Assembly: GCA_012729095.1 (NCBI GenBank)
Contig: JAAYDU010000008.1
Location: 12,252-76,251 of the forward strand
Direction of reading: 5' to 3'
DNA from: Methanobacteriota archaeon
GTDB lineage: Archaea > Thermoplasmatota > Thermoplasmata > Methanomassiliicoccales > UBA472
DNA length: 64,000 nucleotides
This document shows, one piece after another, positions 1-64,000 of this stretch (the stretch's first letter is position 1; every line of letters starts with the position of its first letter). Both the position numbers and the translations under genes were made by a program. The notes below the pieces were generated by a model. The model was not told the origin of the DNA, ran no database searches, and saw only the letters and a list, made by a program, of their open reading frames with translations.

Positions 1-606
1 CCCGTTGATGGTGTCAAGGGTCTTGTACTCCATCAGGGTGATGCGCAGCACGGCGTCGCCCATGTAACGGTCGATGTTGTCCAGGTATCCATCGTCATCG
101 GTGTCAGCGCGGGTGGGGTCCGTCGGCGAACCGCACAGGGTGCTCCCGATGATCTCATTGCCATCGGAAACGCCATCGCTGTCGCTGTCGGCGGAACGCG
201 GATTGGTCATCCAACCGTCCGTTCCGAACTCCACCCCCTCCCCGTCGAGGAGGAGGTCGTCATCGGAATCGGCGTCCAACGGGTTCGTCGTGCCGTTGAC
301 CTGCAGGCGCGCGTATTCCACGCGACCTTTCTCTCCCGCCGTAGACACGTCCCTAACATAGATGTGCCATACGTTCGCCGAGGAGAGATCGCTAGCTGTG
401 TATGAAATGGGGGAGGTGAACAGGTTTCGGAGGATGAAGTAGTTCGCTCCGCTTCCGGTGTTGGCGGCCTTGATGACCTTCTGCGTTCCGGCCCCCTTGG
501 CGATCTTGACCTCCAGCTGTTGCTGCGAAGCGTGCATGATGCCCAGGACCAGGCAGAAGGACGCTATCGAGGCGCTGCCGCCTGCGATGGCCGGGACGCT
601 GATCCG
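1..606 (-). CDS. Alternate-frame 3' continuation of the giant surface-protein gene: rest of a proprotein-convertase P-domain-like module, then thrombospondin type-3-like Asp-rich Ca-binding repeats. Runs off the left edge.
   Basis: My own translation of the minus strand, one nucleotide out of frame with ORF 392..4852, is open from 606 to position 1: ..VPAIAGGSASIASFCLVLGIMHASQQQLEVKIAKGAGTQKVIKAANTGSGANYFILRNLF..NPLDADSDDDLLLDGEGVEFGTDGWMTNPRSADSDSDGVSDGNE..DPTRADTDDDGYLDNIDRY.. It is absent from the ORF track because it has no stop inside the window. Confidence 0.55.
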
Positions 607-3600
607 TTATGTCCAGAACGGTGTTGTTGTCCGGGACGAGGTACGAATCGTCCGTCGACCAGGTGTAAGAATATTTTTCCGATCCGTCCAGCAGTCCGTC
701 GCTGTCGGTGTCGGGATCGCAGGGATCGGTGTTGTAAGCGGGCGACGTCTCCACGTTGTCATTGAGACCATCGGAGTCGGTGTCCGCGGAGAATGGGTTC
801 AGGTCGTGAACGTGCGTTCCGACGCTGCTCTGACTGATCCTCAACGCTTCGAGCGCGTCGCTGATGGTATCACCATCGGTGTCCCTGCAGACCGATATCG
901 TGTCGACCAGCACATTATCGTTCGTGATCCTGAACTGAAGGTTCACCGGGCCGCCGGAGGTGGCATCGTACATGTTGAGTGGAGATGTGACGAAGCGCGT
1001 GGTGTGCCACGCGCCATCGACGGTGAGGCTCCCCAACGTAAGATAGTTGCCATAGTCGGCGCCTTGGAACTGCTTGAGATAGGTGGTGCCGGAGGTGGCC
1101 CGGTAGGTAATGGTCAATATGTACCGGACGTCGCTGAGCGCACCGTTCAGTTGGAAATTGGCAGTGTTCGTGGTCGTCCTCCTCGCCATCGCGTTACCGA
1201 TGGAGAGTGGCGATGACCATCCTGAGCTCAGGATGCTGACACCGGGTGTGCGGGCGTCAGGGTCGGTGTCCCCGTTCCCCCCGACATCGGTGGACGATTG
1301 GGAGGTCCAGAGAACGATCTTCGTTAGATTCGTCAGCGGGGCGGAAAGCCTCAGCCTCAGGTTCATGCCAGGATTCGTCGAGGAAGTGTCGAAATAGGAG
1401 GCGGGATCGAGATGGATGACGGCCGAGGTCCCCTTGCTCTCCAACGTACCGATGCTGTCATAGATCGACCCGTCCCATTGCTGGACACCTACCCCGGAGC
1501 AGGGGCTGGCGGTCATGAACTCCAGGAAGTACTGGACATCAGTACGGGGAAGGGAGACCAGGATCGTGGCGAGGTTCGAACCGTTCACCACGGCGTTCCC
1601 GATCTGCCAATTGTCCCCGAGGACCGTTCCAGGATGGTCCTGGGAACCGCTGAAGAGATCCGACGCATATGCGACGGGGATGGCGCTGATGTGGTCGACG
1701 ATCACCTGATGATCGAAGCGCAGCCGGGCGTTCAAAGCGATGAGAGCTGATGATGAATCGTGGAACATGTCGCTCTTCAGCACGAAACTGTGCGCCCAGG
1801 CGGCCGTCCTTCCCGGAAGGGTCGCGACCTGTACCCAGTCGTTCCCGACGAGCATCGAGACGCCCACATCGGCCGACGAGGTGTAGGAGATGGTGACCTG
1901 ATAATAGGTGCTGGCCTGGTATGTGTCATCATACACATTGAGATAATAACTGCCATTGGCCGAGGTTTCCCTCATCCCTCCGGAGACGGCGCACCAACCG
2001 GTACCATCGATGATGACCATCCCAGGGGTATGGGAGAGTACGTCGTTGTCCCCTGAGGACCCCACGTTAAGGGAGAACTCTTCCCATCCGTTGAACAATC
2101 GAATGTCCAAGCCATATGATCCCTGCCCGGAACCGGATTGATGTGCCACCCGCACCTTCCATACCCCGTTCGCATTTATCGTGTATGATATGGTCTCGTC
2201 GCTGGAGGATGTCGACGATGCCTTCTGAACGTCGGACGGATTGTAGAGGTGGAGGTTGTAGTTCGCTCCCGATGGAACGTCCAACGAGATACTGATGCGT
2301 TCCCCGTTCAACAGGGGGAGGGAGTAATAATCATTAGTGTCCAGTGAGGCGTCCAGATATCCCACGTAGTTACCTGGGGCCAATAAGGAGGCCTCCCCGA
2401 TGCTGTCTCCCGCATCGATGCCAAGGTCGGCATCCTGAGGGATGGTGGTGAAGGTGTGACCGCCGCTTTCCTGTTGCACGCTCGAGGAAGCCGTGGCGAC
2501 CGATCTGACCTTGAAATGATATGTGGTCCCGGCCAAAAGACCGGTTAGGCTGACGCTATGATCTATTCCGTGGAGACCTCCAGCTGAGGACCCGTAGTTG
2601 GCAGTGGTACCGTAATAAACGATGCTGCTGGCATCGATGTTGGTCGTCCAGGTTATCGTCGCCACGTTCAGATCGGACAGGGTGCAGGCCACGGAGGAGA
2701 TGGTCAGGGATATGGACATCGAGGTGAACGTGAGGTCCGCGGTCGTGGCGTTCAAGGAATAGGTCTGACTGGACAGCACCGACGTGATTCGGTAATGATA
2801 CAGGACATTGGACCCCAGATTGGTGAGCGTGATGGAATGGCTCAATTTGGGACCATCATCATATCTCGTTGACCCATAGGATGCCGAGGTGCCGTAGTCC
2901 ACTCTTGAATCGGAATAAAGGTCAGTGCTCCAGGACACGGTCGCGGTCCCGGACCCCAGAGAGACGCTGATGGACCCGATCCACATCGATCCTGGATAGG
3001 GACTGAAAGATCTTACGCTAGACGAATAGACAGAGGAATCCTTAACCACGTATCCCTTGAGATAATACGTGACGTTCGAGCTGAGACCGGTTATGTTGGC
3101 CTCATAGCGCCCTGATTGGGCGGAACCGACAACTGTGCCGTTCAATCTGGTAGAAAGATTGGCCCCCGACGTTCCCCACATCAGGTAACCGTAGTCGCCA
3201 TGAAGGACGGTGGGCACCCGGCCCCCTAATTGATAGTGCCAACGGACGTTGAATACGGTATCGTTTATCGGCTCGAACACATCGAATACGAAGACACTTT
3301 CATAGAAGATCGTTCCGCCGGGAGGATCGAAAGGGTTGGGAAGCGACATGACAGACGCCGACCCGGATGGATCGCCCACGGTCACCAGATTTGCCGTTAT
3401 GGTCCCTCTGGCCTCTTCCACCTCGATCAGGTTATCGTAAGGTGCATAGACGAAAAAGGACCCGAGGTCGTCCATCAATGTCGTGGCGTTCTCGACCGCC
3501 GTGGCATCGTCCCGGTTATCCAGATGAGAGATTATGGCATTGACGCGGCCCTTGATCTCGGCCCTTGTTCCATTCCCATCGACGAACATCACCGGGTCCA

Positions 3601-4852
3601 AGGAACCGATGAAGTCCGGAAGCCGGGAGATATCGGCGATGGAGAAGTCCATGTCATGACGGACAAAGAGCTCCTGGGCCCCGAAATGCTCCTCTGCGTA
3701 CGCACAGGAGAATGAGCCGGGGCAGGTTGTGAAGACCACGGGGAAGCTGGCTGATAGACCAGGGGTCGATATCTGCATCTTGTTATGAGCGTTTCCCTGC
3801 TGGTCGCATCTCACCGCCCAAACGCTTGACCCTTCATCCGAGGTCTCTACGTAGGCCATTCGGACCATCGGACCGGAAGATGATATGGTCAAAGCACTGA
3901 TGGAGCCACCGTCAGCCTCCAGAACGGTATGACGTGTCCAGCTGCTCGGATCTCCGAGACAGCGAGCCATTTTAATGGCGTTATCATCAATGAACACGAT
4001 GCATGCCCTTTCTTTGAGATACGTTATCTCAACAGGTCCCCCGTCACATCCTTCGTACACCAACGACGGATCGGAGATCAAAGTGCCATTGGTTCCGATC
4101 CGGAGGTAGAGAATACGATCGGAGGCGTCATCGACGAACGCGACGTCCAGCACCCCGTTCCGGAAGGACATGTCCGCATCGACGGCGGCGATCGGCAAGG
4201 CGGCCAGGAACGAGGCGTTCACTTCGCCATCCACCAGTTCGATGGATGCTAGCGATGTCCTTTCCACCCCGTCGAACATGGCGTTCATGAGCAGATAGAC
4301 GGCGTTCCCGTCAGATGTAGCGGTAGGCTCACTGCCGACGGACAACACCAAACAGTTGCTCCAATCATCGCTGTCATCCATATAGAGGAAGTACACCGAT
4401 GTCCCACCCAGGGGAGATTCCTGACCTTGGAAGAGGACAGCGACGGGGAAGGAACTTCCGAGGACGATCTCGATGTTGGATATTGAATGGAAGAAGGGTG
4501 TGATCGTTCGATCGGCCGTGAAGGTCGATAGCGAACCGTTGGAACGCTTCCAAGCTAGCTTTTGAGCCCCTTCCTCCCCGTCGACCCATAGCACGTGCGT
4601 TGTATCTCCTTGAACCCCGATACAGGGGGAAGATGCTCCCTTGTTCGAGATGGTCAACCTCCTGTCCGCATGCTCGATCGATGGTCGTTGATCGAGCACC
4701 TCGGCAGCCTCGGCCTCCGCCGTCTCCGCCCGGACATCGGACCCTATCACATAGAACGCCGCGATGACCATCAGATAGACGCAAGCTACGCTGATCCATT
4801 TCTTAGCAAATGCGTTCGTCCAACTTTCCCCTTGAGGTGTTTTGGAAATCAT
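392..4852 (-). CDS. Giant secreted or anchored adhesin-like surface protein: N-terminal signal-anchor, three FN3/purple-acid-phosphatase-N-like modules, a pre-peptidase C-terminal (PPC)-like module, and thrombospondin type-3-like repeats. The last ~70 codons of this ORF look like out-of-frame read-through.
   Basis: 1486-aa ORF. N-terminal hydrophobic helix WISVACVYLMVIAAFYVIG. Repeated modules VSWSTDLYSDSRVDYGTSASYGS..HSITLTNLGSNVLYHYRI, ITWTTNIDASSIVYYGTTANYGS..HSVSLTGLLAGTTYHFKV. PPC-like DTNDYYSLPLLNGERISISLDVPSGANYNLHLY. TSP3-like DTDSDGLNDN and DPDTDSDGLLDG. The Arg/Gly/His-rich tail RPGHRRRQRLDS.. is not protein-like. Confidence 0.8.
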   Translation of the reverse strand: MISKTPQGESWTNAFAKKWISVACVYLMVIAAFYVIGSDVRAETAEAEAAEVLDQRPSIEHADRRLTISNKGASSPCIGVQGDTTHVLWVDGEEGAQKLAWKRSNGSLSTFTADRTITPFFHSISNIEIVLGSSFPVAVLFQGQESPLGGTSVYFLYMDDSDDWSNCLVLSVGSEPTATSDGNAVYLLMNAMFDGVERTSLASIELVDGEVNASFLAALPIAAVDADMSFRNGVLDVAFVDDASDRILYLRIGTNGTLISDPSLVYEGCDGGPVEITYLKERACIVFIDDNAIKMARCLGDPSSWTRHTVLEADGGSISALTISSSGPMVRMAYVETSDEGSSVWAVRCDQQGNAHNKMQISTPGLSASFPVVFTTCPGSFSCAYAEEHFGAQELFVRHDMDFSIADISRLPDFIGSLDPVMFVDGNGTRAEIKGRVNAIISHLDNRDDATAVENATTLMDDLGSFFVYAPYDNLIEVEEARGTITANLVTVGDPSGSASVMSLPNPFDPPGGTIFYESVFVFDVFEPINDTVFNVRWHYQLGGRVPTVLHGDYGYLMWGTSGANLSTRLNGTVVGSAQSGRYEANITGLSSNVTYYLKGYVVKDSSVYSSSVRSFSPYPGSMWIGSISVSLGSGTATVSWSTDLYSDSRVDYGTSASYGSTRYDDGPKLSHSITLTNLGSNVLYHYRITSVLSSQTYSLNATTADLTFTSMSISLTISSVACTLSDLNVATITWTTNIDASSIVYYGTTANYGSSAGGLHGIDHSVSLTGLLAGTTYHFKVRSVATASSSVQQESGGHTFTTIPQDADLGIDAGDSIGEASLLAPGNYVGYLDASLDTNDYYSLPLLNGERISISLDVPSGANYNLHLYNPSDVQKASSTSSSDETISYTINANGVWKVRVAHQSGSGQGSYGLDIRLFNGWEEFSLNVGSSGDNDVLSHTPGMVIIDGTGWCAVSGGMRETSANGSYYLNVYDDTYQASTYYQVTISYTSSADVGVSMLVGNDWVQVATLPGRTAAWAHSFVLKSDMFHDSSSALIALNARLRFDHQVIVDHISAIPVAYASDLFSGSQDHPGTVLGDNWQIGNAVVNGSNLATILVSLPRTDVQYFLEFMTASPCSGVGVQQWDGSIYDSIGTLESKGTSAVIHLDPASYFDTSSTNPGMNLRLRLSAPLTNLTKIVLWTSQSSTDVGGNGDTDPDARTPGVSILSSGWSSPLSIGNAMARRTTTNTANFQLNGALSDVRYILTITYRATSGTTYLKQFQGADYGNYLTLGSLTVDGAWHTTRFVTSPLNMYDATSGGPVNLQFRITNDNVLVDTISVCRDTDGDTISDALEALRISQSSVGTHVHDLNPFSADTDSDGLNDNVETSPAYNTDPCDPDTDSDGLLDGSEKYSYTWSTDDSYLVPDNNTVLDITDQRPGHRRRQRLDSVLLPGPGHHARFAATAGGQDRQGGRNAEGHQGRQHRKRSELLHPPKPVHLPHFIHS

Positions 4853-5008
4853 GTTTTTTATTGGTATATAACAATGATTGGAGCATGCTCATTTCTTAGA
4901 GATATTAAAGAAGCGGTACGGATCGTTTTACAATCCGACGCTTCATTTTCACCCACCTCCCCCTGTCAGTCCTTTATACTCTCAAGGCGAAGTTGATGCG
5001 GTGAGCAG

Positions 5009-5746
5009 ATGTCCCGCCTCATGCCCGAGATGGTGACCGAACCGCTGGTCCATGATTTCCATTCCGTTACAGATGGAATGCTGGCCACCACCGCCATACC
5101 CCCAGTGGACGAACTTCTCGGCGGATTGGAACCGGGAACGGTCACCACTATCGACAGTTCGGACAAGCTGCTGTTCAACCTGGTAAACATGCTGAGCGTG
5201 AACTTCGTCCGCGAATGGCATCGTGACGTGATCTGGGTGGACGGCGGGAACTCCGTCAATCCATACGATCTCACGTACGTGTGCAAACGATTCCGGCTGC
5301 GCCCGGAGGAGGTGCTGAACAGCATCAGCGTATCCAGGGCCTTCACCGCCTACCAGATGTCCACTCTGATCGAGGAGTCGTTGGAGGAAGAGCTCTGCCG
5401 CAGCAAGGGCGGCATGATCGTGGTGTCATGCTACCCGGACCTATTCCAGGACGCAGACATGGACTGGAATGAATCCCTGAAGCTCATGGAGAGGGGCATG
5501 GGCAAGCTGCGTTCGCTGACGGCCAAGCACCGCACCGTGAGCGTGGTGACGAACTACGGCCTGGCGAAGCTGATGTACCGCAAGGGACTGCGCTCCCTAT
5601 TCTACGAAAAAGTCGACCGAGTGGTCAGCGTGGAGCATCGTTCCGGCTACGTGCGCATATCATTACCGAGGGAAGAGAGGGAGATCATGTACCGGCCGGT
5701 CCCGCCGAACCAGACCACCTTGGACGAGTACAAGAGGCGTTTCTGA
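5009..5746 (+). CDS. RecA-superfamily (RadB/KaiC-like) protein with ablated Walker A and Walker B motifs
   Basis: 245-aa ORF. LLGGLEPGTVTTIDSSDKLLFNL occupies the position of the RadB GxxGxGKT loop (SSDKLL replaces GSGKT). VIWVDGGNSVNP and GGMIVVSCYPDLF replace the IDTE and hhhhDS elements. GGTGAG sits 5 nt upstream of the ATG. Confidence 0.6.
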   Translation: MSRLMPEMVTEPLVHDFHSVTDGMLATTAIPPVDELLGGLEPGTVTTIDSSDKLLFNLVNMLSVNFVREWHRDVIWVDGGNSVNPYDLTYVCKRFRLRPEEVLNSISVSRAFTAYQMSTLIEESLEEELCRSKGGMIVVSCYPDLFQDADMDWNESLKLMERGMGKLRSLTAKHRTVSVVTNYGLAKLMYRKGLRSLFYEKVDRVVSVEHRSGYVRISLPREEREIMYRPVPPNQTTLDEYKRRF

Positions 5747-5985
5747 TGGGTCGGACCGTACCAACGTACCGCATGGCCTCGGAAACCCTCTTCCAGAGCT
5801 GGAACGATTTCCGACGCGCCCTTTCGCAGGAGGACCGCGAGGCGTTCGACCGCCTTTCGGACAAGGCCCGGTTGCACGCTTCCGCTTGTTCCGTTGCCGC
5901 TTTCCTCGATCCTCTGGAAGGGACGCTGCTCTCCATACTCCTGGAGCAGGAGAAGGAGCTGGAGCGCCTGCGCAAGAAGGCCTGA
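5746..5985 (+). CDS. Small helical hypothetical protein (79 aa), translationally coupled between the RadB-like gene and the polymerase gene
   Basis: Its ATG overlaps the upstream TGA (ATGA overlap at 5743-5748), and it stops 4 nt before the polymerase ATG. No motif recognised. Sequence includes WNDFRRALSQEDREAFDRLSDKARLHASA and a C-terminal coiled-coil-like LLEQEKELERLRKKA. Confidence 0.5.
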   Translation: MGRTVPTYRMASETLFQSWNDFRRALSQEDREAFDRLSDKARLHASACSVAAFLDPLEGTLLSILLEQEKELERLRKKA

Positions 5986-5989
5986 TCCG

Positions 5990-8146
5990 ATGCGCGGATG
6001 GATCCTGGACTGTTACGCGGACGAGGTCAACAACGAGATGGTGACCTGGATAAAGACGTCCGCGGGAATTGAGCGCATGGCCGACCGCGAGTACCGCCCG
6101 TGTTTCTATGTCAAACCCTCCGCGGAACGACAGCAGGACCTGCTCCTCGGTCTCAAGGAGGCGGGAGTGGAGCATCGCTGGGAGAAGCACCGCACCTGGC
6201 TGACCGGGCCGTTAGAGGACGTGCTGAAGGTTACCCCCCGCGGATACCGCAACCTGATGCCTCTGGCGAAGACCATAGACAAGTGGGGATGTCACCGGGA
6301 CCACACGCTCTTCAATGTCGATACACGCATGGACACCCGCTACTTCCTGCATCGCAAGGTGTTCCCTATGGGACTGATGGACGTGGATCGCTGGAAGAAC
6401 CTGGACACCCCGTTCCGATTGGACTACCCGATGCCCGAGCTGCGTACGTGCGAACTTACGCTGGAGACGTCCGCCCGACGGGGGATGCCCACCATTAAGG
6501 ACCGTCTGAAGCGGGCCACTCTCGACGACATCGTGATGGAGGGCAAGGAGGCGGAGATCCTGGAGCTGTTGCAGCAGGCCCTTCGAGACAGGGACCCAGA
6601 CGTGCTGGTCACCGACGGCGGCGATAGCTTCCATCTTCCGTTCCTGGAGAAGTGCGCCGAACGTAATGAAATTGAACTGGAGCTGGGACGGGAAGGGGGA
6701 AAGCGCCGCGGGAAAGGAAAGAGCTACTTCACATACGGGCGCATCCTTTACAAACCGCCGGCGTACAAGCTGCGCGGCCGGATCCACCTGGACAAAGGCT
6801 CCTCGTTCATCTTCCAGGAAGGGAAAATGGCCGGACTGATCGACCTTTGCCGCCTTTCTCGTATATCGTTGCAGGACATGGCCCGCATGTCCCCGGGGAG
6901 CGCCATCAGCGCCATGCAGGTGAACGAGGCCAGCAAGATGGGCTCACTGGTGATGTGGAAGAAGAATTTGCCGGAAGATTTTAAGACCGCCGCCGAGCTG
7001 GTGGCCTGCGACCGCGGCGGGCTCATCTACGAACCGAGGGTAGGTCTGCACGAGCACATCCAGGAGGTGGACTTCACTTCACTTTACCCGAGCATCATGG
7101 TCCGCCACAACATATCCCCGGAGACGCTGAACTGCGATTGCTGCCGGGACAGCGGGGAGCCCGTGCCTGGGTTAGGATACTGGACCTGCACCAAGCGCAG
7201 GGGACTGCTGGGAAGGGTGCTGGAGCCGATCGTCCGCCGGAGGATATCGCTCAAGCGCCTGAAGAACGAGGGCGGACGGCGGAGCGCCATCTATGACCAG
7301 CAGGCCAAGGTGCTCAAGTGGGTGCTGGTGACCTGCTTCGGTTATACCGGCTACCGCAACGCCCGCTTCGGTCGTATCGAGTGCCACGAATCGATCACCG
7401 CCCACGGACGGGAGATATTGTTAAAATCGGCTGAGGTGGCCGAGAATCGCGGCTTCCGCGTGCTGCATGGAATAGTGGACTCCTTATGGCTGGAAGGGGA
7501 CGGGGATGTTAAGGCCTACTGCCGGGAGATAGGGCAGCGCATGGGCATACCTCTTGTCTGGGACGGGGAGTACAAGTGGATAGTGTTCTTGCCGAACCTG
7601 ACCAATGGCGCAGGTGCACTGAACCGTTACTATGGCGCGTTCCAGGACGGGGAGCTGAAGGTGCGCGGCATAGCGCTGCGCCGGAGGGACACCTGCACCC
7701 TGGCCAGGGAATTACAGCAGGGCATGCTGGATCGCTTGGTGCTCGGAGAGGATGCTGAAGGGTTCCGTCATCGAATACTGGAAGCATTGGGCGTTCTGGA
7801 TTCCTTCATACGGAACCTGAGGGACATGGAGGTGCCGCTGGAGAAGCTGGTGCTCTCCCGGCGTATCACCAGGGAGCTGAAAGATTACCGTCAGAGGAAC
7901 GATCAATTTCGCGCTTTGAGCCAGCTGGAGGACCAGGGCTTCCGGACGCCCCCCGGGGAAGCGGTCGAGTTCATCATGATAAGGGGCAAGGACGTCAAGG
8001 TGGCGCAGTTCCTGGACGGAGAGGAGGAGTACGATGTCGGGCGGTACGAGGAACTCATGTTCCGAGCGGCTGGGGAGCTTTTATCGCCCTTCGAGCTCGG
8101 CCAGGACCGCCTGCGCGATTTCTACCGCATGAACGGGGCGAAATAG
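5990..8146 (+). CDS. polB: Family-B DNA polymerase with intact polymerase motifs but degraded 3'-5' exonuclease motifs (PolB2-like)
   Basis: Motif A DFTSLYPSIM, motif B KWVLVTCFGYTGY, motif C HGIVDSLW (YGDTDS position, second Asp kept), and KVRGIALRRRD. Exo I position reads LTLET (Asp lost), Exo II position reads DSFHLPFL (FD to FH), and no YxxxD Exo III motif is seen. I moved the start to ATG 5990 (in frame with the 5894 track ORF) because 5894-5985 is occupied by the upstream 79-aa gene. Confidence 0.85.
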   Translation: MRGWILDCYADEVNNEMVTWIKTSAGIERMADREYRPCFYVKPSAERQQDLLLGLKEAGVEHRWEKHRTWLTGPLEDVLKVTPRGYRNLMPLAKTIDKWGCHRDHTLFNVDTRMDTRYFLHRKVFPMGLMDVDRWKNLDTPFRLDYPMPELRTCELTLETSARRGMPTIKDRLKRATLDDIVMEGKEAEILELLQQALRDRDPDVLVTDGGDSFHLPFLEKCAERNEIELELGREGGKRRGKGKSYFTYGRILYKPPAYKLRGRIHLDKGSSFIFQEGKMAGLIDLCRLSRISLQDMARMSPGSAISAMQVNEASKMGSLVMWKKNLPEDFKTAAELVACDRGGLIYEPRVGLHEHIQEVDFTSLYPSIMVRHNISPETLNCDCCRDSGEPVPGLGYWTCTKRRGLLGRVLEPIVRRRISLKRLKNEGGRRSAIYDQQAKVLKWVLVTCFGYTGYRNARFGRIECHESITAHGREILLKSAEVAENRGFRVLHGIVDSLWLEGDGDVKAYCREIGQRMGIPLVWDGEYKWIVFLPNLTNGAGALNRYYGAFQDGELKVRGIALRRRDTCTLARELQQGMLDRLVLGEDAEGFRHRILEALGVLDSFIRNLRDMEVPLEKLVLSRRITRELKDYRQRNDQFRALSQLEDQGFRTPPGEAVEFIMIRGKDVKVAQFLDGEEEYDVGRYEELMFRAAGELLSPFELGQDRLRDFYRMNGAK

Positions 8147-9654
8147 TACAGGAGTATCGGAAGCAGAAGGCAGCCTGTCAGATGCACCCTGCTTACGCCG
8201 ATCTTCCCGGGCACCGTGCCGAGGATGGTCGACAGCGTAAGCAACAACAGCCCGCCGGGGCCGGCCAGAGCGAAGGACAGTGTGACCATGCCGATCAATG
8301 CCCCTTGATTGAGCCTGGTCAGGTCGCGCCCCTGCGCCTTCAGCAGCATTTTTCTGCCTAGGCGCATGGTGAGCACGTATGAGATCAAAGACGCGAACAG
8401 TATGCACAGCAGCAGGGACGGCATATCCGTGACGGAAAGAGCGGGCATGGCCTCCTGCATCGCCAACAACGTACCGCTCCTCCCCTTGCCGAGGAGCAGT
8501 AACGTTCCCAATCCAAGCACCGCCGCTCCCGTTCCCACGGCCGACACGGTCGATATGAACTCCTCCGGGCCTTCGCGGGAGCGGGGCAGCAGGGTCGAAA
8601 GCACCGCTCCGGCCGTGGCCGTGACGCCAGGAAGCCAGCCCACCATCCCGCCCATCAACGAGCCTCTGAGGGCCCCTGTCACCGATGGCGGCAGATCTGC
8701 CTCCCCTTCCTGCTCGGGCATGCGGCCGCGCGAGGAGCCGATGAGCAGCGGCAGCCCGAAGAGGCCGGTGAAGAGGGGCATCAGCATGTTCCCCTCCATT
8801 CCCCTCCAGATATCATCACCGGGTACCAGGCCGTCCATGGCCATCAAGCCCAGGACGCCTGAGCAGAGGAACAGCAGAACCGCCCAACCGATGATGGGGA
8901 GGCGGTCCTTGCGAACTATCCATCTCCCTATCAGCGTCCAGTCACCTGCTTCGGGCCCGTGCCCCCTTATTCGGAATGACTGCAAAGGCGTCCGAACGTA
9001 CCACCTTCCATTATGACGAATGACGGAACCGATGACCCTTGCTGAATCACCGCCCACCGGTATGTGCCGCTTCAGGGAGATGACCTCGGCCGGTGTGTAA
9101 CGGCCGCCCCTCATGTCCAGCTCCGCCATGGGGTCGGCCTTCCCGCTCTCCGCCCAGAACAACACTAACGGAACGGCCAGCAGTAACCATGGGATGGCGG
9201 GAGCTGCGGAGCTCAGGGCGTTAGCGACGTAGACATGAACGAACGGCAGCGGCATCAGCACGATCGTTCCGGCCATGGCCCCTACCAGGCTGCCCTGGGC
9301 CGCCGCCTGCAGGGCGTTCATTCCTTTGCCTTCGAGAATAAGACGGTGCGACGGCAGCACGGACATGCACTCCGTTTCATCAGGCACGCCCATGATCAGG
9401 GACGGGATGTAATCCAGAAAGGAGTGGCATATCGCCGCGGAAAGGATTGTGCATGCCACCAGCAAAGCGGGCGGGAGCGAGCATCCGACCGTAACGCATA
9501 TGCCATCCAGAATAGGGGACAGCGACGGAACGCCCATTATCAGCAGCACGGCCAAAGTGTTCACGTGAATGCCCGGAGCAAGTCCGGACAGCGCCCCCAT
9601 CCCCATGCCGAACAGGGTGAAGTAGAGCAGTAGCAGAAGGTCGGCGCCGAACAC
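8122..9654 (-). CDS. Polytopic integral membrane protein, possibly TctA/DUF112-like, with a central soluble insertion
   Basis: 510-aa ORF, mostly hydrophobic helices, with N-terminal GALSGLAPGIHVNTL. A ~80-aa basic, beta-rich insertion (RGGRYTPAEVISLKRHIPVGG..GRWIVRKDRLP) splits two membrane halves. Family assignment is from memory only. Confidence 0.45.
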   Translation of the reverse strand: MFGADLLLLLYFTLFGMGMGALSGLAPGIHVNTLAVLLIMGVPSLSPILDGICVTVGCSLPPALLVACTILSAAICHSFLDYIPSLIMGVPDETECMSVLPSHRLILEGKGMNALQAAAQGSLVGAMAGTIVLMPLPFVHVYVANALSSAAPAIPWLLLAVPLVLFWAESGKADPMAELDMRGGRYTPAEVISLKRHIPVGGDSARVIGSVIRHNGRWYVRTPLQSFRIRGHGPEAGDWTLIGRWIVRKDRLPIIGWAVLLFLCSGVLGLMAMDGLVPGDDIWRGMEGNMLMPLFTGLFGLPLLIGSSRGRMPEQEGEADLPPSVTGALRGSLMGGMVGWLPGVTATAGAVLSTLLPRSREGPEEFISTVSAVGTGAAVLGLGTLLLLGKGRSGTLLAMQEAMPALSVTDMPSLLLCILFASLISYVLTMRLGRKMLLKAQGRDLTRLNQGALIGMVTLSFALAGPGGLLLLTLSTILGTVPGKIGVSRVHLTGCLLLPILLYYFAPFMR

Positions 9655-9750
9655 GCTGGACCAGCCGGTTCCAGTGTCAAATGCCGTACGGTTGCAATCA
9701 CGCTAACCGGCCTTTCTGCTTAATATATGCAAATCGATAGCGGGCCGCTC

Positions 9751-10659
9751 ATGCCAGCCGTGCGCGCGGAGAAGCTGACCAAGGTGTTCGACGACCTGAG
9801 GGCAGTGGACGCTATCGATTTCGAGATCGGGGAGGGTGAGTGCTTCGGCTTCCTCGGCCCGAACGGAGCTGGAAAGAGCACGACCATGCGAATGATACAT
9901 TGCGCCAGCCCGATAACCTCCGGCGAGCTGGATGTCCTAGGTATGGCAGTCAACGGCAGATGCCGGGAGATAAAGGCGGCCATCGGCGTTGCCCCCCAGG
10001 AGAACAACCTGGACCCCGACTTCACCGTGCGCAGGAACCTCACCGTCTACGGACGCTACTTCGGGCTTCCCAAGGAAGTGCTGGAAGAGCGGGCGGACCG
10101 GCTGCTGGAGTTCATGCAGCTGACCGAGAAGCGGGACGAACGGATACAGGACATCTCCGGGGGAATGAAGCGCCGCCTGATAATCGCCAGAGCCATGATG
10201 AACGACCCTCGGCTCCTGATACTTGACGAGCCTACGACCGGACTTGACCCTCAGGCCAGGCACCTCATCTGGGAGAAGGTGCGCGAGCTGAAACGGAAGA
10301 AGGTGACCGTCGTTCTCACCACGCATTACATGGACGAGGCGGAGCGGCTGTGCGACCGTCTGGTCATCATGGACCACGGGAAGATCATACTGGAAGGGAG
10401 GCCGCGTGAGCTGATAGACCAGGTGATCGGCACGGATGTGATGGAGATCGACGAGCCCACGGACGAGATGGAAACTTACGTGAAAGTGAGGGGGTGGCAG
10501 TACGAACGGACCATCGACCGCATGCTCATCTACACTGAAGAAGGACAGAACGTCGCCGCCGAGCTCAAGGAGCGCTTCGCCATGAGCTACTACCTGATCA
10601 GGAACGCCACGCTGGAGGACGTGTTCCTTCGCACGACCGGGAGGGCGCTGGTGGAATGA
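9751..10659 (+). CDS. ABC transporter ATP-binding protein (DrrA/NodI-like, ABC-2 type exporter)
   Basis: Walker A GPNGAGKST, signature SGGMKRRL, Walker B LLILDEPT. Start placed at ATG 9751 (MPAVRAEKLTKVF) because TTAATATAT at 9720-9728 lies about 27 nt upstream (leaderless geometry). The track ORF starts at 9727. Confidence 0.85.
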   Translation: MPAVRAEKLTKVFDDLRAVDAIDFEIGEGECFGFLGPNGAGKSTTMRMIHCASPITSGELDVLGMAVNGRCREIKAAIGVAPQENNLDPDFTVRRNLTVYGRYFGLPKEVLEERADRLLEFMQLTEKRDERIQDISGGMKRRLIIARAMMNDPRLLILDEPTTGLDPQARHLIWEKVRELKRKKVTVVLTTHYMDEAERLCDRLVIMDHGKIILEGRPRELIDQVIGTDVMEIDEPTDEMETYVKVRGWQYERTIDRMLIYTEEGQNVAAELKERFAMSYYLIRNATLEDVFLRTTGRALVE

Positions 10660-11444
10660 GCCTGATCTCCAACATCTCCTGGCGCTCCATGGCCCTCTGG
10701 AAGCGCAACCGCGACGTGTTCCTGACGACGTGGAAGACCAACTTCCTTCCACCGTTCCTTGAGCCGATCCTTTACCTGGTGGCCATGGGCCTTGGTTTCG
10801 GCGCCCTCATAGAGGCGGATATCGAGTACGGCGGCAGGAGCCTGGAATACATCAAGTTCCTTGCCCCTGGCCTGGTGGCCATCAGCATAATGTACGGCGC
10901 GTTCTTCGAATGCACCTACTCGTCTTTCGTACGAATGTACTACCAGAAGACCTTCGACGCCATACTGGCAACCCCGCTGTCCCTGGAGGACATTATCGCT
11001 GGCGAGATACTTTGGGGGGCTACCAAGAGCTTCATAAACGCCACGATAGTGCTGGGCGTGATCGCCGCCTTCGGTTACGCGGAATTCCCGGGGCTTCTTC
11101 TGATCCCGTTGATCTCCTTCGTAGGCGGTCTGATGTTCGCCTCACTGGCCATGCTGTTCACTGCCCTGGTCCCGAACATGGACTCCTTCAACTACCCGTT
11201 CTTCCTGCTCATAACGCCGATGTTCCTCTTCAGCGGGACCTTCTTCCCCCTGAACGTGCTGCCGGAATGGGGTCAGCAACTGGCCATGACCCTGCCGCTC
11301 ACACACATATCCAACATGGCCAGGGACCTGTCCTACAACATGATGTCGGCCGAGCTGGCCATAGGCGCCGCCTATGTCATCGCTTTGACGGCGGTCTGCT
11401 TCCTCGCTTCCGCCTATCTCATGAAGAAGCGCTTGGTCAAATGA
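10656..11444 (+). CDS. ABC-2 type transporter permease
   Basis: 262-aa six-helix membrane protein. Its ATG overlaps the ATPase stop (ATGA), the typical DrrB/NodJ partner arrangement. Confidence 0.8.
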   Translation: MSLISNISWRSMALWKRNRDVFLTTWKTNFLPPFLEPILYLVAMGLGFGALIEADIEYGGRSLEYIKFLAPGLVAISIMYGAFFECTYSSFVRMYYQKTFDAILATPLSLEDIIAGEILWGATKSFINATIVLGVIAAFGYAEFPGLLLIPLISFVGGLMFASLAMLFTALVPNMDSFNYPFFLLITPMFLFSGTFFPLNVLPEWGQQLAMTLPLTHISNMARDLSYNMMSAELAIGAAYVIALTAVCFLASAYLMKKRLVK

Positions 11445-12000
11445 CGTGCACCTTGCCGTCCTTGACATCGACACTGACCAGGGTGCGCACCTTCTGTCCT
11501 ATGTCGCTCTCCAGCTCTTCCAGCCTGTCGGTCTTGTTCACCACCACTATGACGTCCCGCACGTCCACGCCCATGGCCTTGAGGGCTTTGACGATCGCGC
11601 GCAGCGTGCCGCCGGTGCTCACCACGTCGTCGAGCACGATCACCCGGTCTCCCTTCTTCAGACCGTTTATGAACAGCTCCTTCTCCGAATAGCCAGTGGT
11701 CTGGCGCACGCTCACCTCGTCCGGCAGGCCGTACCTCCTTTTTCTGACGACGTTGTAAGGTATGCCGGTCATCAACGACAGCGGCACTATCAACGGAATG
11801 GCCATGGCCTCCGCCCCCACCAGGTAGTCCACGTCCAGGTCCATGAGGTCGTATATGCGGTTAAGGACCTCGTCCAGGACCAAGGGGTCCATGGCCGGGA
11901 TGCCGTCCGTTATCGGATGCACGAAATACTGGTACTCGCCGAAATGCACGACGTCGCTGCGCTCCAGGCTCTCCTTCAGTCTCTCCAACATGCTGCTCAC
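11437..12000 (-). CDS. hpt: Archaeal-type hypoxanthine/guanine phosphoribosyltransferase
   Basis: 187 aa. GEYQYFVHPITDGIPAMDP N-terminal signature of the archaeal Hpt family, and a PRPP loop VIVLDDVVSTGGTL. Confidence 0.75.
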   Translation of the reverse strand: MSSMLERLKESLERSDVVHFGEYQYFVHPITDGIPAMDPLVLDEVLNRIYDLMDLDVDYLVGAEAMAIPLIVPLSLMTGIPYNVVRKRRYGLPDEVSVRQTTGYSEKELFINGLKKGDRVIVLDDVVSTGGTLRAIVKALKAMGVDVRDVIVVVNKTDRLEELESDIGQKVRTLVSVDVKDGKVHVI

Positions 12001-12081
12001 GATGGATATCCCCCAGCTCGCACATTAATTGTGCGATTTCCGGAGCAGTCATTATATCCCCGATGCTGGGATTCGACCGGC

Positions 12082-12384
12082 ATGAAGGTTCTGGTCGGCA
12101 AGGACGCGGAAATAAAGGAAGGAAGGCTGAAGGGGATCACGGCCGACGGGCGGAAGTTCATCGTCGGACGATACAAGGGGGAATTGTTCGGCATGGACGG
12201 CAAGTGCTCGCACGCCGGGTTCGACCTCCTCTACGGGACGATAAGGGACGGAAGGGTGGTGTGCCCGGCCCACGGCGCCGAGTTCTGCATCAAGGATGGG
12301 GCCAAGGTCGCGCACGCCGGGGCCAAGGACCTTCGCGTCTACATCGTCTCCGTGGAAGGGGACGATGTGTACATCGAGATCTGA
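12082..12384 (+). CDS. Small Rieske [2Fe-2S] domain protein
   Basis: CSHAG (CxH) and CPAHG (CxxH) Rieske ligand boxes in a 100-aa ORF. Only the 3' third of track ORF 11446..12384 is credible, because the rest is antisense to hpt. Confidence 0.75.
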   Translation: MKVLVGKDAEIKEGRLKGITADGRKFIVGRYKGELFGMDGKCSHAGFDLLYGTIRDGRVVCPAHGAEFCIKDGAKVAHAGAKDLRVYIVSVEGDDVYIEI

Positions 12385-13080
12385 TCACTTGCGCGGGAGG
12401 GGCTCGTCGCCGTCGGCCTTCTGCCACTTGGCCCCCTTCTTCCTTATCTTGCCGGAGGCCGCCAGGTGGCGGATGGTGCGGCGCACGAGGTCCTCGGGCA
12501 CATCGATCTGGAACTGCTCCCTGAAGCCCTTCTGAATGCCCAGGACCGTTTGAGGCTGGTATAGCGTCTTCGGCAAGATCGTGCGAAGGTCCTCGTGAAG
12601 GTTCCAGGGGAATATGAACCATGTCCAGTCCTCCTCCGGGACCTCGATCTCGTAATAGTCCGGCTGTTTTTTGGAATGGGTGATGTGCAATAAGGTCGCG
12701 GTGCGAACCTCCTTTGGGTTCATCTTCTTCAGGTGCATCTCGGCCAGCATCAGGCTTTCCCCGGTGTCCGTGATATCGTCCACGATCAGCACCGACTCGC
12801 CCTCGATGCTGGCGTTGAGCTCCTGCGTCAGAAGCGCCTTCCCGTCGGTGTTGGCTGTGACGCCCCAATGCTCGGTCTTGACCGCGTAAAGCCGCTTGAC
12901 CTGCAGATGGTCGCAGATGACGCGCGCGGGCACCCAGCCCCCGCGGGTGAGGCCGATGACCACCGTGGGTCGGAAGCCGTTGTCGGCGATGTCGTAAGCT
13001 ACCGCCTCGGTCCATCTCGCGATCTCGTCCCATGTCAGTATCCGGCACTTGAAGCTCTCTACCTTCTCCGTAGGTTCCAC
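12385..13080 (-). CDS. Phosphoribosyltransferase family protein (purine PRT-like) with a basic C-terminal extension
   Basis: PRPP-binding loop VLIVDDITDTGESL, and TRGGWVPARV upstream of it. 231 aa. Confidence 0.7.
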   Translation of the reverse strand: MEPTEKVESFKCRILTWDEIARWTEAVAYDIADNGFRPTVVIGLTRGGWVPARVICDHLQVKRLYAVKTEHWGVTANTDGKALLTQELNASIEGESVLIVDDITDTGESLMLAEMHLKKMNPKEVRTATLLHITHSKKQPDYYEIEVPEEDWTWFIFPWNLHEDLRTILPKTLYQPQTVLGIQKGFREQFQIDVPEDLVRRTIRHLAASGKIRKKGAKWQKADGDEPLPRK

Positions 13081-13126
13081 CCCGTTGTTGGCACGGACCG
13101 TGATGCGAGGAAATAACGTTTGCCGT

Positions 13127-14752
13127 TTACAGCATGGGCGGAACGACCTCCATGCGCCTGGTGTCGAACAGGCCCCGGTCCCCTATCTTGAGCTCCGGAA
13201 CGACCAGCAGGGATTGGAAGGACAGGGTCATGAAGGGCGCGGGCAGTCGGCAGCCCATGTCTGCCAGGGCTACCAGGAGATCGCTCTCCATTTTCGCCAC
13301 CGCGGCCGCCGGGGAGATGCTCATTAGACCGGCCACCTCCAGCGGCAACGATGATACCTTTCCCCCATCGCACACCGCGAACCCTCCGGAGCGGGACACT
13401 GCGTTCAGGGCTGCGGCCATGTCCTCGGGGGAGGCCCCCACGGCCAGGAGGTGATGGGAATCATGAGCCACGCTGGTTGCCAAGGCCCCGCGCTTGAGCC
13501 CGAACCCCTTGATGAAGCCGAGCACTGGAACCTCGTTCGCGTAACGGTTGGCAAGGGCCAGGTGCAGGATGTCCTGCTCTGGCATGGCCCTGATGAAACC
13601 GTCACTCACTGGCAGGTCGGTGATCAGACCTTCGCTCTCTATGCGGTCCGGGAAGACCCCTATCACCCTGACAGATACCTTCTCCCCTTCCGCCGGTAGC
13701 AGCATATCCCTGCCGGACAGGTCCCTGGGCACTATGCCCAGACCGTCCGTCTTGGGCTCGGCCTGGAAAAGCGGTCGCCCGTTCTCGGCCACCTTTTCCC
13801 CGGCGATGTAGACCTCCAGGACGTTGAATTCTTTCAGGTCGTCCACCACTACCAGGTCGGCGGTGCGCCCCGTAACCACGCTCCCTCCTGGCAGGCCGTA
13901 ATGCCAGGCGGGCCAGGCTGTGACGGCGCGGATGGCGTGCATGGGCGCCATCCCCAAGGCCACGGCCTTCCTGAGAAGAACGTCCAGGTGACCGTTGACC
14001 AGATCCCTGGCGCGGAGGTCGTCGGAGACCAGCATGCACTCGTGCGCCTTGGCGAAGGGCATCAGGGCGCGCAGGTCCTGGGAAGCGCTTCCCTCCCTGA
14101 CCTGTATCCACATCCCAAGGAAGTACTTCTCCTCCGCTTCGTCCGATGTCAAGCTCTCGTGGTCGGTCCTCATCCCGGCGTTAATGTATTTCACCAGGTC
14201 ATTGCCGACCAGGCCGGGGCAATGCCCGTCTATGCCCTTCCAGAACACCTTGGCCGCCTTGATCTTGGAAATTATGCGAGGATCGTCGTTGAGCACCCCC
14301 TGCACGTCCATGACCTCTCCGAGGCCAACGAAGCGAGGGTCCTTGAGCATGGACTCGATCTCGGCCACCCCTATGGTCGCCCCCGACCTCTCGTAAGGGG
14401 TGGCTGGAACGCAGGAGGGGGCTGTGAGGTATATTCGAAGCGGGACATTGGAGGCGTCTTTCAGCATGAGATCTATGCCGCTCATGCCTAGTACGTTGGC
14501 TATCTCGTGGGGATCGGACACCACGGCCGTGGTGCCGTGCGGAACCGCCGCCTCAGCGAAGCGAGAGGGGCAGAGCTGTGATGATTCGATATGAATGTGC
14601 GAATCGATGAACCCGGGCAGCAGGTATCTCATCGGGGCTTCCTCCAGAGTAACGATATCCGTGAACTTCCCACCCTCCATCATCACCCGGCTGGGGACCG
14701 TCTTCCCGTTCACGACGTCCACCAGCTGCCCCTCGACGACCGTTCGGCTCAT
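13127..14752 (-). CDS. ade: Adenine deaminase
   Basis: 541 aa. Amidohydrolase metal site PGFIDSHIHIESS, then TTAVVSDPHEIANV and the remaining adenine deaminase family pattern. Confidence 0.85.
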   Translation of the reverse strand: MSRTVVEGQLVDVVNGKTVPSRVMMEGGKFTDIVTLEEAPMRYLLPGFIDSHIHIESSQLCPSRFAEAAVPHGTTAVVSDPHEIANVLGMSGIDLMLKDASNVPLRIYLTAPSCVPATPYERSGATIGVAEIESMLKDPRFVGLGEVMDVQGVLNDDPRIISKIKAAKVFWKGIDGHCPGLVGNDLVKYINAGMRTDHESLTSDEAEEKYFLGMWIQVREGSASQDLRALMPFAKAHECMLVSDDLRARDLVNGHLDVLLRKAVALGMAPMHAIRAVTAWPAWHYGLPGGSVVTGRTADLVVVDDLKEFNVLEVYIAGEKVAENGRPLFQAEPKTDGLGIVPRDLSGRDMLLPAEGEKVSVRVIGVFPDRIESEGLITDLPVSDGFIRAMPEQDILHLALANRYANEVPVLGFIKGFGLKRGALATSVAHDSHHLLAVGASPEDMAAALNAVSRSGGFAVCDGGKVSSLPLEVAGLMSISPAAAVAKMESDLLVALADMGCRLPAPFMTLSFQSLLVVPELKIGDRGLFDTRRMEVVPPML

Positions 14753-14812
14753 GGACCCGATTCAGCGCTGGAAATGCAAAAACCTTTTGACCGTTCCTTC
14801 CGATGATCGAGC

Positions 14813-15082
14813 ATGACCTATCCCCGAGAGGCTTTAAACCGGATCAGGTGGGCGAAAGGCGGGCTGGAGGGGGCGATGGTGACCTACGTCCATCGCGGGG
14901 CGCCGGGCGATGTCAAGTCGGTTAGGGGCGATGATATAACGGGACTGGAAAGGTCATTCTTCACCGTGGGGAGGGGAAAGATACCCTATCACAGGGTGAT
15001 AAGGATAGAAATGGATGGGGAGGTCGTTTACCTGGCGCGACCTAATGCCGGGGCTCGTTGCAGTTCGGGCAGTTGTGCATGA
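14813..15082 (+). CDS. DUF504/UPF0248 (MJ1316-type RNA 2',3'-cyclic-phosphate end recognition domain) protein
   Basis: 89 aa. ALNRIRW.., then IPYHRVIRIEMDGEVVYLAR matches the remembered IPxHRI..g.vvw.R family pattern. Its 3' end overlaps the convergent gene. Confidence 0.55.
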   Translation: MTYPREALNRIRWAKGGLEGAMVTYVHRGAPGDVKSVRGDDITGLERSFFTVGRGKIPYHRVIRIEMDGEVVYLARPNAGARCSSGSCA

Positions 15083-15656
15083 AGGCCGGGTAGTTCACCC
15101 CGCACTTGCGGCATTTGGTCATGTCCACCTTCTTTTCCTTGTGCTCTCCATGGGCTTGCCCGGCCGGAGGGACAGGTTGTTCAGGGGCAGGCCGTGCCGG
15201 AGCTGACTGGGAAGCAGGCGCCTGCTGCGCGGGGAGCTCCTGCCCTGCCTGACACTGCTGGGCGTGGTACTGCTGGTACTGGGGTTGGAAGACCTCCTGC
15301 AGCTTGAGGAACCCGAAGAGCATCACCAGGCCGGGTATGATGTAGACCAAGAACCCTATGATGGTCCATATCAGAAGCGAATCGCTGGCCTTCTTGAAAT
15401 TACCCTGGTCCAGATTTGCGAAGACCTGGTCCTTCAGCATCAGGAGCAGAACCACGCCCAGTCCCGCGGCGATCAGGGAGTACACCCCTCCGCCAACGTT
15501 CCCGGAGAGTATGGAGATCACCCCGGCCAGCAAGGCTATGAGCGTGAATATCAGGTCGAACAGCTGCCCAATGTAGACGAGCTTGCGAGCCTCGGCCACG
15601 CTGGCCGGGAGCCATGACGGGCCGTTCTCAGGCACCAAGAAATCGTTGAGATCCAT
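15042..15656 (-). CDS. Membrane protein with a Q/P-rich linker and C-terminal zinc ribbon
   Basis: Four hydrophobic helices, then CRKCGVNYPAFMHNCPNC. Start moved to ATG 15656 (MDLNDFLVPENG), because the upstream part of track ORF 15042..15914 overlaps the divergent gene and is not protein-like. Confidence 0.6.
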   Translation of the reverse strand: MDLNDFLVPENGPSWLPASVAEARKLVYIGQLFDLIFTLIALLAGVISILSGNVGGGVYSLIAAGLGVVLLLMLKDQVFANLDQGNFKKASDSLLIWTIIGFLVYIIPGLVMLFGFLKLQEVFQPQYQQYHAQQCQAGQELPAQQAPASQSAPARPAPEQPVPPAGQAHGEHKEKKVDMTKCRKCGVNYPAFMHNCPNCNEPRH

Positions 15657-15813
15657 TACAATCCTCCAGAGGGGTCCACCCCACCGGATTTTATACATGG
15701 GATTCGCGAATTTCAATCTATCGAACCATCTCGAACGAGGGAGCCATGGCCCGGCCAACTCACAATCATTAAATACGATCCTCCATCTACGAAAGCCGTC
15801 AAGGTTGAAATGG

Positions 15814-16581
15814 ATGAAGAATGAGGATTTCAAATACCTGTACGACCGATTGAAGGAACCCTCTGATATCGATGCTCTGTCCAAGGAACTGAGCCTGGAC
15901 CGCGAGCTTCTCACCGTTATCTACACCCAGAGGACGGTCCGCGAGACCACCAAGAAGTATTACAAGGTGCAGCGGAACGGTCAGAGGATGGTCAGATCAT
16001 GGCAGAACGGGGAGACCATACTGGAGATATCCAGGCGTCTGGAGTTCCCGCCGATACTGACCGGGCTTATGATCTTTCAGGAGTCCGGGCGGTCAAAGAA
16101 GCAGTTCTGGGCCATAGTGCGCAACCCGGAGGCCATTCAAGACCATGACCTGCGAAGGCAGATAGAGGAGATAAACGCCGCCGACATCATCTACTCTCCG
16201 GAAGGCTCGGAGAAGCAGACCCTGCGGGGCAAGTGGGGCGAGAAGAACCTGCAGGACTGGCTGGACAGCCAGGGGATAACCTATCGCACCGAGGACGATC
16301 TGAGAGGCAAGTTCACCAAGACCCCCGACGCCTTGCTGGACCAACCCATAGTTGTCAACGGCTGGAAGGTCAACTGGATCGAGTCCAAGGCCACCTTTGG
16401 GGACCGGGTCGAGGTGAACAAGAACACGCGCAAGCAGCTCTCCCCCTACGTCGATCTGTTCGGCCATGGCCTGGTGGTCTACTGGTTCGGGTTCGTGGAC
16501 GAGATAACCATGGAGGACGGCATCTTCATAACCGATTCATCCCTGAGCGGCCTGAACTGTCGGCCTGCGGACCGAGCCTAG
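15814..16581 (+). CDS. TPD-motif PD-(D/E)xK nuclease-fold protein (CDIN1/C15orf41-like) with an N-terminal HTH-like region
   Basis: C-terminal KTPDALLDQPIVVNGWKVNWIESKATFGD..YVDLFGHGLVVYWFGF matches the TPD family pattern (D of TPD plus E-S-K as PD..ExK). Start placed at ATG 15814 (MKNEDFKY), because the track start 15583 lies inside the divergent gene. Confidence 0.65.
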   Translation: MKNEDFKYLYDRLKEPSDIDALSKELSLDRELLTVIYTQRTVRETTKKYYKVQRNGQRMVRSWQNGETILEISRRLEFPPILTGLMIFQESGRSKKQFWAIVRNPEAIQDHDLRRQIEEINAADIIYSPEGSEKQTLRGKWGEKNLQDWLDSQGITYRTEDDLRGKFTKTPDALLDQPIVVNGWKVNWIESKATFGDRVEVNKNTRKQLSPYVDLFGHGLVVYWFGFVDEITMEDGIFITDSSLSGLNCRPADRA

Positions 16582-16620
16582 GCTGCACACATTAAATATC
16601 TGTCACCTTTATTTTTGCTC

Positions 16621-17610
16621 ATGGATGAGACCGAGGTCATCTCCGCCAGCGATTTGGAGCGGTACGGGTATTGCCCGCTCAGCTGGTGGTTGGGACGGCG
16701 GTCCCGATCCAGCACCCCCGATCAGGAAAGGGGGGAACTGGTGCATCGCAGCAAGGCCGATGAGTACCGCCGCATACGCGGCATCGAGCAGAAGGCCTGG
16801 GACTGGGAGCGCATGGTATTCCTCTTTTCCTTGGTGGCCACCGTGCTGGCGCTTACCGGAATATCCCTGATGCGCGCCTCCAGCGGAGCGAACCTCGATT
16901 GGATACTGCCCCTGCTCAGCATCATCTGGTTCGTGGCGGTCATCGCCATGCTCTATCTCTCGGCGCAGATGGGGCAGGCCATCATCCGGGTGAGACGGCT
17001 GCAGATACTGGCCATCATTGGCCTGGTGCTTATGGTGGTGGCCATGAACATCGGCGGCCTGTTCCATGCCGATCCCCGGATCTCCATGATACTTGAGGTA
17101 CTGGCCCTGGTTTGGATGATGGCCGCCTCATTGGCATTGTACCTTTCGCTCTCGGCATCCCAGGAAGCGGGGAGGAAGAAGGATGAAGAGGGCCTGGAGG
17201 GGGAAATCCGCTACGTGGGGACTGATAGCTCGCCTTTGTTCTTTTCGGAGAGGTACGGCCTGAGCGGCAGGCCGGACTTCGTGCTGGAGATAGACGGGCA
17301 GCTCATCCCGGGGGACCTGAAGACCGGGCGAACGCCGAGGGGGCCCCTGTTCTCGCACATCATGCAGGTGGCGGCCTATTGCCTGCTCATCGCCGAGACA
17401 TCGGGAAAGCGCCCTCCGTACGGGCTTCTTCGCTACGGTGACGAGGAGCACGAGATCGAGTTCGACCCGGAGCTGGAGAAGCTGCTCCTGGGAAAGCTGG
17501 AAGAGATGCGTGGCCTCATGCGCAGTGGAGAGGTGCATCGCAACCACAACCGCCCGGGCAAGTGCGCCAAGTGCTCCCGCCGGGACTCGTGCCCGGAGAG
17601 GCTGGTGTGA
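16621..17610 (+). CDS. Cas4/RecB-family Fe-S nuclease interrupted by a four-transmembrane-helix insert
   Basis: N-terminal ISASDLERYGYCPLSWWL and GELVH. Four hydrophobic segments at about 16813-17157 (MVFLFSLVATVLALTGISLM, LDWILPLLSIIWFVAVIAMLYL, LQILAIIGLVLMVVAMNIGGLF, ISMILEVLALVWMMAASLALYL). Then GRPDFVLEIDGQLIPGDLKTG (D .. DxK), MQVAAY (QxxxY) and C-terminal CAKCSRRDSC (CxxCx5C). TTAAATAT at 16592-16599 sits about 26 nt upstream of ATG 16621. Confidence 0.7.
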   Translation: MDETEVISASDLERYGYCPLSWWLGRRSRSSTPDQERGELVHRSKADEYRRIRGIEQKAWDWERMVFLFSLVATVLALTGISLMRASSGANLDWILPLLSIIWFVAVIAMLYLSAQMGQAIIRVRRLQILAIIGLVLMVVAMNIGGLFHADPRISMILEVLALVWMMAASLALYLSLSASQEAGRKKDEEGLEGEIRYVGTDSSPLFFSERYGLSGRPDFVLEIDGQLIPGDLKTGRTPRGPLFSHIMQVAAYCLLIAETSGKRPPYGLLRYGDEEHEIEFDPELEKLLLGKLEEMRGLMRSGEVHRNHNRPGKCAKCSRRDSCPERLV

Positions 17611-19407
17611 TCACTCCACGGTGACGCTCTTGGCCAGGTTCTTCGGCTTGTCGATGGAGCAATTGCGGCGCTTGGCCACGTAATAGGACAATGCCTGCAG
17701 GGCCACCGTCACCGGTATCGGCGAGAAGACCGGCTTGACCGGCGGAACGTATACCATACGCTCGCACAGCCTGGACAGGTCAGTGTCGCCCTCCACCCCC
17801 ACGCCGAGCACGGGGCTGTCCCGGGCCGCCACCTCCGATATGTTGGCCAGCATCTTCTCGTAGGTGTGATCGCCCTTTATCGCCACGGCGATCACCGGCG
17901 TTGAGGAATCCAGCAATGCAAGCGGCCCGTGCTTCAGCTCGCCGGCGGCGAAGCCTTCCGCGTGTATGTATGATATCTCCTTGAGCTTGAGGGCGCCTTC
18001 CATCATCGTCGGATAGTTGATGTTACGGCCGATGAAGAAGCAGTGCACCGCCTTGTCCACCATCCGGCTTGCCTCCTCGATGTCGTGTATGTGGTTCAGC
18101 ACCGACTGCACCATGTTGGACGATTGCCGCAGCGAGGATAGGGCGCTGCGCATGGAATCGTGGCTCAACGTTCCGTTGCCGTACCCGACGCGTATGGCCA
18201 GCAGGTACATGGCCAGAAGCTGTGTGAGAAAGGTCTTGGTGGCTGCCACCCCAATCTCGGGACCGGCCCGGGTGTACAGCACCTCGTCCACCTCCCTGGT
18301 TATGGTGGACCCCACAATGTTCGTCACCGCCAAGGTGCGGCATCCCCGGCGCCTGGCCTCCCTGGCCGCGGCCAGGGTGTCGGCGGTCTCCCCGCTTTGG
18401 GTTATCAGTATGACCAGCGGGGCCTCGCGGGCCCCTGGTGAGTATCGATACTCCGAGGCCAGCTCCAGCGTGGTGGGCACCCCGGCGAACTCCTCCATGG
18501 CGTACTTACCGACCATGGCCGCGTGAAATGAAGAGCCGCAGGCCACTAGCTTCACCGAGGGGAAATCGATGCGTGGCAGCACCTCCCCGTTCTCTATGAG
18601 ATCGAGCGCCCCGAGCAGGGTGTTGTGGATCGCGTTCGGCCCTTCGAATATCTCTTTGAGCATGAAATGTTCGAAACCGCCCTTCTGGGCGTCCTCGGCG
18701 GACCAGGTAACCGCGGAGGGTTCCCTTTTCACCTCTATCCCCTCTTGGTCGTAGACGGCGACCCCTTTGGGAGTCAGCGACAGCGTCTCCCCGTCCATTA
18801 TGTACAGAACCTTGTTGGTATAGCTCAGCAGGGCCGTGACATCCGAGGCCAGGAAGTTCTCGTTCACTCCCAGACCGACCACCAGCGGGTTCTCCTTGCG
18901 GGCGGCGGCGATCTCCTGACTTCCCTCCAGCACAGCTGCTATGGCATACGTCCCCTCGATATCCTTCACCGTTTCGGCCAAGGCCTGACGGAGATCGCCC
19001 GAGTAGTGGGATTCCAAAAGATGCACCACCACCTCGGTGTCCGTTTCCGAGGTGAAGCGATGTCCTTCCGATTCCAAACGTTCCCGCAGGGATGTGTAGT
19101 TCTCGATTATCCCATTGTGGACAATGGCCAGCTTCCCGTCGCATGATATGAAGGGATGGGCGTTGCTATCGGACGGTCGGCCGCAGGTGGCCCAACGGGT
19201 GTGGCCTATTCCCGTTCTCCCCGTGAACTTGGGGAGCGCCCTATGCAGCACATCCAGCTCTCCCTGCTTTTTCAGGATCGTCAAACGGCCATCCTCCACC
19301 ATTGCGACGCCGGCGGAGTCATAACCGCGGTACTCCAGCCTCTTCAGACCTTCCATGAGCACCTCAGAGGCCCGACGATGGCCAGAATAACCGACTATGC
19401 CGCACAT
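17611..19407 (-). CDS. glmS: Glutamine--fructose-6-phosphate aminotransferase
   Basis: N-terminal MCGIVGY (catalytic Cys after Met), two SIS domains, and C-terminal KNLAKSVTVE. Start trimmed to ATG 19407, which overlaps the upstream stop (ATGA). Confidence 0.9.
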   Translation of the reverse strand: MCGIVGYSGHRRASEVLMEGLKRLEYRGYDSAGVAMVEDGRLTILKKQGELDVLHRALPKFTGRTGIGHTRWATCGRPSDSNAHPFISCDGKLAIVHNGIIENYTSLRERLESEGHRFTSETDTEVVVHLLESHYSGDLRQALAETVKDIEGTYAIAAVLEGSQEIAAARKENPLVVGLGVNENFLASDVTALLSYTNKVLYIMDGETLSLTPKGVAVYDQEGIEVKREPSAVTWSAEDAQKGGFEHFMLKEIFEGPNAIHNTLLGALDLIENGEVLPRIDFPSVKLVACGSSFHAAMVGKYAMEEFAGVPTTLELASEYRYSPGAREAPLVILITQSGETADTLAAAREARRRGCRTLAVTNIVGSTITREVDEVLYTRAGPEIGVAATKTFLTQLLAMYLLAIRVGYGNGTLSHDSMRSALSSLRQSSNMVQSVLNHIHDIEEASRMVDKAVHCFFIGRNINYPTMMEGALKLKEISYIHAEGFAAGELKHGPLALLDSSTPVIAVAIKGDHTYEKMLANISEVAARDSPVLGVGVEGDTDLSRLCERMVYVPPVKPVFSPIPVTVALQALSYYVAKRRNCSIDKPKNLAKSVTVE

Positions 19408-20597
19408 CAGACCACTATGCTCCTGTCCTCGAGCGATCCGCTTACCTTGGCACCGGCCCCCACGCGGGACTTCGCTCCCACGATCGTGCCGGCGGACAGC
19501 ACGACCTTGGGACCGATCTGGGTGAACTCGCCGACCATGCTTCCAGCCTTCTCCACCTTGAAGAAGTCGTCCTCCACCCTGACCTGAGCCGGGCCAGATG
19601 GGGCGGAGAAGCCGGTCATTATGCGGCATCCGTCATCGATGACGGCCCTCGATATGTGAGCGTGCGAGCCTATGGAGACGTTGTTCATGATCATGGAATT
19701 GTTGATGGCAGTGAAGGGAGCTATGTGCACCCCGTTACCAATGCTGGTCGTCGGGAATATGGTCACGTACGGACCTATCTCGCACCCCTCGCCTATGGAC
19801 ACCGGTCCCTCTATGTAGCAACCGGCGCGTATCCTGGAGCCAGCGCCCACGTACACGGGGCCGCGCATGGTCACACCGGACTCGATGGCCCCGGATGTCT
19901 GCTGGCCGGAGAGGCTGAAGGCGTACTCGTTAAGCCGGACCAGGTCCCATGGGTACACGGCGTCCATCCAGCGGCCGGTGGACCGTACCGCCTCGATCCT
20001 TAGGCGGGGCATGCAACTGTGCAGAACGTGGGTTATGCCGGACTTTCCGGCCATCACGCCCTTCTCCAGGTGGTCGAATATCCCGGGCGAGAAACGGTAT
20101 ATGCCTGTGTTGATGATGTTGCCCACCTTCTTGTCCGGCTTCTCTATTATGTCCATCACCTTCCCGGACTCTATCTGTACGACCCCGTACTTGGAGGGCA
20201 TCTCGGAATCGGTGACCAGCATGGCCATGCTGCCCTTGTGCTTGAGAAGGTCGGATATCACCTGGGCGTCAATGATGTTGTCCCCGGCCACCATGATGAA
20301 GTCCTCTTTGATCTGGTCCCTGACCGCCAGCGCAGCGTGCGCTGTACCCAGCTGCTTCTCCTGTATCGCATATGATATGCGCACCCCGAAGCGCGAGCCG
20401 TTCCCGAAGAAGGACATGATGCGTTCCTTCATGTAGCCCACGACCAGTATGATGTCGGTTATCCCATTGGCCGCCACGGCGCGCACGACGTACTCAAGGA
20501 TGGGACGGTTGCCGATGGGGATCATTACCTTGGGCCTGGAAACGGTGAACGGGCGCAGCCTGGTTCCCTCCCCGGCGGCCAGAATGACAGCTTTCAT
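19407..20597 (-). CDS. Bifunctional sugar-1-phosphate nucleotidyltransferase/acetyltransferase (archaeal GlmU-like)
   Basis: MKAVILAAGEGTRLRPFT nucleotidyltransferase loop, with C-terminal left-handed beta-helix hexapeptide repeats. Coupled to glmS. Start trimmed to ATG 20597. Confidence 0.8.
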   Translation of the reverse strand: MKAVILAAGEGTRLRPFTVSRPKVMIPIGNRPILEYVVRAVAANGITDIILVVGYMKERIMSFFGNGSRFGVRISYAIQEKQLGTAHAALAVRDQIKEDFIMVAGDNIIDAQVISDLLKHKGSMAMLVTDSEMPSKYGVVQIESGKVMDIIEKPDKKVGNIINTGIYRFSPGIFDHLEKGVMAGKSGITHVLHSCMPRLRIEAVRSTGRWMDAVYPWDLVRLNEYAFSLSGQQTSGAIESGVTMRGPVYVGAGSRIRAGCYIEGPVSIGEGCEIGPYVTIFPTTSIGNGVHIAPFTAINNSMIMNNVSIGSHAHISRAVIDDGCRIMTGFSAPSGPAQVRVEDDFFKVEKAGSMVGEFTQIGPKVVLSAGTIVGAKSRVGAGAKVSGSLEDRSIVV

Positions 20598-20733
20598 CAA
20601 AGGGTCCTCTGGACATAGCCATCCCTGTGGCCGTTTATTAATCTTTTTCGCGGCCCGCTCAATACCGGTAACTGATAATGAGGAGGAAAGTTGTTTAAAA
20701 ATCGACAAGGGTCAAGCGCCCAAGGTTCACCAA

Positions 20734-22167
20734 ATGCCCGTTCCATATATTTCCGCATTGCCTGTCGAGATCGTTCAGTTCTTGGACAACCCCGGGGGCC
20801 ATTCCCTGCTCGTCCGGGGCAATGCAGGCACCGGAAAGACCACTTTCGCCCTGCAGGTGGCAGAGGAGCTCAAGGACCGCCAGAAGGCGCATTACCTGTC
20901 CACGAGGGTCTCCGATCCCTCATTGCTCAGGCAGTTCCCTTGGCTGAACGAGCGGCTTCTGGCCAGGGATGAGACCGGGACCCGGCGCCGCTCGGGCTTT
21001 GGGCGCCTCAAGGGAGTGGGGTCCGGCGACCTGATGGTTCCCAGGCGGGAGATGGCCGTCACCATCGGACGGACCATGCCCGATCTGGAGAACCTCTATG
21101 ACCTGGTGGAGAAGGGCGATGGGCGAATGCTGGTCATAATCGACAGCATCGACGCCCTGGCCGACCGCTACGAGCTGCAGTGTCGGGAGCTGATCAGCGC
21201 CCTTCAGCGAGACCTGGTGGAGGGGCATGGGGCGAACCTGCTCTTCGTCCTGGAGAGCAATGACCAAATGCTCGATTACATCGGGGACGGCGTTGTGAAG
21301 TGCAGCAGGGTGGAGCACGGTAGGAGGCTGGTGAGGGAGATGGACCTGATGAAGCTGAGAGGGGTGGAGGTGCAGCAGCCCCTGTACCTTTTCAGCCTCA
21401 AAGGAGGCAAGTTCCGATGCTTTGGGGCCAGATGGAACACTGGCCACGACAAGGGCGCGCGGTTCATCAGGCCGGACGACCCTTCAGGTCGCTTTTCCTA
21501 TGGGATAACGGACCTGGACGCCATGACCGGGGGGCTCTGTCCCGGAACGGTCACGCTGATCGAGCTAGGACCCGGCCTCCCCCCGACCGTGAGCGGTCTG
21601 CTGGAGAGGTCACTGGTCTCCAGCTTCGCCAAGGCCGGGCGGGGGGTGATCTGGGTGCCCCTGCGCAAGGAGAGCGGTGCGGGTGCCCGGGGGCTTTTGC
21701 AGAACGCCCTGACCGACACGGAGATGGAGAAGGCGGTGAGAGTGGTGGAGCCAGCCTCCCAGATGGACCTGGGGAGCGGGAGATACGTCATGGCCGTGGA
21801 AGGGGCGAGGGCCTTGGACGACCTGAAGTGGAAGAACATCGTGTACGCCTTGGACGGAAGTTCGCAGCCGTTCCTGTCGATCATGGGATTCGATTCCCTG
21901 GAATCGATGTACGGCGGGGATGTAATGGAAGGACTGGTGGACCACCTGTCCGCGGTGAAGAGGAACGGGGGGGCCTTCGTCGGCCTGACCGCTCCAACCT
22001 CCCGTTCCACGGCCCGCCTGGCAGACCTGGCCTCGGTGCACCTGAAGTTGGAGAGGATAGGTGGAACGGTGGTGCTCTACGGCAGCAAGCCTTTCACCGA
22101 GTGCTTCGCCCTTACCGTGCAGGAAAGACCCCGGGGAGGGTGCGTGTCCCTGACACCGCTGGTATGA
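20734..22167 (+). CDS. Two-domain KaiC/RecA-like ATPase (first domain with canonical P-loop, second degenerate)
   Basis: LLVRGNAGTGKTTFALQ (Walker A) and MLVIIDSIDAL (Walker B). The second domain reads DAMTGGLCPGTVTLIELGPGLPPTV, with no Lys-Ser/Thr. Start set at ATG 20734, because the upstream part of the track ORF is antisense to the glmU-like gene. Confidence 0.7.
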   Translation: MPVPYISALPVEIVQFLDNPGGHSLLVRGNAGTGKTTFALQVAEELKDRQKAHYLSTRVSDPSLLRQFPWLNERLLARDETGTRRRSGFGRLKGVGSGDLMVPRREMAVTIGRTMPDLENLYDLVEKGDGRMLVIIDSIDALADRYELQCRELISALQRDLVEGHGANLLFVLESNDQMLDYIGDGVVKCSRVEHGRRLVREMDLMKLRGVEVQQPLYLFSLKGGKFRCFGARWNTGHDKGARFIRPDDPSGRFSYGITDLDAMTGGLCPGTVTLIELGPGLPPTVSGLLERSLVSSFAKAGRGVIWVPLRKESGAGARGLLQNALTDTEMEKAVRVVEPASQMDLGSGRYVMAVEGARALDDLKWKNIVYALDGSSQPFLSIMGFDSLESMYGGDVMEGLVDHLSAVKRNGGAFVGLTAPTSRSTARLADLASVHLKLERIGGTVVLYGSKPFTECFALTVQERPRGGCVSLTPLV

Positions 22168-22177
22168 GGTGCTGAGA

Positions 22178-22858
22178 ATGTTCAAGACCAACTTTCCACA
22201 GATGTGCTCCGTCCTCGTGCTAGGCACCCCGGGAGTGGGGCTGCTGGAGTTCCAGTTGAGCATGGTAAAGGAATACCTGGACCGTGGGGAGCCGGTCGTC
22301 TTCGTCACGATGGACATGATACCCAGGGACCTGATGGCGGCCATGGAGCGATTCGGGATCTCCCTGGACCTCCTGGGAAAGGGGCTTTACATCATCGATT
22401 ACCATTCCTGCCTGCTGGGCAACTCGGACGAGAGGGAGATGCCGGAACGCGCCAAGGTGCGCCGCATACATGACCTTGAGGGCATCATGTTCAATGTGGC
22501 CAGCATCTTCGCGGAGGAGAAGAGGCCGCTCAGGGTTTTCATGCACACCCTCTCCACGCTATTCCTGTACAACCAGGCAAGCGTGGTGCTGAAGTTCTTC
22601 CAGATCAGCACCTCCCGCATACGGAGCGAGTACGGAATGACCGTGGTGTCCGTGTTCGACGGGGTGCATGACGAGAAGGCCCTCAATCACCTGGTCGCGC
22701 TTGCGGACGGGGTGCTCGAGCTGCGCTTCGACAACGATCTGAACAGGGTGCTCAGGGTGCGCCACATGAGGGGCATGTCGGTCCCGGGACGCTGGATACC
22801 TTTCGAGATCGCCCCGGGAGGGGGAGAACCCCTGACCCCAGTGCTGGAATGGAAATGA
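22178..22858 (+). CDS. Single-domain KaiC/RecA-like protein with a degenerate P-loop
   Basis: VLVLGTPGVGLLEF at the Walker A position (GLL replaces GK[ST]), and VVFVTMD. GGTG lies 6 nt upstream of ATG 22178. The track start GTG 22169 is also possible. Confidence 0.6.
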   Translation: MFKTNFPQMCSVLVLGTPGVGLLEFQLSMVKEYLDRGEPVVFVTMDMIPRDLMAAMERFGISLDLLGKGLYIIDYHSCLLGNSDEREMPERAKVRRIHDLEGIMFNVASIFAEEKRPLRVFMHTLSTLFLYNQASVVLKFFQISTSRIRSEYGMTVVSVFDGVHDEKALNHLVALADGVLELRFDNDLNRVLRVRHMRGMSVPGRWIPFEIAPGGGEPLTPVLEWK

Positions 22859-23083
22859 TCACTCTTCCGCGGCCTCTATGACCCCGTAGAGAGCACGGTT
22901 TAGCTCTTGGACGGCGCGGGCCGTGGCCCTGGAATACAAGGGGCATTCCAGCTTGGGCCGGACCACCACCTCTTTCTTTCGGCAGTATACAAGCTGGTCG
23001 CTTAGCCCCAGCTCGGGGCGGTTCTCGCGGTGCAGGCAGGAAAAACAGAGCTTGTTCGTCATCCGGGGCGTTCTAACGAGCAT
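22859..23083 (-). CDS. Small Cys-containing hypothetical protein (possible zinc-binding)
   Basis: 74-aa ORF (or 67 aa from ATG 23062, MTNKLCFSC..YC..EC) directly downstream of the glpC-like gene. No family recognised. Confidence 0.35.
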   Translation of the reverse strand: MLVRTPRMTNKLCFSCLHRENRPELGLSDQLVYCRKKEVVVRPKLECPLYSRATARAVQELNRALYGVIEAAEE

Positions 23084-23101
23084 GGTGTATTTGATGCTTC
23101 C

Positions 23102-24088
23102 TCAGCGTTTCGGCGCCAGGGCCTCCCCGATGTCCAGGACCCTTATGCCCTGCCTTCCCAGGTTCAGGGAACAGAAGGGGCAGGCGGTTATGATGCCGTC
23201 CACGCCGGTCGAGCGGTACATCTGGACCTTGTTCCTGGCGATGGAGCTGGAAGTCTCCGGGAATCCAGCGAGCATGCCGCCCCCGCCACCGCAGCAGCAG
23301 TCCTCCCCGGGCACCCTGACCACATCCACCCCCGCGGCCACGAGAACGCTGGCCATGTCGTCTGCGGCCCAGGGGCTGAGCCCGCGTTTCAGGTGGCAGG
23401 GTACCTGCAGGGCCCAACGGCCATCCAGCTTGGAACGCGGGTCTGACCCCTTCAGCACTTCGACCATGTGCTCCGCCCTGATGCCGTACACCTCCCGCAG
23501 CTGGTTGGTGCATCCCGGGCAGGAGGTGATCACCCGGTCATAGCGGGAGAACACCTCCATGTTCCGGCGCCTCAGGTCCTCGGCCACCCCCGTGGCCCCT
23601 ATCTTGAGCAGGGGGGAGCCGCAGCAGACGGCGGCGCTTGAGATATCGTGGGAAACCCCTAGGGCGGTGAGCAGCGAGGAGGCTGCCTCCGTGAGGTGGG
23701 TCAGCCGTCCCAGTCCGATGCATCCCGGGAAGTAAAGCGTGCGATTTCCTTCCTCCCTCCAGCCCTTGAACTCCGTGCTGACGGTGCGACCGCACGAGGC
23801 GATGTTGTCCATCATCCTCCGGTGACCGGGAAGCCTGTCTGCCTCATTGAGGCCGGACCTAAGCCTGAGCATGGATAGGGTGAGGGATATCCCCGAGGGG
23901 CAGGCCCACTCGCAGGCGTGGCACATGGTGCACATGAGGGCGATCTGGCCAATGCTATCCCGTTCCGGGAATCGCGGCGCGTCCACCCCTGCCCCGCGAG
24001 GCCCGGGGAACCCGGGGCCCAGGGGGTCGTTGAGCACCGGGCATGCCCGCGTGCAGCTACCGCACTTTATGCACCTGTCCTCGTTCAT
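23102..24088 (-). CDS. glpC: Anaerobic glycerol-3-phosphate dehydrogenase subunit C-like Fe-S protein
   Basis: Two 4Fe-4S ferredoxin motifs, CIKCGSCTRACP and CTMCHACEWACP, plus two Cys-rich CCG-type regions (CCG.P, CPFC). Confidence 0.7.
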   Translation of the reverse strand: MNEDRCIKCGSCTRACPVLNDPLGPGFPGPRGAGVDAPRFPERDSIGQIALMCTMCHACEWACPSGISLTLSMLRLRSGLNEADRLPGHRRMMDNIASCGRTVSTEFKGWREEGNRTLYFPGCIGLGRLTHLTEAASSLLTALGVSHDISSAAVCCGSPLLKIGATGVAEDLRRRNMEVFSRYDRVITSCPGCTNQLREVYGIRAEHMVEVLKGSDPRSKLDGRWALQVPCHLKRGLSPWAADDMASVLVAAGVDVVRVPGEDCCCGGGGGMLAGFPETSSSIARNKVQMYRSTGVDGIITACPFCSLNLGRQGIRVLDIGEALAPKR

Positions 24089-25134
24089 GCTCCCTCCAGC
24101 GCCATTACGGCCATACGGGCGCTATCCAAGGCTCCGGCCAGACCAGATCCGTGGTCCCTTCGCTCGGAGTACACGCAGTCCCCGGCAGCGACGGCATTGG
24201 CCATCCTTCGTCCGTCCACGCGGACCATCATGCCTTCCCTGCTCGCGTACCCGCCCCTCAGAGCATCGGTGGAGCGCGCGACCTGGAAAACACCGAAGGG
24301 ATCGTCAAGCTCCCGCCCCTTGATGTTGAGGCCGTCGACCAGGGGACCGCCGGTGGCGATCACGGCCGCGTCCGTCGCGACCTCCTTGACCTCGGACCCG
24401 CCGGAGACGGTCGCCCCGCGTACCGTGTCCCCCTTTATATCGAGGGCGGTCACCCTTCTGCCGTCCCATATGGTCACCCCGGCCCCCGCGGCCCGCGCGT
24501 GCATCAGTTCCGTCAGCCGTAGACCGGGGGGGCCGAGAGGGGTTACGGCCTCCAGCACCTTCCTTCCGCATTGGCGCTCCAACGCGTCCAACCTTCCATA
24601 TTCGCGCAGGGGGACCATTGCCGGCAGCAGGACAGCGTCGCTTGACGTGGTCCTCAGCGCTTTCGCCAGCAGCTCCCAGGACCCCTCGCTTCTGAACGCC
24701 GCCGTGAGCGGGACCTCTGGCGGGACGGCGATGGGCAGTGAAAGGTGTTCCGCCCTTATGCCCTGGGCGATCAGTAAGGAGGAGGCTATGCGGACATGGA
24801 TCGCTGGGTGCCCCTCGATGCTTACCACCGTGACGCTGCCTGGTGCCTCGCCGTATTTCCAGGTGGAGTGGCTGGGGGCCATCCAGCACCTGAAGGGCGT
24901 GCCGATCTTGCTCAGGCCCGCCCTCGCCCCCACCGCCCATGGCATGTGCTCATTGACAAGGAACTCGGCCATCTCCCTTTCACACCCCTCCGGCCTGGTC
25001 CTGATGCACCCGGTGGACATGGAGGTGCTCGGCGTGCCCCTTCCCACCAGAACGACTTCCTGGCCCTTCCTGGCAAGGAGCCATGATGAGAACAGCCCGG
25101 CTGCGCCGTTGCCGATCACCAGTACCCGGCTCAT
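24085..25134 (-). CDS. glpB: Anaerobic glycerol-3-phosphate dehydrogenase subunit B-like flavoprotein
   Basis: N-terminal dinucleotide fold VLVIGNGAAGLFS, located between the glpA-like and glpC-like genes with 4-nt overlaps on both sides. Confidence 0.65.
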   Translation of the reverse strand: MSRVLVIGNGAAGLFSSWLLARKGQEVVLVGRGTPSTSMSTGCIRTRPEGCEREMAEFLVNEHMPWAVGARAGLSKIGTPFRCWMAPSHSTWKYGEAPGSVTVVSIEGHPAIHVRIASSLLIAQGIRAEHLSLPIAVPPEVPLTAAFRSEGSWELLAKALRTTSSDAVLLPAMVPLREYGRLDALERQCGRKVLEAVTPLGPPGLRLTELMHARAAGAGVTIWDGRRVTALDIKGDTVRGATVSGGSEVKEVATDAAVIATGGPLVDGLNIKGRELDDPFGVFQVARSTDALRGGYASREGMMVRVDGRRMANAVAAGDCVYSERRDHGSGLAGALDSARMAVMALEGA

Positions 25135-26654
25135 TCCATTTCCCCCATGCCGTACACGCCGTTAAGGACATGTTCTCGCAGCAGCCCTTGTCGCAACTGG
25201 TCCCCGCTGGCCTGGGAAATCCCGTGTTCCCGTTCGCGCAGGAACTCCCTCAGTGCGAGCAGGGGGTCCATCTTTGCCCCCTGCATCATCAGTTCCAGGA
25301 CGGATAGCGTGCAATCGAGCCCCTGACAGTAACCCATGCCTGCCCTGGTCCTCCTCATAACATCGGCCAGGGTCAGTGCGTCACCGGTCTTCAGCACCGC
25401 GGTCACCTCCGATCGCAGCACCTGCTCGCAAGAACATATCACGCGCGTGTCGGACGTTGAAATGGAAGAAGCCATCCTGCCGTACTTGCGCCGCAGACGG
25501 GCGAGCGCGATGGAGCCCCCCTCCACATCAGCGGGCGGCCCCAGGGCCTCCAGATGCGTTCTGCATCCCGAGCTGTTGCCCAGCATGTCGCAGACCGTGT
25601 CTGATACCTTCTCCGCCATGAGCCTGTATGTGGTCAGTTTCCCACCGGCCACGCTCACCAGGTTGTCCACCGCGTCCCCTCTCGTTATGGAGAAGGAACG
25701 GCTGGCCTCCCGGCCGTTCCCTCCCAGCAGCGGACGCACCCCTCCGTACGCGCGAACGATCCTGCATCCGCGAAGGGATGGCAGCAGGGCGGATGTTTCC
25801 CTTAGCAGGAAATCGACGTCCTCCCTCGTCACCGCGGAATCGTCAGGGGACCTGGCCGGGCGGGAGGTGGTGCCTAGCACGGTAGAGGTGTGGCTGGGTA
25901 CCGCGATGTCCCCGTTGGATGGTTCCCTCAACCTGTTTATCACGTGGCGGCATTGACGGCCGTACGTCACCAGCATGCTTCCCTGGTCCAACCCCGCCCG
26001 GGCCGTGCAAGCGGCCAACCCGGCCACGTCGGCCACCCAGGCCCCGGAGGCGTTGACGACCACCTCTGGGACGATCGGGGATGAGAGCCTTCCGCGCCTG
26101 TCCTGAACATCGACCCTGACTATCCTTCCGTCCTCGACCGTCATACCGGTGACGGCACAGTGGTTCAGGGCCAAGGCCCCGGCCTCCCTGGCATCACATA
26201 TGTTCGCCTGGACCAGGGAGAAAGGGTCCACTGAACCGTCGGGAACGCGGAAGCACCTGACGGCCAGCGGGTTCAGACCCGGCTCGGAGGACGTTGCCTC
26301 CTCCGCCCCGATCTCCTCCGTTGGGACGCCGGTGGAACGGCAGGCGTCCTTGAACCTGTCCGCGAAGAGCGGATCGTCCTCCGGCAGCGAAACGAAAAGG
26401 CCGCCGGTGTCCTCGATGCAGAAGGGCGCGATCCTTTTGAGGACGGTGTTCTCCACCGCGCACTCCGCGGCCGAACCGGGGTCCTTGACCACGTAACGCC
26501 CTCCGCTGTGAAGGAGCCCGTGATTGCCGCCGCTGGCGCCGTGGCAGAAATCCCCCATATCCAGCAGGAGGCAGTCCACCCCGCGCAGGGCGAGGTCCCT
26601 GGCTATGCCCGCCCCGGTGGCCCCTCCTCCGATTATGAGAACGTCCTTGCGCAT
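25131..26654 (-). CDS. glpA: FAD-dependent (anaerobic-type) glycerol-3-phosphate dehydrogenase subunit A
   Basis: MRKDVLIIGGGATGAGIARDLALRG FAD fold, and a C-terminal BFD-like [2Fe-2S] region (ICSCE..GYCQG..C). Start trimmed to ATG 26654, because the track extension runs through the tRNA gene. Confidence 0.8.
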   Translation of the reverse strand: MRKDVLIIGGGATGAGIARDLALRGVDCLLLDMGDFCHGASGGNHGLLHSGGRYVVKDPGSAAECAVENTVLKRIAPFCIEDTGGLFVSLPEDDPLFADRFKDACRSTGVPTEEIGAEEATSSEPGLNPLAVRCFRVPDGSVDPFSLVQANICDAREAGALALNHCAVTGMTVEDGRIVRVDVQDRRGRLSSPIVPEVVVNASGAWVADVAGLAACTARAGLDQGSMLVTYGRQCRHVINRLREPSNGDIAVPSHTSTVLGTTSRPARSPDDSAVTREDVDFLLRETSALLPSLRGCRIVRAYGGVRPLLGGNGREASRSFSITRGDAVDNLVSVAGGKLTTYRLMAEKVSDTVCDMLGNSSGCRTHLEALGPPADVEGGSIALARLRRKYGRMASSISTSDTRVICSCEQVLRSEVTAVLKTGDALTLADVMRRTRAGMGYCQGLDCTLSVLELMMQGAKMDPLLALREFLREREHGISQASGDQLRQGLLREHVLNGVYGMGEME

Positions 26655-26713
26655 GTGATCAAGCGAAAAGGAATGGACGGGGCCATATATGGAAGTTGAG
26701 AGAACATGGAAAG

Positions 26714-26788
26714 TAGCGGGGGGTCGATTTGAACGACCGGTCTCCGGGTTATGAGCCCGACGGGATGTCCTGGCTACCCTACCCCGCT
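26714..26788 (-). tRNA. Initiator tRNA-Met (anticodon CAU)
   Basis: Reverse complement AGCGGGGTAGGGTAGCCAGGACATCCCGTCGGGCTCATAACCCGGAGACCGGTCGTTCAAATCGACCCCCCGCTA. It has an A1:U72 end pair, three G-C pairs closing the anticodon stem, loop CUCAUAA, and T-loop TTCAAAT. CCA is not encoded. Confidence 0.9.
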
Positions 26789-26817
26789 CTGGTATTTCCC
26801 CATCATGCGTAGGCCGG

Positions 26818-26824
26818 TTATAAA
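26818..26824 (-). promoter_or_regulatory. TATA-like box upstream of the initiator tRNA
   Basis: TTTATAA on the minus strand, about 30-35 nt upstream of the tRNA 5' end. Confidence 0.35.
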
Positions 26825-26851
26825 CCTTTCTACCCGCGAACGGCGGCTGGT

Positions 26852-27184
26852 TCAGAAGAACTTGCGCAGTTTCATGACATCTTCTAGAGACCCTTTGATG
26901 ACCACCTTGCGCAGGGCCCAGGCCTTCATTGGCTTCATCTTGCCGGTGAACAGCTCGTCGATGGTGCGGGGGTCGGAGCAGATCACGATGTCCGGGCCTT
27001 CGAGCAGCCCCTCGTCGAACTGCGATATGCAAGCGTCCCTGAGCAGGAAGGAATAGTGCTCGGTGCCCAGGTCGATGTTCACCTTCTTCTTGAGGGTGCC
27101 AACCTCCTCGCGGAGCTGGGCGTCGCAATGCATCTTATCGTTGAACTTGTCAATGGCGTTCAGTAGGTGATCCTTGGTGGTCAT
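26852..27184 (-). CDS. SCP2 (sterol-carrier-protein-2-like) domain protein
   Basis: 110 aa. C-terminal LFTGKMKPMKAWALRKVVIKGSLEDVMKLRKFF matches the SCP2 fold's terminal pattern. Confidence 0.6.
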   Translation of the reverse strand: MTTKDHLLNAIDKFNDKMHCDAQLREEVGTLKKKVNIDLGTEHYSFLLRDACISQFDEGLLEGPDIVICSDPRTIDELFTGKMKPMKAWALRKVVIKGSLEDVMKLRKFF

Positions 27185-27185
27185 A

Positions 27186-27827
27186 TCATTCCCAGTCGCT
27201 GAGCTTGGAGGTCTTGGAGGAGCTTAGCATGTCCCTGGCCGTGGCCCAAGACCTCCTGGTATAGGGGGGCAAATCCCCATTCTCCCTTATCCAATTTTCC
27301 AGGAAAGCTCGGGTCTTGGGATCGGACGAATACCCGCTACCCACGTCTCCCAGCTCGTCACCTATTCGCCTCATCTCCTCGTCCCGGCGTACCTTGGCCA
27401 CGATGGAGGCGGCGGAGACCACTGGGTAGTTCAGATCGGCCTTGTGCTCGCACACCAGCTCCGGGCGGGTGCGCATGGCCCGGGTGAGGGCGGTCTTGAA
27501 ATGCATCTCGCTGGCGTCGCAGGCGTCCACGTAAGCCTTTCGCGGCCGCATCTCGTCCAGCAGGGAAGCGAAAGCCCTTATCTCAAGAGTGTTCAGGGAC
27601 GTTGGTCCCTTCCGCTCATCGATGGAGATGGGCTCGATGATCGCCACCTTCCAGGAGGAATGCGCCTTTATGAGCCCGGCCAGCCTCTCCCGTTCCTGCG
27701 GCTTGTGCAGCTTGGAGTCCCTGACACCCCATTCCCGGAACTGACGGTCGTCCTCGACCATCACCGCGGCGACGACCAGAGGGCCCATGACAGGCCCCCT
27801 TCCAGCTTCGTCAAGGCCGCATATCAT
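27186..27827 (-). CDS. rnhB: Ribonuclease HII
   Basis: MICGLDEAGRGPVMGPLVVAAV (DEAGRG catalytic motif), and DSK, ASIVAK. Confidence 0.9.
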   Translation of the reverse strand: MICGLDEAGRGPVMGPLVVAAVMVEDDRQFREWGVRDSKLHKPQERERLAGLIKAHSSWKVAIIEPISIDERKGPTSLNTLEIRAFASLLDEMRPRKAYVDACDASEMHFKTALTRAMRTRPELVCEHKADLNYPVVSAASIVAKVRRDEEMRRIGDELGDVGSGYSSDPKTRAFLENWIRENGDLPPYTRRSWATARDMLSSSKTSKLSDWE

Positions 27828-27916
27828 AATGGGGGGATTTTATCCTGTATATAAATCTGTGTTGAACGACGTTCCACCAAGAACACACCGTTTTACCAAA
27901 AAAGTTGTTGTTGGGC

Positions 27917-27928
27917 TAAAATATAAAG
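27917..27928 (+). promoter_or_regulatory. TATA box for the mptA transcript
   Basis: TAAAATATAAAG is centred about 27-33 nt upstream of ATG 27956, which is leaderless or short-leader geometry. Confidence 0.4.
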
Positions 27929-27955
27929 ATATCCCCCCGTTGAAGGGGCGGTGAT

Positions 27956-28841
27956 ATGAATTTCCAAGAGCGATGTTCAGAACCGGTACCTGACCAACGG
28001 GTTCAAGCTAACCCGGGTGGGAGTGACCGGCGTCAAGAAGCCGGTCCATGTACACCGTGATGGCCGGGATACCAGCCTCACTTGCGAGATCGATGTTTTC
28101 GTGGACCTGCCCTCCACCCAGAGAGGTTCCCACCTCTCCCGCAACCTTGAGGTCATCGCGGAGATAGTGGAACAGGGAGTGTCCGAACCGATAAAAGGGC
28201 TGGAGGTGCTGGCGGCCGACGTTTGCCGGAAATTGCTGGACAGGCACGAGTACGCCACCTACGCCGAGGTGCACATCAAGGGGGACTACTTCTTGGAGCG
28301 GTCCCTGCCAACTGGCCGAAGGAGCATAGAGTCATACAAGCTGATCGCCCGGGCGACGCACAAGCGCGGTGACGGACTTTTGAAGATGATAGGTACCAGG
28401 GTGATAGGAATGACCGCCTGCCCCTGCGCCATGGAGACCGTCGACGAGATCCAGGGCAACACCCTCAAGAGAGAAGGCTGCCTTCCTACCATATCCCACA
28501 ACCAGAGGAACGTGACCACCGCCATGCTCGAGGTCCCGGAGGAGTTCGAGGTGGAGGCGGACGACCTCATAGAGATAGTCGAGGCATCCTTCTCCAGCCC
28601 GACCTTCGAGATACTCAAAAGGAAGGAGGAGGCCAACGTGGTCATCACTGCCCACAAGAACCCGAAGTTCGTGGAGGACGTGGTGAGGGACAACCTGGCC
28701 CTGATACTCAAGCGCTACCCTCAACTGCCGGATGACACCGTGGTCACCGTTCGCAGCGAGAGCGAGGAGTCCATTCACAAGCACAACGCCGTGGCCGAGA
28801 GGGTGACCACCCTCGGCGAACTGCGCAAAGACGTGGTGTAG
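27956..28841 (+). CDS. mptA: GTP cyclohydrolase MptA/FolE2 family (type IB), with an apparent 1-nt frame break just after the start codon
   Basis: Conserved N-terminal DVQNRYLTNGFKLTRVGVTGVKKPV (from 27972) and VDLPSTQRGSHLSRN. The only ATG (27956, preceded by GGTGAT) is one nucleotide out of frame, and the in-frame TGA at 27957-27959 leaves only ATT 27960 as an in-frame start. The track ORF begins at GTG 28017, which would delete the conserved DVQ block. Confidence 0.75.
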
Positions 28842-29516
28842 ATGACGTACAGGGCGGTGGTGTGTGATGTGGACGGCACCATCACCAACTCGTCAAGGAT
28901 GATACAGGCACTGGGGATAGAGGTGCTCCGTCAGGCCCAGGACAATGGCCTCGCGGTGATGCTGGCCAGCGGGAACGTGCTTCCTATCGCGTACGGGCTT
29001 TCCGCGTTCATCGGCCTGCGCGGCCCGGTGGTGGCGGAGAACGGGGGCGTGGTATCGTATAACGACGAGGTGCACACCCTTTTTTCCAGCGAGGTGCCAC
29101 TGAAGGCGTACGAGCACCTCCGCCAGGTGATGCCTGGCGTGCGTCGTTTGTACACGGACCACTGGAGACATACCGAGGTGGGTCTGAACCGCGAGGCGGA
29201 CCTGGATAAGGTCGTGGAAGCCCTGAAGGACTGGCCCCTGGAGGTGGAGGCCACCGGGTTCGCAATACACCTGATGCAGAAGGGGCACAGCAAGATGGCC
29301 GGGGTGCGTAAGGCCTGCGACCTGATCGGCGTCGATGTCTTGGAGGTCGTGGCGTTCGGGGATGCCGACAATGATGAGAGAATGCTCAGGGAGTGCGGAT
29401 ACGGGGTGGCCGTGGGGAACGCTTCTGAAAAGGCCAAGATGGCCGCAGACCTGGTCACGCAGGGAAGGCATGCCGAGGGAGTCCGCGAGGGGTTGCTTTC
29501 CCTAGGCCTGATCTGA
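28842..29516 (+). CDS. HAD-superfamily phosphatase, archaeal phosphoglycolate phosphatase (Cof-like)
   Basis: DVDGTIT motif I, SGN motif II, and GDADND motif IV. 224 aa. It starts immediately after the mptA stop. Confidence 0.7.
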   Translation: MTYRAVVCDVDGTITNSSRMIQALGIEVLRQAQDNGLAVMLASGNVLPIAYGLSAFIGLRGPVVAENGGVVSYNDEVHTLFSSEVPLKAYEHLRQVMPGVRRLYTDHWRHTEVGLNREADLDKVVEALKDWPLEVEATGFAIHLMQKGHSKMAGVRKACDLIGVDVLEVVAFGDADNDERMLRECGYGVAVGNASEKAKMAADLVTQGRHAEGVREGLLSLGLI

Positions 29517-29553
29517 GACAACCTATTTTTACTAGCGCGGACAATGAGAATGC

Positions 29554-29736
29554 ATGGAGGTCCTAGGCCTGTGCTCTGTGTGCTCCAGGCCGGCCAGGTA
29601 CAGCTGCTCGCTGTGCGGCCGCCTGTTCTGTCCAGAACATTTCGATAAGCACAGACGCATGTGTGACCGATGCTCCCCTGGACGTCGGGAGGAGCACAGC
29701 CGTCGGAGCGTCCCTGACCGGAATCTGCTGCACTGA
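29554..29736 (+). CDS. Small AN1/HIT-like zinc-finger protein
   Basis: CSVC-x7-CSLC-x4-CPEH-x3-H-x3-C-x2-C spacing in a 60-aa ORF. Confidence 0.45.
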   Translation: MEVLGLCSVCSRPARYSCSLCGRLFCPEHFDKHRRMCDRCSPGRREEHSRRSVPDRNLLH

Positions 29737-29738
29737 GC

Positions 29739-30233
29739 CTAAAGAAGCTTCTTGGCCGACTCCTCGTCCAGGTCTATCGACCTCAGCAGGTACTTCAGCG
29801 CCTTCTTGGCTATGATGGCCATGGTCTGCTCGTCCAGGCGGGACTCGTAGATCACCATTGCCTTCTTGTAGTACTCCACCCCGAACTCCGAATAATAGTA
29901 GGTGGCGTTCTCTGGATCGATCTCGGCGGCCTTGTTGTAGCACGCCTCGGCGTCGTTGAAGAGGCCGACGTCCATGCAGAAAGCCCCCCAGCCCTGCAGA
30001 ATGAACGGGTTCTCGGGATCCAGCTCGGACGCCTTCTTGTAAAGGGCGATTATCTCCTCCTGGGAGACCTTTGGGACCAGCACGCCGGCGTCCGCTTTCG
30101 CCAAATAGGCCGAGGGGTTGGTCGGATCGGTCTTCAGGGCCTTGTCGAACTTGGAGAGCGCCTGGGAATATTCCCCGTCTTCCATGAGCCGATAGCCGTC
30201 CTTCATCAACTTGTCGAAATCGCCGGTTGCCAT
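29739..30233 (-). CDS. TPR-repeat protein
   Basis: 164 aa with repeated A..Y..ALELDP-type 34-residue units (YSQALSKFDKALKTDPTNPSAYLAKA, IIALYKKASELDPENP, ACYNKAAEIDPENATYYY). Confidence 0.7.
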   Translation of the reverse strand: MATGDFDKLMKDGYRLMEDGEYSQALSKFDKALKTDPTNPSAYLAKADAGVLVPKVSQEEIIALYKKASELDPENPFILQGWGAFCMDVGLFNDAEACYNKAAEIDPENATYYYSEFGVEYYKKAMVIYESRLDEQTMAIIAKKALKYLLRSIDLDEESAKKLL

Positions 30234-30293
30234 TGGTTTTCCCTAATCCGAGTATTAAATGGTCGGAGATAAAGCTTTCTTGGTCCGGAAGGT

Positions 30294-30635
30294 TCACAGG
30301 TTGCGAAGGAAACGGTTCCCCTGGTCGACAAGCACCACCTTTGACGGGATGGGCTTGTCTGTCAGTTCGAACGCCATGATTATGACCTTGTCGCCCGTGC
30401 CTACCAAGTGGGCGGCCGCGCCGTTCACGCTTATCACGCCCGATCCCCTTTTTCCGGGAACTGCATAGGTCTCGAAGCGCGCGGCGTTGTCCACGTCCGA
30501 GACGAGCACCTTCTCCCCAGGCCAGATGTCTGCCCTCTCCAGAAGGTCCTGGTCTATGACGATGCTGCCCACGTAGTCCGGCTCGGTGGCCGTGACCGTG
30601 GCCCGGTGAATCTTGCCCCTCAGGAGCTGCCGCAT
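30294..30635 (-). CDS. panD: Aspartate 1-decarboxylase, pyruvoyl-dependent (bacterial PanD type)
   Basis: MRQLLRGKIHRATVTATEPDYVGSIVIDQDLL aligns with the PanD N-terminus, including the G-S self-cleavage site. Also ISVNGAAAH. Start trimmed to ATG 30635. Confidence 0.8.
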   Translation of the reverse strand: MRQLLRGKIHRATVTATEPDYVGSIVIDQDLLERADIWPGEKVLVSDVDNAARFETYAVPGKRGSGVISVNGAAAHLVGTGDKVIIMAFELTDKPIPSKVVLVDQGNRFLRNL

Positions 30636-30707
30636 GGAATCGTGCAGGATTACCCTCATATTGAAGCTTTCCCCGACACCCGCACTTGTGGTACCACGAG
30701 CGTGGCG

Positions 30708-31505
30708 TCAGTGGCCGTTGGAGCAGGAACCGATTATCTTCACCGCCAGTGCCTTGAGCGCTCCGTCGTATTCCAGGACGGCGTTTATGTTGAACACCGT
30801 GCGCATGCTCTCCGGCGTGAGCACGTCATGAGGGGTCCCCAGCGCGTGCACCTTATGGTCGTGGATGAGGACCATTCGGTCACAGTACTTCACCACCATA
30901 GGAAGGTCGTGGGAGACTATGACCACGGTCAGCCCCTCCTCCTTCGACAGGCGCTTGACAAGGTCCAGCACCTCGAACTGGTGGTTTATGTCCAGGTGCA
31001 GCGTGGGCTCGTCCAGGAGTATGACCTCGGGCCTCTGGGCCAGGGCACGGGCGATTATGACCCTCTGCCTCTCGCCCCCGCTCATGTTGTTTATGAGACG
31101 GTCGGCGAACTCCTTGATGTTGGTCTTTTCCATCGCCTCCTCGACGATGCGCGTGTCATCGCCGGACTCGCCTTGGAAGCGGTCCAGGAATGGCATCCGG
31201 CCCATGCTCACGATGTCACGGACGGTGAAGGCGAAGCGTATCTCGTTGCTCTGCGGCACCACCGCTATCTGCCTGGCGATACTCCGTTTGGACATGCCCT
31301 CCAGGTCCGCGCCCTCCATGAGCACCCGGCCCTTCTGCGGTTTGAGGTTTCGGTTAAGTAGCTTGAGCAAGGTGGTCTTCCCGCACCCGTTGGGACCGAG
31401 GATGCCGATTATTTCCCCTTTCCTAACCTCGATGTTCACGTCCTTCAGCACCGGCTTCTCCCGGTAGGAGAAGCTTATTCCTTCGACCGTAAGCATCAGT
31501 CCCAC
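30708..31505 (-). CDS. ABC transporter ATP-binding protein (iron-siderophore/cobalamin FepC/BtuD type)
   Basis: GPNGCGKTT, LSGGERQR and ILLDEPT motifs. Coupled to the FecCD permease. Confidence 0.85.
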   Translation of the reverse strand: MGLMLTVEGISFSYREKPVLKDVNIEVRKGEIIGILGPNGCGKTTLLKLLNRNLKPQKGRVLMEGADLEGMSKRSIARQIAVVPQSNEIRFAFTVRDIVSMGRMPFLDRFQGESGDDTRIVEEAMEKTNIKEFADRLINNMSGGERQRVIIARALAQRPEVILLDEPTLHLDINHQFEVLDLVKRLSKEEGLTVVIVSHDLPMVVKYCDRMVLIHDHKVHALGTPHDVLTPESMRTVFNINAVLEYDGALKALAVKIIGSCSNGH

Positions 31506-32521
31506 CCCACTTCGCTACGCCTTCTGCGCAGCAGGTAGATGAAGTACGGAGCGCCGATGAGCGCGGTTATTATACCTATGGGCAGGATGCCGATGCTCGG
31601 CGCTATGGTCCTGGATATGTAATCGCACATCATCAGGAAGGCCGCCCCACCCACTATGGACGCGGGAAGCAGTACCCGGTTGTCCGGCCCCATGAGTATG
31701 CGCAGAATGTGCGGCACCACCAACCCCACGAACCCGATGACGCCGACGAAGGCCACGGCGGCGGCGGTGACCAGGGCGGAGGCGACCAGCAGCTGTAGGC
31801 GGACCTTCCTGACCTCCACGCCCAGGTCCAGGGCATGGGCGTCGCCGAGCATCATGGCGTTGAGGTCCCGGGAGCTCGATACCATTATCAGGCCACCGGC
31901 GAAGATGAGGGGGGCGACGATCATAATGTTCTCCCACTTGGCATTTGTCAGGTTCCCCATGGTCCAGTACACTATACCGGCCATCTGATCTCCCGCTATG
32001 TAGGTCAGCAAGGATACCAGTGCGGAAAGCATGGCCCCAACGGCGATACCTGCCAGCAGAAGCGTTTCCGTGGGAACGCGACCCCCCACGCTGGATATGT
32101 TGTACACCAGGAACAGGGTGGCCATGCAGGAGGCGAAGGCCAGGAGCGGCACGAACAGCATCTGGGGGATCCAGGTCACGGCGAAGGTCAGGGCGACCGC
32201 CGCCCCCAGGGACGCTCCGGACGAGAGGCCGAGGATATAGGGAGAGGCCATGGGGTTGCGGAACAGCGCCTGCATTACCGCCCCGGCTATGCCCAGGCCA
32301 GCCCCCACCAGGATGGCCATGATCACCCGGGGCATGTTCATTCTCCAGATTATGATCTGATCCGTCTCCGTGCCCATGCCCAGCAGGGCCCAGAAGGCCT
32401 CTTCGAAGGTCAATGGTATAAAGGCCTGGGCCAGGTCCAGGACCATGAACACGAACAAGATGAGGAACAGCCCCGCTAGGACCGCGGTTGTACGTCTTTT
32501 TCGCTTGGCGACGCTGTCCAT
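31496..32521 (-). CDS. FecCD/BtuC-family ABC permease
   Basis: 341-aa polytopic protein ending IGAPYFIYLLRRR, the typical FecCD terminus. The alternative ORF 31515..32531 in another frame is Arg/Pro/Gly-rich junk. Confidence 0.85.
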   Translation of the reverse strand: MDSVAKRKRRTTAVLAGLFLILFVFMVLDLAQAFIPLTFEEAFWALLGMGTETDQIIIWRMNMPRVIMAILVGAGLGIAGAVMQALFRNPMASPYILGLSSGASLGAAVALTFAVTWIPQMLFVPLLAFASCMATLFLVYNISSVGGRVPTETLLLAGIAVGAMLSALVSLLTYIAGDQMAGIVYWTMGNLTNAKWENIMIVAPLIFAGGLIMVSSSRDLNAMMLGDAHALDLGVEVRKVRLQLLVASALVTAAAVAFVGVIGFVGLVVPHILRILMGPDNRVLLPASIVGGAAFLMMCDYISRTIAPSIGILPIGIITALIGAPYFIYLLRRRRSEVGWD

Positions 32522-32578
32522 GTAACCTCACCTCAAAGGAAGGAACGTTAAAATGGTTTGCGAGGAAGGAGGGAGCCC

Positions 32579-34573
32579 CTAATCCTTCTTCCTCATGAGC
32601 AACACCATGGCGATCGCTAGCACTACAACCACGATGCCCACCACGGCATAGACCATGATGTTGTCGCCCCCATCATCCTCTCCGGTGTTCCCCGCATCCA
32701 GCGGCAGCTCTCCCTCGAAGTAGTCGGGATAGAACAGGCAGGCCACCGTCCACAGCCCTTCGGTGGCGTCGGGGCAATAGGAGTTCCAGGACTTGTTCAG
32801 CTTGTAGACGGTGATGTCATCGTTCCCCACGTCGCTGGAGAACTCCTCCGCCGTGCCCTCGTAATATCCGTCCAGAAGGATGAACTCGGGATCGAGCTGC
32901 AGCAGTGCGGTGAAGTCCACGGAGTACCTGTTCGCCTCTATGGAATCGTCCCGGGCCAAGTTGACACCGCCAGCGAAGGTGATGAAGTCCACGGTGACCA
33001 GGCCTGTGTTGCCAATGTACATCACGTCACCGCTGTAGCTCACATAGACCGCGCTGACCTTGTCCTCGGAGTCCGTGATGCCCATGTCGACCAGGGTATC
33101 GGCTATGTACTGCTTGACGAACACCATGTGTCCAGAGACGCTGTGGTTCGTTCCGGTCAGGAACTCGATGTCCTCCACCACCTGGACGATCCCGTCGTAG
33201 GAGTTGGGGTAGAAGGTGACCACGTGGAAGCCGTACCCCTCAAGTTCCGCCCAGACGGTGGATAGGAAAGAATACCCATAGCCGATGACGACATCGCTGC
33301 TCTTGTTCCATTTTCCGTTGTCCACCAGATCGAGCATGGTCTGCACCACCATGTCCTTGTTGGAGGAACTGACGGTTACGAACTTGTCGGCAGGAATGCC
33401 CTCCATCTCGGGTATGTTACTCTTGTTGAACTCGGAACCTGCGTCGAACAGCACCGCCTTGTCCAGCATCCCTATGTCCACCAATGTGTTTGTGGCGAAC
33501 GCGCCGAAGGACGCCACATGTACCGCCGGAGCGGTAAGGTTGGTGGTGACCCCTCGCGAGTCGGTGACGGATATTGGCCCGATGACGGGCTGGCCTTCGA
33601 TTGGGACCTCCCCCTCGAAGTAGTCGGGATAGAACAGGCAGGCCACCGTCCACAGCCCTTCGGTGGCGTCGGGGCAATAGGAGTTCCAGGACCTGTTCAG
33701 CTTGTAGACGGTGATGTCATCGTCCATGATCATCGCCGAGAAGTCCTCGGCCGTTCCGCTGTAGTACCCGTCAACCAGCACATATTCCGGGCTGATCTGC
33801 AGGATGGCGGTGAAGTCGGCGGAGTAGGTGGGGGACGTCTTGTTGGCATCCTCGGCCACGTTGATGCCTCCAGCATATCTTATGAAGTCCACGGTCACCG
33901 AGCCGTTGTTGCCCAGCTTGAGGACCTCGCTGCTGTAGCTGGCGTAGATCGCGGTCACGAACTCGGACTGTTCGTCGACCCCGTTCATGCTCAGTGTCTC
34001 CGCTATGTACCCTTTGACGAACTCCATCCAATCCGAGACATCGTGAGAGGCGCCCATGACCGTCTCGATGTCCTCCACCACCTGGACTATGCCGTCATAG
34101 GATTTGGGATAGAATGTGATGACCTTGAAGTCCAGGCCTTCCAGTTCCGTCCAGGTCGGGGACAGGTAGGAGTATCCGTACCCGAAGATCACGTCGGTGC
34201 TCTTGTTCCATATGCCGTCATCCACCAGGTCCAGCATCCTCTGGACAACGACATCCTTGTTGGCGCTGCTGACGGTGATGAACTCATCGGCCGACCTGCC
34301 CTGCATCTCAGGGATGGCGCTCTTGTTGAACTCCGAAGTGGCGTCGAACAGCACCGCCTTGTCCAGCATCCCTATGTCCACCAATGTGTTTGTGGCGAAC
34401 GCGCCGAAGGACGCCACATGTACCGCCGGAGCTGTAAGGTTGGTGGTGACCCCTCGCGAGTCGGTGACGGATATCGTCGCGTCGTTCGTCGAATCTCCTT
34501 GCGTGAAGGCAGGCACCGCGATGGTCAGCAAGGCAATGACCATCAACGTTACGATCGCTCGTTGGAATCTCAT
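32579..34573 (-). CDS. Tandem-duplicated class-III (FecB/BtuF-like) substrate-binding protein with an N-terminal signal and C-terminal membrane anchor
   Basis: 664 aa. Two ~300-aa halves each carry ISVTDSRGVTTNLTAPAVHVASFGAFATNTLVDIGMLDKAVLFDA .. GYGYS .. TFYP.SYDGIVQVVEDIE .. DITVYKLN.SWNSYCPDATEGLWTVACLFYPDYFEGE. The C-terminal anchor is IMVYAVVGIVVVVLAIAMVLLMRKKD. Confidence 0.8.
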   Translation of the reverse strand: MRFQRAIVTLMVIALLTIAVPAFTQGDSTNDATISVTDSRGVTTNLTAPAVHVASFGAFATNTLVDIGMLDKAVLFDATSEFNKSAIPEMQGRSADEFITVSSANKDVVVQRMLDLVDDGIWNKSTDVIFGYGYSYLSPTWTELEGLDFKVITFYPKSYDGIVQVVEDIETVMGASHDVSDWMEFVKGYIAETLSMNGVDEQSEFVTAIYASYSSEVLKLGNNGSVTVDFIRYAGGINVAEDANKTSPTYSADFTAILQISPEYVLVDGYYSGTAEDFSAMIMDDDITVYKLNRSWNSYCPDATEGLWTVACLFYPDYFEGEVPIEGQPVIGPISVTDSRGVTTNLTAPAVHVASFGAFATNTLVDIGMLDKAVLFDAGSEFNKSNIPEMEGIPADKFVTVSSSNKDMVVQTMLDLVDNGKWNKSSDVVIGYGYSFLSTVWAELEGYGFHVVTFYPNSYDGIVQVVEDIEFLTGTNHSVSGHMVFVKQYIADTLVDMGITDSEDKVSAVYVSYSGDVMYIGNTGLVTVDFITFAGGVNLARDDSIEANRYSVDFTALLQLDPEFILLDGYYEGTAEEFSSDVGNDDITVYKLNKSWNSYCPDATEGLWTVACLFYPDYFEGELPLDAGNTGEDDGGDNIMVYAVVGIVVVVLAIAMVLLMRKKD
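32712..32823. repeat. Intragenic near-identical block A, copy 1 (partner 33612..33723, offset exactly 900 bp)
   Basis: Base-by-base comparison gives 111/112 identical (t/c at 32783/33683). The flanks diverge immediately. Confidence 0.9.
33441..33574. repeat. Intragenic near-identical block B, copy 1 (partner 34341..34474, offset exactly 900 bp)
   Basis: Base-by-base comparison gives 133/134 identical (g/t at 33533/34433). Neighbouring sequence is visibly diverged. Confidence 0.9.
33612..33723. repeat. Intragenic near-identical block A, copy 2
   Basis: Partner of 32712..32823. Confidence 0.9.
34341..34474. repeat. Intragenic near-identical block B, copy 2
   Basis: Partner of 33441..33574. 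Confidence 0.9.
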
Positions 34574-34766
34574 GGTTGCACCTTTTACTTGGGCGTCATC
34601 TGTAATACCATGTCGGTATAAATTATTATCTTGTTCGTAACACTGATGGAAAAACGGTCAGGCGACAGCAGCGACAGCGCCAGGGGGCGGCAGGCACCAG
34701 CACTATGGCCTACATCGGGAAAGCGCATGAAAGGGAATTATATCAAGTCGCCCTTTCGATTTCAAC

Positions 34767-35096
34767 ATGGCTTCCAGAGTGAGGGTGGTCGCCCCGATCT
34801 GTTCCCATGACATATGGATCACCGCGGAGATGGAGGGCGAGGACCGCCTCAATGTCCGCATAGAGTCCGATTGCTCCAACGTTATGGACTACGCAGAGAG
34901 GCTGGGTACGGTGACCATGGACGATATTAGCGAGATGCGCGGGTCCCGGATCCTGACGGAGGCCGAGGGAGGGGTCCTGACCCCGACATGCCTGGTCCCC
35001 ATTGCCGTGTTCAACGTCTGCTGGGTGGAGGCGGGGATGATATCCAAGCGCCTGGCCATCAAAGAGGGGCAGATATCCATTCAATTCATCGATTGA
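34767..35096 (+). CDS. Small Cys-containing hypothetical protein
   Basis: 109-aa ORF with protein-like composition and four Cys (APICSHD, SDCSNV, PTCLVP, NVCWVE). No family recognised. Confidence 0.45.
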   Translation: MASRVRVVAPICSHDIWITAEMEGEDRLNVRIESDCSNVMDYAERLGTVTMDDISEMRGSRILTEAEGGVLTPTCLVPIAVFNVCWVEAGMISKRLAIKEGQISIQFID

Positions 35097-35158
35097 GCCG
35101 GGAAAAGTTATTTGGTCTTCATAGTTCCTAAAGATGGAAGGTCGATGGAAAGGATCCG

Positions 35159-36238
35159 ATGTGCGGTACCACTGCCTTCTTCTACAACGATGACCTGCTC
35201 AGGTATCAGTTCGGGCCCGAACATCCCTATCAGCCCATAAGGTTCCAGCTGATCAGGGACACCCTTAGGGAGATGAGCGTGTTCGATGGCCGCCTGGAGT
35301 ATGTCGAACCACCTTCAGCCACCGAGGGGGACCTCTACGAGGTGCATGACCGCTCGCTCATCGAGAGCGTGAAGGAGATGAGCGCGGCCGGTTCCGGCTA
35401 TCTTGACATGGGCGACACGCCGGTCATGCACGGCCTTTACGAGGGAGCACTGGCCGCGGTCGGGGCCACCCTCCATGGGGCAGAGAGCATCGCCCGGGGA
35501 GAGTTCGATCATATCATGACCCCTGGCGGAGGGCTCCACCATGCCAGACGGGACAGGGCGGCGGGTTTCAGCGTGTTCAACGACCTGGCCATCGCGGCCA
35601 GGCGGTTGCAGCGCAGGTATGGTTACGAGCGCATCGCCATCGTGGACATCGACGGCCATCATGGGGACGGCACCCAATCTATATTCAACGGCGAGAAGAT
35701 ACTGACCGTCTCATTCCATCGTTTCGGGGCGGGGTTCTACCCTGGTACGGGGGCGGTCACAGATATCGGAGAGGGGGATGGAGAGGGGTATGCCGTGAAC
35801 GTCCCCCTGCCCCGCTGCACCCCTGACGAGGTGTACGTTCCCACGTACGAAAAAGTGCTCTCCGCCGCCCTGGACGCCTATCATCCGGAGATCATCATAC
35901 ATCAGTTCGGCACGGACGCCCACTACAGCGACCAGATGGTGGGCATGGGGTTGACCACCAGGACCTACGAGAAGGTGGCGGAGATAACCCATCGCCTGGC
36001 GCACGAGCATTGCGACGGTCGTTACCTGGTAACCGGAGGAGGGGGATACTCGGTGGACGCGACACGGCGCATCTGGAGCATAGCGGTTTGCACGGTCTCC
36101 GGCTCCTTCCCCCTGAACCCGGAGGGGATGCATCTCATGCGGGACTCCGGGCTGAACCGCAAGTGGAAGGTGCAGCAGGAGGAGTTCCATAAGAGACTGG
36201 ACTATCTGTACGATGAGGTCATTCCGAAGATCCGCTGA
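35159..36238 (+). CDS. Histone deacetylase-family enzyme (AcuC/acetylpolyamine amidohydrolase-like)
   Basis: GGLHHARRDRAAGFSVFND, then IVDIDGHHGDGTQ and GGGGY, the class I/II HDAC catalytic and zinc-site motifs. Confidence 0.85.
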   Translation: MCGTTAFFYNDDLLRYQFGPEHPYQPIRFQLIRDTLREMSVFDGRLEYVEPPSATEGDLYEVHDRSLIESVKEMSAAGSGYLDMGDTPVMHGLYEGALAAVGATLHGAESIARGEFDHIMTPGGGLHHARRDRAAGFSVFNDLAIAARRLQRRYGYERIAIVDIDGHHGDGTQSIFNGEKILTVSFHRFGAGFYPGTGAVTDIGEGDGEGYAVNVPLPRCTPDEVYVPTYEKVLSAALDAYHPEIIIHQFGTDAHYSDQMVGMGLTTRTYEKVAEITHRLAHEHCDGRYLVTGGGGYSVDATRRIWSIAVCTVSGSFPLNPEGMHLMRDSGLNRKWKVQQEEFHKRLDYLYDEVIPKIR

Positions 36239-36860
36239 GCTCCTTCATCCTGATTATCCAATCCAGGCATGCCCTTCCCCGTTCCGTGAGCCTGAGCATG
36301 GGCGCCCCAACCCCTTCATCCAGCCTGATAAGGTCCATCCGCTTCATTCGCCTGAGCATCGATGGAAGGGGGTCTCCCTTGCCCTTCGCTCGAACGTCCT
36401 TCAAGGGCACGGGCCATCGCTGGCATACCAGGAACTCTGCCAAATCCCCGGGGAGGGCCTCGCGCACGCCCATGGCCGCCAGCAGGGGGAACCTCCTGAT
36501 ACCTGACTCGAAACAGCAAAGCTCGGCCCCGGTGGATAGGGCGGCCAACGTGGCGGCGTCGCTCAGCAGCTTCCTTCCCCCGGTAATGTCCACCCTCACC
36601 CTCCATCCCCTGTCCTTGTGTTCCTGCACCTTGCGCTCGATGAGCATGGCGGAACCGGTAAGGTCCAACGGGTCAAGCGACAGCACCTCATGGCTTATGC
36701 CCAGCCTCCGCAGCAGGGTCATGACTGGGCCCCTCTCGTCAAGGGAGATGTCGGTCACCAGGACCATGTGATGATGGGGCAGCGAGCGCATCCCCGGCAC
36801 TATCTCCCCGACCTCGTCGCCGAGCGTGCTGACCAGCAGGTCCTTCCGTTCCGCCATCAA
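36219..36860 (-). CDS. Csa3-like CARF domain plus winged-HTH regulator (second of a tandem pair)
   Basis: N-terminal Rossmann-like LLVSTLG.., CARF loop VDITGGRKLL, and C-terminal wHTH-like LRRMKRMDLIRLDEG..LRLTERGRACL. Its ATG overlaps the upstream stop. Confidence 0.65.
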   Translation of the reverse strand: MMAERKDLLVSTLGDEVGEIVPGMRSLPHHHMVLVTDISLDERGPVMTLLRRLGISHEVLSLDPLDLTGSAMLIERKVQEHKDRGWRVRVDITGGRKLLSDAATLAALSTGAELCCFESGIRRFPLLAAMGVREALPGDLAEFLVCQRWPVPLKDVRAKGKGDPLPSMLRRMKRMDLIRLDEGVGAPMLRLTERGRACLDWIIRMKELSGSSE

Positions 36861-37501
36861 TCCAGCCCCAGCATCAGCTCCAAGGCGTCGTCGACGGTCA
36901 CCATCTTCTTCCTGCGGTCCAGGGGGTCCTCGACGAGCCGTACGATGTTATTGACCTCGAGCATCTGAATATGATGGTTGATGGTGGCCTTGTGCTTGCC
37001 CATACCCTGGGCCAGCTCCACCTGGGTCATGGGATGCTCGCGGTTCTTCCATATGAACGTCAGTATCTCCTTCTGCGCAGGGGTGAGGAGCTGGGAGTAA
37101 TCCACCCTGAGCAGGGGCAGCGGGATCTCCCGGTAGGTCTCATCATGAACGTAGACTGAATTGAGACCTTCCATGGCGCATACCAGCAGCGCGGCGGCGC
37201 TCATCATCTTGGTGCCCCCGGCGATGTTGAACACGGCGATCTCATCGCCGCCCTTTCTCAGTTTTTGCACCTGAGAGCGCATGGCCTTGGCGGCCTGGAG
37301 CAGGTCGAAGGCGTCCGGGATTGCCACCCGGTCGATGTGTACGCCCATGACAGAGCACACGCCCCTGATCTCGGCCAAGGCCTGAAGGGCGCGGGGATGG
37401 TCATTGCAGAACACCACCACCTGGTCCACTGAGGGAGTGGACTCTAGCGTCGGTAAAAGCGATTTCGCCCGAAAGCCCAGGGTGCCAAGTATTGCGACCA
37501 T
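36857..37501 (-). CDS. Csa3-like CARF domain plus winged-HTH (MarR-like) regulator (first of a tandem pair)
   Basis: MVAILGTLGFRAKSLLP, CARF loop FNIAGGTKMM, and C-terminal TPAQKEILTFIWKNREHPMTQVELAQGMGKHKATINHHIQMLEVNNIVRLVE. Confidence 0.7.
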   Translation of the reverse strand: MVAILGTLGFRAKSLLPTLESTPSVDQVVVFCNDHPRALQALAEIRGVCSVMGVHIDRVAIPDAFDLLQAAKAMRSQVQKLRKGGDEIAVFNIAGGTKMMSAAALLVCAMEGLNSVYVHDETYREIPLPLLRVDYSQLLTPAQKEILTFIWKNREHPMTQVELAQGMGKHKATINHHIQMLEVNNIVRLVEDPLDRRKKMVTVDDALELMLGLD

Positions 37502-37551
37502 GCCTTATCGTCTCATCATGGTTCGAATCATTTATCTTGATTGCTTAATAC

Positions 37552-37572
37552 GGTATTATATTTCATAATACC
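37552..37572. promoter_or_regulatory. Perfect inverted repeat GGTATTAT-N5-ATAATACC in the divergent intergenic region; candidate operator
   Basis: Read directly: GGTATTAT (37552-37559), ATTTC, ATAATACC (37565-37572). It lies in the 142-bp AT-rich spacer between the Csa3-like operon start (37501) and the surface-protease start (37644). Confidence 0.35.
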
Positions 37573-37643
37573 ATATTCTTTGAAAACGAGGCGAATCTGA
37601 TTAAATATGAAGGGAACTCTATCATCAATCACCGGGTTCGCCG

Positions 37644-40600
37644 ATGATCGCCCACAGATGCTCTCGCATGTTGTCAGTGATATTTCTGACGGCCTTCATT
37701 ATAATCCCTGCCTTCCAAGCTCCGGCCACCGCAATGGGGATGGAACTGTCGGTCACCTATGAATACGACTTTCCGGAACCTTTCATCTACCCGAGCGGTC
37801 CAGATCGCTTGTTTGGCGTAACCGGGCTGGACCTTGACAGCAGGGGCGGTGTTCCGGCCCTTCCGATGCGCAGCGTGTTCCTGGCCGTGCCCCCGGGACA
37901 TCGGTTGATCGACGTAGAGGTGCGGTGCTTCCTGCAAAGGACCATCGGTTTCACGGACAGTTATCCCACCAACCCAACAGAGATCGCTTTGAACGGCGAA
38001 CGCTCCTTCAGCCATGAATACGAACCGATATCGTGGGAGGTATCCGGCCGTCACGTCCTGGAGGGCGTGGAGGTAGTGGGTATCAACCTTAGACCGTTGT
38101 GCTGGGACGAGAGAACGGGAGCCCTGTCATTCGTCGGACGGTACTCTGTGACCTTGGTATACGAGGAGAGCAGTATCGATTTTCTTGGGGACGTTGACCG
38201 GGTCAGGGACCTGGTGGACAACCCGCAGGCGGTGCCTGACCTGTCCAGTTTCACAACCTCTAGCGTGCTGCCGGTCGGAGATTACGACCACCTGATAATC
38301 ACCAGCCGTGACCTGTCCGCACCGTTCCAGGAACTGGCCCATTGGAAGGGTGAGAGAGAAGACCTCGGTTCCGCCCAGGATAACATACGCAGTACGGTGG
38401 TGGCTCTGGAGGACATACTTGAAGATGATCGATTCTGGGGTATCCCCAGTGCCCACGCGGGTACGGGAAACGACACCCAGACGATCATACGAAATTTCAT
38501 AATCACCGCCCATCAGGAGTGGGGGGTGCAGTACGTCCTCATCGGAGGGGATGACGACATAGTTCCCGCGCGCATGGTCAAGGCACCCTATGATGACAAC
38601 CAAATCGATGAGCTTACTGCGGACATCTACTTCTCGGGACTGGACGGGGACTGGGACAGCGATGGAGATGGCGTTTACGGCGAGCCGGGTAGCGTGTACG
38701 TCGCTGATGAGGCCGATCTGCTGGCGGAGGTATTCGTTGGAAGGGCCACCGTATCTACCGTGAAGCAGGCCTGGAACTTCGTGAACAAGACCATCGCTTA
38801 CGAGAGGGGGCATTCCAATCAGTACGGTGATGATATTCTGCTCATCGGTGAGCTTTTGGACAGTGCCACACAGACCTACGGAGATGATTACATGGAAGAG
38901 GTGTGGGACCTGGTGCTGGCGGACGAGGGGCTTGACCGCTCCACGCTGTACGCTAGGGATGGCACCTTCTCCGGAAGCGCCGTGCTGGCGGCCATGGGCT
39001 CGGGCGTGCACGTGATCAATCACATGGGACATGGAAACTTCGAGTCCATGACCGAACTGGACAACGAGGACGTCAGAGGATTGCAGAACGAGCTTCCCTT
39101 CATAGTGTACACCCAGGCCTGCAACGTAGCGGGCTTCGATGAAAAGGAGGACCGGCCAGGTGATTGCATAGCGGAGGAGTTCATCCAAGGAGAGGGAGGC
39201 GCTGTGGCATTCATCGGCAATTCGCGATACGGTTGGTACGTGAAGGGAAGCACGGACGGGTCCTCCCAGAAGTTCGACATCTCATTCTTTGGCCAGGTCT
39301 ACGATCATGATGTCACGGACCTGGGACGGGCCCTCTCCTATTCCAAGGAGGAACATGCCAACCTGGCCTTTTCCGCGGGAACCGTCCGCTGGGTATATCT
39401 GGAGCAAAACCTCCTGGGAGATCCGGAGACCCGGGTGCACCTTCCAGGGAGCGATCTGCACGACCTGGCCGTGCAGGGCATGGACGTCGGGCGTGCCATA
39501 CTGGACGAGCCATGCCCTATCGAAGTGTGGGTGCGGAACCTGGGTCATTCGGACCAGGTGGGAAAGCTTGTTCTCGAGGCCGATGGAGAGGAGGTCGACA
39601 ACAGGACCTTCTCTCTTGGCATGGGAGAGGACATGACAATCCTCTTGGAATGGACACCTCTGGAGCACAGGGTGTCCAATATAACCGCGCGCGTGATCTG
39701 TGCGGCGGACCAGAGACCCGGGAACGATGGGAGGGAGGTGCGCAGCATGGTAGACCGGCGCATCGTTAGCGACGAGAGCTGGACCGGGAACGTTACCTTG
39801 CCGGGGGGATTGCTTGTAGACCCCCTGGTCACCGTGAACGTGAGCGATTGCGAGATAGCTTTACAGCCTTCCGACCTTCCGTACCACATCAGCGTGCTGG
39901 GTGCTCTATCGCTCAACGGCAGCACTTTTCAAGGCTCCCCGTTCTCCATAGGCTCGGACGGAGGGCGCCTTGAGCTCAGGAACGGTCGCCTCCTCGGAAT
40001 GTCGTCCACTTGCCCGAGCACCTTTGCCGGGGGCTCGCTGTACATGCGGGACATGGAGATCGTCGGCGGTGCCGGGTGGCTCTTGAACGGCACTTCCGTG
40101 GACGCTCTCAACGTTACCCTGACGGGGCAGTCCGGGGAATGGCTGATGTCGGACTCAGCGGTCTACTTGGACCGACTATTCGGTCAGGGTGGGGACGGGT
40201 TACGGCTCCTGGGCGCTACCGGGGCGGTCACCTCGTCCTCGTGGACGGGGGGTTCATCGGGGATCTCCATAGACAGCTGCGTTGGAATGGTACTGCGCGA
40301 TCTCGTTCTGAACGGGAACGGAATGGACATGGACATATGCGGGGACCTGCCCTCCCATTTCATGCATGAGGTGGAAAACGTAAGCCTGACCTACGGCCCC
40401 CTCATGATGATGCAAGGACTGAACAACGCAACGGTTGAGGAGGTCAGCGGCTCGCTGTACCTTATCGGATGCCACGATATGATCGTAAGGAATTCGCGGT
40501 TCGGCAACTCCGGAAGCGGACTGACCCTGGTCAACAGTTCGAACGTGGAGATGCTGGGCAACGCCTTTGAGAACTGCACTATCGGCATAAGAGCCGTGGA

Positions 40601-42746
40601 CTCTCAAGGCCTGGCATGGGGCAATGATCTCCTGTTCAATGACGTGCAGGTTTTCCATTCACGTTCTGAACTCTCCTTCGGAAAGGAGTACCCCCTGGGA
40701 GGCAATCACTGGTCGGACATGGCAGGGGAAGATGCCATGGGCGGGGAGCACCAGGACGAACCGGGTGCGGATGGCATCTTTGACGACGCGTATGACGCCG
40801 GGGGGACGTATGACCGGTACCCAAGGACCCATAGGTGCAGTTATCTGTACGATCGCCTGGAGGCGTCCTTCTCGCAGGACGCGGAGCAGGCCGATAGGAC
40901 GGGGGCAGTGACCTTCGTCTCTACCAGCACCAGCGGGATCGGGATCGCCAACTGGACCTGGGACATGGGGGACGGGACCATCGCCCACGGACCGTCGGTG
41001 GCGCACACCTATCCATCCCTGGGAACGTTCACGGTGAACCTTACCGTCACCGATCATTTTGGGCAGGAGGACGGCACGGAGGGGGCGGTGCAGGTGATAA
41101 ACCTGCGCCCGGTCTGCGATTTCAGCAATTCGCCAACGCGCCCCAAGCCGGGGGACGCCGTGCAGTTCAATGACCTCTCCACGGACCTGGATGGCGAAAT
41201 AGTGTCCTGGCTGTGGGATTTCGGAGATGGTTCTTTTTCCGATTCCCGATCGCCCCAACATACTTTCGTTAACGAGGGGGACTACCTGGTGTCCCTGACG
41301 GTCAACGATACCGACGGGGCGATAGGCACGATGGCCCGCGCGTTGGCGGTGGGCAACGACCCGCCGGTAGCCGCTTTCTCGTGGAGCCCGACGTCCATCA
41401 CCACCGTGGTGGACGTAAATTTCATTTCCCAGAGCTCGGACATTGATGGAACCTTGACCTCCTGGACCTGGGACCTCGGAGATGGTTCTTCAGGGAGTGG
41501 GGCCGATATCAGGCACAGGTATTCCTCACTGGGCACTTACACCGTCACCCTGGTGGTCACGGATGACAACGGGGCAAGCGACTCCGTATCCAAGACCATC
41601 ACGGTCGTGAACTCCCGTCCGGTGGCGGTCTTTATGGCCCCTGCCCAAGTAGAAAGCCTATCGGCCGCGTGCTTCGAGGACCGCTCCTACGATCTGGACG
41701 GCATCATAACGGGATGGAGCTGGACCTTCGGGGACGGGGGTGCGTCCAACGACCGGTCGCCGACCCACGTCTTCCTAGTGCCTGGGACCTACAGCGTGAC
41801 CTTGACCGTGACCGACGACCGGGGATGGGCGGGCAAGAGGAGCTCGGACATCATTGTCACCAACCGTCTGCCCGAGGTGAACTTGACCACACCCCAGGGC
41901 GATCACTGGTCCCTGGACGTTATTGACTTCAGCGCCTCCGCCAGCGACCCTGACGGGATGGTGGTGAACTACACGTGGGAAATGGGCGACGGTGCTGTGA
42001 AGGAGGGCGGGAACGTCACGCACGCCTACCGGGCACCTGGCACCTACAACGTCACCGTTACCTGCCGGGACGATTCCAATGGGGAGACGTCGGTCAGTTC
42101 CTTGGTGACGATACTGAACCTGGCCCCGCGGGCGGAGGTACTGATGCAGCAGGGCGGGCATCCCCTGGAGCTGGTGTTCATCGCTCAGGCGCAGGATGAC
42201 GACGGTCGTTTGACCCGGTACGATTGGAGCTTTGGCGATGGCGCATACGGCGAGGGAGAGATGGTGAGACACGAGTACGCGGAGGAAGGGAGTTACGAGG
42301 TGAAGCTCACTGTGATCGATGATGTGGGAGGGATGGTGGAGGCGGGGTGCATGGCCGAGGTGCTCCCGGGGAACCTGTACCTTTCAGGAATGCGTCTGAG
42401 CTACGTTCGAGGGACGGGTTGGGAACTCAGCGGGGAGATCTGGAACGAGGGAGAGCTGCCGGTGAACGTGACACTGTCCGTCGATGCTGGAAATAGGATG
42501 TTCCTCTGGGAGATCGAGGTGAGCGGGGAAGGGTTCGAACCGTTCCATCTGCCGCTGACCGGTTTCGAGGGCGGGGAGGTGAACGCGACCCTTCTGACCC
42601 CGGAAAGATGGGAGACCGACCTGAGAGACAACCTCTGGACGGGTGACGGGGATCCCTGGACACCGTTCGTACCTTGGATCGCGGGAGGGGCGGCCATCGT
42701 GATGGCCTTGGCCGCAATGGTGATGTACGCAAGAAGGAGAGGATGA
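37644..42746 (+). CDS. Giant surface protein: signal peptide, peptidase C25 (gingipain-like) domain, CARDB-like domain, right-handed beta-helix (PbH1/NosD-like) region, six PKD domains, CARDB-like domain, C-terminal TM anchor
   Basis: 1700 aa. Signal MLSVIFLTAFIIIPAFQAPATA. C25-like YVLIGGDDDIVPAR, YFSGLDGDWDSDGDG, His box NHMGHGNF and Cys box VYTQACNVAGF. PbH1-like LYLIGCHDMIVRNSRFGNSGSGLTLVNSSNVEMLGNAFENC. Six W.W.[FML]GDG PKD cores (WTWDMGDGT, WLWDFGDGS, WTWDLGDGS, WSWTFGDGG, YTWEMGDGA, YDWSFGDGA). Tail PFVPWIAGGAAIVMALAAMVMYARRRG. Confidence 0.85.
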   Translation: MIAHRCSRMLSVIFLTAFIIIPAFQAPATAMGMELSVTYEYDFPEPFIYPSGPDRLFGVTGLDLDSRGGVPALPMRSVFLAVPPGHRLIDVEVRCFLQRTIGFTDSYPTNPTEIALNGERSFSHEYEPISWEVSGRHVLEGVEVVGINLRPLCWDERTGALSFVGRYSVTLVYEESSIDFLGDVDRVRDLVDNPQAVPDLSSFTTSSVLPVGDYDHLIITSRDLSAPFQELAHWKGEREDLGSAQDNIRSTVVALEDILEDDRFWGIPSAHAGTGNDTQTIIRNFIITAHQEWGVQYVLIGGDDDIVPARMVKAPYDDNQIDELTADIYFSGLDGDWDSDGDGVYGEPGSVYVADEADLLAEVFVGRATVSTVKQAWNFVNKTIAYERGHSNQYGDDILLIGELLDSATQTYGDDYMEEVWDLVLADEGLDRSTLYARDGTFSGSAVLAAMGSGVHVINHMGHGNFESMTELDNEDVRGLQNELPFIVYTQACNVAGFDEKEDRPGDCIAEEFIQGEGGAVAFIGNSRYGWYVKGSTDGSSQKFDISFFGQVYDHDVTDLGRALSYSKEEHANLAFSAGTVRWVYLEQNLLGDPETRVHLPGSDLHDLAVQGMDVGRAILDEPCPIEVWVRNLGHSDQVGKLVLEADGEEVDNRTFSLGMGEDMTILLEWTPLEHRVSNITARVICAADQRPGNDGREVRSMVDRRIVSDESWTGNVTLPGGLLVDPLVTVNVSDCEIALQPSDLPYHISVLGALSLNGSTFQGSPFSIGSDGGRLELRNGRLLGMSSTCPSTFAGGSLYMRDMEIVGGAGWLLNGTSVDALNVTLTGQSGEWLMSDSAVYLDRLFGQGGDGLRLLGATGAVTSSSWTGGSSGISIDSCVGMVLRDLVLNGNGMDMDICGDLPSHFMHEVENVSLTYGPLMMMQGLNNATVEEVSGSLYLIGCHDMIVRNSRFGNSGSGLTLVNSSNVEMLGNAFENCTIGIRAVDSQGLAWGNDLLFNDVQVFHSRSELSFGKEYPLGGNHWSDMAGEDAMGGEHQDEPGADGIFDDAYDAGGTYDRYPRTHRCSYLYDRLEASFSQDAEQADRTGAVTFVSTSTSGIGIANWTWDMGDGTIAHGPSVAHTYPSLGTFTVNLTVTDHFGQEDGTEGAVQVINLRPVCDFSNSPTRPKPGDAVQFNDLSTDLDGEIVSWLWDFGDGSFSDSRSPQHTFVNEGDYLVSLTVNDTDGAIGTMARALAVGNDPPVAAFSWSPTSITTVVDVNFISQSSDIDGTLTSWTWDLGDGSSGSGADIRHRYSSLGTYTVTLVVTDDNGASDSVSKTITVVNSRPVAVFMAPAQVESLSAACFEDRSYDLDGIITGWSWTFGDGGASNDRSPTHVFLVPGTYSVTLTVTDDRGWAGKRSSDIIVTNRLPEVNLTTPQGDHWSLDVIDFSASASDPDGMVVNYTWEMGDGAVKEGGNVTHAYRAPGTYNVTVTCRDDSNGETSVSSLVTILNLAPRAEVLMQQGGHPLELVFIAQAQDDDGRLTRYDWSFGDGAYGEGEMVRHEYAEEGSYEVKLTVIDDVGGMVEAGCMAEVLPGNLYLSGMRLSYVRGTGWELSGEIWNEGELPVNVTLSVDAGNRMFLWEIEVSGEGFEPFHLPLTGFEGGEVNATLLTPERWETDLRDNLWTGDGDPWTPFVPWIAGGAAIVMALAAMVMYARRRG

Positions 42747-42753
42747 TAAAAGC

Positions 42754-42826
42754 GCCCCGGTCGGGATTTGAACCCGAGTCGAAGCCTCGACAGGGCTTCA
42801 TGATAGGCCGCTACACTACCGGGGCA
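42754..42826 (-). tRNA. tRNA-Asp (anticodon GUC)
   Basis: Reverse complement GCCCCGGTAGTGTAGCGGCCTATCATGAAGCCCTGTCGAGGCTTCGACTCGGGTTCAAATCCCGACCGGGGCG. It has a 7-bp acceptor stem, anticodon loop CUGUCGA, and T-arm TCGGG-TTCAAAT-CCCGA. It is followed by CTTTT. CCA is not encoded. Confidence 0.9.
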
Positions 42827-42852
42827 TACGGCCTTTCCCCTTATCGAGTCGT

Positions 42853-42861
42853 AATATTTAA
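42853..42861 (-). promoter_or_regulatory. TATA-like box upstream of tRNA-Asp
   Basis: TAAATATTA on the minus strand, about 27-35 nt upstream of the tRNA 5' end. Confidence 0.35.
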
Positions 42862-42999
42862 TCCTTAGGTGCCGAAGAGGTGCTGGCATCCGTGGGATGT
42901 ACACATCCAGGAGTGTTGCTGCAGGGCGCGATGGCCCTTTTTATAAATTATTAGCAATTGATATCTACGATGATGCTATTATTCCGAACGGTGGGGTAA

Positions 43000-44106
43000 T
43001 TGGTCAGTGTCGAAATTATTAGCAAGGGCGCCTTGGTAAGGGCCTTCTCGGTGGTCGACCCATCCATCAAGAGGAAGCGGCTGATCGTGAACATAGCGTT
43101 GCTGGACATATTCTTTCTGAACGGGGTTCTGTTGTTCGTCGGGTTGTACCTGACGCCTTCGTTGCTCGTGATCATGTTGGCAATGATGGCCCTCGTGTCG
43201 GTCGTTTCCATCATCCAGCACCTCCATCTTAAGGCGGTGCTCTTGAGAGGGGCTTACCCAGTGACCCTTTACACCAACGGCTTCGAGCTGCCCTCTTTTG
43301 CCTTCAACCGGGCCCTCAGGCGGCCTGAGTTCATCAAAAGGGAAGAGGTCGCCTCGATATCGGTGACCGGGTTTCCGTCCGAGGTTCGGGGCGGGGAAAT
43401 GAACGGCATGCGTACGATCAACTTCAAGACCCGGTCGGGCAAGACCAACGATACAGGGGCCAGAAGCGTCACCGAGGTCGAATCGGCCGTTGATTGGATC
43501 GAGAGGAACTGGGGATCGAAGGTGGAGCGTTATGGGACGGTCTTCGAAGCGCATACCGCCACGCATACCGCCCATGAGGTAAGCGTCAATACCAGATATT
43601 GCCCGAACTGCGGGAAGGCCAGCGATGAAATGCAGAGCTTCTGCCCGTTCTGCGGCATGCGTCTCGATCCTGAGGCGTCCGCCGGGAACCGGGTCGAGGC
43701 GGAGCCGCAACAGCCGCCCTATGCACTGCCATACAATCCCTATCAACGTACTGGGTCCAGGAACGGAACCGCCCTACGGCCTCGATACGACGCGTCGGAA
43801 TACCCCAACGGAAAGGACCCCAGGACGGCCTTCTTCATCGGTCTTCTCCTGGGCTTCCTCGGTTTCATGGGCATAGGGCATATATATCTGGAAAAGAACG
43901 CCAAGGGCGTCGTCCTGCTGATCGCCGGTGGAATGCTGGCCGTCCTTTCCGTGACGGCCTGGATGACCGTGCTTGGTCCGTCCGAATATCCCTTGGGGGT
44001 CCAGGTGGCCACCGCCCTTATACTGTCCGGACCTTACCTCGTGCTTCAGGTCTGGCAGGCCTTCGACGCCCCCAAACCTAAGAAGGAATGGTCAAGAGCA
44101 CGGTGA
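43000..44106 (+). CDS. Membrane protein: N-terminal 2-TM plus bPH-like region, zinc ribbon, Q/P-rich linker, C-terminal TM2-like domain
   Basis: TTG start after GGTGGGG. Zinc ribbon YCPNCGKASDEMQSFCPFCG. C-terminal FFIGLLLGFLGFMGIGHIYLEKNAKGVVLLIAGGMLAVL resembles the TM2 domain. The antisense ORF 42979..43746 is Arg/Gly/His-rich and was rejected. Confidence 0.6.
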   Translation: MVSVEIISKGALVRAFSVVDPSIKRKRLIVNIALLDIFFLNGVLLFVGLYLTPSLLVIMLAMMALVSVVSIIQHLHLKAVLLRGAYPVTLYTNGFELPSFAFNRALRRPEFIKREEVASISVTGFPSEVRGGEMNGMRTINFKTRSGKTNDTGARSVTEVESAVDWIERNWGSKVERYGTVFEAHTATHTAHEVSVNTRYCPNCGKASDEMQSFCPFCGMRLDPEASAGNRVEAEPQQPPYALPYNPYQRTGSRNGTALRPRYDASEYPNGKDPRTAFFIGLLLGFLGFMGIGHIYLEKNAKGVVLLIAGGMLAVLSVTAWMTVLGPSEYPLGVQVATALILSGPYLVLQVWQAFDAPKPKKEWSRAR

Positions 44107-44174
44107 TGAAGGAATGTCGTTCGGGCCATCGAGGAAAGTATTAATCACCGACTGCGGTTAGATTGACGGATCAC

Positions 44175-44975
44175 ATGGCCGAACGGAAGCTGAAAGTGGA
44201 GGACTACATGATCCGCGAGGTCCTGTACGTGCCCTTGGAGTTCACCGTCGAACAGGCCGTGGAACGTCTGGTCTCCAGCGAGTTCCATGGAATGCCGGTC
44301 ACCAAGGACGGAAAGCTGGTCGGGTTCATAACCGCCAAGGAGCTTCTGCGCAACTATAGGACGCCGAACATGCCCATCTCTGACATAATCAAAAGGGGCA
44401 CGGTGACCGTCAATCCCAAGATGGACCTGGACGATGCGGCGCGCATCCTGTTCCGTTACGGCCTGAGGAACGTGCCGGTCATCAACGACGGCGGTACGCT
44501 TCTCGGAATAATCTCCAATCTGGATATTGTGCGCTCCCACATCGAGCGCGCCACGCCCAACAAGGTGTCCATGATCAAGAACTTCCTGGAGGCCAAGCAC
44601 GGGGTCTCCATCATGGTCAGGAGACGCATCGTTCCCGTGGAAACGCTGCGCCCCACGCAGAAGGAGGTGTACGCCGACGAACTTCTCGGCAGGATGGAGG
44701 AGATAAAACGAGGTCTCGTCGAGCCGATCATAGTGGTCCGGAACAACAGCCACTACATACTGGTGGACGGACACCATCGCGCGCTGGCGTCCAAGCAGAT
44801 GGGCGTGCGGCAGTTCTCCGCCTTCGTCCTTGAACCATCGAGGGACGTGGAACTGGGGTTGGAACGCAGCGCCGAGGAGCAGGGACTTTACACCCTGGAC
44901 GATGTGAAGATAATCGAGGGCTCGCACCATCCCCTGGTGGAGATAACCACCAGGCTGCTGAAGAGCGAGCCTTAA
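44175..44975 (+). CDS. CBS-pair domain fused to a ParB/sulfiredoxin-like (ParBc) domain
   Basis: Two CBS motifs (MIREVLYV..GMPVTKDGKLVGFITAKELL and GTVTVNP..NVPVINDGGTLLGIISNLDIV), then LRPTQKEV and ILVDGHHRALAS, typical of ParB N-terminal-like domains. TTG 44163 is an alternative start. Confidence 0.7.
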   Translation: MAERKLKVEDYMIREVLYVPLEFTVEQAVERLVSSEFHGMPVTKDGKLVGFITAKELLRNYRTPNMPISDIIKRGTVTVNPKMDLDDAARILFRYGLRNVPVINDGGTLLGIISNLDIVRSHIERATPNKVSMIKNFLEAKHGVSIMVRRRIVPVETLRPTQKEVYADELLGRMEEIKRGLVEPIIVVRNNSHYILVDGHHRALASKQMGVRQFSAFVLEPSRDVELGLERSAEEQGLYTLDDVKIIEGSHHPLVEITTRLLKSEP

Positions 44976-44983
44976 AGGGTTTT

Positions 44984-47146
44984 TTACTGCAGCGTCCTGC
45001 GGGCCGCCTCCAGCAGTATACGCTGCTCGGCGGAGGCGATGGTGTTGATGGTGCTCAGCACCGTGTCGGGGTTCAGGCTTATGGTGTCTATTCCGGCCTT
45101 CACCAGGAACTCGGTGAACTCTGGGTAGACGGATGGGGCCTGCCCGCATATCCCAACGGTGCATCCCTTGCGGTGCGCCGCCTCGATGAGCATGTTTATG
45201 GCCCGCTTGATGGCCTCGTTCCTCTCGTCGAAGTAGCCCATCTTGCCCAGGATGTCAGAGTCGCGGTCCGCTCCCATGGTCAGCTGGGTCAGGTCGTTGG
45301 AGCCAATGCTGAACCCGTCGCACCACTCGGCGAACTCCTCGGCCATGAATATGTTGCAGGGTATCTCGGCCATCAGGTACAGCTTGAAGTCGCGGTTGCG
45401 CTCCAGTCCGACATCCTTCATCATGTTGGTGATCTTGCGAACCTCGTCTATGGTGCGGACGAAGGGCAGCATGACATGCAGGTTCTTCAGCCCCATCTCC
45501 TCGCGGACCTTCTTTATCGCCTTGAGCTCCAGCCTGAACGCCTCCCGGTAAGAGTCGGAGACGTAGCGGGAGCATCCGCGCCAGCCGATCATGGGGTTCT
45601 CCTCGTGCGGCTCGAACTTCTCCCCGCCTTCCATGTCCCGGTACTCGTTGGTCTTGAAATCGGATGTGCGCAGTATGACCGGGCGGGGATAGAACGCCTT
45701 GGCCACCATGGCGATACCGTCCGCCAGCTTATCGACCAGGAATTTCGATTCTCCTTTCTCGATGAGCGCGCATGGGTGCTCCTGTATGTAGGAAGTGAAA
45801 AGGAACTCGATGCGCATCAGTCCCACTCCAGACACGGGAAGCTTGGAGACGTCCTCGGCCTTCTGCGGGATGGCCAGGTTGACGTACACCTTGGTCCCGG
45901 TGACCGGGGTGGAGGCGTTAGCGACCACGACCGCCTTCTTTCCCTCTTCCTTGGGCGCGACCAATCCCTCATATACGATCCCCATGCCGCCATCGACGGT
46001 GATCTTATCGTCGTCCTTCAGAAGTTCGGTGGCGCTCGTGGCCCCGACTATGCAAGGGATGCCAAGTTCGCGCGCCACTATTGCAGCGTGACAGGTCATC
46101 CCTCCTTCGTCGGTAACTATGGCCGCGGCGCGGGTCATGGCCGGAACCATGTCCGGAGATGTCATGGCGGTGACCAGCACATCGCCCTTCTTGACCACCT
46201 CCAGGTTCATGTCCTCGGAGACTATGCGTACAGGGCCGCCTGCCACTCCGGGCGAGGCGCCCAGTCCCTTGACGATCACCTTGGAGCTTTGGGCAAGCCC
46301 GTGGTCCTGTGCCTTGCCGTTGGGCTTGGCGCCGTTTGACGACAGGGTGGTGACGGGGCGGGCCTGCACGATGTACATGATACGTTCCTCTACGCACCAC
46401 TCGATGTCCATCGGACGATCGTAATGGGCCTCTATGTTCCGGCCTATCTCCCCCAGTGCCAGGATCTGCTCGTCCGTCATCTTCTGCACGTTTCGCATTT
46501 CCTCGGGGACATCGGCCTTCTCGCATTCCCCATCCTTTCCGCGCACCAGCTTCCAGCTCTGCTTGGCTATCCTCTTGGTCAGTATCTTGTCGTGGAACTT
46601 GTCCACGACGTAAGTGTCGGGGGTGACCTTTCCCCCGACCAAGGCCTCTCCGAGACCGTAACCTGCCTCGATGATGATGTGGGGCAGTTCGGAGCTGGGG
46701 TCAACTGTGAACATGATCCCGGATATCTCGGAGTTGATCATCTTCTGGACAACGACTGCCAGCTTGACCTTGGAGTGCTCGAACCCCTTGGTCACACGGT
46801 AGTATATGGCGCGGGGAGTGAACAGGGAGGACCAGCACTTGCGGACCTTGTCCAGCAGCTCCTCGGTGCTCTCCACGTTAAGGAACGTGTCCTGCTGGCC
46901 GGCGAAGCTTGCCGTCGGAAGATCTTCCGCGGTGGCGCTGGAACGTACGGCCACCAGCCCCATCTTCTTGCCCTTGAACATGGCCTTGTGGGAGGCGAGT
47001 ATCTGCTCCTTTAGGTCCGCCGGGATCTCCACGGTCTCGAAGAGGTCCCTCACTTTGGCGGAGGCGTCCTGCAGGGACGCCTCTGAACTGGCATCCACCT
47101 TTGCCATCAGGTCCTTTATGCGGTCTCCGATATTGCTGTTCTCCAA
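44984..47146 (-). CDS. ppsA: Phosphoenolpyruvate synthase (pyruvate, water dikinase), main reading frame lacking its N-terminal ~50 codons
   Basis: RSSATAEDLPTASFAGQQDTF, phospho-His region TDEGGMTCHAAIVARELGIPC, and PEP-utiliser TIM barrel ending SIGSNDLTQ. The track ORF starts inside the ATP-grasp domain (ENSNIGDRI). Confidence 0.9.
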   Translation of the reverse strand: MENSNIGDRIKDLMAKVDASSEASLQDASAKVRDLFETVEIPADLKEQILASHKAMFKGKKMGLVAVRSSATAEDLPTASFAGQQDTFLNVESTEELLDKVRKCWSSLFTPRAIYYRVTKGFEHSKVKLAVVVQKMINSEISGIMFTVDPSSELPHIIIEAGYGLGEALVGGKVTPDTYVVDKFHDKILTKRIAKQSWKLVRGKDGECEKADVPEEMRNVQKMTDEQILALGEIGRNIEAHYDRPMDIEWCVEERIMYIVQARPVTTLSSNGAKPNGKAQDHGLAQSSKVIVKGLGASPGVAGGPVRIVSEDMNLEVVKKGDVLVTAMTSPDMVPAMTRAAAIVTDEGGMTCHAAIVARELGIPCIVGATSATELLKDDDKITVDGGMGIVYEGLVAPKEEGKKAVVVANASTPVTGTKVYVNLAIPQKAEDVSKLPVSGVGLMRIEFLFTSYIQEHPCALIEKGESKFLVDKLADGIAMVAKAFYPRPVILRTSDFKTNEYRDMEGGEKFEPHEENPMIGWRGCSRYVSDSYREAFRLELKAIKKVREEMGLKNLHVMLPFVRTIDEVRKITNMMKDVGLERNRDFKLYLMAEIPCNIFMAEEFAEWCDGFSIGSNDLTQLTMGADRDSDILGKMGYFDERNEAIKRAINMLIEAAHRKGCTVGICGQAPSVYPEFTEFLVKAGIDTISLNPDTVLSTINTIASAEQRILLEAARRTLQ

Positions 47147-47169
47147 GAAGTAATCGTACGCCGCGGTGG

Positions 47170-47292
47170 TCAGAACGAATCGGGAGGGACGTTGAAACCG
47201 GCCGTGACCAGTTCTCCCAAGTTAGCTCCCTTGCCACCGGCGATGTCAATGTCGCTCTTGCCTAGGTCAGATATGCTCACTATCCTTTTCAT
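47170..47292 (-). pseudogene. ppsA: Detached N-terminal fragment of ppsA (frame break at about 47168-47185)
   Basis: My own translation from ATG 47292 gives [40 protein letters not shown]. This is the canonical PpsA N-terminus ([15 protein letters not shown]). The main frame resumes as [19 protein letters not shown] one nucleotide out of register. Confidence 0.8.
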
Positions 47293-47730
47293 GGGTTGTT
47301 CCACCACTCTAAGAACGTTCGATGCAGGCAAGTTCACAGGGGCCGATGGCCCTTCAATGTCCTAACCCGGATGGAAAATAGGCGTGGAGTCTATTAATTT
47401 TTCTAAATGCTGAATGAGTCCTATCGTAATATTATCTAGTACTTTCGTACGTTCTTCACTGGAGCGCGTGATAGGCCAGTGCACCCTTCGCCTCACCGAC
47501 GCAGGCCGTAACTCATTGAAAGGGGTGCCCTAACGGGGATATTGGTGCCTTTTCATTTCAGATTCCTAAAGGAATTTATTACGGAATGAGAAGGTGTAGC
47601 AGGGTCGTTATCATATAATGCTTAATAAAATCGAAGATGAAGGCGATGATTTCGCAAGCTACGTTCGTAACTCGTAATTTCGAAGCTTTTATGCCGTTAA
47701 ATTACGTCTTTCGTAAACAATTTTCTGAAA

Positions 47731-47745
47731 TTTTTATATATAAAG
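47731..47745 (+). promoter_or_regulatory. TATA box of the por operon promoter
   Basis: TTTTTATATATAAAG lies 20-35 nt upstream of GTG 47765. GAGGT is 6 nt upstream of the alternative GTG 47780. Confidence 0.45.
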
Positions 47746-47764
47746 AGAATTTAGAGGGAATATC

Positions 47765-48337
47765 GTGCGAGGTATTGATGTGAGCACCATTGAGATCAGG
47801 TGGCATGGAAGGGGTGGCCAGGGAGCCGTCACCGCGAACGAGATTTTGGCCGGTGCAGCCCTGAAAGAGGGTAAGTTCATCAAGGCCTTCCCAGAGTTCG
47901 GGCCGGAGAGGATGGGAGCCCCCATCAGAGCCTTCGCCCGAATCTCGGACGAGCCCATAACCGTGCACAGCCAGGTGTATTATCCAGACATTGTCCTGAT
48001 AATAGACGCGACCCTCCTGAAAGGAGGTAAGGTCGTTGACGGGCTGAAGGACGATGGAGCGGTCATCGCCAACTATCCTGAGGACAACGAGCAGTTGGCT
48101 AAGGCCGTGGGGCGCAGCAACGTCCACGCCGTCAACGCCACCAAGATCGCGTTGGAGACGATAGGGAGGCCCATGACCAACACGGCGATGCTGGGCGCGC
48201 TGGTCCGGATCACCAACGTGGTGAGCCTTGAGTCGATAATGGAGGAGATGAGGATCAAGATGTCCGGAAAGCTCAGCAAGGAAGTGGTGGAGAAGAACCT
48301 GAAGGCCATACAGCGGGCCTATGAGGAGGTGCAGTGA
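47765..48337 (+). CDS. porG: Pyruvate:ferredoxin oxidoreductase gamma subunit
   Basis: IEIRWHGRGGQGAVTANEIL. GTG 47780 (MSTIEIRWHGRGGQG) is an equally plausible start. Confidence 0.9.
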   Translation: MRGIDVSTIEIRWHGRGGQGAVTANEILAGAALKEGKFIKAFPEFGPERMGAPIRAFARISDEPITVHSQVYYPDIVLIIDATLLKGGKVVDGLKDDGAVIANYPEDNEQLAKAVGRSNVHAVNATKIALETIGRPMTNTAMLGALVRITNVVSLESIMEEMRIKMSGKLSKEVVEKNLKAIQRAYEEVQ

Positions 48338-48618
48338 TGGCCAACGAAAAATCTAGCGAGCTTCCGCCGGGAGGGATTATCACCGATGCCGGCAGTTCCG
48401 AGAGATATCACACCGGGGAATGGCGCTCCCAGAGACCGGAGGTGGACAAGGACAAGTGCACGAACTGCCTGACCTGCTGGATATACTGCCCGGACAACAG
48501 CATAATAGTGGAGAACGAGAAAATGGTAGGGTTCAAGTACACCCATTGCAAGGGTTGCGGCATTTGCGCCAACCAGTGCCCTGCAAAGGCGATCACCATG
48601 AAGGAGGAGGGATTGTAA
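48334..48618 (+). CDS. porD: Pyruvate:ferredoxin oxidoreductase delta subunit (2x[4Fe-4S])
   Basis: CTNCLTCWIYCP and CKGCGICANQCP. Its ATG overlaps the porG stop. Confidence 0.9.
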   Translation: MMANEKSSELPPGGIITDAGSSERYHTGEWRSQRPEVDKDKCTNCLTCWIYCPDNSIIVENEKMVGFKYTHCKGCGICANQCPAKAITMKEEGL

Positions 48619-49781
48619 TGGGAGAGAAAATGGCGGTCAACGGGGACACGGCTATAGCCATGGCCTGGAAGCAGATCAACCCGGACGTGGTGGCGGCCTA
48701 CCCCATCACGCCCCAGACCATAATCGTCGAGGCCTTCTCGGACTACGTTCACGATGGGGAGGTTGACACCGAATACGTTTGCGCCGAATCCGAGCACAGC
48801 GCCCTGAGCATCTGCGTTGGTGCTTCGGCGGCCGGTTCCAGAGTGGCCACCGCTACGGCCTCCGCGGGGCTGGCTTTCATGTGGGAGATGCTGTACATCG
48901 CGGCGTCCATGAGGACCCCGATAGTCATGGCCATAGCCAACCGCACCCTGAGCGGCCCTATCAACATCCACTGCGACCACAGCGATGCCATGGGAGCGAG
49001 GGATTCCGGATGGGTACAGATATTCGGGGAGAACGTGCAGGAGGCCTATGACAACACCCTCATAGCCTTCCGCATAGCCGAGCACATGAAGGTTCGATTG
49101 CCGACCATGACCTGCATCGACGGATTCATCATCACTCACGCCTTGGAAAGGTTCGAGCCATTGGATGTCGAGACGGTCAGGAATTTCTTAGGCCCGTACC
49201 AGGCCGTCAGGCCGCTTCTGGACCTCAAGAACCCCACTACCTACGGGCCCATCGCCATGCCTGATTACTATTTCGAGATCAAGTACCAGCAGGCGGTGGC
49301 AATGGAGGAGGCCCTCAAGGTCACCAGAGACGTCATGGCCGAGTTCGCCGAGGTGTCCGGACGCAAGTACGACCTGGTGGACGGATACCAAGTGGACGAT
49401 GCGGAATACGTCATAGTGGCCATGGGCTCCACGGCAGGCACGCTGCGATACGTCGTGGACCAGATGAGGGCCGATGGAAAGAAGGTGGGAACGGTCAAGG
49501 TACGCCTGTTCCGCCCGTTCCCCATGGAGGACATGGCCAAATTGCTCAAGGGCAAGAAGGCCGTGGCCGTGATGGACCGCGCCATGAGCCCGGGAACCGG
49601 GGGCGCGCTGTACTCCGATGTGCTGCAGTCCCTGGTGGGAATGGACGATGCCCCCCTGGTGATAAACTACGTGTACGGGCTGGGGGGAAGGGACGTGATG
49701 CCCGGACAGCTGACCGGGGTTTTCGAGGACCTGATCAAAGGGAATGAGAACCGCATCAACTACATGGGGGTGAGGAAATGA
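48618..49781 (+). CDS. porA: Pyruvate:ferredoxin oxidoreductase alpha subunit
   Basis: MGEKMAVNGDTAIAMAWKQINPDVVAAYPITPQT. Start at ATG 48618 overlaps the porD TAA. The upstream part of the track ORF is out of frame over porD. Confidence 0.9.
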   Translation: MGEKMAVNGDTAIAMAWKQINPDVVAAYPITPQTIIVEAFSDYVHDGEVDTEYVCAESEHSALSICVGASAAGSRVATATASAGLAFMWEMLYIAASMRTPIVMAIANRTLSGPINIHCDHSDAMGARDSGWVQIFGENVQEAYDNTLIAFRIAEHMKVRLPTMTCIDGFIITHALERFEPLDVETVRNFLGPYQAVRPLLDLKNPTTYGPIAMPDYYFEIKYQQAVAMEEALKVTRDVMAEFAEVSGRKYDLVDGYQVDDAEYVIVAMGSTAGTLRYVVDQMRADGKKVGTVKVRLFRPFPMEDMAKLLKGKKAVAVMDRAMSPGTGGALYSDVLQSLVGMDDAPLVINYVYGLGGRDVMPGQLTGVFEDLIKGNENRINYMGVRK

Positions 49782-50716
49782 ACCTGAAGGAACTGACACA
49801 CAGCGAGGTGAGGATGTGCGAGGGGCACCGGCTCTGCGCCGGTTGCGCGGAACCTATCATCGCCCGCCAGGTGCTCATGGCCACCGACAAGCCGGTGATC
49901 GTCGCGAACGCCACCGGATGCTTCGAGGTGTCCACCACCATATACCCGTTCTCCTCCTGGAATGTGCCATGGATACACACCGCCTTCGAGAACGCCCCGG
50001 CCACCATGAGCGGGGTGGAGGCGGCGTACAAGTCGTTGAAGAGACAGGGCAAGCTGGACCAGGAGATCAAGTTCGTGGCCTTCGGAGGCGATGGCGCCAC
50101 GTACGATATCGGGTTCCAGTCCCTTTCCGGAGCTATCGAGAGGGGTCATGACTTCATGTACGTGTGCTTCAACAACGAGGCCTACATGAACACCGGCATC
50201 CAGAGGAGCGGCGCCACCCAGATGGGGGCGGCCACCACCACCTGCCCGGCCGGAAGCTGCATACCGGGAAAGAGGGAGTTCCCCAAGGACCTGACCAAGA
50301 TCGTCATCGCTCACGACCTGCCCTACGCCGCGCAGGCATCCCCGCACAACTGGAAGGACCTTATCAGCAAGGCCAAGAAGGGCTTCGACACCCCCGGTCC
50401 AGCCTTCCTGAACGTGATATCCCCGTGCCCCCGCGGCTGGAGGCATGATGGCTCGAAGACCATAGCCATATCCAAGCTTGCCGTGGAGACCTGCATCTGG
50501 CCTCTGTACGAGTTCGAGAACGGGAAGTGGAGCCTGACCGGGGAGTCGCTGCGCATAGCCGAGGGGACCAGGGAGAAGAGGCCGGTGTTGGACTGGCTGA
50601 ACTCCCAGGGCCGCTTCAAGCACCTGACCAAGGGGAAGTTCACCTCGGTGGCCGATGATATCCAGAAGAACATCGACGCCAAGTGGGAACAACTTCAGAA
50701 GCTATGCAAGATGTGA
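49778..50716 (+). CDS. porB: Pyruvate:ferredoxin oxidoreductase beta subunit (TPP-binding)
   Basis: CAGCAEPI and GGDGATYDIGFQSLSGA, the TPP motif. Confidence 0.9.
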   Translation: MNLKELTHSEVRMCEGHRLCAGCAEPIIARQVLMATDKPVIVANATGCFEVSTTIYPFSSWNVPWIHTAFENAPATMSGVEAAYKSLKRQGKLDQEIKFVAFGGDGATYDIGFQSLSGAIERGHDFMYVCFNNEAYMNTGIQRSGATQMGAATTTCPAGSCIPGKREFPKDLTKIVIAHDLPYAAQASPHNWKDLISKAKKGFDTPGPAFLNVISPCPRGWRHDGSKTIAISKLAVETCIWPLYEFENGKWSLTGESLRIAEGTREKRPVLDWLNSQGRFKHLTKGKFTSVADDIQKNIDAKWEQLQKLCKM

Positions 50717-50744
50717 GCGAAACCTTTTCCCTTTCCCTATTTTT

Positions 50745-51452
50745 TTAATCCTTATCCTGCGAGCTTACGCACTTTATCCCGAAGAAGCGCCCCATTGCCG
50801 CCTGCATGTCCTTCTTAGAGACAGCGTGGAAAGGATCACAGCCCTCGGGACTGTCCAGATAAACATAGTCGGGGCATATCTCCCGGCATATCTGAGAGAT
50901 GCCCTCAATGCCCGACAGGTTCTCCCGGACCAGGTTGACCTGCACACGGAAGGAGCCCCTGAAGCCCTTCCTTGCCTTCCTGATGCCGTCAAGGACATCC
51001 TGGAAATCCACTGAGGGATGCGGCCTGTTGACCGTTCTGAACATTTCCTCACTGGCGGCGTCCAGCTTGACGATGATGATGTCGAAGACGTCCAACTGGG
51101 ACAGTACCTCGGGATCACTGAGAAGCGTCCCGTTGGTGAACAGTGCCACCTTCTTCTCCGAACGCTCATGGATGGCCCTCGCCATGTCGAATATGTTCCG
51201 GGCGAGCAGGGGCTCTCCGGTCCCCTTGAAAATGACCGCCTCGCACTCCTCGCGGTGCATACACTCCCCCATCTGCTCGATGATAGAGGCCTCGTCAATG
51301 AAGTCGGCCCTCTCCAGAAGCACGATGCCGCCGCTCCCCAGGCGGCAATAGATGCAGTTCATGTTGCACACCTTGGGCGAACGGCTTATGGGATCCACTG
51401 CCACAACCTTTCCCAAGCCCAGGGACCTGATAGGCCCGTAAACGATCCTCAT
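50745..51452 (-). CDS. Radical SAM protein (small, function unassigned)
   Basis: CNMNCIYC (CxxxCxxC) near the N-terminus, and the GTGEPLL glycine-rich SAM motif. 235 aa. Confidence 0.7.
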   Translation of the reverse strand: MRIVYGPIRSLGLGKVVAVDPISRSPKVCNMNCIYCRLGSGGIVLLERADFIDEASIIEQMGECMHREECEAVIFKGTGEPLLARNIFDMARAIHERSEKKVALFTNGTLLSDPEVLSQLDVFDIIIVKLDAASEEMFRTVNRPHPSVDFQDVLDGIRKARKGFRGSFRVQVNLVRENLSGIEGISQICREICPDYVYLDSPEGCDPFHAVSKKDMQAAMGRFFGIKCVSSQDKD

Positions 51453-51503
51453 AATCTTTCTCGGTCGTCACTAGGGAAGGGTATAGGACATAAATGTTTG
51501 GGG

Positions 51504-51728
51504 TCAGTCCTGTTTGGTACTGTCCAAGAACTCGTTCCAGAGCTGGAGCGTTTCCCGGGCCTCCTCCTCGTCGACCTTCTGGATGGCGAACCCGGCGTGG
51601 ATGATCACGTACTCCCCCACCTCGGCCTTCACCATGGAAAGGTTGGTCTTCCTTATCGCACCACCGAAGTCCACCTCGGCCTCATCGCCCTTGATGGACA
51701 GTATCTTTGCTGGCATAGCTAGGCACAT
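51504..51728 (-). CDS. hypC: Hydrogenase maturation chaperone HypC/HupF
   Basis: MCLAMPAKI N-terminus (essential Cys2), and ..EYVIIHAGFAI. Start trimmed to ATG 51728. Confidence 0.8.
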   Translation of the reverse strand: MCLAMPAKILSIKGDEAEVDFGGAIRKTNLSMVKAEVGEYVIIHAGFAIQKVDEEEARETLQLWNEFLDSTKQD

Positions 51729-51733
51729 AACGA

Positions 51734-52102
51734 TCACCCGGACATTATCTTCAAAATGGCCTCGGCGGGCTGGCCGTCGCATTCCAGCAACGCCTGCACC
51801 GCCTTCTCCTGGGAGGCACCGGTCTGGGACATCACCAACTGTATGTCCTCCTCGGGGATCCCAGGAGCCTCCTCCTTGGGCGCCTGGCGATCACGGACCT
51901 CCGTCTCACCGGCCACCTGGTAGCTCTTCTGGCCCTGCATGGTTATGCAGGTGACCGCCGCGTCCTTTATGACGTACTCCTTATCGGCGGTCCTGATCAC
52001 GACCTCCTCCACGCCCTTCATCTCCTCCTGGGAGATGCCCATGCGCTTCATGGCCTGCTTCATCTGGCGCGGATTGACGCCCCTACCCATTCCTGGCATC
52101 AT
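51734..52102 (-). CDS. nac: Nascent polypeptide-associated complex protein (archaeal NAC with UBA domain)
   Basis: NPRQMKQAMKRMGI, a NAC beta-barrel segment, and C-terminal UBA-like DIQLVMSQTGASQEKAVQALLECDG. Confidence 0.85.
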   Translation of the reverse strand: MMPGMGRGVNPRQMKQAMKRMGISQEEMKGVEEVVIRTADKEYVIKDAAVTCITMQGQKSYQVAGETEVRDRQAPKEEAPGIPEEDIQLVMSQTGASQEKAVQALLECDGQPAEAILKIMSG

Positions 52103-52162
52103 CTGATCGCTCGACGGATTATTCCTGCCTGTATAAAAACAGTTGGGATTATTCAGCGCCTC

Positions 52163-52840
52163 TCAGAACAGTGTGGTCTGCTGCACCCGATGCGGCAGCA
52201 CCATGTCAGGATGGTCGGAACGGGAATCGTTCACCATGTCGGAGACGGGATAAGCATCGATGCAGGAGGATGGCAGCGGCTCGAAGATCTCCGACATGGA
52301 ATCGGCGGAAAGGACCTCTGTGGAGACCCACTCCCCCTCCCTTTCCTGGCGCAGGATCACCGGCATGCGGTCGTGTATCGGGGCCAGGGTATCGTTGGCG
52401 GCGGTGGTGAGTATGGAGAACGTTATCAGCTCCTTCCCCTCCCGGGACCAAGTGTCGTAAATGCCGGCCATGGCGAAGAACTCCTGCCCCCTCACCCTGA
52501 CATGAAAGGGACGCCGCCTACTTCCCTGCCTCTGCCACTCGTAGAACCCGGTGGCCGGGACCAGACACCTCTGGCGGTTCAGGAGGGGTTTGAACATGGG
52601 CTTCTCCAGGGCGGACTCGGAACGGACGTTTATGAGCTTGAGCCCGAACTCCTCTCCCTTGGCCCAGTGAGGGACCAGCCCCCATCTCATGCGCCTGATG
52701 CTCTTAGACCCTCCGCCCACGATAACCGGGACCTGCTGGAAGGGGGCGATGTTGTAGCGCGGCTTTATGCTGGGATCCTCGGGGACCCCGAAACGGGTCG
52801 AGAAGCCGTATACCAGGCCGAGGGAGAAGCGGCCACACAT
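52163..52840 (-). CDS. SRAP (SOS-response-associated peptidase, YedK/HMCES-like) abasic-site processing protein
   Basis: MCGRF N-terminus (catalytic Cys2), NIAP, RWGLVPHW, and the HDRMPVIL motif. Confidence 0.85.
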   Translation of the reverse strand: MCGRFSLGLVYGFSTRFGVPEDPSIKPRYNIAPFQQVPVIVGGGSKSIRRMRWGLVPHWAKGEEFGLKLINVRSESALEKPMFKPLLNRQRCLVPATGFYEWQRQGSRRRPFHVRVRGQEFFAMAGIYDTWSREGKELITFSILTTAANDTLAPIHDRMPVILRQEREGEWVSTEVLSADSMSEIFEPLPSSCIDAYPVSDMVNDSRSDHPDMVLPHRVQQTTLF

Positions 52841-52898
52841 GGTACATCATTGAACACGGAGGGGAAAAAGCTTTAGGAAGGGGTTTTTAGGGCCCGCG

Positions 52899-54242
52899 TC
52901 ACAGGACCCGGAGGTACCTCTGCAGCTCCCAGTCGGTGACGTGCGTGCGGTAGTCGTCCCACTCCAGGCGCTTTATGTGCAGGTAGTGATTGAAGATATG
53001 CTCGCCCATGGCCTCCTTCATCACCTTGCTCTCCGCGAGCACGTCGAGGGCCTTTCCCATATCCATGGGCAGGTCCACGATCCTGTTCCTGCGGCGCTCG
53101 TCGGGGGACATGTGGTATATGTCCTTCTCGATGGGATCGCCGGGGTCGAGCTTGTTCTTTATGCCGTCCAGACCGGCCGCGAGCATCACCGCGAACTGCA
53201 GGTAGGGGTTTCCGGCCGGATCGGGGTTTCTCTGCTCCACCCTGGTTCGCATTCCGCGGCCGGCGGGCACCCTCAACAGGGCGCTGCGGTTCATGTTGGC
53301 CCAGGAGATATAGCATGGCGCCTCATACCCCGGAACCAGCCTCTTGTAGGAGTTCACGTGCGATGCCAGCACAGCGCAGTTGGCCGGGGCGTGGGCCAGC
53401 AGTCCGCCCATGTAGTTCATGGCCATCTCGCTCAGGCCCCATTTGCCTTCGGGATCGTAGAAGGCGTTCTTGTCCTTGTTGGACAGGGACATGTGCACGT
53501 GCATGCCTGAACCGTTCTCCCCGTACAGCGGCTTGGGCATGAAGCTGGCATACAGGCCGTGCTTCATGGCTATGGACTTCACGCCGAACTTCAGCGTGAG
53601 CATGCGGTCCGCCATGGTCAAGGCGTCCTGGTAGCGCAGGTCTATCTCCAGCTGCCCGGGCGCCACCTCGTGATGGGAGGCCTCCATGTCATATCCCAGT
53701 TCATCGAATGCCAGGACCATCTCCTTCCTGGCGACCTCCCCCTTGTCCTGGGGCATGAGGTCGAAGTATCCGCCAGCGTCCGCGGGTATGGGCACGGGCA
53801 CACCGTTCTGCATGGGGAACATGAAGAACTCGAACTCCGGACCCACGTTGAAGTCGTAACCCATGTCCTTGACCTTCTCCACCATCTTCTCCAGGGCCCA
53901 GCGGGGATCCCCCTTGAAGCGGTTGTCGCTGTGATCGGATATGGTGCACATGAAGCGTGCGGTCTTGACCCCGGAATCTATCCAAGGGTAGATCTGAAAG
54001 GAATCCAGTATGGGTTTGGCCCTCATATCGGATTCCTCGATGGTCGCGTACCCCAATATCGAGGAGCCGTCAAGGAAGACGCCGTCGTCGATGACGCTTT
54101 CCACCCTGGTGGTGGGTATGGAGACGCTCTTCACCGTTCCCAGTATGTCCGAGAACTGCATCTCTATGAACTTGACGTTCTCCTTTTTCACCTTCTTTAA
54201 GATGTCCTGCTTCATCTCATCGAAGTTCTTGTCGGTAGGCAT
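52899..54242 (-). CDS. glnA: Glutamine synthetase type I
   Basis: VKFIEMQFSDILG, FDGSSI-type region, GSGMHVHMSL, and NPYL. Start trimmed to ATG 54242 (MPTDKNF). Confidence 0.9.
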   Translation of the reverse strand: MPTDKNFDEMKQDILKKVKKENVKFIEMQFSDILGTVKSVSIPTTRVESVIDDGVFLDGSSILGYATIEESDMRAKPILDSFQIYPWIDSGVKTARFMCTISDHSDNRFKGDPRWALEKMVEKVKDMGYDFNVGPEFEFFMFPMQNGVPVPIPADAGGYFDLMPQDKGEVARKEMVLAFDELGYDMEASHHEVAPGQLEIDLRYQDALTMADRMLTLKFGVKSIAMKHGLYASFMPKPLYGENGSGMHVHMSLSNKDKNAFYDPEGKWGLSEMAMNYMGGLLAHAPANCAVLASHVNSYKRLVPGYEAPCYISWANMNRSALLRVPAGRGMRTRVEQRNPDPAGNPYLQFAVMLAAGLDGIKNKLDPGDPIEKDIYHMSPDERRRNRIVDLPMDMGKALDVLAESKVMKEAMGEHIFNHYLHIKRLEWDDYRTHVTDWELQRYLRVL

Positions 54243-54373
54243 TGGAAGTGGGTTACTACGACATGTATTAAATAACTTTCTAGGCAACAAATGTGCATCT
54301 ATGAGTAGACTATCTATGCATTTGTATATTTTCTAATATTTTAGGTATACAAATGAGTGTGTTTTTGATAATT

Positions 54374-55546
54374 TTATTGATTTTTGAGCAGACGAACCAA
54401 TTCATCGAGGATGACGCCTGGCTCCACAAGACCAGAGGTCCCTCCGCTGGCGAAGTTGGACTTGCCCCCTCCCCTTCCTCCATGCGGTGAGAGCAGGGTG
54501 TTGAGAAGGGACGCGCAGTCCAGCTTCATGTCCCCTGAACATGCCAGTACCAGGAACGTTCTGTCGTCCTGGCAGATCAGCGCCGCCACTGCACCTCCGG
54601 AGGCCACCATCTCGCTGGCCTTTTCCATCACAAGCTTGCGGTCAAGACCGGAGAAGGACCCCGAGAACAGTTTCCATTCCCCCACCTGCCGGGGCTGCAG
54701 TGAGGAGAGCGCCAGCTTCCCATACGTCCTCAGAGCTTCCCTGGCCCTGACCAGCTCCCGTTCCCGGTTGTCGAAGGCGGTCAGGCTGTCCCGGGGAAGG
54801 GATCCCATCCTCTCGGCCAACATCAGCGAGCGCACCGTGTGGTCAACTGCCAGGCTTACCGCGTCCGGACCCACCAGGAACTCTATCTCCCAATCCCCGG
54901 CCGGCTTGGCCGAGGTGAACTTGCTGACCAGGAGCATCCCGATCTCCTTGGCATCGCCCAGGTGCACTCCGGCGCAGGCCGCGCTGTCATGATCGCCGAT
55001 GCTCACCACCCGTACCATATCACCGCTTATGCGGTCCAGCTTCGCGCGCGGGCCGTCCTCCTTCATATCCCCCCGGGCGACCTGCTGACACCGGACCGCC
55101 GCTCCCTCGGCGATGATGGCGTTGACCTCCAGCACGGCATCCTTCACCAGGTCCCAGTCCAGATGCCCCTTCACGATCAGCACCTTCCTTTCTCGGGACA
55201 ATGATATCTTGACCAGCTCCAGCTCGGTGCGTTTGGACAGAGAGTGGAACAGCAGGTGCTCGCCCGTATGCGCCCTCATGAGAGCATAGCGATACTCCCA
55301 GTCCAGTTCCCCCTTGACCTTCGCGCCTACGGCCAGAGCGTGCCCGGGGACCTGATGGGATATCTCCTCCTTGCCCTTGACATCGGTGACCTGCAGCCCG
55401 TCGAGCTTGCCGCGGTCCCGCTCCTGACCCCCTCCGCCCGGATAGAAGACGGTGCGGTCCAGGACAACCCAGTCCCCTTCCACCTTGGTCACGGTGGCGG
55501 CGAACTCCTTGAGATACGGGTCGGACTGGTAAAGCTTCTCGGTCAT
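54374..55546 (-). CDS. alaX: Alanyl-tRNA editing protein AlaX-L (with DHHA1 domain)
   Basis: VFYPGGGGQ, HTGEHLL (HxxxH), CAGVH, and C-terminal GGRGGGKSNFASGG. Start trimmed to ATG 55546. Confidence 0.8.
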   Translation of the reverse strand: MTEKLYQSDPYLKEFAATVTKVEGDWVVLDRTVFYPGGGGQERDRGKLDGLQVTDVKGKEEISHQVPGHALAVGAKVKGELDWEYRYALMRAHTGEHLLFHSLSKRTELELVKISLSRERKVLIVKGHLDWDLVKDAVLEVNAIIAEGAAVRCQQVARGDMKEDGPRAKLDRISGDMVRVVSIGDHDSAACAGVHLGDAKEIGMLLVSKFTSAKPAGDWEIEFLVGPDAVSLAVDHTVRSLMLAERMGSLPRDSLTAFDNRERELVRAREALRTYGKLALSSLQPRQVGEWKLFSGSFSGLDRKLVMEKASEMVASGGAVAALICQDDRTFLVLACSGDMKLDCASLLNTLLSPHGGRGGGKSNFASGGTSGLVEPGVILDELVRLLKNQ

Positions 55547-55689
55547 GAACCGGGGATGGCGTAATTCCCGTAAATAGTCCACGCCGTGCTTATAAAAAGG
55601 CCGATTAGACAATTGCGCACATTGTTCATACACTTAAAAGACATATATCTAAGGAAGGCGTTTAGAGAAAGGAGAACAGGGCGTTGATC

Positions 55690-56154
55690 ATGCTCGACGA
55701 ATTGGACAAGAGGATCATCGAGGAGCTGTGCAGGTCCAGCCAGGGATCGTCAAGGGCCATAGCCAAGAGGCTGGGGATACATCCCACTACCCTCATACAG
55801 CGCGTGCGCAACCTGGAGAGCCAGAACGTGATACGCGGCTACCGAGCCAACGTTGACTACATGAAGCTGGGCTATGAGTTCATGGCCATAGTGCACATCT
55901 ACGTGGAAGGGGACCTCATAAACGTCCAGCAGAGCATAAAGGAACTGAAGAACGTGGTGGCGGTCCTGGACGTCACCGGCGAGTGTGATTCAATAGCCTG
56001 GGTGGCCTGTCGCTCCCGGGAGGAGTTCAGCCAGGTCGTCAAGTCCATGCTGACCATAAAGGGAGTGAAGAAGACCAACACCTACGTCATATTGAACGTG
56101 ATCAAGGACCCCTTCAACTTCCTGCCGGACTTTAGCCCGGTCGATCAGAAGTGA
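55690..56154 (+). CDS. Lrp/AsnC-family transcriptional regulator
   Basis: MLDELDKRIIEELCRSSQGSSRAIAKRLGIHPTTLIQRVRNLESQNVIRGY (HTH) plus a C-terminal RAM-type domain. Confidence 0.85.
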   Translation: MLDELDKRIIEELCRSSQGSSRAIAKRLGIHPTTLIQRVRNLESQNVIRGYRANVDYMKLGYEFMAIVHIYVEGDLINVQQSIKELKNVVAVLDVTGECDSIAWVACRSREEFSQVVKSMLTIKGVKKTNTYVILNVIKDPFNFLPDFSPVDQK

Positions 56155-56320
56155 TGGGGGCAATCCGCCCGCCTAGCTTTATATATCTTGGCAATGTGGA
56201 CGGTCAGATCCAATTAATTTGCCATTAATGGTCTTTTTGCCATTCGTACGGTAGATAAGGGTTTAATAGAGCATCCACGTTACTCCGCCTCACCGACCAT
56301 ATCCAACCAGAGGAATGGAA

Positions 56321-58135
56321 ATGTTAAGGACACACCATTGCGGAGAACTGACGAAAGGGGACCTTGGCAAGAGAGCGACCCTCGCCGGTTGGGTAAGGTT
56401 CTACAGGGACCATGGAGGAGTTCTGTTCTATGACATAGCGGACTCCCATGGGAGCACCCAGGCGGTGTTCGACCCTGTGGCCACCAACAGCGAGGACTTG
56501 GACCGGTTGGAGAAAGTCCTCAATAATATCGGTCGGGAGTACGTGATCACCGTCACTGGAGTAGTGCGGGACAGGGTGGAGGGCACCACCGACGCGCGTA
56601 ACCCCACGGGAGAGATAGAGGTGCTTATCGAGGACGCGAAGGTCCTTAACCGCTCCAAACCCATCCCGTTCGAGGTGGCCGAGCAGAAGAACTCCATGCT
56701 GCCCGGAGAGGACCTTAGGCTGAAGTACCGTTACCTGGACCTTCGCCGACGGGAGATGGGTTCCAACCTTCGCTTCCGTTCCAAGCTGATCTCCTGCGCC
56801 CGCCGTTATCTGGAGACGCAGGGGTTCATAGAGGTGGAGACGCCGATGCTCACCCGCAGCAGCCGGGAGGGCGCCAGGGACTTCCTGGTGCCGTCGCGCA
56901 ACATGCCCGGACAGTTCTACGCCCTGCCGCAATCGCCCCAGCTCTACAAGCAGATGCTGATGGTCGGCGGTGTGGAACGCTACTATCAGGTGGCGCGCTG
57001 CTTCCGTGACGAGGACAGCCGTGCGGACCGCCAGCCGGAGTTCACGCAACTTGATATGGAGATGTCCTTCGTGGAGATGGAGGACATCCTGAGCATGGTG
57101 GAGGGCATGTACGCCTATGTCTGGAAGGAGATGTTCGACGAGCACCTTCCCACGCCTTTCCCGCGCATAGAACTGAAGGACTCCCTGGCCAGGTACGGCA
57201 CCGACGCCCCGGACGTGCGTTTCGGGCTGGAGATGGAGGAGGTAACCGACCTGGTGAAGGACGCCCCGTACGAGATCTTCCAGAGGGTGCTGTCCAAGGG
57301 GGGCATGGTCACCTGCATCGATCTCAAGGGGTCCCTGATCAAGGAGCAGGACACGGACGGGTCGGTGGGCCGCAAGCAGGTGGACCGGCTCATAGATTGG
57401 GCCAAGTCACAGGGCATGGGAGGGCTCACCTGGATGCGCATGACCCCCGATGGGCTCTCCTCCAACATCGTCAAGTACTTCCCGGAGGAGGTGCGCCAAG
57501 CCATAGTGGAGCGCACGGACGCCCAGCCCGGGGACCTGCTGCTGTACCTGGCCGGCCCTAGGGAGACCGTGCTGAGGGCCGGAGGGCAGCTGCGCTTGAA
57601 GCTGGCCAAGGACCTGGGATTGTTGGAGGGCAAGGGGCATCAGTTCGTTTGGCTGGTGTCGTGCCCGCTGTTCCAGAAGGACCCGGCCACCGGCGGATTG
57701 ACGTCGTTCCACCATCCCTTCGTGAGGCCGGTGGGGGACGTGATCCCGGAGGGGAAGGATTGCGCCAATGGAATGGGGCACTCCTACGACCTGGTCTTCG
57801 ACGGAAGCGAGATAGGTTCCGGTTCCATGAGGAACCATGATCCGGAGATGCAGCGCAAGGTGTTCGGCATCCTGGGAATGGACGAGGCCACCATGCAGAA
57901 GGAGTTCGACTTCTTACTGGAGGCGCTGGAGTTCGGGGCACCCCCGCACGGAGGAGTGGGCATGGGCGTGGACCGCCTGTGCGCCATGCTCCTGGGATGC
58001 GAGAGCATACGCGACGTCATCGCCTTCCCGAAGAACAAGAAGTTCCAGTCCCTGGTGGACGGCGCGCCCACCAAGGTGGAGGAGGCGAAGCTCTCCGAGC
58101 TGCAGCTGCTCTGCCTGGCGGACGAGGACGATTAA
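56321..58135 (+). CDS. aspS: Aspartyl-tRNA synthetase, bacterial type (with GAD insertion domain)
   Basis: MLRTHHCGEL.., FRDEDSRADRQPEFTQLDME (motif 2), a ~130-aa insertion between motifs 2 and 3, and GAPPHGGVGMGVDRL (motif 3). GAGGA is 7 nt upstream of ATG 56321. ATG 56315 is an alternative start. Confidence 0.9.
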   Translation: MLRTHHCGELTKGDLGKRATLAGWVRFYRDHGGVLFYDIADSHGSTQAVFDPVATNSEDLDRLEKVLNNIGREYVITVTGVVRDRVEGTTDARNPTGEIEVLIEDAKVLNRSKPIPFEVAEQKNSMLPGEDLRLKYRYLDLRRREMGSNLRFRSKLISCARRYLETQGFIEVETPMLTRSSREGARDFLVPSRNMPGQFYALPQSPQLYKQMLMVGGVERYYQVARCFRDEDSRADRQPEFTQLDMEMSFVEMEDILSMVEGMYAYVWKEMFDEHLPTPFPRIELKDSLARYGTDAPDVRFGLEMEEVTDLVKDAPYEIFQRVLSKGGMVTCIDLKGSLIKEQDTDGSVGRKQVDRLIDWAKSQGMGGLTWMRMTPDGLSSNIVKYFPEEVRQAIVERTDAQPGDLLLYLAGPRETVLRAGGQLRLKLAKDLGLLEGKGHQFVWLVSCPLFQKDPATGGLTSFHHPFVRPVGDVIPEGKDCANGMGHSYDLVFDGSEIGSGSMRNHDPEMQRKVFGILGMDEATMQKEFDFLLEALEFGAPPHGGVGMGVDRLCAMLLGCESIRDVIAFPKNKKFQSLVDGAPTKVEEAKLSELQLLCLADEDD

Positions 58136-59466
58136 ACCCTTTTTTCCAATTCCTTCCTTACCCCTTCCACGACCTCCCTTGAGGAGTACCGGCCCTTGCT
58201 CTCCTTCATCACGTGCCCGATGACCGTGTTGGCCGCCTTGGGGTTCTTCCGATAATCGGCCAGGACCTCCGGGTGCTCGTCTATGAAATCGGAAATGAGC
58301 TTGCCGAGCCCGTCCCCTCCTTCGACGGCCGCCTCCTGCTGCACGCCCGCCAGGGACAGTATGCGGCGCTTGGCCTCCGTGTCGTTTATGAGGCCTTCCG
58401 AATCGTCCTTGACTATCCTCACTATGTCCGGCCACTTGGCCTGGTCCTGCAGCACCGCCCAGTTCCCGGATATCGGTCCAGTGGTCCAGCTGACCGCCCT
58501 TTCGGGAGGCACGTGCAGGCAAAGTTCCTCGAACAGGTCCGTGAGCGAGTGGGACGTCAGCACCAGCTGCTTGGCCGTGGCCTCCCCTATGCCGAAAGAG
58601 GCCACCAGGCGCTTGGCCCGGGCCAGAGGGGTCTCCTTGAGCTCCAGGTTCCTGGCCATCTCCCCGATCCGGAACTCGCCCAGGTCCGGCTCCCCGATGT
58701 AACCATAGTCCTCCTCGGTCTCCTTCTCCCTGGCGGATGTGGTGACCTTCCTTTCCTCGTCGAAGCGACGGGTCTCCCTGACAACCTTCTTGCCGGCCGC
58801 CAGCAGCTTGGACTGCCGGTTCGCTTCGAACCTCAGGGCCTTCTCCAGGTTGCGCAGGCCCTGCACGTTCTTCACCTCCACACGCTCCTCGCCCACCGAA
58901 AGGTTGGCGTCGACCCGCACGGTCTGCTCGTCCTGGGCTTCCAGGCCGCACAGGGAGCGCAGCTCCGTCACAAGCTGGTCTATCAGCGCCCTCGCCTCCT
59001 CGGGAGAGGTCAGGTCAGGCGCGGTGACGATCTCCACCAGCGGTATTCCGGACCGGTTGTAATCTACGAACGCTATCTCCTCCCCGGACCGGCCGACCCG
59101 TTTGATACGGCCGGGATCCTCTTCCAGATGCACGCGCCATATCCCGATGCGCCTTCCGTTGAGGTCGAAGTGGCCGTCCGTGCCCAGAGGGGATTCGTAC
59201 TGGGTGATCTGGAAGTTCTTGGGCAGGTCCGGATAGAAGTATGTCTTGCGGCTGAACCACACCCTTTCCTCGATCTTGCAGTCCAGGAACCTGGCTATGC
59301 TCAGCCCGGCCTCCAGGGCCTTGCGGTTGAGCGCGGGCCGCGACCCCGGATACCCGAGGCATACCGGGCACACGTTATGGTTAGGTTCCGCCGGGGCCGT
59401 CGGGCAGGAGCAGAACAGCTTGGACCTGGTCGGCAGCTGGAAATGCATCTCCAGCCCGATCTTCAT
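58132..59466 (-). CDS. gatB: Asp/Glu-tRNA amidotransferase subunit B
   Basis: MKIGLEMHFQLPTRSKLFCSC..NVCPVCLGYPG. Start ATG 59466 overlaps the gatA stop. The rest of the 843-aa track ORF is out-of-frame read-through over gatA. Confidence 0.9.
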   Translation of the reverse strand: MKIGLEMHFQLPTRSKLFCSCPTAPAEPNHNVCPVCLGYPGSRPALNRKALEAGLSIARFLDCKIEERVWFSRKTYFYPDLPKNFQITQYESPLGTDGHFDLNGRRIGIWRVHLEEDPGRIKRVGRSGEEIAFVDYNRSGIPLVEIVTAPDLTSPEEARALIDQLVTELRSLCGLEAQDEQTVRVDANLSVGEERVEVKNVQGLRNLEKALRFEANRQSKLLAAGKKVVRETRRFDEERKVTTSAREKETEEDYGYIGEPDLGEFRIGEMARNLELKETPLARAKRLVASFGIGEATAKQLVLTSHSLTDLFEELCLHVPPERAVSWTTGPISGNWAVLQDQAKWPDIVRIVKDDSEGLINDTEAKRRILSLAGVQQEAAVEGGDGLGKLISDFIDEHPEVLADYRKNPKAANTVIGHVMKESKGRYSSREVVEGVRKELEKRV

Positions 59467-60776
59467 AGGGACACCTCCGGGAAACGGTACTCGAACACGT
59501 TCTCCCAGGCCGAGGCCGCCTCCAGCAGGTCCAGCTCCTTCCAATGGTCGGCCACCATCTGCATGCCCACCGGCAATCCGGCGACGTAAGCGCACGGCAC
59601 CGATATATGCGGCATCCCGGTCAGGTTGGGGGGAACCGTGAGCACGTCGGCCCCGTACATCTCCAGCGGCTTCATGCGCCCGATCTCCTCGAAGCGGGGG
59701 GACACGAAGGGCATGGTGGGGGTGACCACCGCGTCGTGGTCCCTGAACACCTTGCGGTACTCTTCTATAAGGAGTTGCCTGACCGCCAGGGATTTCAGGT
59801 AATAGCGTGAGCGGAAGCCGACCATGCGGCAGAACGTCCCCAGCAGTATCCTTCTCTTGGCCTCGTCCCCGAAGCCCTCGGAGCGCACGCCGGTGAAGAA
59901 ATCGTTGAAGTGCTGGTCGAACTTCTCCTCCCGGCGGCCGAAGCGCATTCCGCAGTAACGGGCCAGGTTGGTGGACGCCTCCGATGTCGCCAGTATGTAA
60001 TAGGCCGGCAGGGCGAAGCGCAGGGAGCCCATGGAGACCTCGTGCACCTCCATGCCCATCCCCTTGAGCTTGCCCAGCGCTTCCTGGAAGGACGAGCGTA
60101 CCGAGGGGTCGAGGTTCTGCAGCGCTTCCCTGGGAACGGCCAGGGACGATGGCATCCTCCCCTTGCCGGCAAGGGCTGGTTGCGCGCAGGACGTGGGGTC
60201 CTTGGGGTCCGGTCCGGCCATGGTGCGGAAATGCCTTGCCACCAGCGATGCCGACCTGGATAGCAGGCCGACCTTGTCCAGGGAGTTGCCGTAATCGATC
60301 AGCCCGTAGCGTGAGACCCTGCCGTAGGTCGGCGTCAGGCCCACCACCCCGCAGAAGGACGCCGGTCCGGATATGGAGCCCCCGGTCGATACCCCGAGGG
60401 CTATGTGACCGGGTATCAGACATGCCGCTGCCCCGGCTCCCCCGGAGGAGCCGCCGCAGCTGCGCTCCCTGTCGAAGGGGTTGAGCGGTACCCCGTGGGC
60501 GGAGTTGGTGCTGAACGTTCCGAAACCGAACTCGTCCATAGTGGTCTTTCCCACAAGCTGGCCCCCAGAACCCTTCATCCTGCCTATGCAAGTGGCATCG
60601 AAGGGGGGACTGTAACCGTCCAGCACGGCAGATCCGGCCCTTGCCTGGAAACCATCCGCGCACAGGTTGTCCTTGGCCGAGAAGTGGAACTTGCCATCTT
60701 CAAGACCCTCCGCGACCTCGGTGAAGGCTAGGTGCTTGGTCTGGGCGTAACGGATTAGACCGTAAGTGTCGCTCAA
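59463..60776 (-). CDS. gatA: Asp/Glu-tRNA amidotransferase subunit A (amidase signature)
   Basis: GKTTMDEFGFG, and GGSSGGAGAAAC, the amidase signature. Confidence 0.9.
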   Translation of the reverse strand: MSDTYGLIRYAQTKHLAFTEVAEGLEDGKFHFSAKDNLCADGFQARAGSAVLDGYSPPFDATCIGRMKGSGGQLVGKTTMDEFGFGTFSTNSAHGVPLNPFDRERSCGGSSGGAGAAACLIPGHIALGVSTGGSISGPASFCGVVGLTPTYGRVSRYGLIDYGNSLDKVGLLSRSASLVARHFRTMAGPDPKDPTSCAQPALAGKGRMPSSLAVPREALQNLDPSVRSSFQEALGKLKGMGMEVHEVSMGSLRFALPAYYILATSEASTNLARYCGMRFGRREEKFDQHFNDFFTGVRSEGFGDEAKRRILLGTFCRMVGFRSRYYLKSLAVRQLLIEEYRKVFRDHDAVVTPTMPFVSPRFEEIGRMKPLEMYGADVLTVPPNLTGMPHISVPCAYVAGLPVGMQMVADHWKELDLLEAASAWENVFEYRFPEVSL

Positions 60777-61045
60777 GACAATCTGGGCCCCCTTACGTAT
60801 CCCTCATATGTTCCCATCTGCGCTTTGAGCGCCTGGGGGTCGATGTCTTGGGCCGGCTCGTCCTCCCGGAGAACATCGATCACCGGGATGGGGTTGAAGC
60901 TGTAGCTTTCGCCGGCAGGGGCCTCGTCCAGGACCGAGAAGCTGTTCAATATGTCGTCCAGGTCGTTGGCGTATCTCTCCATCTCCTCCTCGGTGAGGTT
61001 AAGCCTGGCCACCTTGGCCACCCGGGCTATGGTCTCTCGTTCCAT
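60773..61045 (-). CDS. gatC: Asp/Glu-tRNA amidotransferase subunit C
   Basis: IARVAKVARLNLTEEEMERYANDLDDILNSFSVL. Start trimmed to ATG 61045. Its stop overlaps the gatA start. Confidence 0.85.
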   Translation of the reverse strand: MERETIARVAKVARLNLTEEEMERYANDLDDILNSFSVLDEAPAGESYSFNPIPVIDVLREDEPAQDIDPQALKAQMGTYEGYVRGPRLS

Positions 61046-61150
61046 GCTGTCACATACCCTGCCGCGCTGCGGCGGTGGAGGTATAATATCGCATATTGTC
61101 AAAGTTTCGCATACCAGGTGGGATTAATAACCTGGGCCATACCGTTGGTG

Positions 61151-61576
61151 ATGAAGTTCCAGCTGTTCACCGACGGAGGGTCGCGCGGAAACCCGGGCGA
61201 CTCCGCGTACGCCTACATCGTACTGGACCAGGATGGCGAGGAGGTGGCCTCCGGGTCAAATTACCTGGGAGTGATGACCAACAACGAGGCGGAATACCAC
61301 GGGCTCTTGGCCGGGCTGAAGGAGCTGCTGAAGAGGGGAGCTGCCGAGGTCGATGTGTATATGGACTCCGAGCTGGTGATAAAGCAGCTGAAAGGTCAGT
61401 ACCGGGTAAAGGCCGCCAACCTGCTCCCATTGTACAGGGAGGCGGTGGGCATCCTCACGGATATGAAGGCCAAGGTCCATCACGTGCCCCGGGAGAACGA
61501 TATGATCGGCAAGGCCGACGCTTTGGTCAATTGGACCTTGGACCAACACAGGCTTGCAAGGCAGCTGAGGCGATGA
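61151..61576 (+). CDS. rnhA: Ribonuclease HI (type 1, archaeal short form)
   Basis: LFTDGGSRGNPG, TNNEAEYHGLLAGL and DSELVIKQL (DEDD catalytic set). GGTG sits just before ATG 61151. The upstream part of the track ORF is antisense to gatC. Confidence 0.8.
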   Translation: MKFQLFTDGGSRGNPGDSAYAYIVLDQDGEEVASGSNYLGVMTNNEAEYHGLLAGLKELLKRGAAEVDVYMDSELVIKQLKGQYRVKAANLLPLYREAVGILTDMKAKVHHVPRENDMIGKADALVNWTLDQHRLARQLRR

Positions 61577-61724
61577 ACCATCGTTCTAATCTGTTTGCAC
61601 CAGACAAATCATTAAATATGAGATGCTAAATGCACCGTCTGAGGCGTAAGGGGCCGGAGGCGATTTTCCTCCTAAACTCAACTCCCTTGTGATTTCCCCC
61701 CACATCTTCCGGCCCTGAACCCCC

Positions 61725-62972
61725 TCAAGCTCTTAGAACCGCCACCAGCTCCTCCGTTGGGACCAGTGATTGTTCTCCGCTGCGCATGTCCCTCAAGGTC
61801 ACGGAATCGCTCTGCAGCTCCTTCTCCCCGACGATGACCGCGTACCTGCTGGGGATCGTTGCAGCATACTTCAGGCTCTTTCCGATCCCTCTTCTCATAA
61901 GGTCCACATCTGCGGCTATGCCAGCGCGGCGAAGCTCCGATACCATCTGGAAGGCCTTGCTCCTTACGCTGTCGCCGATGGGCACCACGAACGCGGTCAC
62001 GCCGGGCTTGACGAACTCCACGCCCTCGGTCTGCAATGCCAGGAGGGTTCGGTCAAAGCCTATGGCGAAACCGGTGGAGAACACCTTCTCACCACCGAAC
62101 AGCTCCGAGAGCGAGTAGGAACCGCCGCCGCATATCTGCTTCTCAGCCCCCAGCTTGGGCGCGTCGACCTCGAAGACCATGCCGGTGTAGTACGCCAACC
62201 CCCGCACGACGCCCAGGTCCACGCTGACGTTGCTGAACCCCATGGCCAGGAGCATTTCGCACACCTGCCGTATGTAATCGCTGGCCGGCCCCTCCCGCGA
62301 GCCCAATACCGACACGGGCCCGATGATGTTGGTGGTGGATATGATCTCCTCGGCAGCCCTGGCATCCACCCCGGCCTGGGCCATGAGCCCCTCCGCCTCC
62401 GCATAGGCCTTCTTGTCCAGCTTCTGCAGGATCGGCAGGGCGGCGTCCCCGGAGACCCCGGCAGCGGCCAGCATCTCCTTCAGTATGCCGATGTGCCCGA
62501 TGCGTATGCGGTAGTCCTTGAGCCCGGTGCGCTCCAGGATGGCCGCCGCCAGCCCTATGGCCTCGGCGTCCGTCTCCGGGGTAGGGTTCCCGATTATCTC
62601 CGCCCCGAACTGGAAGAACTCCCGGTAACGGCCGGCCTGCGGCCTCTCGTATCGGAAGCACTGGCCGAAGTAGAACAGCTTCAGGGGGCGAGGCAAGGTG
62701 GCCAGGTCGTTGACGAAGAAGCGCATCACCGATGCGGTGAGCTCGGGCCTGAGGCATATCTCCCGGCCCCCCTTGTCCTGGAAGGCGTATATCTCCTCCA
62801 CCACCCCCGGGCCGGATTTCAGAGTGAACAGCTCGGTGTGCTCGAAGATTGGCGTGGCGATCTCCTTGAAGCCATGCAGGACCGCCTCCCTGCGCATCAT
62901 GCCCTCATGGTGGCGCCTGACCTCCATCTCCTCCGGGCCGAAATCCCTGGTGCCCCGGGGCCTTTGGATCAT
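61725..62972 (-). CDS. hisS: Histidyl-tRNA synthetase
   Basis: MIQRPRGTRDF, FRYERPQAGRYREFFQFG (motif 2), and GGGSY..GFAIGFDR (motif 3). Start trimmed to ATG 62972. Confidence 0.9.
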   Translation of the reverse strand: MIQRPRGTRDFGPEEMEVRRHHEGMMRREAVLHGFKEIATPIFEHTELFTLKSGPGVVEEIYAFQDKGGREICLRPELTASVMRFFVNDLATLPRPLKLFYFGQCFRYERPQAGRYREFFQFGAEIIGNPTPETDAEAIGLAAAILERTGLKDYRIRIGHIGILKEMLAAAGVSGDAALPILQKLDKKAYAEAEGLMAQAGVDARAAEEIISTTNIIGPVSVLGSREGPASDYIRQVCEMLLAMGFSNVSVDLGVVRGLAYYTGMVFEVDAPKLGAEKQICGGGSYSLSELFGGEKVFSTGFAIGFDRTLLALQTEGVEFVKPGVTAFVVPIGDSVRSKAFQMVSELRRAGIAADVDLMRRGIGKSLKYAATIPSRYAVIVGEKELQSDSVTLRDMRSGEQSLVPTEELVAVLRA

Positions 62973-63049
62973 GTGGCTTGAGATGGAAAGGTCGATAATA
63001 AACATTGCGAGAAGGGACCCAGCACAAATATGAATAACATGCTAGACCA

Positions 63050-63430
63050 TTGCTAGGGCGCATGATGGGCGATGATGACCTTCGCCGGAAGGAGCGTCTG
63101 CTGCGGGCGTGGGCGGACGACCTGGACCGCAAGGGATTTACAGATCTGCAGGTGAATTTGGAAAGGTTCCCTGTGAAACCACATGGCTTCGGCGAGCATG
63201 TGCCTGACGTGGTTGCCACGCGCGGGGACGGCCGTCGGCTGGTGGGGGAGATATGGTTATGCGAGTCGCTGGACAAGGATGATCGCATGTTCGCCCGGGC
63301 CATGAGCTACGCCTACCGGGGGGACGTGGTCATGCTGCTGGTGCCGTTCGACTGTCTGGACGAGGCGGAGGACATGGTGAGGGAGTGGGGCCTCTCCTCC
63401 GAGGTCTTCGTCCAGGCGATAATCGATTAG
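63050..63430 (+). CDS. Small hypothetical protein, possibly with a restriction-endonuclease-like fold
   Basis: 126-aa ORF. HVPDVVATRGDGRRLVGEIWLCES loosely resembles a PD..(D/E)x(K) core but lacks the Lys. No family recognised. Confidence 0.35.
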   Translation: MLGRMMGDDDLRRKERLLRAWADDLDRKGFTDLQVNLERFPVKPHGFGEHVPDVVATRGDGRRLVGEIWLCESLDKDDRMFARAMSYAYRGDVVMLLVPFDCLDEAEDMVREWGLSSEVFVQAIID

Positions 63431-64000
63431 TTTAACGCCGAATCAAGGTCCTGGCAGAGGTCCTCGGGGTCCTCGATGCCTACAGAAAGCCGTATCATGC
63501 CCTCCCCTATGCCAAGCCTTTCCCGTTCCTGATGGCCGTACGCAGTGTGGGACGTGTTGACGGGCATGCTTGCCAGCGATTCCACGCCGCCCAGGCTGGC
63601 CGCCTTGGCGATGATCTCGAAGCGCCTCATAGCCCTCTCCGCCGCCTGACGCCCGCCCTTCACCTCGAAGGTCACCATGCCGCCGAATCCGTCCATCTGC
63701 CTTTTGGCCAGCTCGTGGTCCGGGTGGGACCTGAGACCCGGATATATGCAATTCGAGACCTTGTCATGACCTTCCAGGAACTCCGCCACCACCCTGGCGT
63801 TGGAATCATGCTTGCGCATTCTCAGGTCCAGGGTCCTCATGCCCCTGCCCAGCAGGTACGCAGGCAACGGGTCCAGCACCCCGCCGTATATCTTCCGCCG
63901 CATGTGCACCTGCTCCATTTCCCCTTTCCCACCGGCCACGAAGCCGGCTATGACGTCCGAATGGCCGTTGAGATACTTGGTGGCGCTGTGCAGCACGATG
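63427..64000 (-). CDS. Cys/Met-metabolism PLP-dependent enzyme (cystathionine gamma-synthase, O-acetylhomoserine sulfhydrylase or methionine gamma-lyase family); C-terminal part only, gene continues past the right edge
   Basis: HSATKYLNGHSDVIAG (PLP-Lys motif), and RLSVGIEDPEDLCQDLDSAL, the family C-terminus. Confidence 0.85.
   Translation of the reverse strand, partial: IVLHSATKYLNGHSDVIAGFVAGGKGEMEQVHMRRKIYGGVLDPLPAYLLGRGMRTLDLRMRKHDSNARVVAEFLEGHDKVSNCIYPGLRSHPDHELAKRQMDGFGGMVTFEVKGGRQAAERAMRRFEIIAKAASLGGVESLASMPVNTSHTAYGHQERERLGIGEGMIRLSVGIEDPEDLCQDLDSALN

What the first reader, a model, noticed from the sequence alone, without database searches (positions are those of the whole stretch)
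15814..17610. Cas4-family Fe-S nuclease split by a four-helix membrane insert, paired with a TPD (CDIN1-like) nuclease, outside any CRISPR-cas context
Seen directly in ORF 16621..17610. It opens with the Cas4/DUF83 signature ISASDLERYGYCPLSWWL plus GELVH. About 115 residues follow that contain four clearly hydrophobic ~20-aa segments (about 16813-17157). The nuclease core then resumes with GRPDFVLEIDGQLIPGDLKTG (motif II Asp, motif III DxK), MQVAAY (QxxxY) and a terminal CAKCSRRDSC. In Cas4/AddB-type nucleases, one N-terminal Cys plus the C-terminal CxxCx5C ligate a 4Fe-4S cluster. An even number of helices would keep both halves on the same side of the membrane, so the fold could still close. 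The characterised Cas4/RecB-family nucleases I know of are soluble, so a membrane-embedded version is unusual. The gene 33 bp upstream encodes a second PD-(D/E)xK protein with the TPD..WIESKATFGD pattern of the CDIN1/C15orf41 family. The gene upstream of that, on the opposite strand, is a membrane zinc-ribbon protein, and a DUF504 RNA-end-recognition protein lies next to it. Hypothesis (inference): a membrane-tethered DNA-end-processing or anti-invader module, or a DNA-uptake accessory, that has not been described.
Basis: partly seen in the sequence, partly recalled or inferred. Interest (0 to 1): 0.75.

Follow-up and report, generated by a model that had tools for sequence, protein, structure and literature searches.

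The report
Membrane-anchored solo Cas4 nuclease family
This archaeal gene encodes a complete Cas4-type DNA-cutting enzyme with four membrane-spanning helices spliced into its middle; it belongs to a large group of membrane-tethered Cas4 relatives that I could not find described, while its pairing with the neighbouring CDIN1-like nuclease gene looks like inherited gene order rather than a functional unit.

Summary
ORF 16621-17610 passes the curated Cas4 model (TIGR00372, 79.6 bits against a cut-off of 65). Deleting residues 61-180 in silico gives one end-to-end Cas4 match, so the hydrophobic block is a clean insertion. The insert is two homologous transmembrane hairpins, and the positive-inside rule puts the nuclease in the cytoplasm. 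Catalytic His/Asp/Asp-Glu/Lys/Tyr and Cys18 plus CxxCx5C are invariant in 79 species-level homologues. Relatives occur in at least 233 Thermoplasmata genomes. The wider clade carries 2, 4 or 8 helices at the same site. In bacteria the gene is split inside the hairpin into two ORFs.

No CRISPR array or cas1/cas2 lies nearby in the window or in any related locus examined. The upstream gene is a genuine TPD/CDIN1 homologue. It neighbours the Cas4 gene only in one lineage, where the whole housekeeping block is conserved. Distant homologues of either gene are unlinked, and each gene has its own TATA-like box. The two-nuclease module idea is therefore not supported.

Verdict: a membrane-integral solo-Cas4 clade, a new variant of a known kind. 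Its biological role is only inferred: DNA processing at the inner face of the membrane.

The parts
16621..17610 (+). Gene for the membrane-anchored Cas4-family nuclease (329 aa, ATG start; stop included)
   Evidence: ORF. TIGR00372, PF12705 and PF01930 matches. PADLOC Cas4 models E=6.6e-23. Homologues begin at the same Met.
16621..16800 (+). N-terminal Cas4 module (aa 1-60): first cluster Cys (C18) and the G38/H42 metal-ligand helix
   Evidence: On its own it matches TIGR00372 positions 1-47. C18, G38 and H42 are invariant.
16801..17160 (+). Insert (aa 61-180): two homologous transmembrane hairpins
   Evidence: Removing it gives one end-to-end TIGR00372 match (model 1-179 of 180, 82.3 bits). 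Hairpin 1 against hairpin 2: hhalign probability 94%, E=1.2e-7.
16813..16869 (+). TM helix 1 (aa 65-83)
   Evidence: Kyte-Doolittle peak 2.31. Lies within AF2 helix 33-86.
16903..16959 (+). TM helix 2 (aa 95-113), with the near-invariant W103
   Evidence: Kyte-Doolittle peak 2.58. AF2 helix 95-116. W103 in 78 of 79 sequences.
17005..17061 (+). TM helix 3 (aa 129-147)
   Evidence: Kyte-Doolittle peak 2.55. AF2 helix 121-147. The preceding loop is rich in K+R (mean 4.0), so it is cytoplasmic.
17089..17145 (+). TM helix 4 (aa 157-175), with L163 and A169 invariant and Leu at position 166 in 78 of 79 homologues (Met in the window protein)
   Evidence: Kyte-Doolittle peak 2.12. AF2 helix 152-190. 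Conservation.
17161..17607 (+). RecB-type catalytic core (D219, D232, K234, H246, Q249, Y253), the extra Cys254, the HRNH motif (306-309) and the C-terminal cluster Cys residues
   Evidence: AF2 pLDDT 75-94 for aa 190-300. Foldseek top hits are Cas4, MGME1, Dna2 and ACE1. Invariance.
17563..17592 (+). C315-x2-C318-x5-C324, the three C-terminal Fe-S ligands of Cas4/AddB-type nucleases
   Evidence: Read directly from the sequence. Invariant in 79 of 79. Aligns to the CxxCx5C of 8D3L Cas4.
16592..16599 (+). TATA-like box TTAAATAT, 22-29 nt upstream of the Cas4TM ATG: a probable own promoter with little or no leader
   Evidence: Sequence. The box is retained in the closest relatives L001-L009, with degenerate A/T-rich variants in L010-L012, while the flanks diverge. 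Promoter function is inferred.
15814..16581 (+). Neighbouring TPD / CDIN1 (C15orf41) family PD-(D/E)xK nuclease gene (255 aa). Adjacent by lineage-specific synteny, not shown to be a partner.
   Evidence: PF14811 E=3e-43. Invariant E143/E160/D172/E190/K192. AF2 pLDDT 95. Adjacency statistics.
15769..15776 (+). TATA-like box TTAAATAC upstream of the TPD gene
   Evidence: Sequence. Function is inferred.
17611..19407 (-). GlmS (glutamine-fructose-6-phosphate aminotransferase), convergent, with its stop codon abutting the Cas4TM stop. A housekeeping neighbour, found next to Cas4TM in slightly more loci (41) than TPD (40).
   Evidence: ORF. tblastn found it in 41 of 80 loci, including the TPD-less L047 and L063. 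A SIS domain is present in the window.
15042..15656 (-). Membrane protein with a C-terminal CxxC...CxxC tail, divergent from TPD. Context only.
   Evidence: ORF. Weak Zn_ribbon_LapB match, E=0.013. Present in 37 of 80 loci, only within the same synteny block.
14813..15082 (+). DUF504 / MJ1316 RNA cyclic-end recognition domain protein. Context only.
   Evidence: PF04457 E=9e-10. Present in 35 of 80 loci, only within the same synteny block.

Best explanation
ORF 16621-17610 encodes a complete, probably active Cas4-family nuclease (RecB-type PD-(D/E)xK core with a 4Fe-4S cluster). Its fold is interrupted by two tandemly duplicated transmembrane hairpins, placed between the helix carrying the metal-ligand His and the first core strand.

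The four helices anchor the enzyme in the cytoplasmic membrane, and both nuclease halves face the cytoplasm, where they close into one domain.

The gene is a vertically inherited solo-Cas4 of Thermoplasmata (Methanomassiliicoccales and relatives). It is probably transcribed from its own promoter among housekeeping genes. It is not part of CRISPR-cas and is not functionally tied to the neighbouring TPD/CDIN1-like gene.

Shown here: domain identity, a clean insertion, hairpin duplication, residue invariance, distribution and contexts.

Inferred: Fe-S binding, metal-dependent DNA cleavage of the kind measured for soluble Cas4 and solo-Cas4, cytoplasmic orientation, and the biological role.

My best guess at the role is confinement of a DNA-end or nicking nuclease to the inner face of the membrane. 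There it would process DNA that is entering the cell or is attached to the membrane (surveillance of incoming linear DNA, or repair), and bulk chromosomal DNA would be spared.
For: Domain identity:
- TIGR00372 79.6 bits against a cut-off of 65; PF12705 and PF01930 also match.
- Deleting aa 61-180 gives a single match over model positions 1-179 of 180 at 82.3 bits.
- Foldseek on the AF2 model returns Cas4 (8D3L, 7MI4, 4IC1), MGME1, Dna2 and ACE1 at E=2e-5 to 1e-3, probability 1.0.

Residue conservation:
- H42, D219, K234, Y253, C315, C318 and C324 are invariant in 79 of 79 sequences. C18 is in 78 of 79 (the other is an alignment gap). Position 232 is D or E in all.

Membrane insert and topology:
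- Four hydrophobic peaks and four long predicted helices.
- Mean K+R is 4.0 in loop 2-3, against 0.7 and 0.2 in loops 1-2 and 3-4.
- The two hairpins are homologous, E=1.2e-7.

The same insertion site elsewhere:
- It carries 2, 4 or 8 helices in relatives; 138 of the 149 best cluster representatives analysed have at least one predicted TM helix.
- In 4 of 4 bacterial loci examined, the gene is split between the two helices into two ORFs.

Distribution and context:
- 233 species-level genomes have a relative; the 80 retained are all annotated as Thermoplasmata, Methanomassiliicoccales or unresolved Methanobacteriota/Thermoplasmatota.
- No viral relatives.
- No CRISPR array was found in the window and no cas gene among the genes examined around any locus.
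- A TATA-like box is retained upstream in the closest relatives.
- Solo-cas4 genes are reported to evolve mainly vertically (PMC5704561).
- A soluble solo-Cas4 of Methanosarcina mazei binds a 4Fe-4S cluster and cleaves DNA (PMC12501428).
Against: - The AF2 model is only moderate overall (pLDDT 70). It falls below 50 in the TM loops and over the last 21 residues, which hold the three C-terminal Cys.
- I had no access to model coordinates, so clustering of the four Cys was not measured.
- TM helices and topology rest on hydropathy, AF2 secondary structure and the positive-inside rule, not on a dedicated predictor.
- A fifth near-invariant Cys (C254) leaves open which four residues ligate the cluster.
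- Nothing in the sequence says what the substrate is.
- Neighbours give only scattered hints: an LTD-PLD-PKD surface protein in 10 loci and XPB-Bax1 in one.
- Promoter boxes are consensus-level inference, and co-transcription with TPD across the 39-nt spacer is not excluded.
- The literature search covers open-access papers only. arCOG and InterPro architecture tables could not be consulted.
Confidence: 0.7

Rival explanations
1. TPD and Cas4TM, possibly with the zinc-ribbon membrane protein and DUF504, form one membrane-tethered two-nuclease module for defence or DNA uptake.
For: - The two genes are on the same strand with a 39-nt spacer.
- TPD lies directly upstream in 40 of 80 loci, including a few at 43-44% identity (L049, L052, L062).
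- Both proteins keep intact PD-(D/E)xK catalytic residues.
Against: - In every one of those 40 loci the surrounding housekeeping block is conserved too. GlmS is found next to Cas4TM in slightly more loci (41 against 40).
- The other 40 Cas4TM loci lack TPD and have different neighbours.
- TPD homologues at 47-50% identity sit next to eIF-1A/RIO1/KH, ThyA or prenyltransferase genes, with no Cas4.
- Separate TATA-like boxes precede each gene.
- TPD has no PADLOC hit.
- Human CDIN1 is an RNA nuclease with no DNase activity (PMC13463051).
Confidence: 0.1
2. A bona fide CRISPR adaptation Cas4 acting in trans. It would trim prespacers for a Cas1-Cas2 encoded elsewhere in the genome, with the membrane anchor placing adaptation at the site of DNA entry.
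For: - It passes the TIGR00372 'equivalog' cut-off and PADLOC Cas4 models.
- Two stand-alone CARF3/Csa3-like genes lie 19 kb away.
- Many archaea carry both CAS-Cas4 and solo-Cas4 (PMC5704561).
Against: - The window has no CRISPR array, and no cas1, cas2 or effector model appeared in the PADLOC output for the window ORFs.
- No cas gene appeared among the genes examined in the ~90 related loci: the conserved neighbour clusters and representative maps of the 80 genome loci and every called gene in the 11 metagenome or genome contigs.
- The TM-bearing clade scores closer to itself than to canonical Cas4.
- The gene follows lineage synteny, as a housekeeping gene does.
Confidence: 0.07
3. A membrane-stress-sensing defence effector of the abortive-infection type. 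The hairpins would sense phage- or conjugation-induced membrane changes and switch on the nuclease.
For: - Some bacterial split versions sit near mobile or defence-type genes: Polbeta/HepT toxin-antitoxin in L089; Sipho_Gp157 and Mom in L090; FRG and many small ORFs in L091.
- Weak PADLOC hits to DruK, E=2e-8.
- Membrane-embedded sensors are known in other defence systems, for example Kiwa (PMC11785009, listed).
Against: - The archaeal gene is vertically inherited among GlmS, rpl15e, MetRS and MtnA-type genes, not in variable islands.
- There are no viral or MGE copies.
- The TM segments are weakly constrained. Only W103, L163, position 166 (Leu) and A169 are near-invariant, and N143 and E159 vary. 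This fits an anchor better than a sensor.
Confidence: 0.12
4. An artefact. The hydrophobic block would be a mis-assembly, a fused pair of genes or a decaying pseudogene.
For: None beyond the unusual architecture.
Against: - The reading frame is intact.
- The same architecture at about 325-330 aa appears in hundreds of independent assemblies.
- Functional residues on both sides of the insert are invariant.
- The insertion is clean with respect to the Cas4 profile.
Confidence: 0.01

Closest known systems
Cas4 (SSO0001 / PDB 4IC1; Pcal_0546 / 4R5Q; type I-C Cas4 / 8D3L; Cas4-Cas1 fusion / 7MI4)
   Same: - The same domain from end to end (TIGR00372 positions 1-179 once the insert is removed).
- The same catalytic His/Asp/Glu-x-Lys/Gln-x3-Tyr residues.
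- The same arrangement of one N-terminal Cys plus CxxCx5C.
- The same fold by Foldseek.
   Different: - A 120-residue, four-helix membrane insert lies between the His helix and the core.
- No cas1, cas2 or CRISPR nearby.
- Clade-specific HRNH motif and an extra Cys after QxxxY.
- Sequence identity to solved Cas4 structures is only 15-23%.
Solo-Cas4 (Hudaiberdiev et al. 2017, PMC5704561; M. mazei Solo-Cas4, PMC12501428)
   Same: - A stand-alone Cas4-family gene outside CRISPR-cas, vertically inherited and common in archaea.
- By analogy, expected to bind a 4Fe-4S cluster and to cut DNA with Mn2+ or Mg2+.
   Different: - The characterised solo-Cas4 was purified as a soluble high oligomer.
- The phylogenomics paper's only use of 'membrane' is a gene-name abbreviation and it never uses 'helices' or 'insertion'. 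The two solo-Cas4 papers have no occurrence of 'transmembrane'.
Other Cas4-fold nucleases: AddB/AdnAB nuclease domains, Dna2, MGME1, Exo5, and Argonaute-associated ACE1
   Same: The same RecB-type fold. In AddB, Dna2 and Exo5 an Fe-S cluster staples the N- and C-terminal parts of the domain (established knowledge). These are structural neighbours.
   Different: They are soluble, or sit within soluble helicase-nuclease machines. None has a transmembrane insertion.
Membrane-bound nucleases of DNA uptake (EndA, NucA; ComEC-associated machinery)
   Same: A nuclease held at the membrane. This is a possible functional analogy for processing DNA that crosses the membrane.
   Different: - Unrelated folds, and their active sites face outward. 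Here the active site is predicted to be cytoplasmic.
- The analogy is an inference only.
CDIN1 / C15orf41 (Pfam TPD, PF14811), for the upstream gene
   Same: - A strong profile match with conserved catalytic Glu/Asp/Glu-x-Lys.
- Euryarchaeal orthologues have been noted before (PMC7092493).
- NCBI already names these proteins 'C15orf41 family protein'.
   Different: - I did not search for an archaeal Codanin-1 counterpart, and none is recorded in the papers read.
- Human CDIN1 acts on RNA; the archaeal substrate is unknown.
- No solved structure was found by sequence, and only weak PD-(D/E)xK fold matches turned up.

Membership tests
Cas4 family (TIGR00372 / PF01930 / PF12705 RecB-type Fe-S nucleases) | Profile match above the curated threshold over the whole domain | tested here: met
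   TIGR00372 79.6 bits (cut-off 65) in two stretches. With aa 61-180 removed, 82.3 bits in one stretch over model positions 1-179 of 180. PF12705 61 bits and PF01930 33.6 bits.
Cas4 family | RecB motifs: Asp (II), Asp/Glu-x-Lys (III), Gln-x3-Tyr, and the upstream metal-ligand His | tested here: met
   H42, D219, K234 and Y253 in 79 of 79 sequences. Position 232 is D (25) or E (54). Q249 in 73 of 79, with R in 6.
Cas4 family | One N-terminal Cys plus a C-terminal CxxCx5C (4Fe-4S ligands) | tested here: met
   C18 in 78 of 79. C315, C318 and C324 in 79 of 79. This is sequence-level evidence only.
Cas4 family | RecB/Cas4 three-dimensional fold formed by both halves | tested here: met
   Foldseek top hits are Cas4 8D3L/8D3Q, MGME1, Dna2, 7MI4 and 4IC1, at probability 1.0 with 139-175 aligned columns for most of them (about 120-125 for MGME1). 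Caveats: model pLDDT is 70 and the C-terminal 21 residues are below 50.
Cas4 family | Bound 4Fe-4S cluster and metal-dependent DNA nuclease activity | not testable with these tools
   Requires purified protein (UV-vis at 420 nm, EPR, nuclease assays).
CRISPR-associated Cas4 (adaptation module) | Encoded with cas1/cas2 or next to a CRISPR array | tested here: not met
   No array in 64 kb. No cas1, cas2 or effector model appeared in the PADLOC output for 50 window ORFs; that output shows only the first 25 of 96 matched families, and 20 ORFs flanking the gene were also scanned individually. No cas gene among the genes examined in related loci.
Solo-Cas4 (sensu Hudaiberdiev 2017) | A Cas4-family gene outside CRISPR-cas loci and outside mobile elements, mainly vertically inherited | tested here: met
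   Housekeeping synteny conserved across lineages. No relatives in viral contigs. Definition taken from PMC5704561.
TPD / CDIN1 (PF14811), upstream gene | Profile match and conserved PD-(D/E)xK catalytic residues | tested here: met
   147.4 bits against a cut-off of 27. E143, E160, D172, E190 and K192 invariant in 16 sequences. They correspond by motif to human E166, D196, E214 and K216.
TPD / CDIN1 (PF14811), upstream gene | RNA exonuclease activity; complex with Codanin-1 | not testable with these tools
   The activity is known only for the human protein (PMC13463051). An archaeal Codanin-1 counterpart was not searched for.
Conserved two-gene TPD-Cas4 module | Adjacency kept beyond what shared synteny explains, from both genes' point of view | tested here: not met
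   40 of 80 loci, only within the fully conserved block. Three of three distant TPD loci lack Cas4. 40 of 40 distant Cas4TM loci lack TPD.
Known anti-phage defence systems (PADLOC-DB v2) | Match to a system-specific protein model together with the system's partner genes | tested here: not met
   Only generic Cas4 models and weak DruK hits for Cas4TM. None for TPD or the immediate neighbours.
DUF2101 (PF09874, predicted archaeal membrane protein), as the source of the insert | Consistent profile match of the TM insert across family members | tested here: not met
   Only 1 of 18 members hits it, at E=1.2e-5. Other members hit assorted unrelated membrane families (MFS_1, Yip1, DUF5883 and others), which points to hydrophobic composition rather than homology.

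The most novel reading that the evidence does not exclude
The transmembrane hairpin is more than an anchor. It would be a conserved membrane-embedded assembly or coupling device that joins the two halves of a Cas4 nuclease; in bacteria these halves are literally separate polypeptides. It would tie nuclease activity to DNA crossing or touching the membrane. The clade would then be a dedicated entry-surveillance or DNA-uptake end-processing nuclease: a membrane-localised functional counterpart of RecBCD/AddAB for Thermoplasmata (a class that includes wall-less archaea) and for several bacterial phyla.
Probability: 0.2. Interest if true: 0.8.

Novelty: new variant of a known kind. Interest (0 to 1): 0.58.

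Why it matters
- **Gap in Cas4 biology.** Cas4 is well studied as a CRISPR adaptation nuclease, yet the role of the abundant stand-alone Cas4 genes of archaea remains open. A large, vertically inherited clade whose nuclease domain is built into the membrane points to a place of action, the inner membrane face, and so to testable substrates.
- **A natural split-protein experiment.** The 2-, 4- and 8-helix forms and the split two-gene bacterial form suggest that an Fe-S nuclease fold can be closed across a membrane-embedded hairpin. This is of interest for protein evolution and engineering.
- **Annotation.** Current pipelines label these proteins 'CRISPR-associated protein Cas4', which is misleading for CRISPR surveys.
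- **TPD/CDIN1.** Showing that the TPD pairing is inherited gene order stops a spurious 'two-nuclease system' from entering catalogues. In other lineages the archaeal CDIN1 homologue sits next to eIF-1A/RIO1/KH genes, which fits the newly reported RNA-nuclease activity of human CDIN1.

Tried and rejected
1. **DUF2101 as the origin of the insert.** One homologue is named 'DUF2101 family protein' and P0107 passes PF09874. However, only 1 of 18 members hits it, and other members hit unrelated membrane families. I rejected it as compositional similarity.
2. **Invariant intramembrane Asn143/Glu159 as a functional site.** They looked invariant among 18 sequences but vary among 79: N to F/Y/L and E to Q/G/L.
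3. **Sigma-70 promoter and terminator scan.** Not informative for an archaeon.
4. **Viral contigs.** No relatives.
5. **Solved structures for TPD.** None by sequence, and only weak PD-(D/E)xK fold matches with E of at least 0.05. The afdb50 library was unavailable, so a direct fold comparison with human CDIN1 could not be run.
6. **Paralogue search among window ORFs.** No paralogous pairs found.
7. **Literature searches.** Six searches for a membrane or transmembrane Cas4 found nothing relevant.
8. **A second AF2 run for Cas4TM.** Not done, because model coordinates are not returned and Cys-Cys distances could not have been measured anyway.


Full report
**1. The observation**

Pfam gives PF12705 (E=2e-16) and PF01930/Cas4 (E=5e-8). 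NCBIfam TIGR00372 'cas4' scores 79.6 bits against a curated cut-off of 65, in two separate stretches. PADLOC Cas4 models reach E=6.6e-23.

A 19-residue Kyte-Doolittle scan finds four peaks (2.1-2.6) at aa 65-83, 95-113, 129-147 and 157-175. AlphaFold2 with an 18-sequence alignment predicts four long helices there and a confident core (pLDDT 75-94 for aa 190-300). Overall pLDDT is 70, and the loops between the helices and the last 21 residues are poorly defined.

Foldseek against the PDB returns Cas4 (8D3L/8D3Q, 7MI4, 4IC1, 4R5Q), MGME1, Dna2 and Argonaute-associated ACE1 as the top hits. E-values run from 2e-5 to 3.5e-3, all at probability 1.0.

**2. A clean insertion into a whole Cas4 domain**

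I removed residues 61-180 in silico and rescanned. TIGR00372 then matched in one stretch, from model position 1 to 179 of 180, at 82.3 bits. Residues 1-64 alone match model positions 1-47. The hydrophobic block therefore interrupts an otherwise complete Cas4 domain, between the helix carrying the metal-ligand His (H42) and the first core strand.

**3. Nature of the insert**

The two halves of the insert are homologous to each other: hhalign on the family alignment gives probability 94% and E=1.2e-7. The four helices are thus a duplicated hairpin.

Mean K+R counts across 18 homologues are 4.0 in the loop between helices 2 and 3, 4.1 before helix 1 and 5.0 after helix 4. The loops between helices 1-2 and 3-4 have only 0.7 and 0.2. 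By the positive-inside rule, both nuclease halves face the cytoplasm. This is an inference.

Within the membrane segments only W103, L163, position 166 (Leu in 78 of 79; Met in the window protein) and A169 are near-invariant among 79 sequences. N143 and E159 looked invariant in the smaller alignment but vary in the larger one. That pattern suits an anchor or packing element better than a channel or catalytic site.

**4. Conservation**

H42, D219, K234, H246, Y253, C315, C318 and C324 are identical in 79 of 79 species-level homologues of 39-100% identity. C18 is present in 78 of 79, the remaining sequence having an alignment gap. Position 232 is always D or E, and Q249 is present in 73 of 79.

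Two clade-specific features are unexplained. One is a fifth Cys directly after the QxxxY Tyr (C254, 77 of 79). The other is an HRNH motif (306-309) just before the CxxC; H306, R307 and H309 are in 79 of 79 and N308 in 77 of 79.

**5. Distribution**

The word-indexed search found 1035 clusters at 90% identity. The best 120 are nearly all full length, about 325-330 aa, apart from a few truncated sequences from short contigs. They are named 'Cas4' or 'PD-(D/E)XK nuclease' from Methanomassiliicoccales MAGs.

A scan of one genome per GTDB species found relatives in 233 genomes. The 80 retained are all annotated as Methanomassiliicoccales, Thermoplasmata or unresolved Thermoplasmatota/Methanobacteriota MAGs. 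No relative exists in 2.9 million viral contigs.

A profile search of 1.84 billion representatives gave 114 hits below 1e-30. Of the 149 best that I could analyse, 138 have at least one predicted TM helix. Complete proteins fall into classes:
- 2 helices, about 265-285 aa. One example is from the cultured Methermicoccus shengliensis.
- 4 helices, about 325 aa.
- 8 helices, about 500-600 aa, in which the profile matches several times in the same protein.

**6. Split form (found in passing)**

About 45 representatives are roughly 175-aa proteins. Each has a single N-terminal TM helix, the core and the CxxCx5C, but lacks the N-terminal Cys/His module. Some come from bacteria (Anaerolineae, Pyrinomonadaceae).

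In all four loci I inspected, the gene directly upstream on the same strand encodes an 83-121-aa protein. That gene either overlaps the core gene by 1-10 nt or ends 10-26 nt before it. Its product carries the 'ASE[VI]..Y.YC.R.W.L ... H' module followed by one C-terminal TM helix. The reading frames differ and each ORF has proper start and stop codons, so these are real two-gene versions split inside the hairpin. This supports the view that the hairpin is an ancient, integral feature and that the two halves reassemble.

**7. Genomic context**

*The window.* No tandem or spaced repeats were found, and Rfam finds only two tRNAs. PADLOC on 50 window ORFs gave Cas4 models for this ORF only. It also gave hits for two tandem stand-alone CARF3/Csa3-like genes at 36222-37501, 19 kb away. 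No cas1, cas2 or effector model appeared in that output. It lists only the first 25 of 96 matched families, so 20 ORFs flanking the gene on both sides were also scanned individually.

The neighbours of the gene are:
- adenine deaminase;
- DUF504/MJ1316;
- a membrane protein with a CxxC...CxxC tail;
- TPD;
- GlmS, convergent, with its stop codon abutting the Cas4TM stop;
- a nucleotidyl transferase;
- a KaiC-like ATPase.

*Related loci.*
- The 8-helix forms lie next to rpl15e in two lineages.
- One 2-helix form lies beside pyruvate:ferredoxin oxidoreductase genes.
- The Methermicoccus 2-helix form lies about 900 nt upstream of XPB plus DUF790, which I take to be Bax1-like.
- The bacterial split forms have varied, partly mobile-looking neighbours.
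- None of the genes examined in these loci is a cas gene.

**8. The TPD neighbour**

ORF 15814-16581 is an unambiguous PF14811 member (E=3e-43). It keeps invariant E143, E160, D172 and E190-x-K192, and its AF2 model is very confident (pLDDT 95). NCBI already names such proteins 'C15orf41 family protein'. Euryarchaeal orthologues of C15orf41 were noted in 2020 (PMC7092493).

Several results argue against a functional pairing with Cas4TM:
- TPD is directly upstream in 40 of 80 loci, but always within the same conserved block. GlmS is found in slightly more loci (41) than TPD (40).
- The other 40 loci have different neighbours: two small membrane proteins convergent downstream (21 loci), an MtnA-like gene (19), and an LTD + 2xPLD + PKD surface protein abutting upstream (10).
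- Seen from the TPD side, three homologues at 47-50% identity to the window protein sit next to eIF-1A/RIO1/KH, ThyA or prenyltransferase genes, without Cas4.
- A TTAAATAT box lies 22-29 nt upstream of the Cas4TM ATG. It is retained in the closest relatives, with degenerate variants in more distant ones, while the flanking sequence drifts. A similar box precedes TPD. This suggests separate promoters, by inference.
- Human CDIN1 shows no DNase activity and cleaves RNA in duplexes (PMC13463051).

**9. Mechanism**

*Shown:* a complete Cas4 domain with intact catalytic and cluster residues, anchored by a duplicated TM hairpin; vertical inheritance; no CRISPR or MGE linkage.

*From established knowledge of the family:* Cas4, AddB, Dna2 and Exo5 nucleases use one N-terminal and three C-terminal Cys to hold a 4Fe-4S cluster that staples the domain. 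They cleave DNA with Mn2+ or Mg2+. A soluble archaeal solo-Cas4 does both (PMC12501428).

*Inferred:* the enzyme works on the cytoplasmic face of the membrane, on DNA that is entering the cell or is membrane-attached. This would be either surveillance of incoming linear DNA or a repair/processing task. I rank this above three alternatives: a membrane-sensing abortive-infection effector (the archaeal gene behaves as a housekeeping gene), a trans-acting CRISPR adaptation factor (no cas linkage anywhere), and the TPD module.

**10. Comparison with the known, and novelty**

By every sequence and fold criterion I could test, this is a member of the Cas4 family, and by context it is a solo-Cas4. It fails the CRISPR-association criterion.

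What differs from all characterised members is the membrane insertion, its modular expansion to 2, 4 or 8 helices, and the split form. The Cas4 phylogenomics paper uses 'membrane' only once, in a gene-name abbreviation. The solo-Cas4 papers have no occurrence of 'transmembrane'. Six full-text searches found no description.

There are limits to that claim. Only open-access papers are covered, and arCOG and InterPro could not be checked. Databases already hold hundreds of these sequences under generic Cas4 names.

I rate it a new variant of a known kind, of moderate to high interest. The architecture claim is solid, the module claim is rejected, and the function is open.

Noticed in passing
L088 7759-8010 and 8001-8576; L089 3702-3974 and 4001-4537; L090 3625-3990 and 4001-4516; L091 3735-4001 and 4001-4543: Bacterial relatives (Pyrinomonadaceae, Anaerolineae and others) encode the membrane Cas4 as two adjacent ORFs split inside the TM hairpin. 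An 83-121-aa protein carries the N-terminal Cys/His module and one TM helix. A protein of about 175 aa carries one TM helix, the RecB core and CxxCx5C. About 45 of the 150 best cluster representatives are of the second kind.
   Followed up: partly
Proteins P0124, P0128, P0130, P0136, P0177 (8 TM); P0144, P0155, P0165, P0168, P0283 (2 TM); loci L084, L085, L092, L093: The same insertion site carries 2, 4 or 8 predicted helices in different archaeal lineages, always an even number in complete proteins. Both 8-helix loci examined are adjacent to ribosomal protein L15e. The Methermicoccus 2-helix gene lies about 900 nt upstream of XPB helicase plus DUF790, which I take to be Bax1-like.
   Followed up: partly
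window 36222-36860 (-) and 36860-37501 (-): Two tandem stand-alone CARF3/Csa3-like genes (PADLOC E=2.7e-18 and 5.6e-88) with no CRISPR array in the 64-kb window and no cas gene detected in the PADLOC scans.
   Followed up: no
L077 3339-5996; also L043, L051, L055, L058, L069, L071, L075, L076, L079: In 10 Thermoplasmata loci, a predicted surface protein of up to about 900 aa abuts or overlaps the start of the Cas4TM gene on the same strand. The one scanned, from L077 (885 aa), has Lamin-Tail, two PLD-like and PKD domains. This may hint at extracellular DNA or lipid handling.
   Followed up: partly
window 17380-17382 (Cys254) and 17536-17547 (His306-Arg-Asn-His309): Clade-specific conserved residues that are not part of the canonical Cas4 signature. 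One is a fifth Cys right after the QxxxY Tyr (77 of 79), also present in the split bacterial forms that lack the N-terminal Cys on the same chain. The other is an HRNH motif before the CxxC. Their role is unexplained; they may be an alternative cluster ligand or a second metal site.
   Followed up: no
L082 5001-7541; L083 5001-9324: In other Methanomassiliicoccales-related lineages the archaeal CDIN1/TPD homologue sits just upstream of eIF-1A, RIO1 kinase and a KH-domain (PNO1/KRR1-like) gene. This translation and ribosome-biogenesis context fits the recently reported RNA-nuclease activity of human CDIN1.
   Followed up: no
window 17608-17613: The Cas4TM stop codon (ends at 17610) and the convergent GlmS stop codon (begins at 17611 on the other strand) abut, with no intergenic base. 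No terminator-like structure was found between them.
   Followed up: no
window 15814-16581 (model m18b456d07031): The archaeal TPD protein folds with very high confidence (pLDDT 95, pTM 0.88) into a helical N-terminal domain plus a PD-(D/E)xK core. It has no close solved structure (best Foldseek E=0.05). This would make it a convenient small model for CDIN1.
   Followed up: partly

Follow-up and report, generated by a model that had tools for sequence, protein, structure and literature searches.

Two adjacent genes on the minus strand of a 64-kb stretch of Methanomassiliicoccales DNA (hereafter the window) encode Csa3-clade proteins, each built from a CARF domain and a winged helix, and together they form a tightly coupled, conserved two-gene unit amid housekeeping genes. 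We favor, with reasonable confidence, a reading in which this unit is a vertically inherited, CRISPR-independent operon, the product of the first gene (A) being an autoregulatory, ligand-controlled regulator and that of the second (B) its modulator. The idea of an orphan Csa3 is itself already published; the novelty lies in the conserved pairing of the two genes and in a candidate operator upstream of A, for neither of which did we find an earlier report in the papers searched.

Gene A (36857..37501, minus strand) specifies 214 aa, with a CARF domain at residues ~1–125 plus a winged helix of MarR-like type at ~139–205, and gene B (36219..36857, minus strand) specifies a 212-aa CARF and winged-helix protein that is a fast-evolving, divergent paralogue of A. 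Both ORFs lie where the initial annotation had placed them, and the glycine-loop motifs quoted there are present, FNIAGGTKMM as residues 91–100 of A and VDITGGRKLL as residues 89–98 of B. The junction had been misread: instead of an ATGA overlap, the minus strand reads ATTGATG, such that the TGA stop of A (36859-36857) and the ATG of B (36857-36855) share 1 nt within TGATG. An alternative TTG start for B (36860-36858) would give a 4-nt overlap with the A stop. The neighbors are as described, with a C25-peptidase gene divergent from the pair and an HDAC gene convergent with it, and the 3′ ends of HDAC and B overlap by 20 nt (36219-36238).

The Csa3 layout proposed for both proteins, an N-terminal Rossmann-like CARF domain ahead of the winged helix, is supported by Pfam (for A), by the PADLOC CARF3 models, and by AlphaFold2 models. 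A exceeds the Pfam gathering scores of Csa3_N (30.8 vs. 27), MarR_2 (29.1 vs. 27), and Cas_APE2256 (27.2 vs. 24.8), and PADLOC model PDLC01853 (“CARF3--CARF”) matches it over its full length (E = 5.6e-88); it scores below the cutoff of the Csa3 family TIGR01884 (cas_HTH; 33.6 vs. 60.2 bits) and below the gathering score of Pfam HFX_2341_N (PF19810; 24.6 vs. 30). The predicted structure (pLDDT 90) returns the Csa3 entries 6wxq, 2wte, and 6w11 as its top PDB matches in Foldseek, and profile matches to MepR/MarR structures (9e-7) identify the winged helix. Among 40 homologues sharing 46–85% identity, the segments GTLG, FNIAGGT[KR]..S, and HKATxNHH are invariant. The last of these reflects the recognition helix, in which K171, A172, T173, N175, H176, and H177 never vary, and the pocket loops (G6, T7, L8, and G9; F91, N92, I93, A94, G95, G96, and T97; S101), likewise invariant in 40 sequences down to 46% identity, are conserved equally with it. 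The pocket motifs T7-L-G9-F10 and N92-I-A-G-G96-T-K98, invariant or K/R at each position in the 40 homologues, correspond to those of CARF3, namely T-h-G-F after β1 and [DN]-x-[ST]-x-x-x-[RK] / L-x2-G-h-R after β4, from which A departs in having Ala at the [ST] position and R-x in motif 1 where Csa3 has N/D-E. A is probably the sequence-specific DNA-binding regulator of the two.

Whereas A passes Pfam thresholds, B alone falls below all Pfam and NCBIfam thresholds, and profile searches recover its CARF domain through a PADLOC CARF3 model, PDLC01856 (“CARF3--CARF”), which matches residues 17–193 (2.7e-18); the CARF census models thus cover A fully and B over most of its length. TIGR01884 gave no match to B, and HFX_2341_N gave a score of 17.6 against the gathering score of 30, while the B orthologues at two other loci (L010 and L011) carry precomputed PF19810 matches with E <= 1e-5. 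In the B model (pLDDT 81), the CARF fold precedes a C-terminal winged helix whose secondary structure runs H-H-H-E-E. Foldseek matches it to the CARF domains of Cam1, Sis0811, Can2, Csm6, and Sso2081 (E 1e-6 to 1e-4), and its winged helix finds a weak Foldseek match to MarR-like 3lfk and profile matches to MarR chains at ~2e-3. In the window protein the pocket motifs read S10-T11-L-G13 and D90-I-T-G-G94-R-K96; most homologues have T-F-G-F-D-E, a Csa3-type motif 1 (T-h-G-F-D-E), together with N-I-S-G-G-T-K. The B pocket motif differs among lineages, several of which do not conserve the Lys of GGxK, and the winged helix is poorly conserved while the CARF motifs are kept.

A and B are ancient paralogues, each recovered by the profile HMM of the other: B by that of A (1e-4 to 1e-18), and A by that of B (1e-10 to 1e-21). 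A B homologue lies downstream of A in ~76 of 80 species-level Methanomassiliicoccales/Thermoplasmata genomes, and the A-then-B order is found in every species-representative locus with room for both, except L077, which holds only a remnant, and L043. The carriers include the complete chromosomes OW818644.1, OY970070.1, OY968769.1, and JGI Ga0504913_0000001. Measured from the A stop to the B start, 35 loci have a spacing of −4 nt, 17 have +4, and 3 have −1. The two partners have diverged at different speeds, with B evolving much faster than the slowly evolving A: identity to the window protein falls from 81% in the close clade to 46% at distant loci for A, and from 64 to 28% for B.

The initial annotation held that the window has no array, no Cas10, and no other cas gene. 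No direct-repeat array was found in the 64 kb, and when PADLOC was run on every ORF of 150 aa or more (111 in total), no Cas10, Cas7, Cas5, Cas3, or Cas1 was among the matches listed, which cover 25 of the 55 matched families. The absence of an array and of a cas operon stands, but a solo Cas4-family PD-(D/E)XK nuclease is present (16615-17610, plus strand; a PADLOC match), 19 kb from the pair; an adenine deaminase gene lies upstream of it, and downstream come GlmS and GlmU-like genes. The orphan status of the pair extends to its orthologues, with neither cas genes nor arrays in ~80 species loci (flanks up to 10 kb) or in loci L001–L011, 1.25 Mb of loci in all. The association with CRISPR-cas loci that is typical of Csa3 (type I-A) is thus not seen, either in the window or at the orthologous loci, where the pair instead occupies two distinct conserved housekeeping contexts and looks vertically inherited.

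The comparison does not support a specific wiring of the pair to its immediate neighbors. The gene for the gingipain-like C25 surface protease, which encodes 1700 aa, occurs in only the ~9–10 closest species; tRNA-Asp lies ~120 nt from gene A in other Methanomassiliicoccales, and the protease gene is a lineage-specific insertion between the two rather than a conserved partner. HDAC adjoins the pair in one conserved context but not in the other; it is therefore not a fixed neighbor, and we reject, as a general rule, the idea that HDAC and the pair are functionally linked.

An operator-like composite motif of 29 bp (37544..37572, minus strand) lies 43–71 nt upstream of the A ATG. It consists of GGTATTAT-GAAAT-ATAATACC overlapping TAATAC-C-GTATTA, contains three GTATYA half-sites, and is spanned by two inverted repeats, I1 and I6. 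At a fixed 68–76 nt from the A ATG, the motif recurs in 57 of the 81 upstream regions of orthologues. A position weight matrix scan of the window found its sole strong match at the A promoter (score 40, vs. <=15.5 in Markov-simulated sequences) and one weak additional match (47604-47632; score 12.3), and the window contains a single copy of the exact pattern, where 0.02 would be expected. Across 91 loci scanned, the exact pattern appears once per locus in 32, always in the A promoter region and never away from it. When the clade-specific operator was searched for across metagenomes, high-GC contigs likewise gave no site off the A promoter; the 40 low-GC matches were dismissed as unrelated AT-rich sequences. 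The lack of any other strong site in the 64 kb points to autoregulation, and, with no further copies, no regulon is defined beyond the A–B operon itself. Closer to the gene, GATAAAT (37530..37536, minus strand), ~29–35 nt upstream of the A ATG, is a putative archaeal TATA box, and an A/T-rich TAAA element is conserved at that distance upstream of distant orthologues; such a position would imply a leaderless or short-leader mRNA. The A/T-rich part of the upstream motif could itself serve as a basal promoter element and not as an operator, and in one subgroup of soil lineages the upstream motif is another one, at about −49.

In the mechanism that we propose, the operon works as part of the core chromosome in Methanomassiliicoccales and their relatives among the Thermoplasmata, apart from any CRISPR-cas locus. 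A dimer of A probably binds the inverted and direct GTATYA repeats just upstream of its own BRE/TATA, and the operon would thus be autoregulated. Csa3a contacts cA4 via Gly9-Phe10, Gly96, and Arg98 (PMC8699464), and these residues are kept in A as G9, F10, G96, and K98, the last being Arg in most of the A family. Since A retains both the floor loop that binds phosphate (G96, K/R98) and the G9-F10 that stacks on adenine, control by an adenine nucleotide is probable, and we infer that a messenger resembling cA4 probably governs DNA binding by A. B, cotranslated with A, would most likely modulate it, either within an assembly that contains both proteins or through competition for the ligand or its buffering.

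Csa3/Csa3a (Sso1445; 2WTE, 6W11, and 6WXQ), a winged-helix factor of the Sulfolobales, is the best structural match for A and shares its two-domain build, its size of ~210 aa, and the G9-F10 and G96-x-R/K98 ligand loops. The Csa3a element CAPPa is located 12 bp upstream of BRE/TATA (PMC8699464), and the motif of A is likewise placed just upstream. However, Csa3 is encoded within CRISPR-cas loci of type I-A and controls genes for cas, CRISPR, and DNA repair, whereas the A–B pair stands among housekeeping genes; A further differs in scoring below the TIGR01884 cutoff, in lacking N/D-E in motif 1, and in its obligate pairing with a divergent paralogue. Orphan Csa3 proteins outside CRISPR loci and in organisms without CRISPR are already known (PMC8699464 section 4.6; PMC11434293), including the orphan homologues of Makarova 2020 as cited by Charbonneau 2021 (PMC8699464). 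A close parallel comes from Haloferax mediterranei, in which HFX_2341 (crr) is a Csa3-like orphan that acts as a global repressor (PMC11434293). Like the pair, it is a vertically inherited CARF–wHTH regulator encoded far from CRISPR loci and present in CRISPR-less species, and both A and B give subthreshold matches to HFX_2341_N; it differs in its 308-aa length, its occurrence in Halobacteria, and in that PMC11434293 describes no adjacent paralogue and that no conserved operator has been reported for it.

Four other explanations bear on the same data. Were the pair a trans arm of type III immunity, sensing cA4 or cA6 from a distant Cas10 and adjusting host transcription during infection, its Csa3-like fold and retained cA4-contact residues would fit, and Sulfolobus Csa3, which acts for loci not adjacent to type III genes, would offer a parallel. 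Type III systems are patchily distributed, however, which sits poorly with a pair fixed in two housekeeping contexts in ~80 species-level genomes and apparently inherited vertically, and the 10 kb on either side of the pair are free of cas genes and arrays in every locus. Csa3a does respond to cA4 made by type III complexes at separate clusters, yet many Csa3-encoding genomes without Cas10 have already been noted (PMC8699464). We consider this explanation unlikely. The notion that B is a Crn1-type ring nuclease, degrading a cyclic oligoadenylate sensed by A and so resetting the switch, draws on the common CARF and winged-helix layout, on best PDB sequence matches that include Sso2081 and Sis0455 around DITGGRK, and on Crn1 being the sole NCBIfam match of B. 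That match (NF040581) reaches 22.5 bits, far short of the cutoff of 125, and several lineages do not keep the GGxK Lys. Although the Crn1 ring nucleases (Sso2081, Sso1393, Sis0811, and Sis0455) combine CARF with a wHTH-like domain and show structural and weak sequence matches to A and B, they have a CRISPR context that the pair lacks, and the position of Ser11 in the β1–α1 loop, the catalytic serine of Sso2081, is D or E across the B family in the profile alignment. Most B homologues instead carry the Csa3-type T-h-G-F-D-E, and Csa3a is devoid of ring-nuclease activity (PMC8699464), making a nuclease role for B very unlikely in our estimation.

The CARF domains might alternatively be ligand-free modules that serve only dimerization, leaving A and B as ordinary constitutive MarR-like repressors. 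No source of ligand was identified and the B pocket varies by lineage, both consistent with such a role, but the invariance of the A pocket loops, on a par with that of the recognition helix, argues against it, and we hold it to be highly improbable. At the other extreme, A and B might be obligate partners in a heterodimer, with an asymmetric CARF pocket that detects a non-CRISPR housekeeping messenger, c-di-AMP or an oligoadenylate of a non-Cas10 enzyme being candidates; this signal would drive a core transcription program order-wide. Can1 (TTHB144) provides a precedent for a cA4 pocket formed by two different CARF domains in one chain, and an A:B heterodimer would form a comparable two-CARF pocket. 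Can1 is, however, a nuclease effector made of one chain and belongs to a type III locus, whereas A and B are separate, regulator-like proteins and their heterodimer is hypothetical. This reading seems to us quite unlikely; if true, it would amount to a non-immune, lineage-wide CARF signaling pathway in methanogenic and related archaea.

The pair leaves the current picture of CARF regulators unchanged and extends the known class of orphan regulators. What orphan CARF proteins sense, and whether signaling of the cyclic-oligoadenylate type reaches beyond antiviral defense, are questions already posed for Csa3 (PMC8699464 section 4.6) and HFX_2341 (PMC11434293). The locus offers a compact test case for them, with cotranslated paralogues in ~80 species, a 29-bp candidate operator, and A pocket residues that can be mutated. 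A ligand, if found, would be a housekeeping messenger in Methanomassiliicoccales, including gut and digester methanogens; should the proteins be ligand-independent, CARF would here be reduced to a dimerization scaffold.

Two further candidates were set aside. P0160, a protein of 771 aa with 12 repeats, was considered as a multi-CARF protein and rejected as repetitive sequence. The single A–B ORF at L043 was considered as a Rosetta-stone fusion; its frame shifts ~45 nt before the normal stop of A, destroying the conserved C-terminal helix of A, and the most likely cause is an indel in this long-read MAG.

ORF A (36857-37501, minus strand, 214 aa) lies directly upstream of ORF B (36219-36857 from its ATG, minus strand, 212 aa), and both encode CARF plus winged helix-turn-helix proteins of the Csa3 clade, an assignment based on Pfam for A and on PADLOC profiles and AF2-model structure matches for both. 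Protein A scores above the Pfam gathering thresholds for Csa3_N, MarR_2, and Cas_APE2256, and its top NCBIfam match is TIGR01884 (Csa3), below cutoff at 33.6 vs. 60.2; B by itself is too divergent for Pfam detection. In PADLOC, whose models include the CARF-census profiles, each protein is recognized by a CARF3--CARF model: PDLC01853 covers the full length of A (5.6e-88), and PDLC01856 is the match for B (2.7e-18). The first structural matches of the A model (pLDDT 90) are the Csa3 structures 6wxq, 2wte, and 6w11; next come further CARF proteins, including the ring nucleases Sis0811 and Sso1393, and MarR-family chains match the C-terminal part of the model. The B model (pLDDT 81) matches the CARF domains of Cam1, Sis0811, Can2, Csm6, and Sis0455/Sso2081, as well as a MarR-like winged helix. 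The description of both ORFs as Csa3-like in the initial annotation is thus borne out, and both glycine-loop motifs that it quoted are present in the two proteins. The same annotation had the genes overlapping by ATGA; the tight coupling is real, but the minus-strand junction reads ATTGATG, in which the TGA stop of A shares one base with the ATG of B, or four with a TTG start.

This arrangement is conserved across the lineage. More than 190 homologues of A were found, all in Methanomassiliicoccales or Thermoplasmata assemblies, and when each GTDB species was scanned through a single genome, 100 matches were confirmed; the best 80, retained as loci, all belong to uncultured members of these groups. 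In every locus with room downstream, save two, A is followed by a same-strand B homologue, the distance from A stop to B start being -4 nt in 35 loci, +4 in 17, and -1 in 3. One exception (L077, ~4443-4496) keeps just an N-terminal remnant of B; the other (L043, 10001-11287) has A and B joined in a single ORF of 428 aa, with a frame shift ~45 nt before the usual A stop that is probably a long-read indel. The two are paralogues, as their profiles find each other (A profile to B, 1e-4 to 1e-18; B profile to A, 1e-10 to 1e-21). A is under far stronger constraint than B: identity to the window protein is 81% in close and 46% in distant loci for A, and 64% and 28%, respectively, for B. The B family is small, with 98 cluster representatives at E <= 1e-3 among 1.84 billion proteins. 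Just downstream of B, three distant loci (L080, 1928-2407; L086, 11420-11896; L089, 3284-3850) contain weak third B-like matches (E 2e-4 to 4e-7) that may represent an additional CARF-like paralogue.

Between distant lineages the regions upstream of A are otherwise unalignable, yet 57 of 81 contain a composite motif, RGTATYA-N7-WWWAY-N-GTATYA, at a fixed 68-76 nt from the ATG. The window copy (37544-37572, minus strand; GGTATTATGAAATATAATACCGTATTAAG) includes an 8-5-8 inverted repeat with an overlapping TAATAC-C-GTATTA palindrome. It is the sole strong match in a position weight matrix scan of the 64 kb, with a score of 40 where Markov-simulated sequences reached no more than 15.5, and the exact pattern occurs once where 0.02 copies are expected. 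In 32 loci the exact pattern is present in one copy per locus, invariably at the A promoter region, and in a metagenome-wide scan with a clade-specific version the matches in high-GC contigs fell at A promoters only. A TAAA element conserved ~30-35 nt before the A ATG is plausibly the TATA box, which would put BRE/TATA immediately downstream of the motif, the arrangement described for the CAPPa element of Csa3a (PMC8699464). Given this position and a recognition helix that does not vary among A homologues (K171 A172 T173 N175 H176 H177), autoregulation by A would be the most economical reading; the window, locus, and metagenome scans revealed no target other than the operon's own promoter. A soil-derived subgroup (L038, L040, L045, L049, L054, L057, L060, L062, L069, L072, L074, L076, L083, L085) lacks the GTATYA composite at -70 and instead has a conserved CGACAGAAGAAACTTCTTATCGTC ~49 nt upstream of A, containing a GAAG-N3-CTTC palindrome.

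The cA4 contacts of Csa3a are Gly9-Phe10 in the β1-α1 loop and Gly96/Arg98 in the β4-α4 floor loop (PMC8699464). The matching residues in A are G9, F10, G96, and K98. Neither glycine varies among 40 homologues, all of which have an aromatic residue at position 10 and either K or R at position 98. B retains T11, G13, G94, and K96, and most of its homologues have the canonical Csa3 motifs T-h-G-F-D-E and N-I-S-G-G-T-K. The B profile also matches the ring nuclease Sso2081 (7e-6), but the position of S11, the catalytic serine of Sso2081, is D or E in the B family. Because of this substitution, and because Csa3a has no ring-nuclease activity (PMC8699464), a ring-nuclease role for B is unlikely.

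The pair was initially annotated as lying in 64 kb with neither a CRISPR array nor a cas gene. The former holds, there being no direct-repeat array in the window, where the only Rfam families are two tRNAs; the latter nearly does, the exception being a Cas4-family ORF (16615-17610, plus strand, 331 aa; PADLOC Cas4 7e-23; Pfam Cas_Cas4 and PDDEXK_1) with a Cys at the N terminus and CxxCx5C at the C terminus. It is a solo PD-(D/E)XK nuclease, preceded by adenine deaminase and followed by GlmS and a GlmU-like gene, with no other cas gene nearby. PADLOC was run on all 111 window ORFs of at least 150 aa; apart from CARF and Cas4, the 25 families listed out of 55 matched comprised just generic look-alikes (ATPase or radical-SAM). 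Some of the ATPase matches are probably due to two neighboring genes for GvpD/KaiC-like P-loop ATPases (20449-22167 and 22169-22858, both plus strand). PADLOC also matched a homing endonuclease (3.8e-32) and mad3/mad8 in window ORFs. Core housekeeping genes make up the remainder of the window (PolB, GatE, AspRS, GlnA, HisRS, POR, a PEP synthase/PPDK-type enzyme, ABC transporters, RNase HII), and none of the homologous loci (1.25 Mb in total) contains cas genes or CRISPR-like arrays.

Orphan Csa3 proteins as such are not new: they were described by Charbonneau et al. (PMC8699464), and one Csa3-like orphan, the global repressor HFX_2341 (crr) of Haloferax, whose ligand is unknown, has been studied experimentally (PMC11434293). 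The full-length PADLOC match also means that the subfamily of A had been profiled before. What appears to be new is the lineage-wide coupled pair, its unequal rates, and its conserved candidate operator; in the literature searched there was no report of two divergent Csa3 paralogues that are obligately paired and coupled in translation throughout a lineage, of asymmetric evolutionary rates in such a pair, or of a conserved candidate operator for it.

The pair occupies two conserved neighborhoods (arrowheads give orientation): PPDK>, CBS/ParB_N<, tRNA-Asp>, A>, B>, HDAC<, DUF6951< in Methanomassiliicoccales, and aminotransferase<, Zn-ADH<, MBL/RMMBL<, HAD<, A>, B>, GPN-loop ATPase<, MTTB< in other Thermoplasmata. 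Neither includes the gingipain-family surface protein (C25-peptidase/NosD/PKD; 37644-42746, plus strand, 1700 aa) to which, in the initial annotation, the regulators might be wired. Its gene is confined to the 9-10 closest species and adjoins tRNA-Asp (42752-42825, minus strand); tRNA-Asp(GTC) lies ~120 nt upstream of A in other loci of the first neighborhood, whereas in the window, L016, and L019 the protease gene intervenes and the spacing is 5.3 kb. The gene therefore looks like a lineage-specific insertion beside the tRNA gene and is not a conserved regulatory partner, and in this clade its promoter now sits alongside the candidate A operator in a 142-bp intergenic region. In three loci of the second neighborhood (L036, 9853-9878; L047, 9851-9876; L053, 1590-1615), where the HAD-hydrolase gene is divergent from A, a second motif copy lies on the opposite strand 125-150 nt upstream of A and may serve that gene. 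On the other side of the pair, the convergent HDAC-family gene (35159-36238, plus strand) shares 20 nt with B at their 3′ ends (36219-36238). Upstream of FecCD/ABC transporter genes, a putative substrate-binding lipoprotein (32579-34573, minus strand, 664 aa) shows an internal tandem duplication: its two halves are nearly identical, with long near-verbatim repeats.
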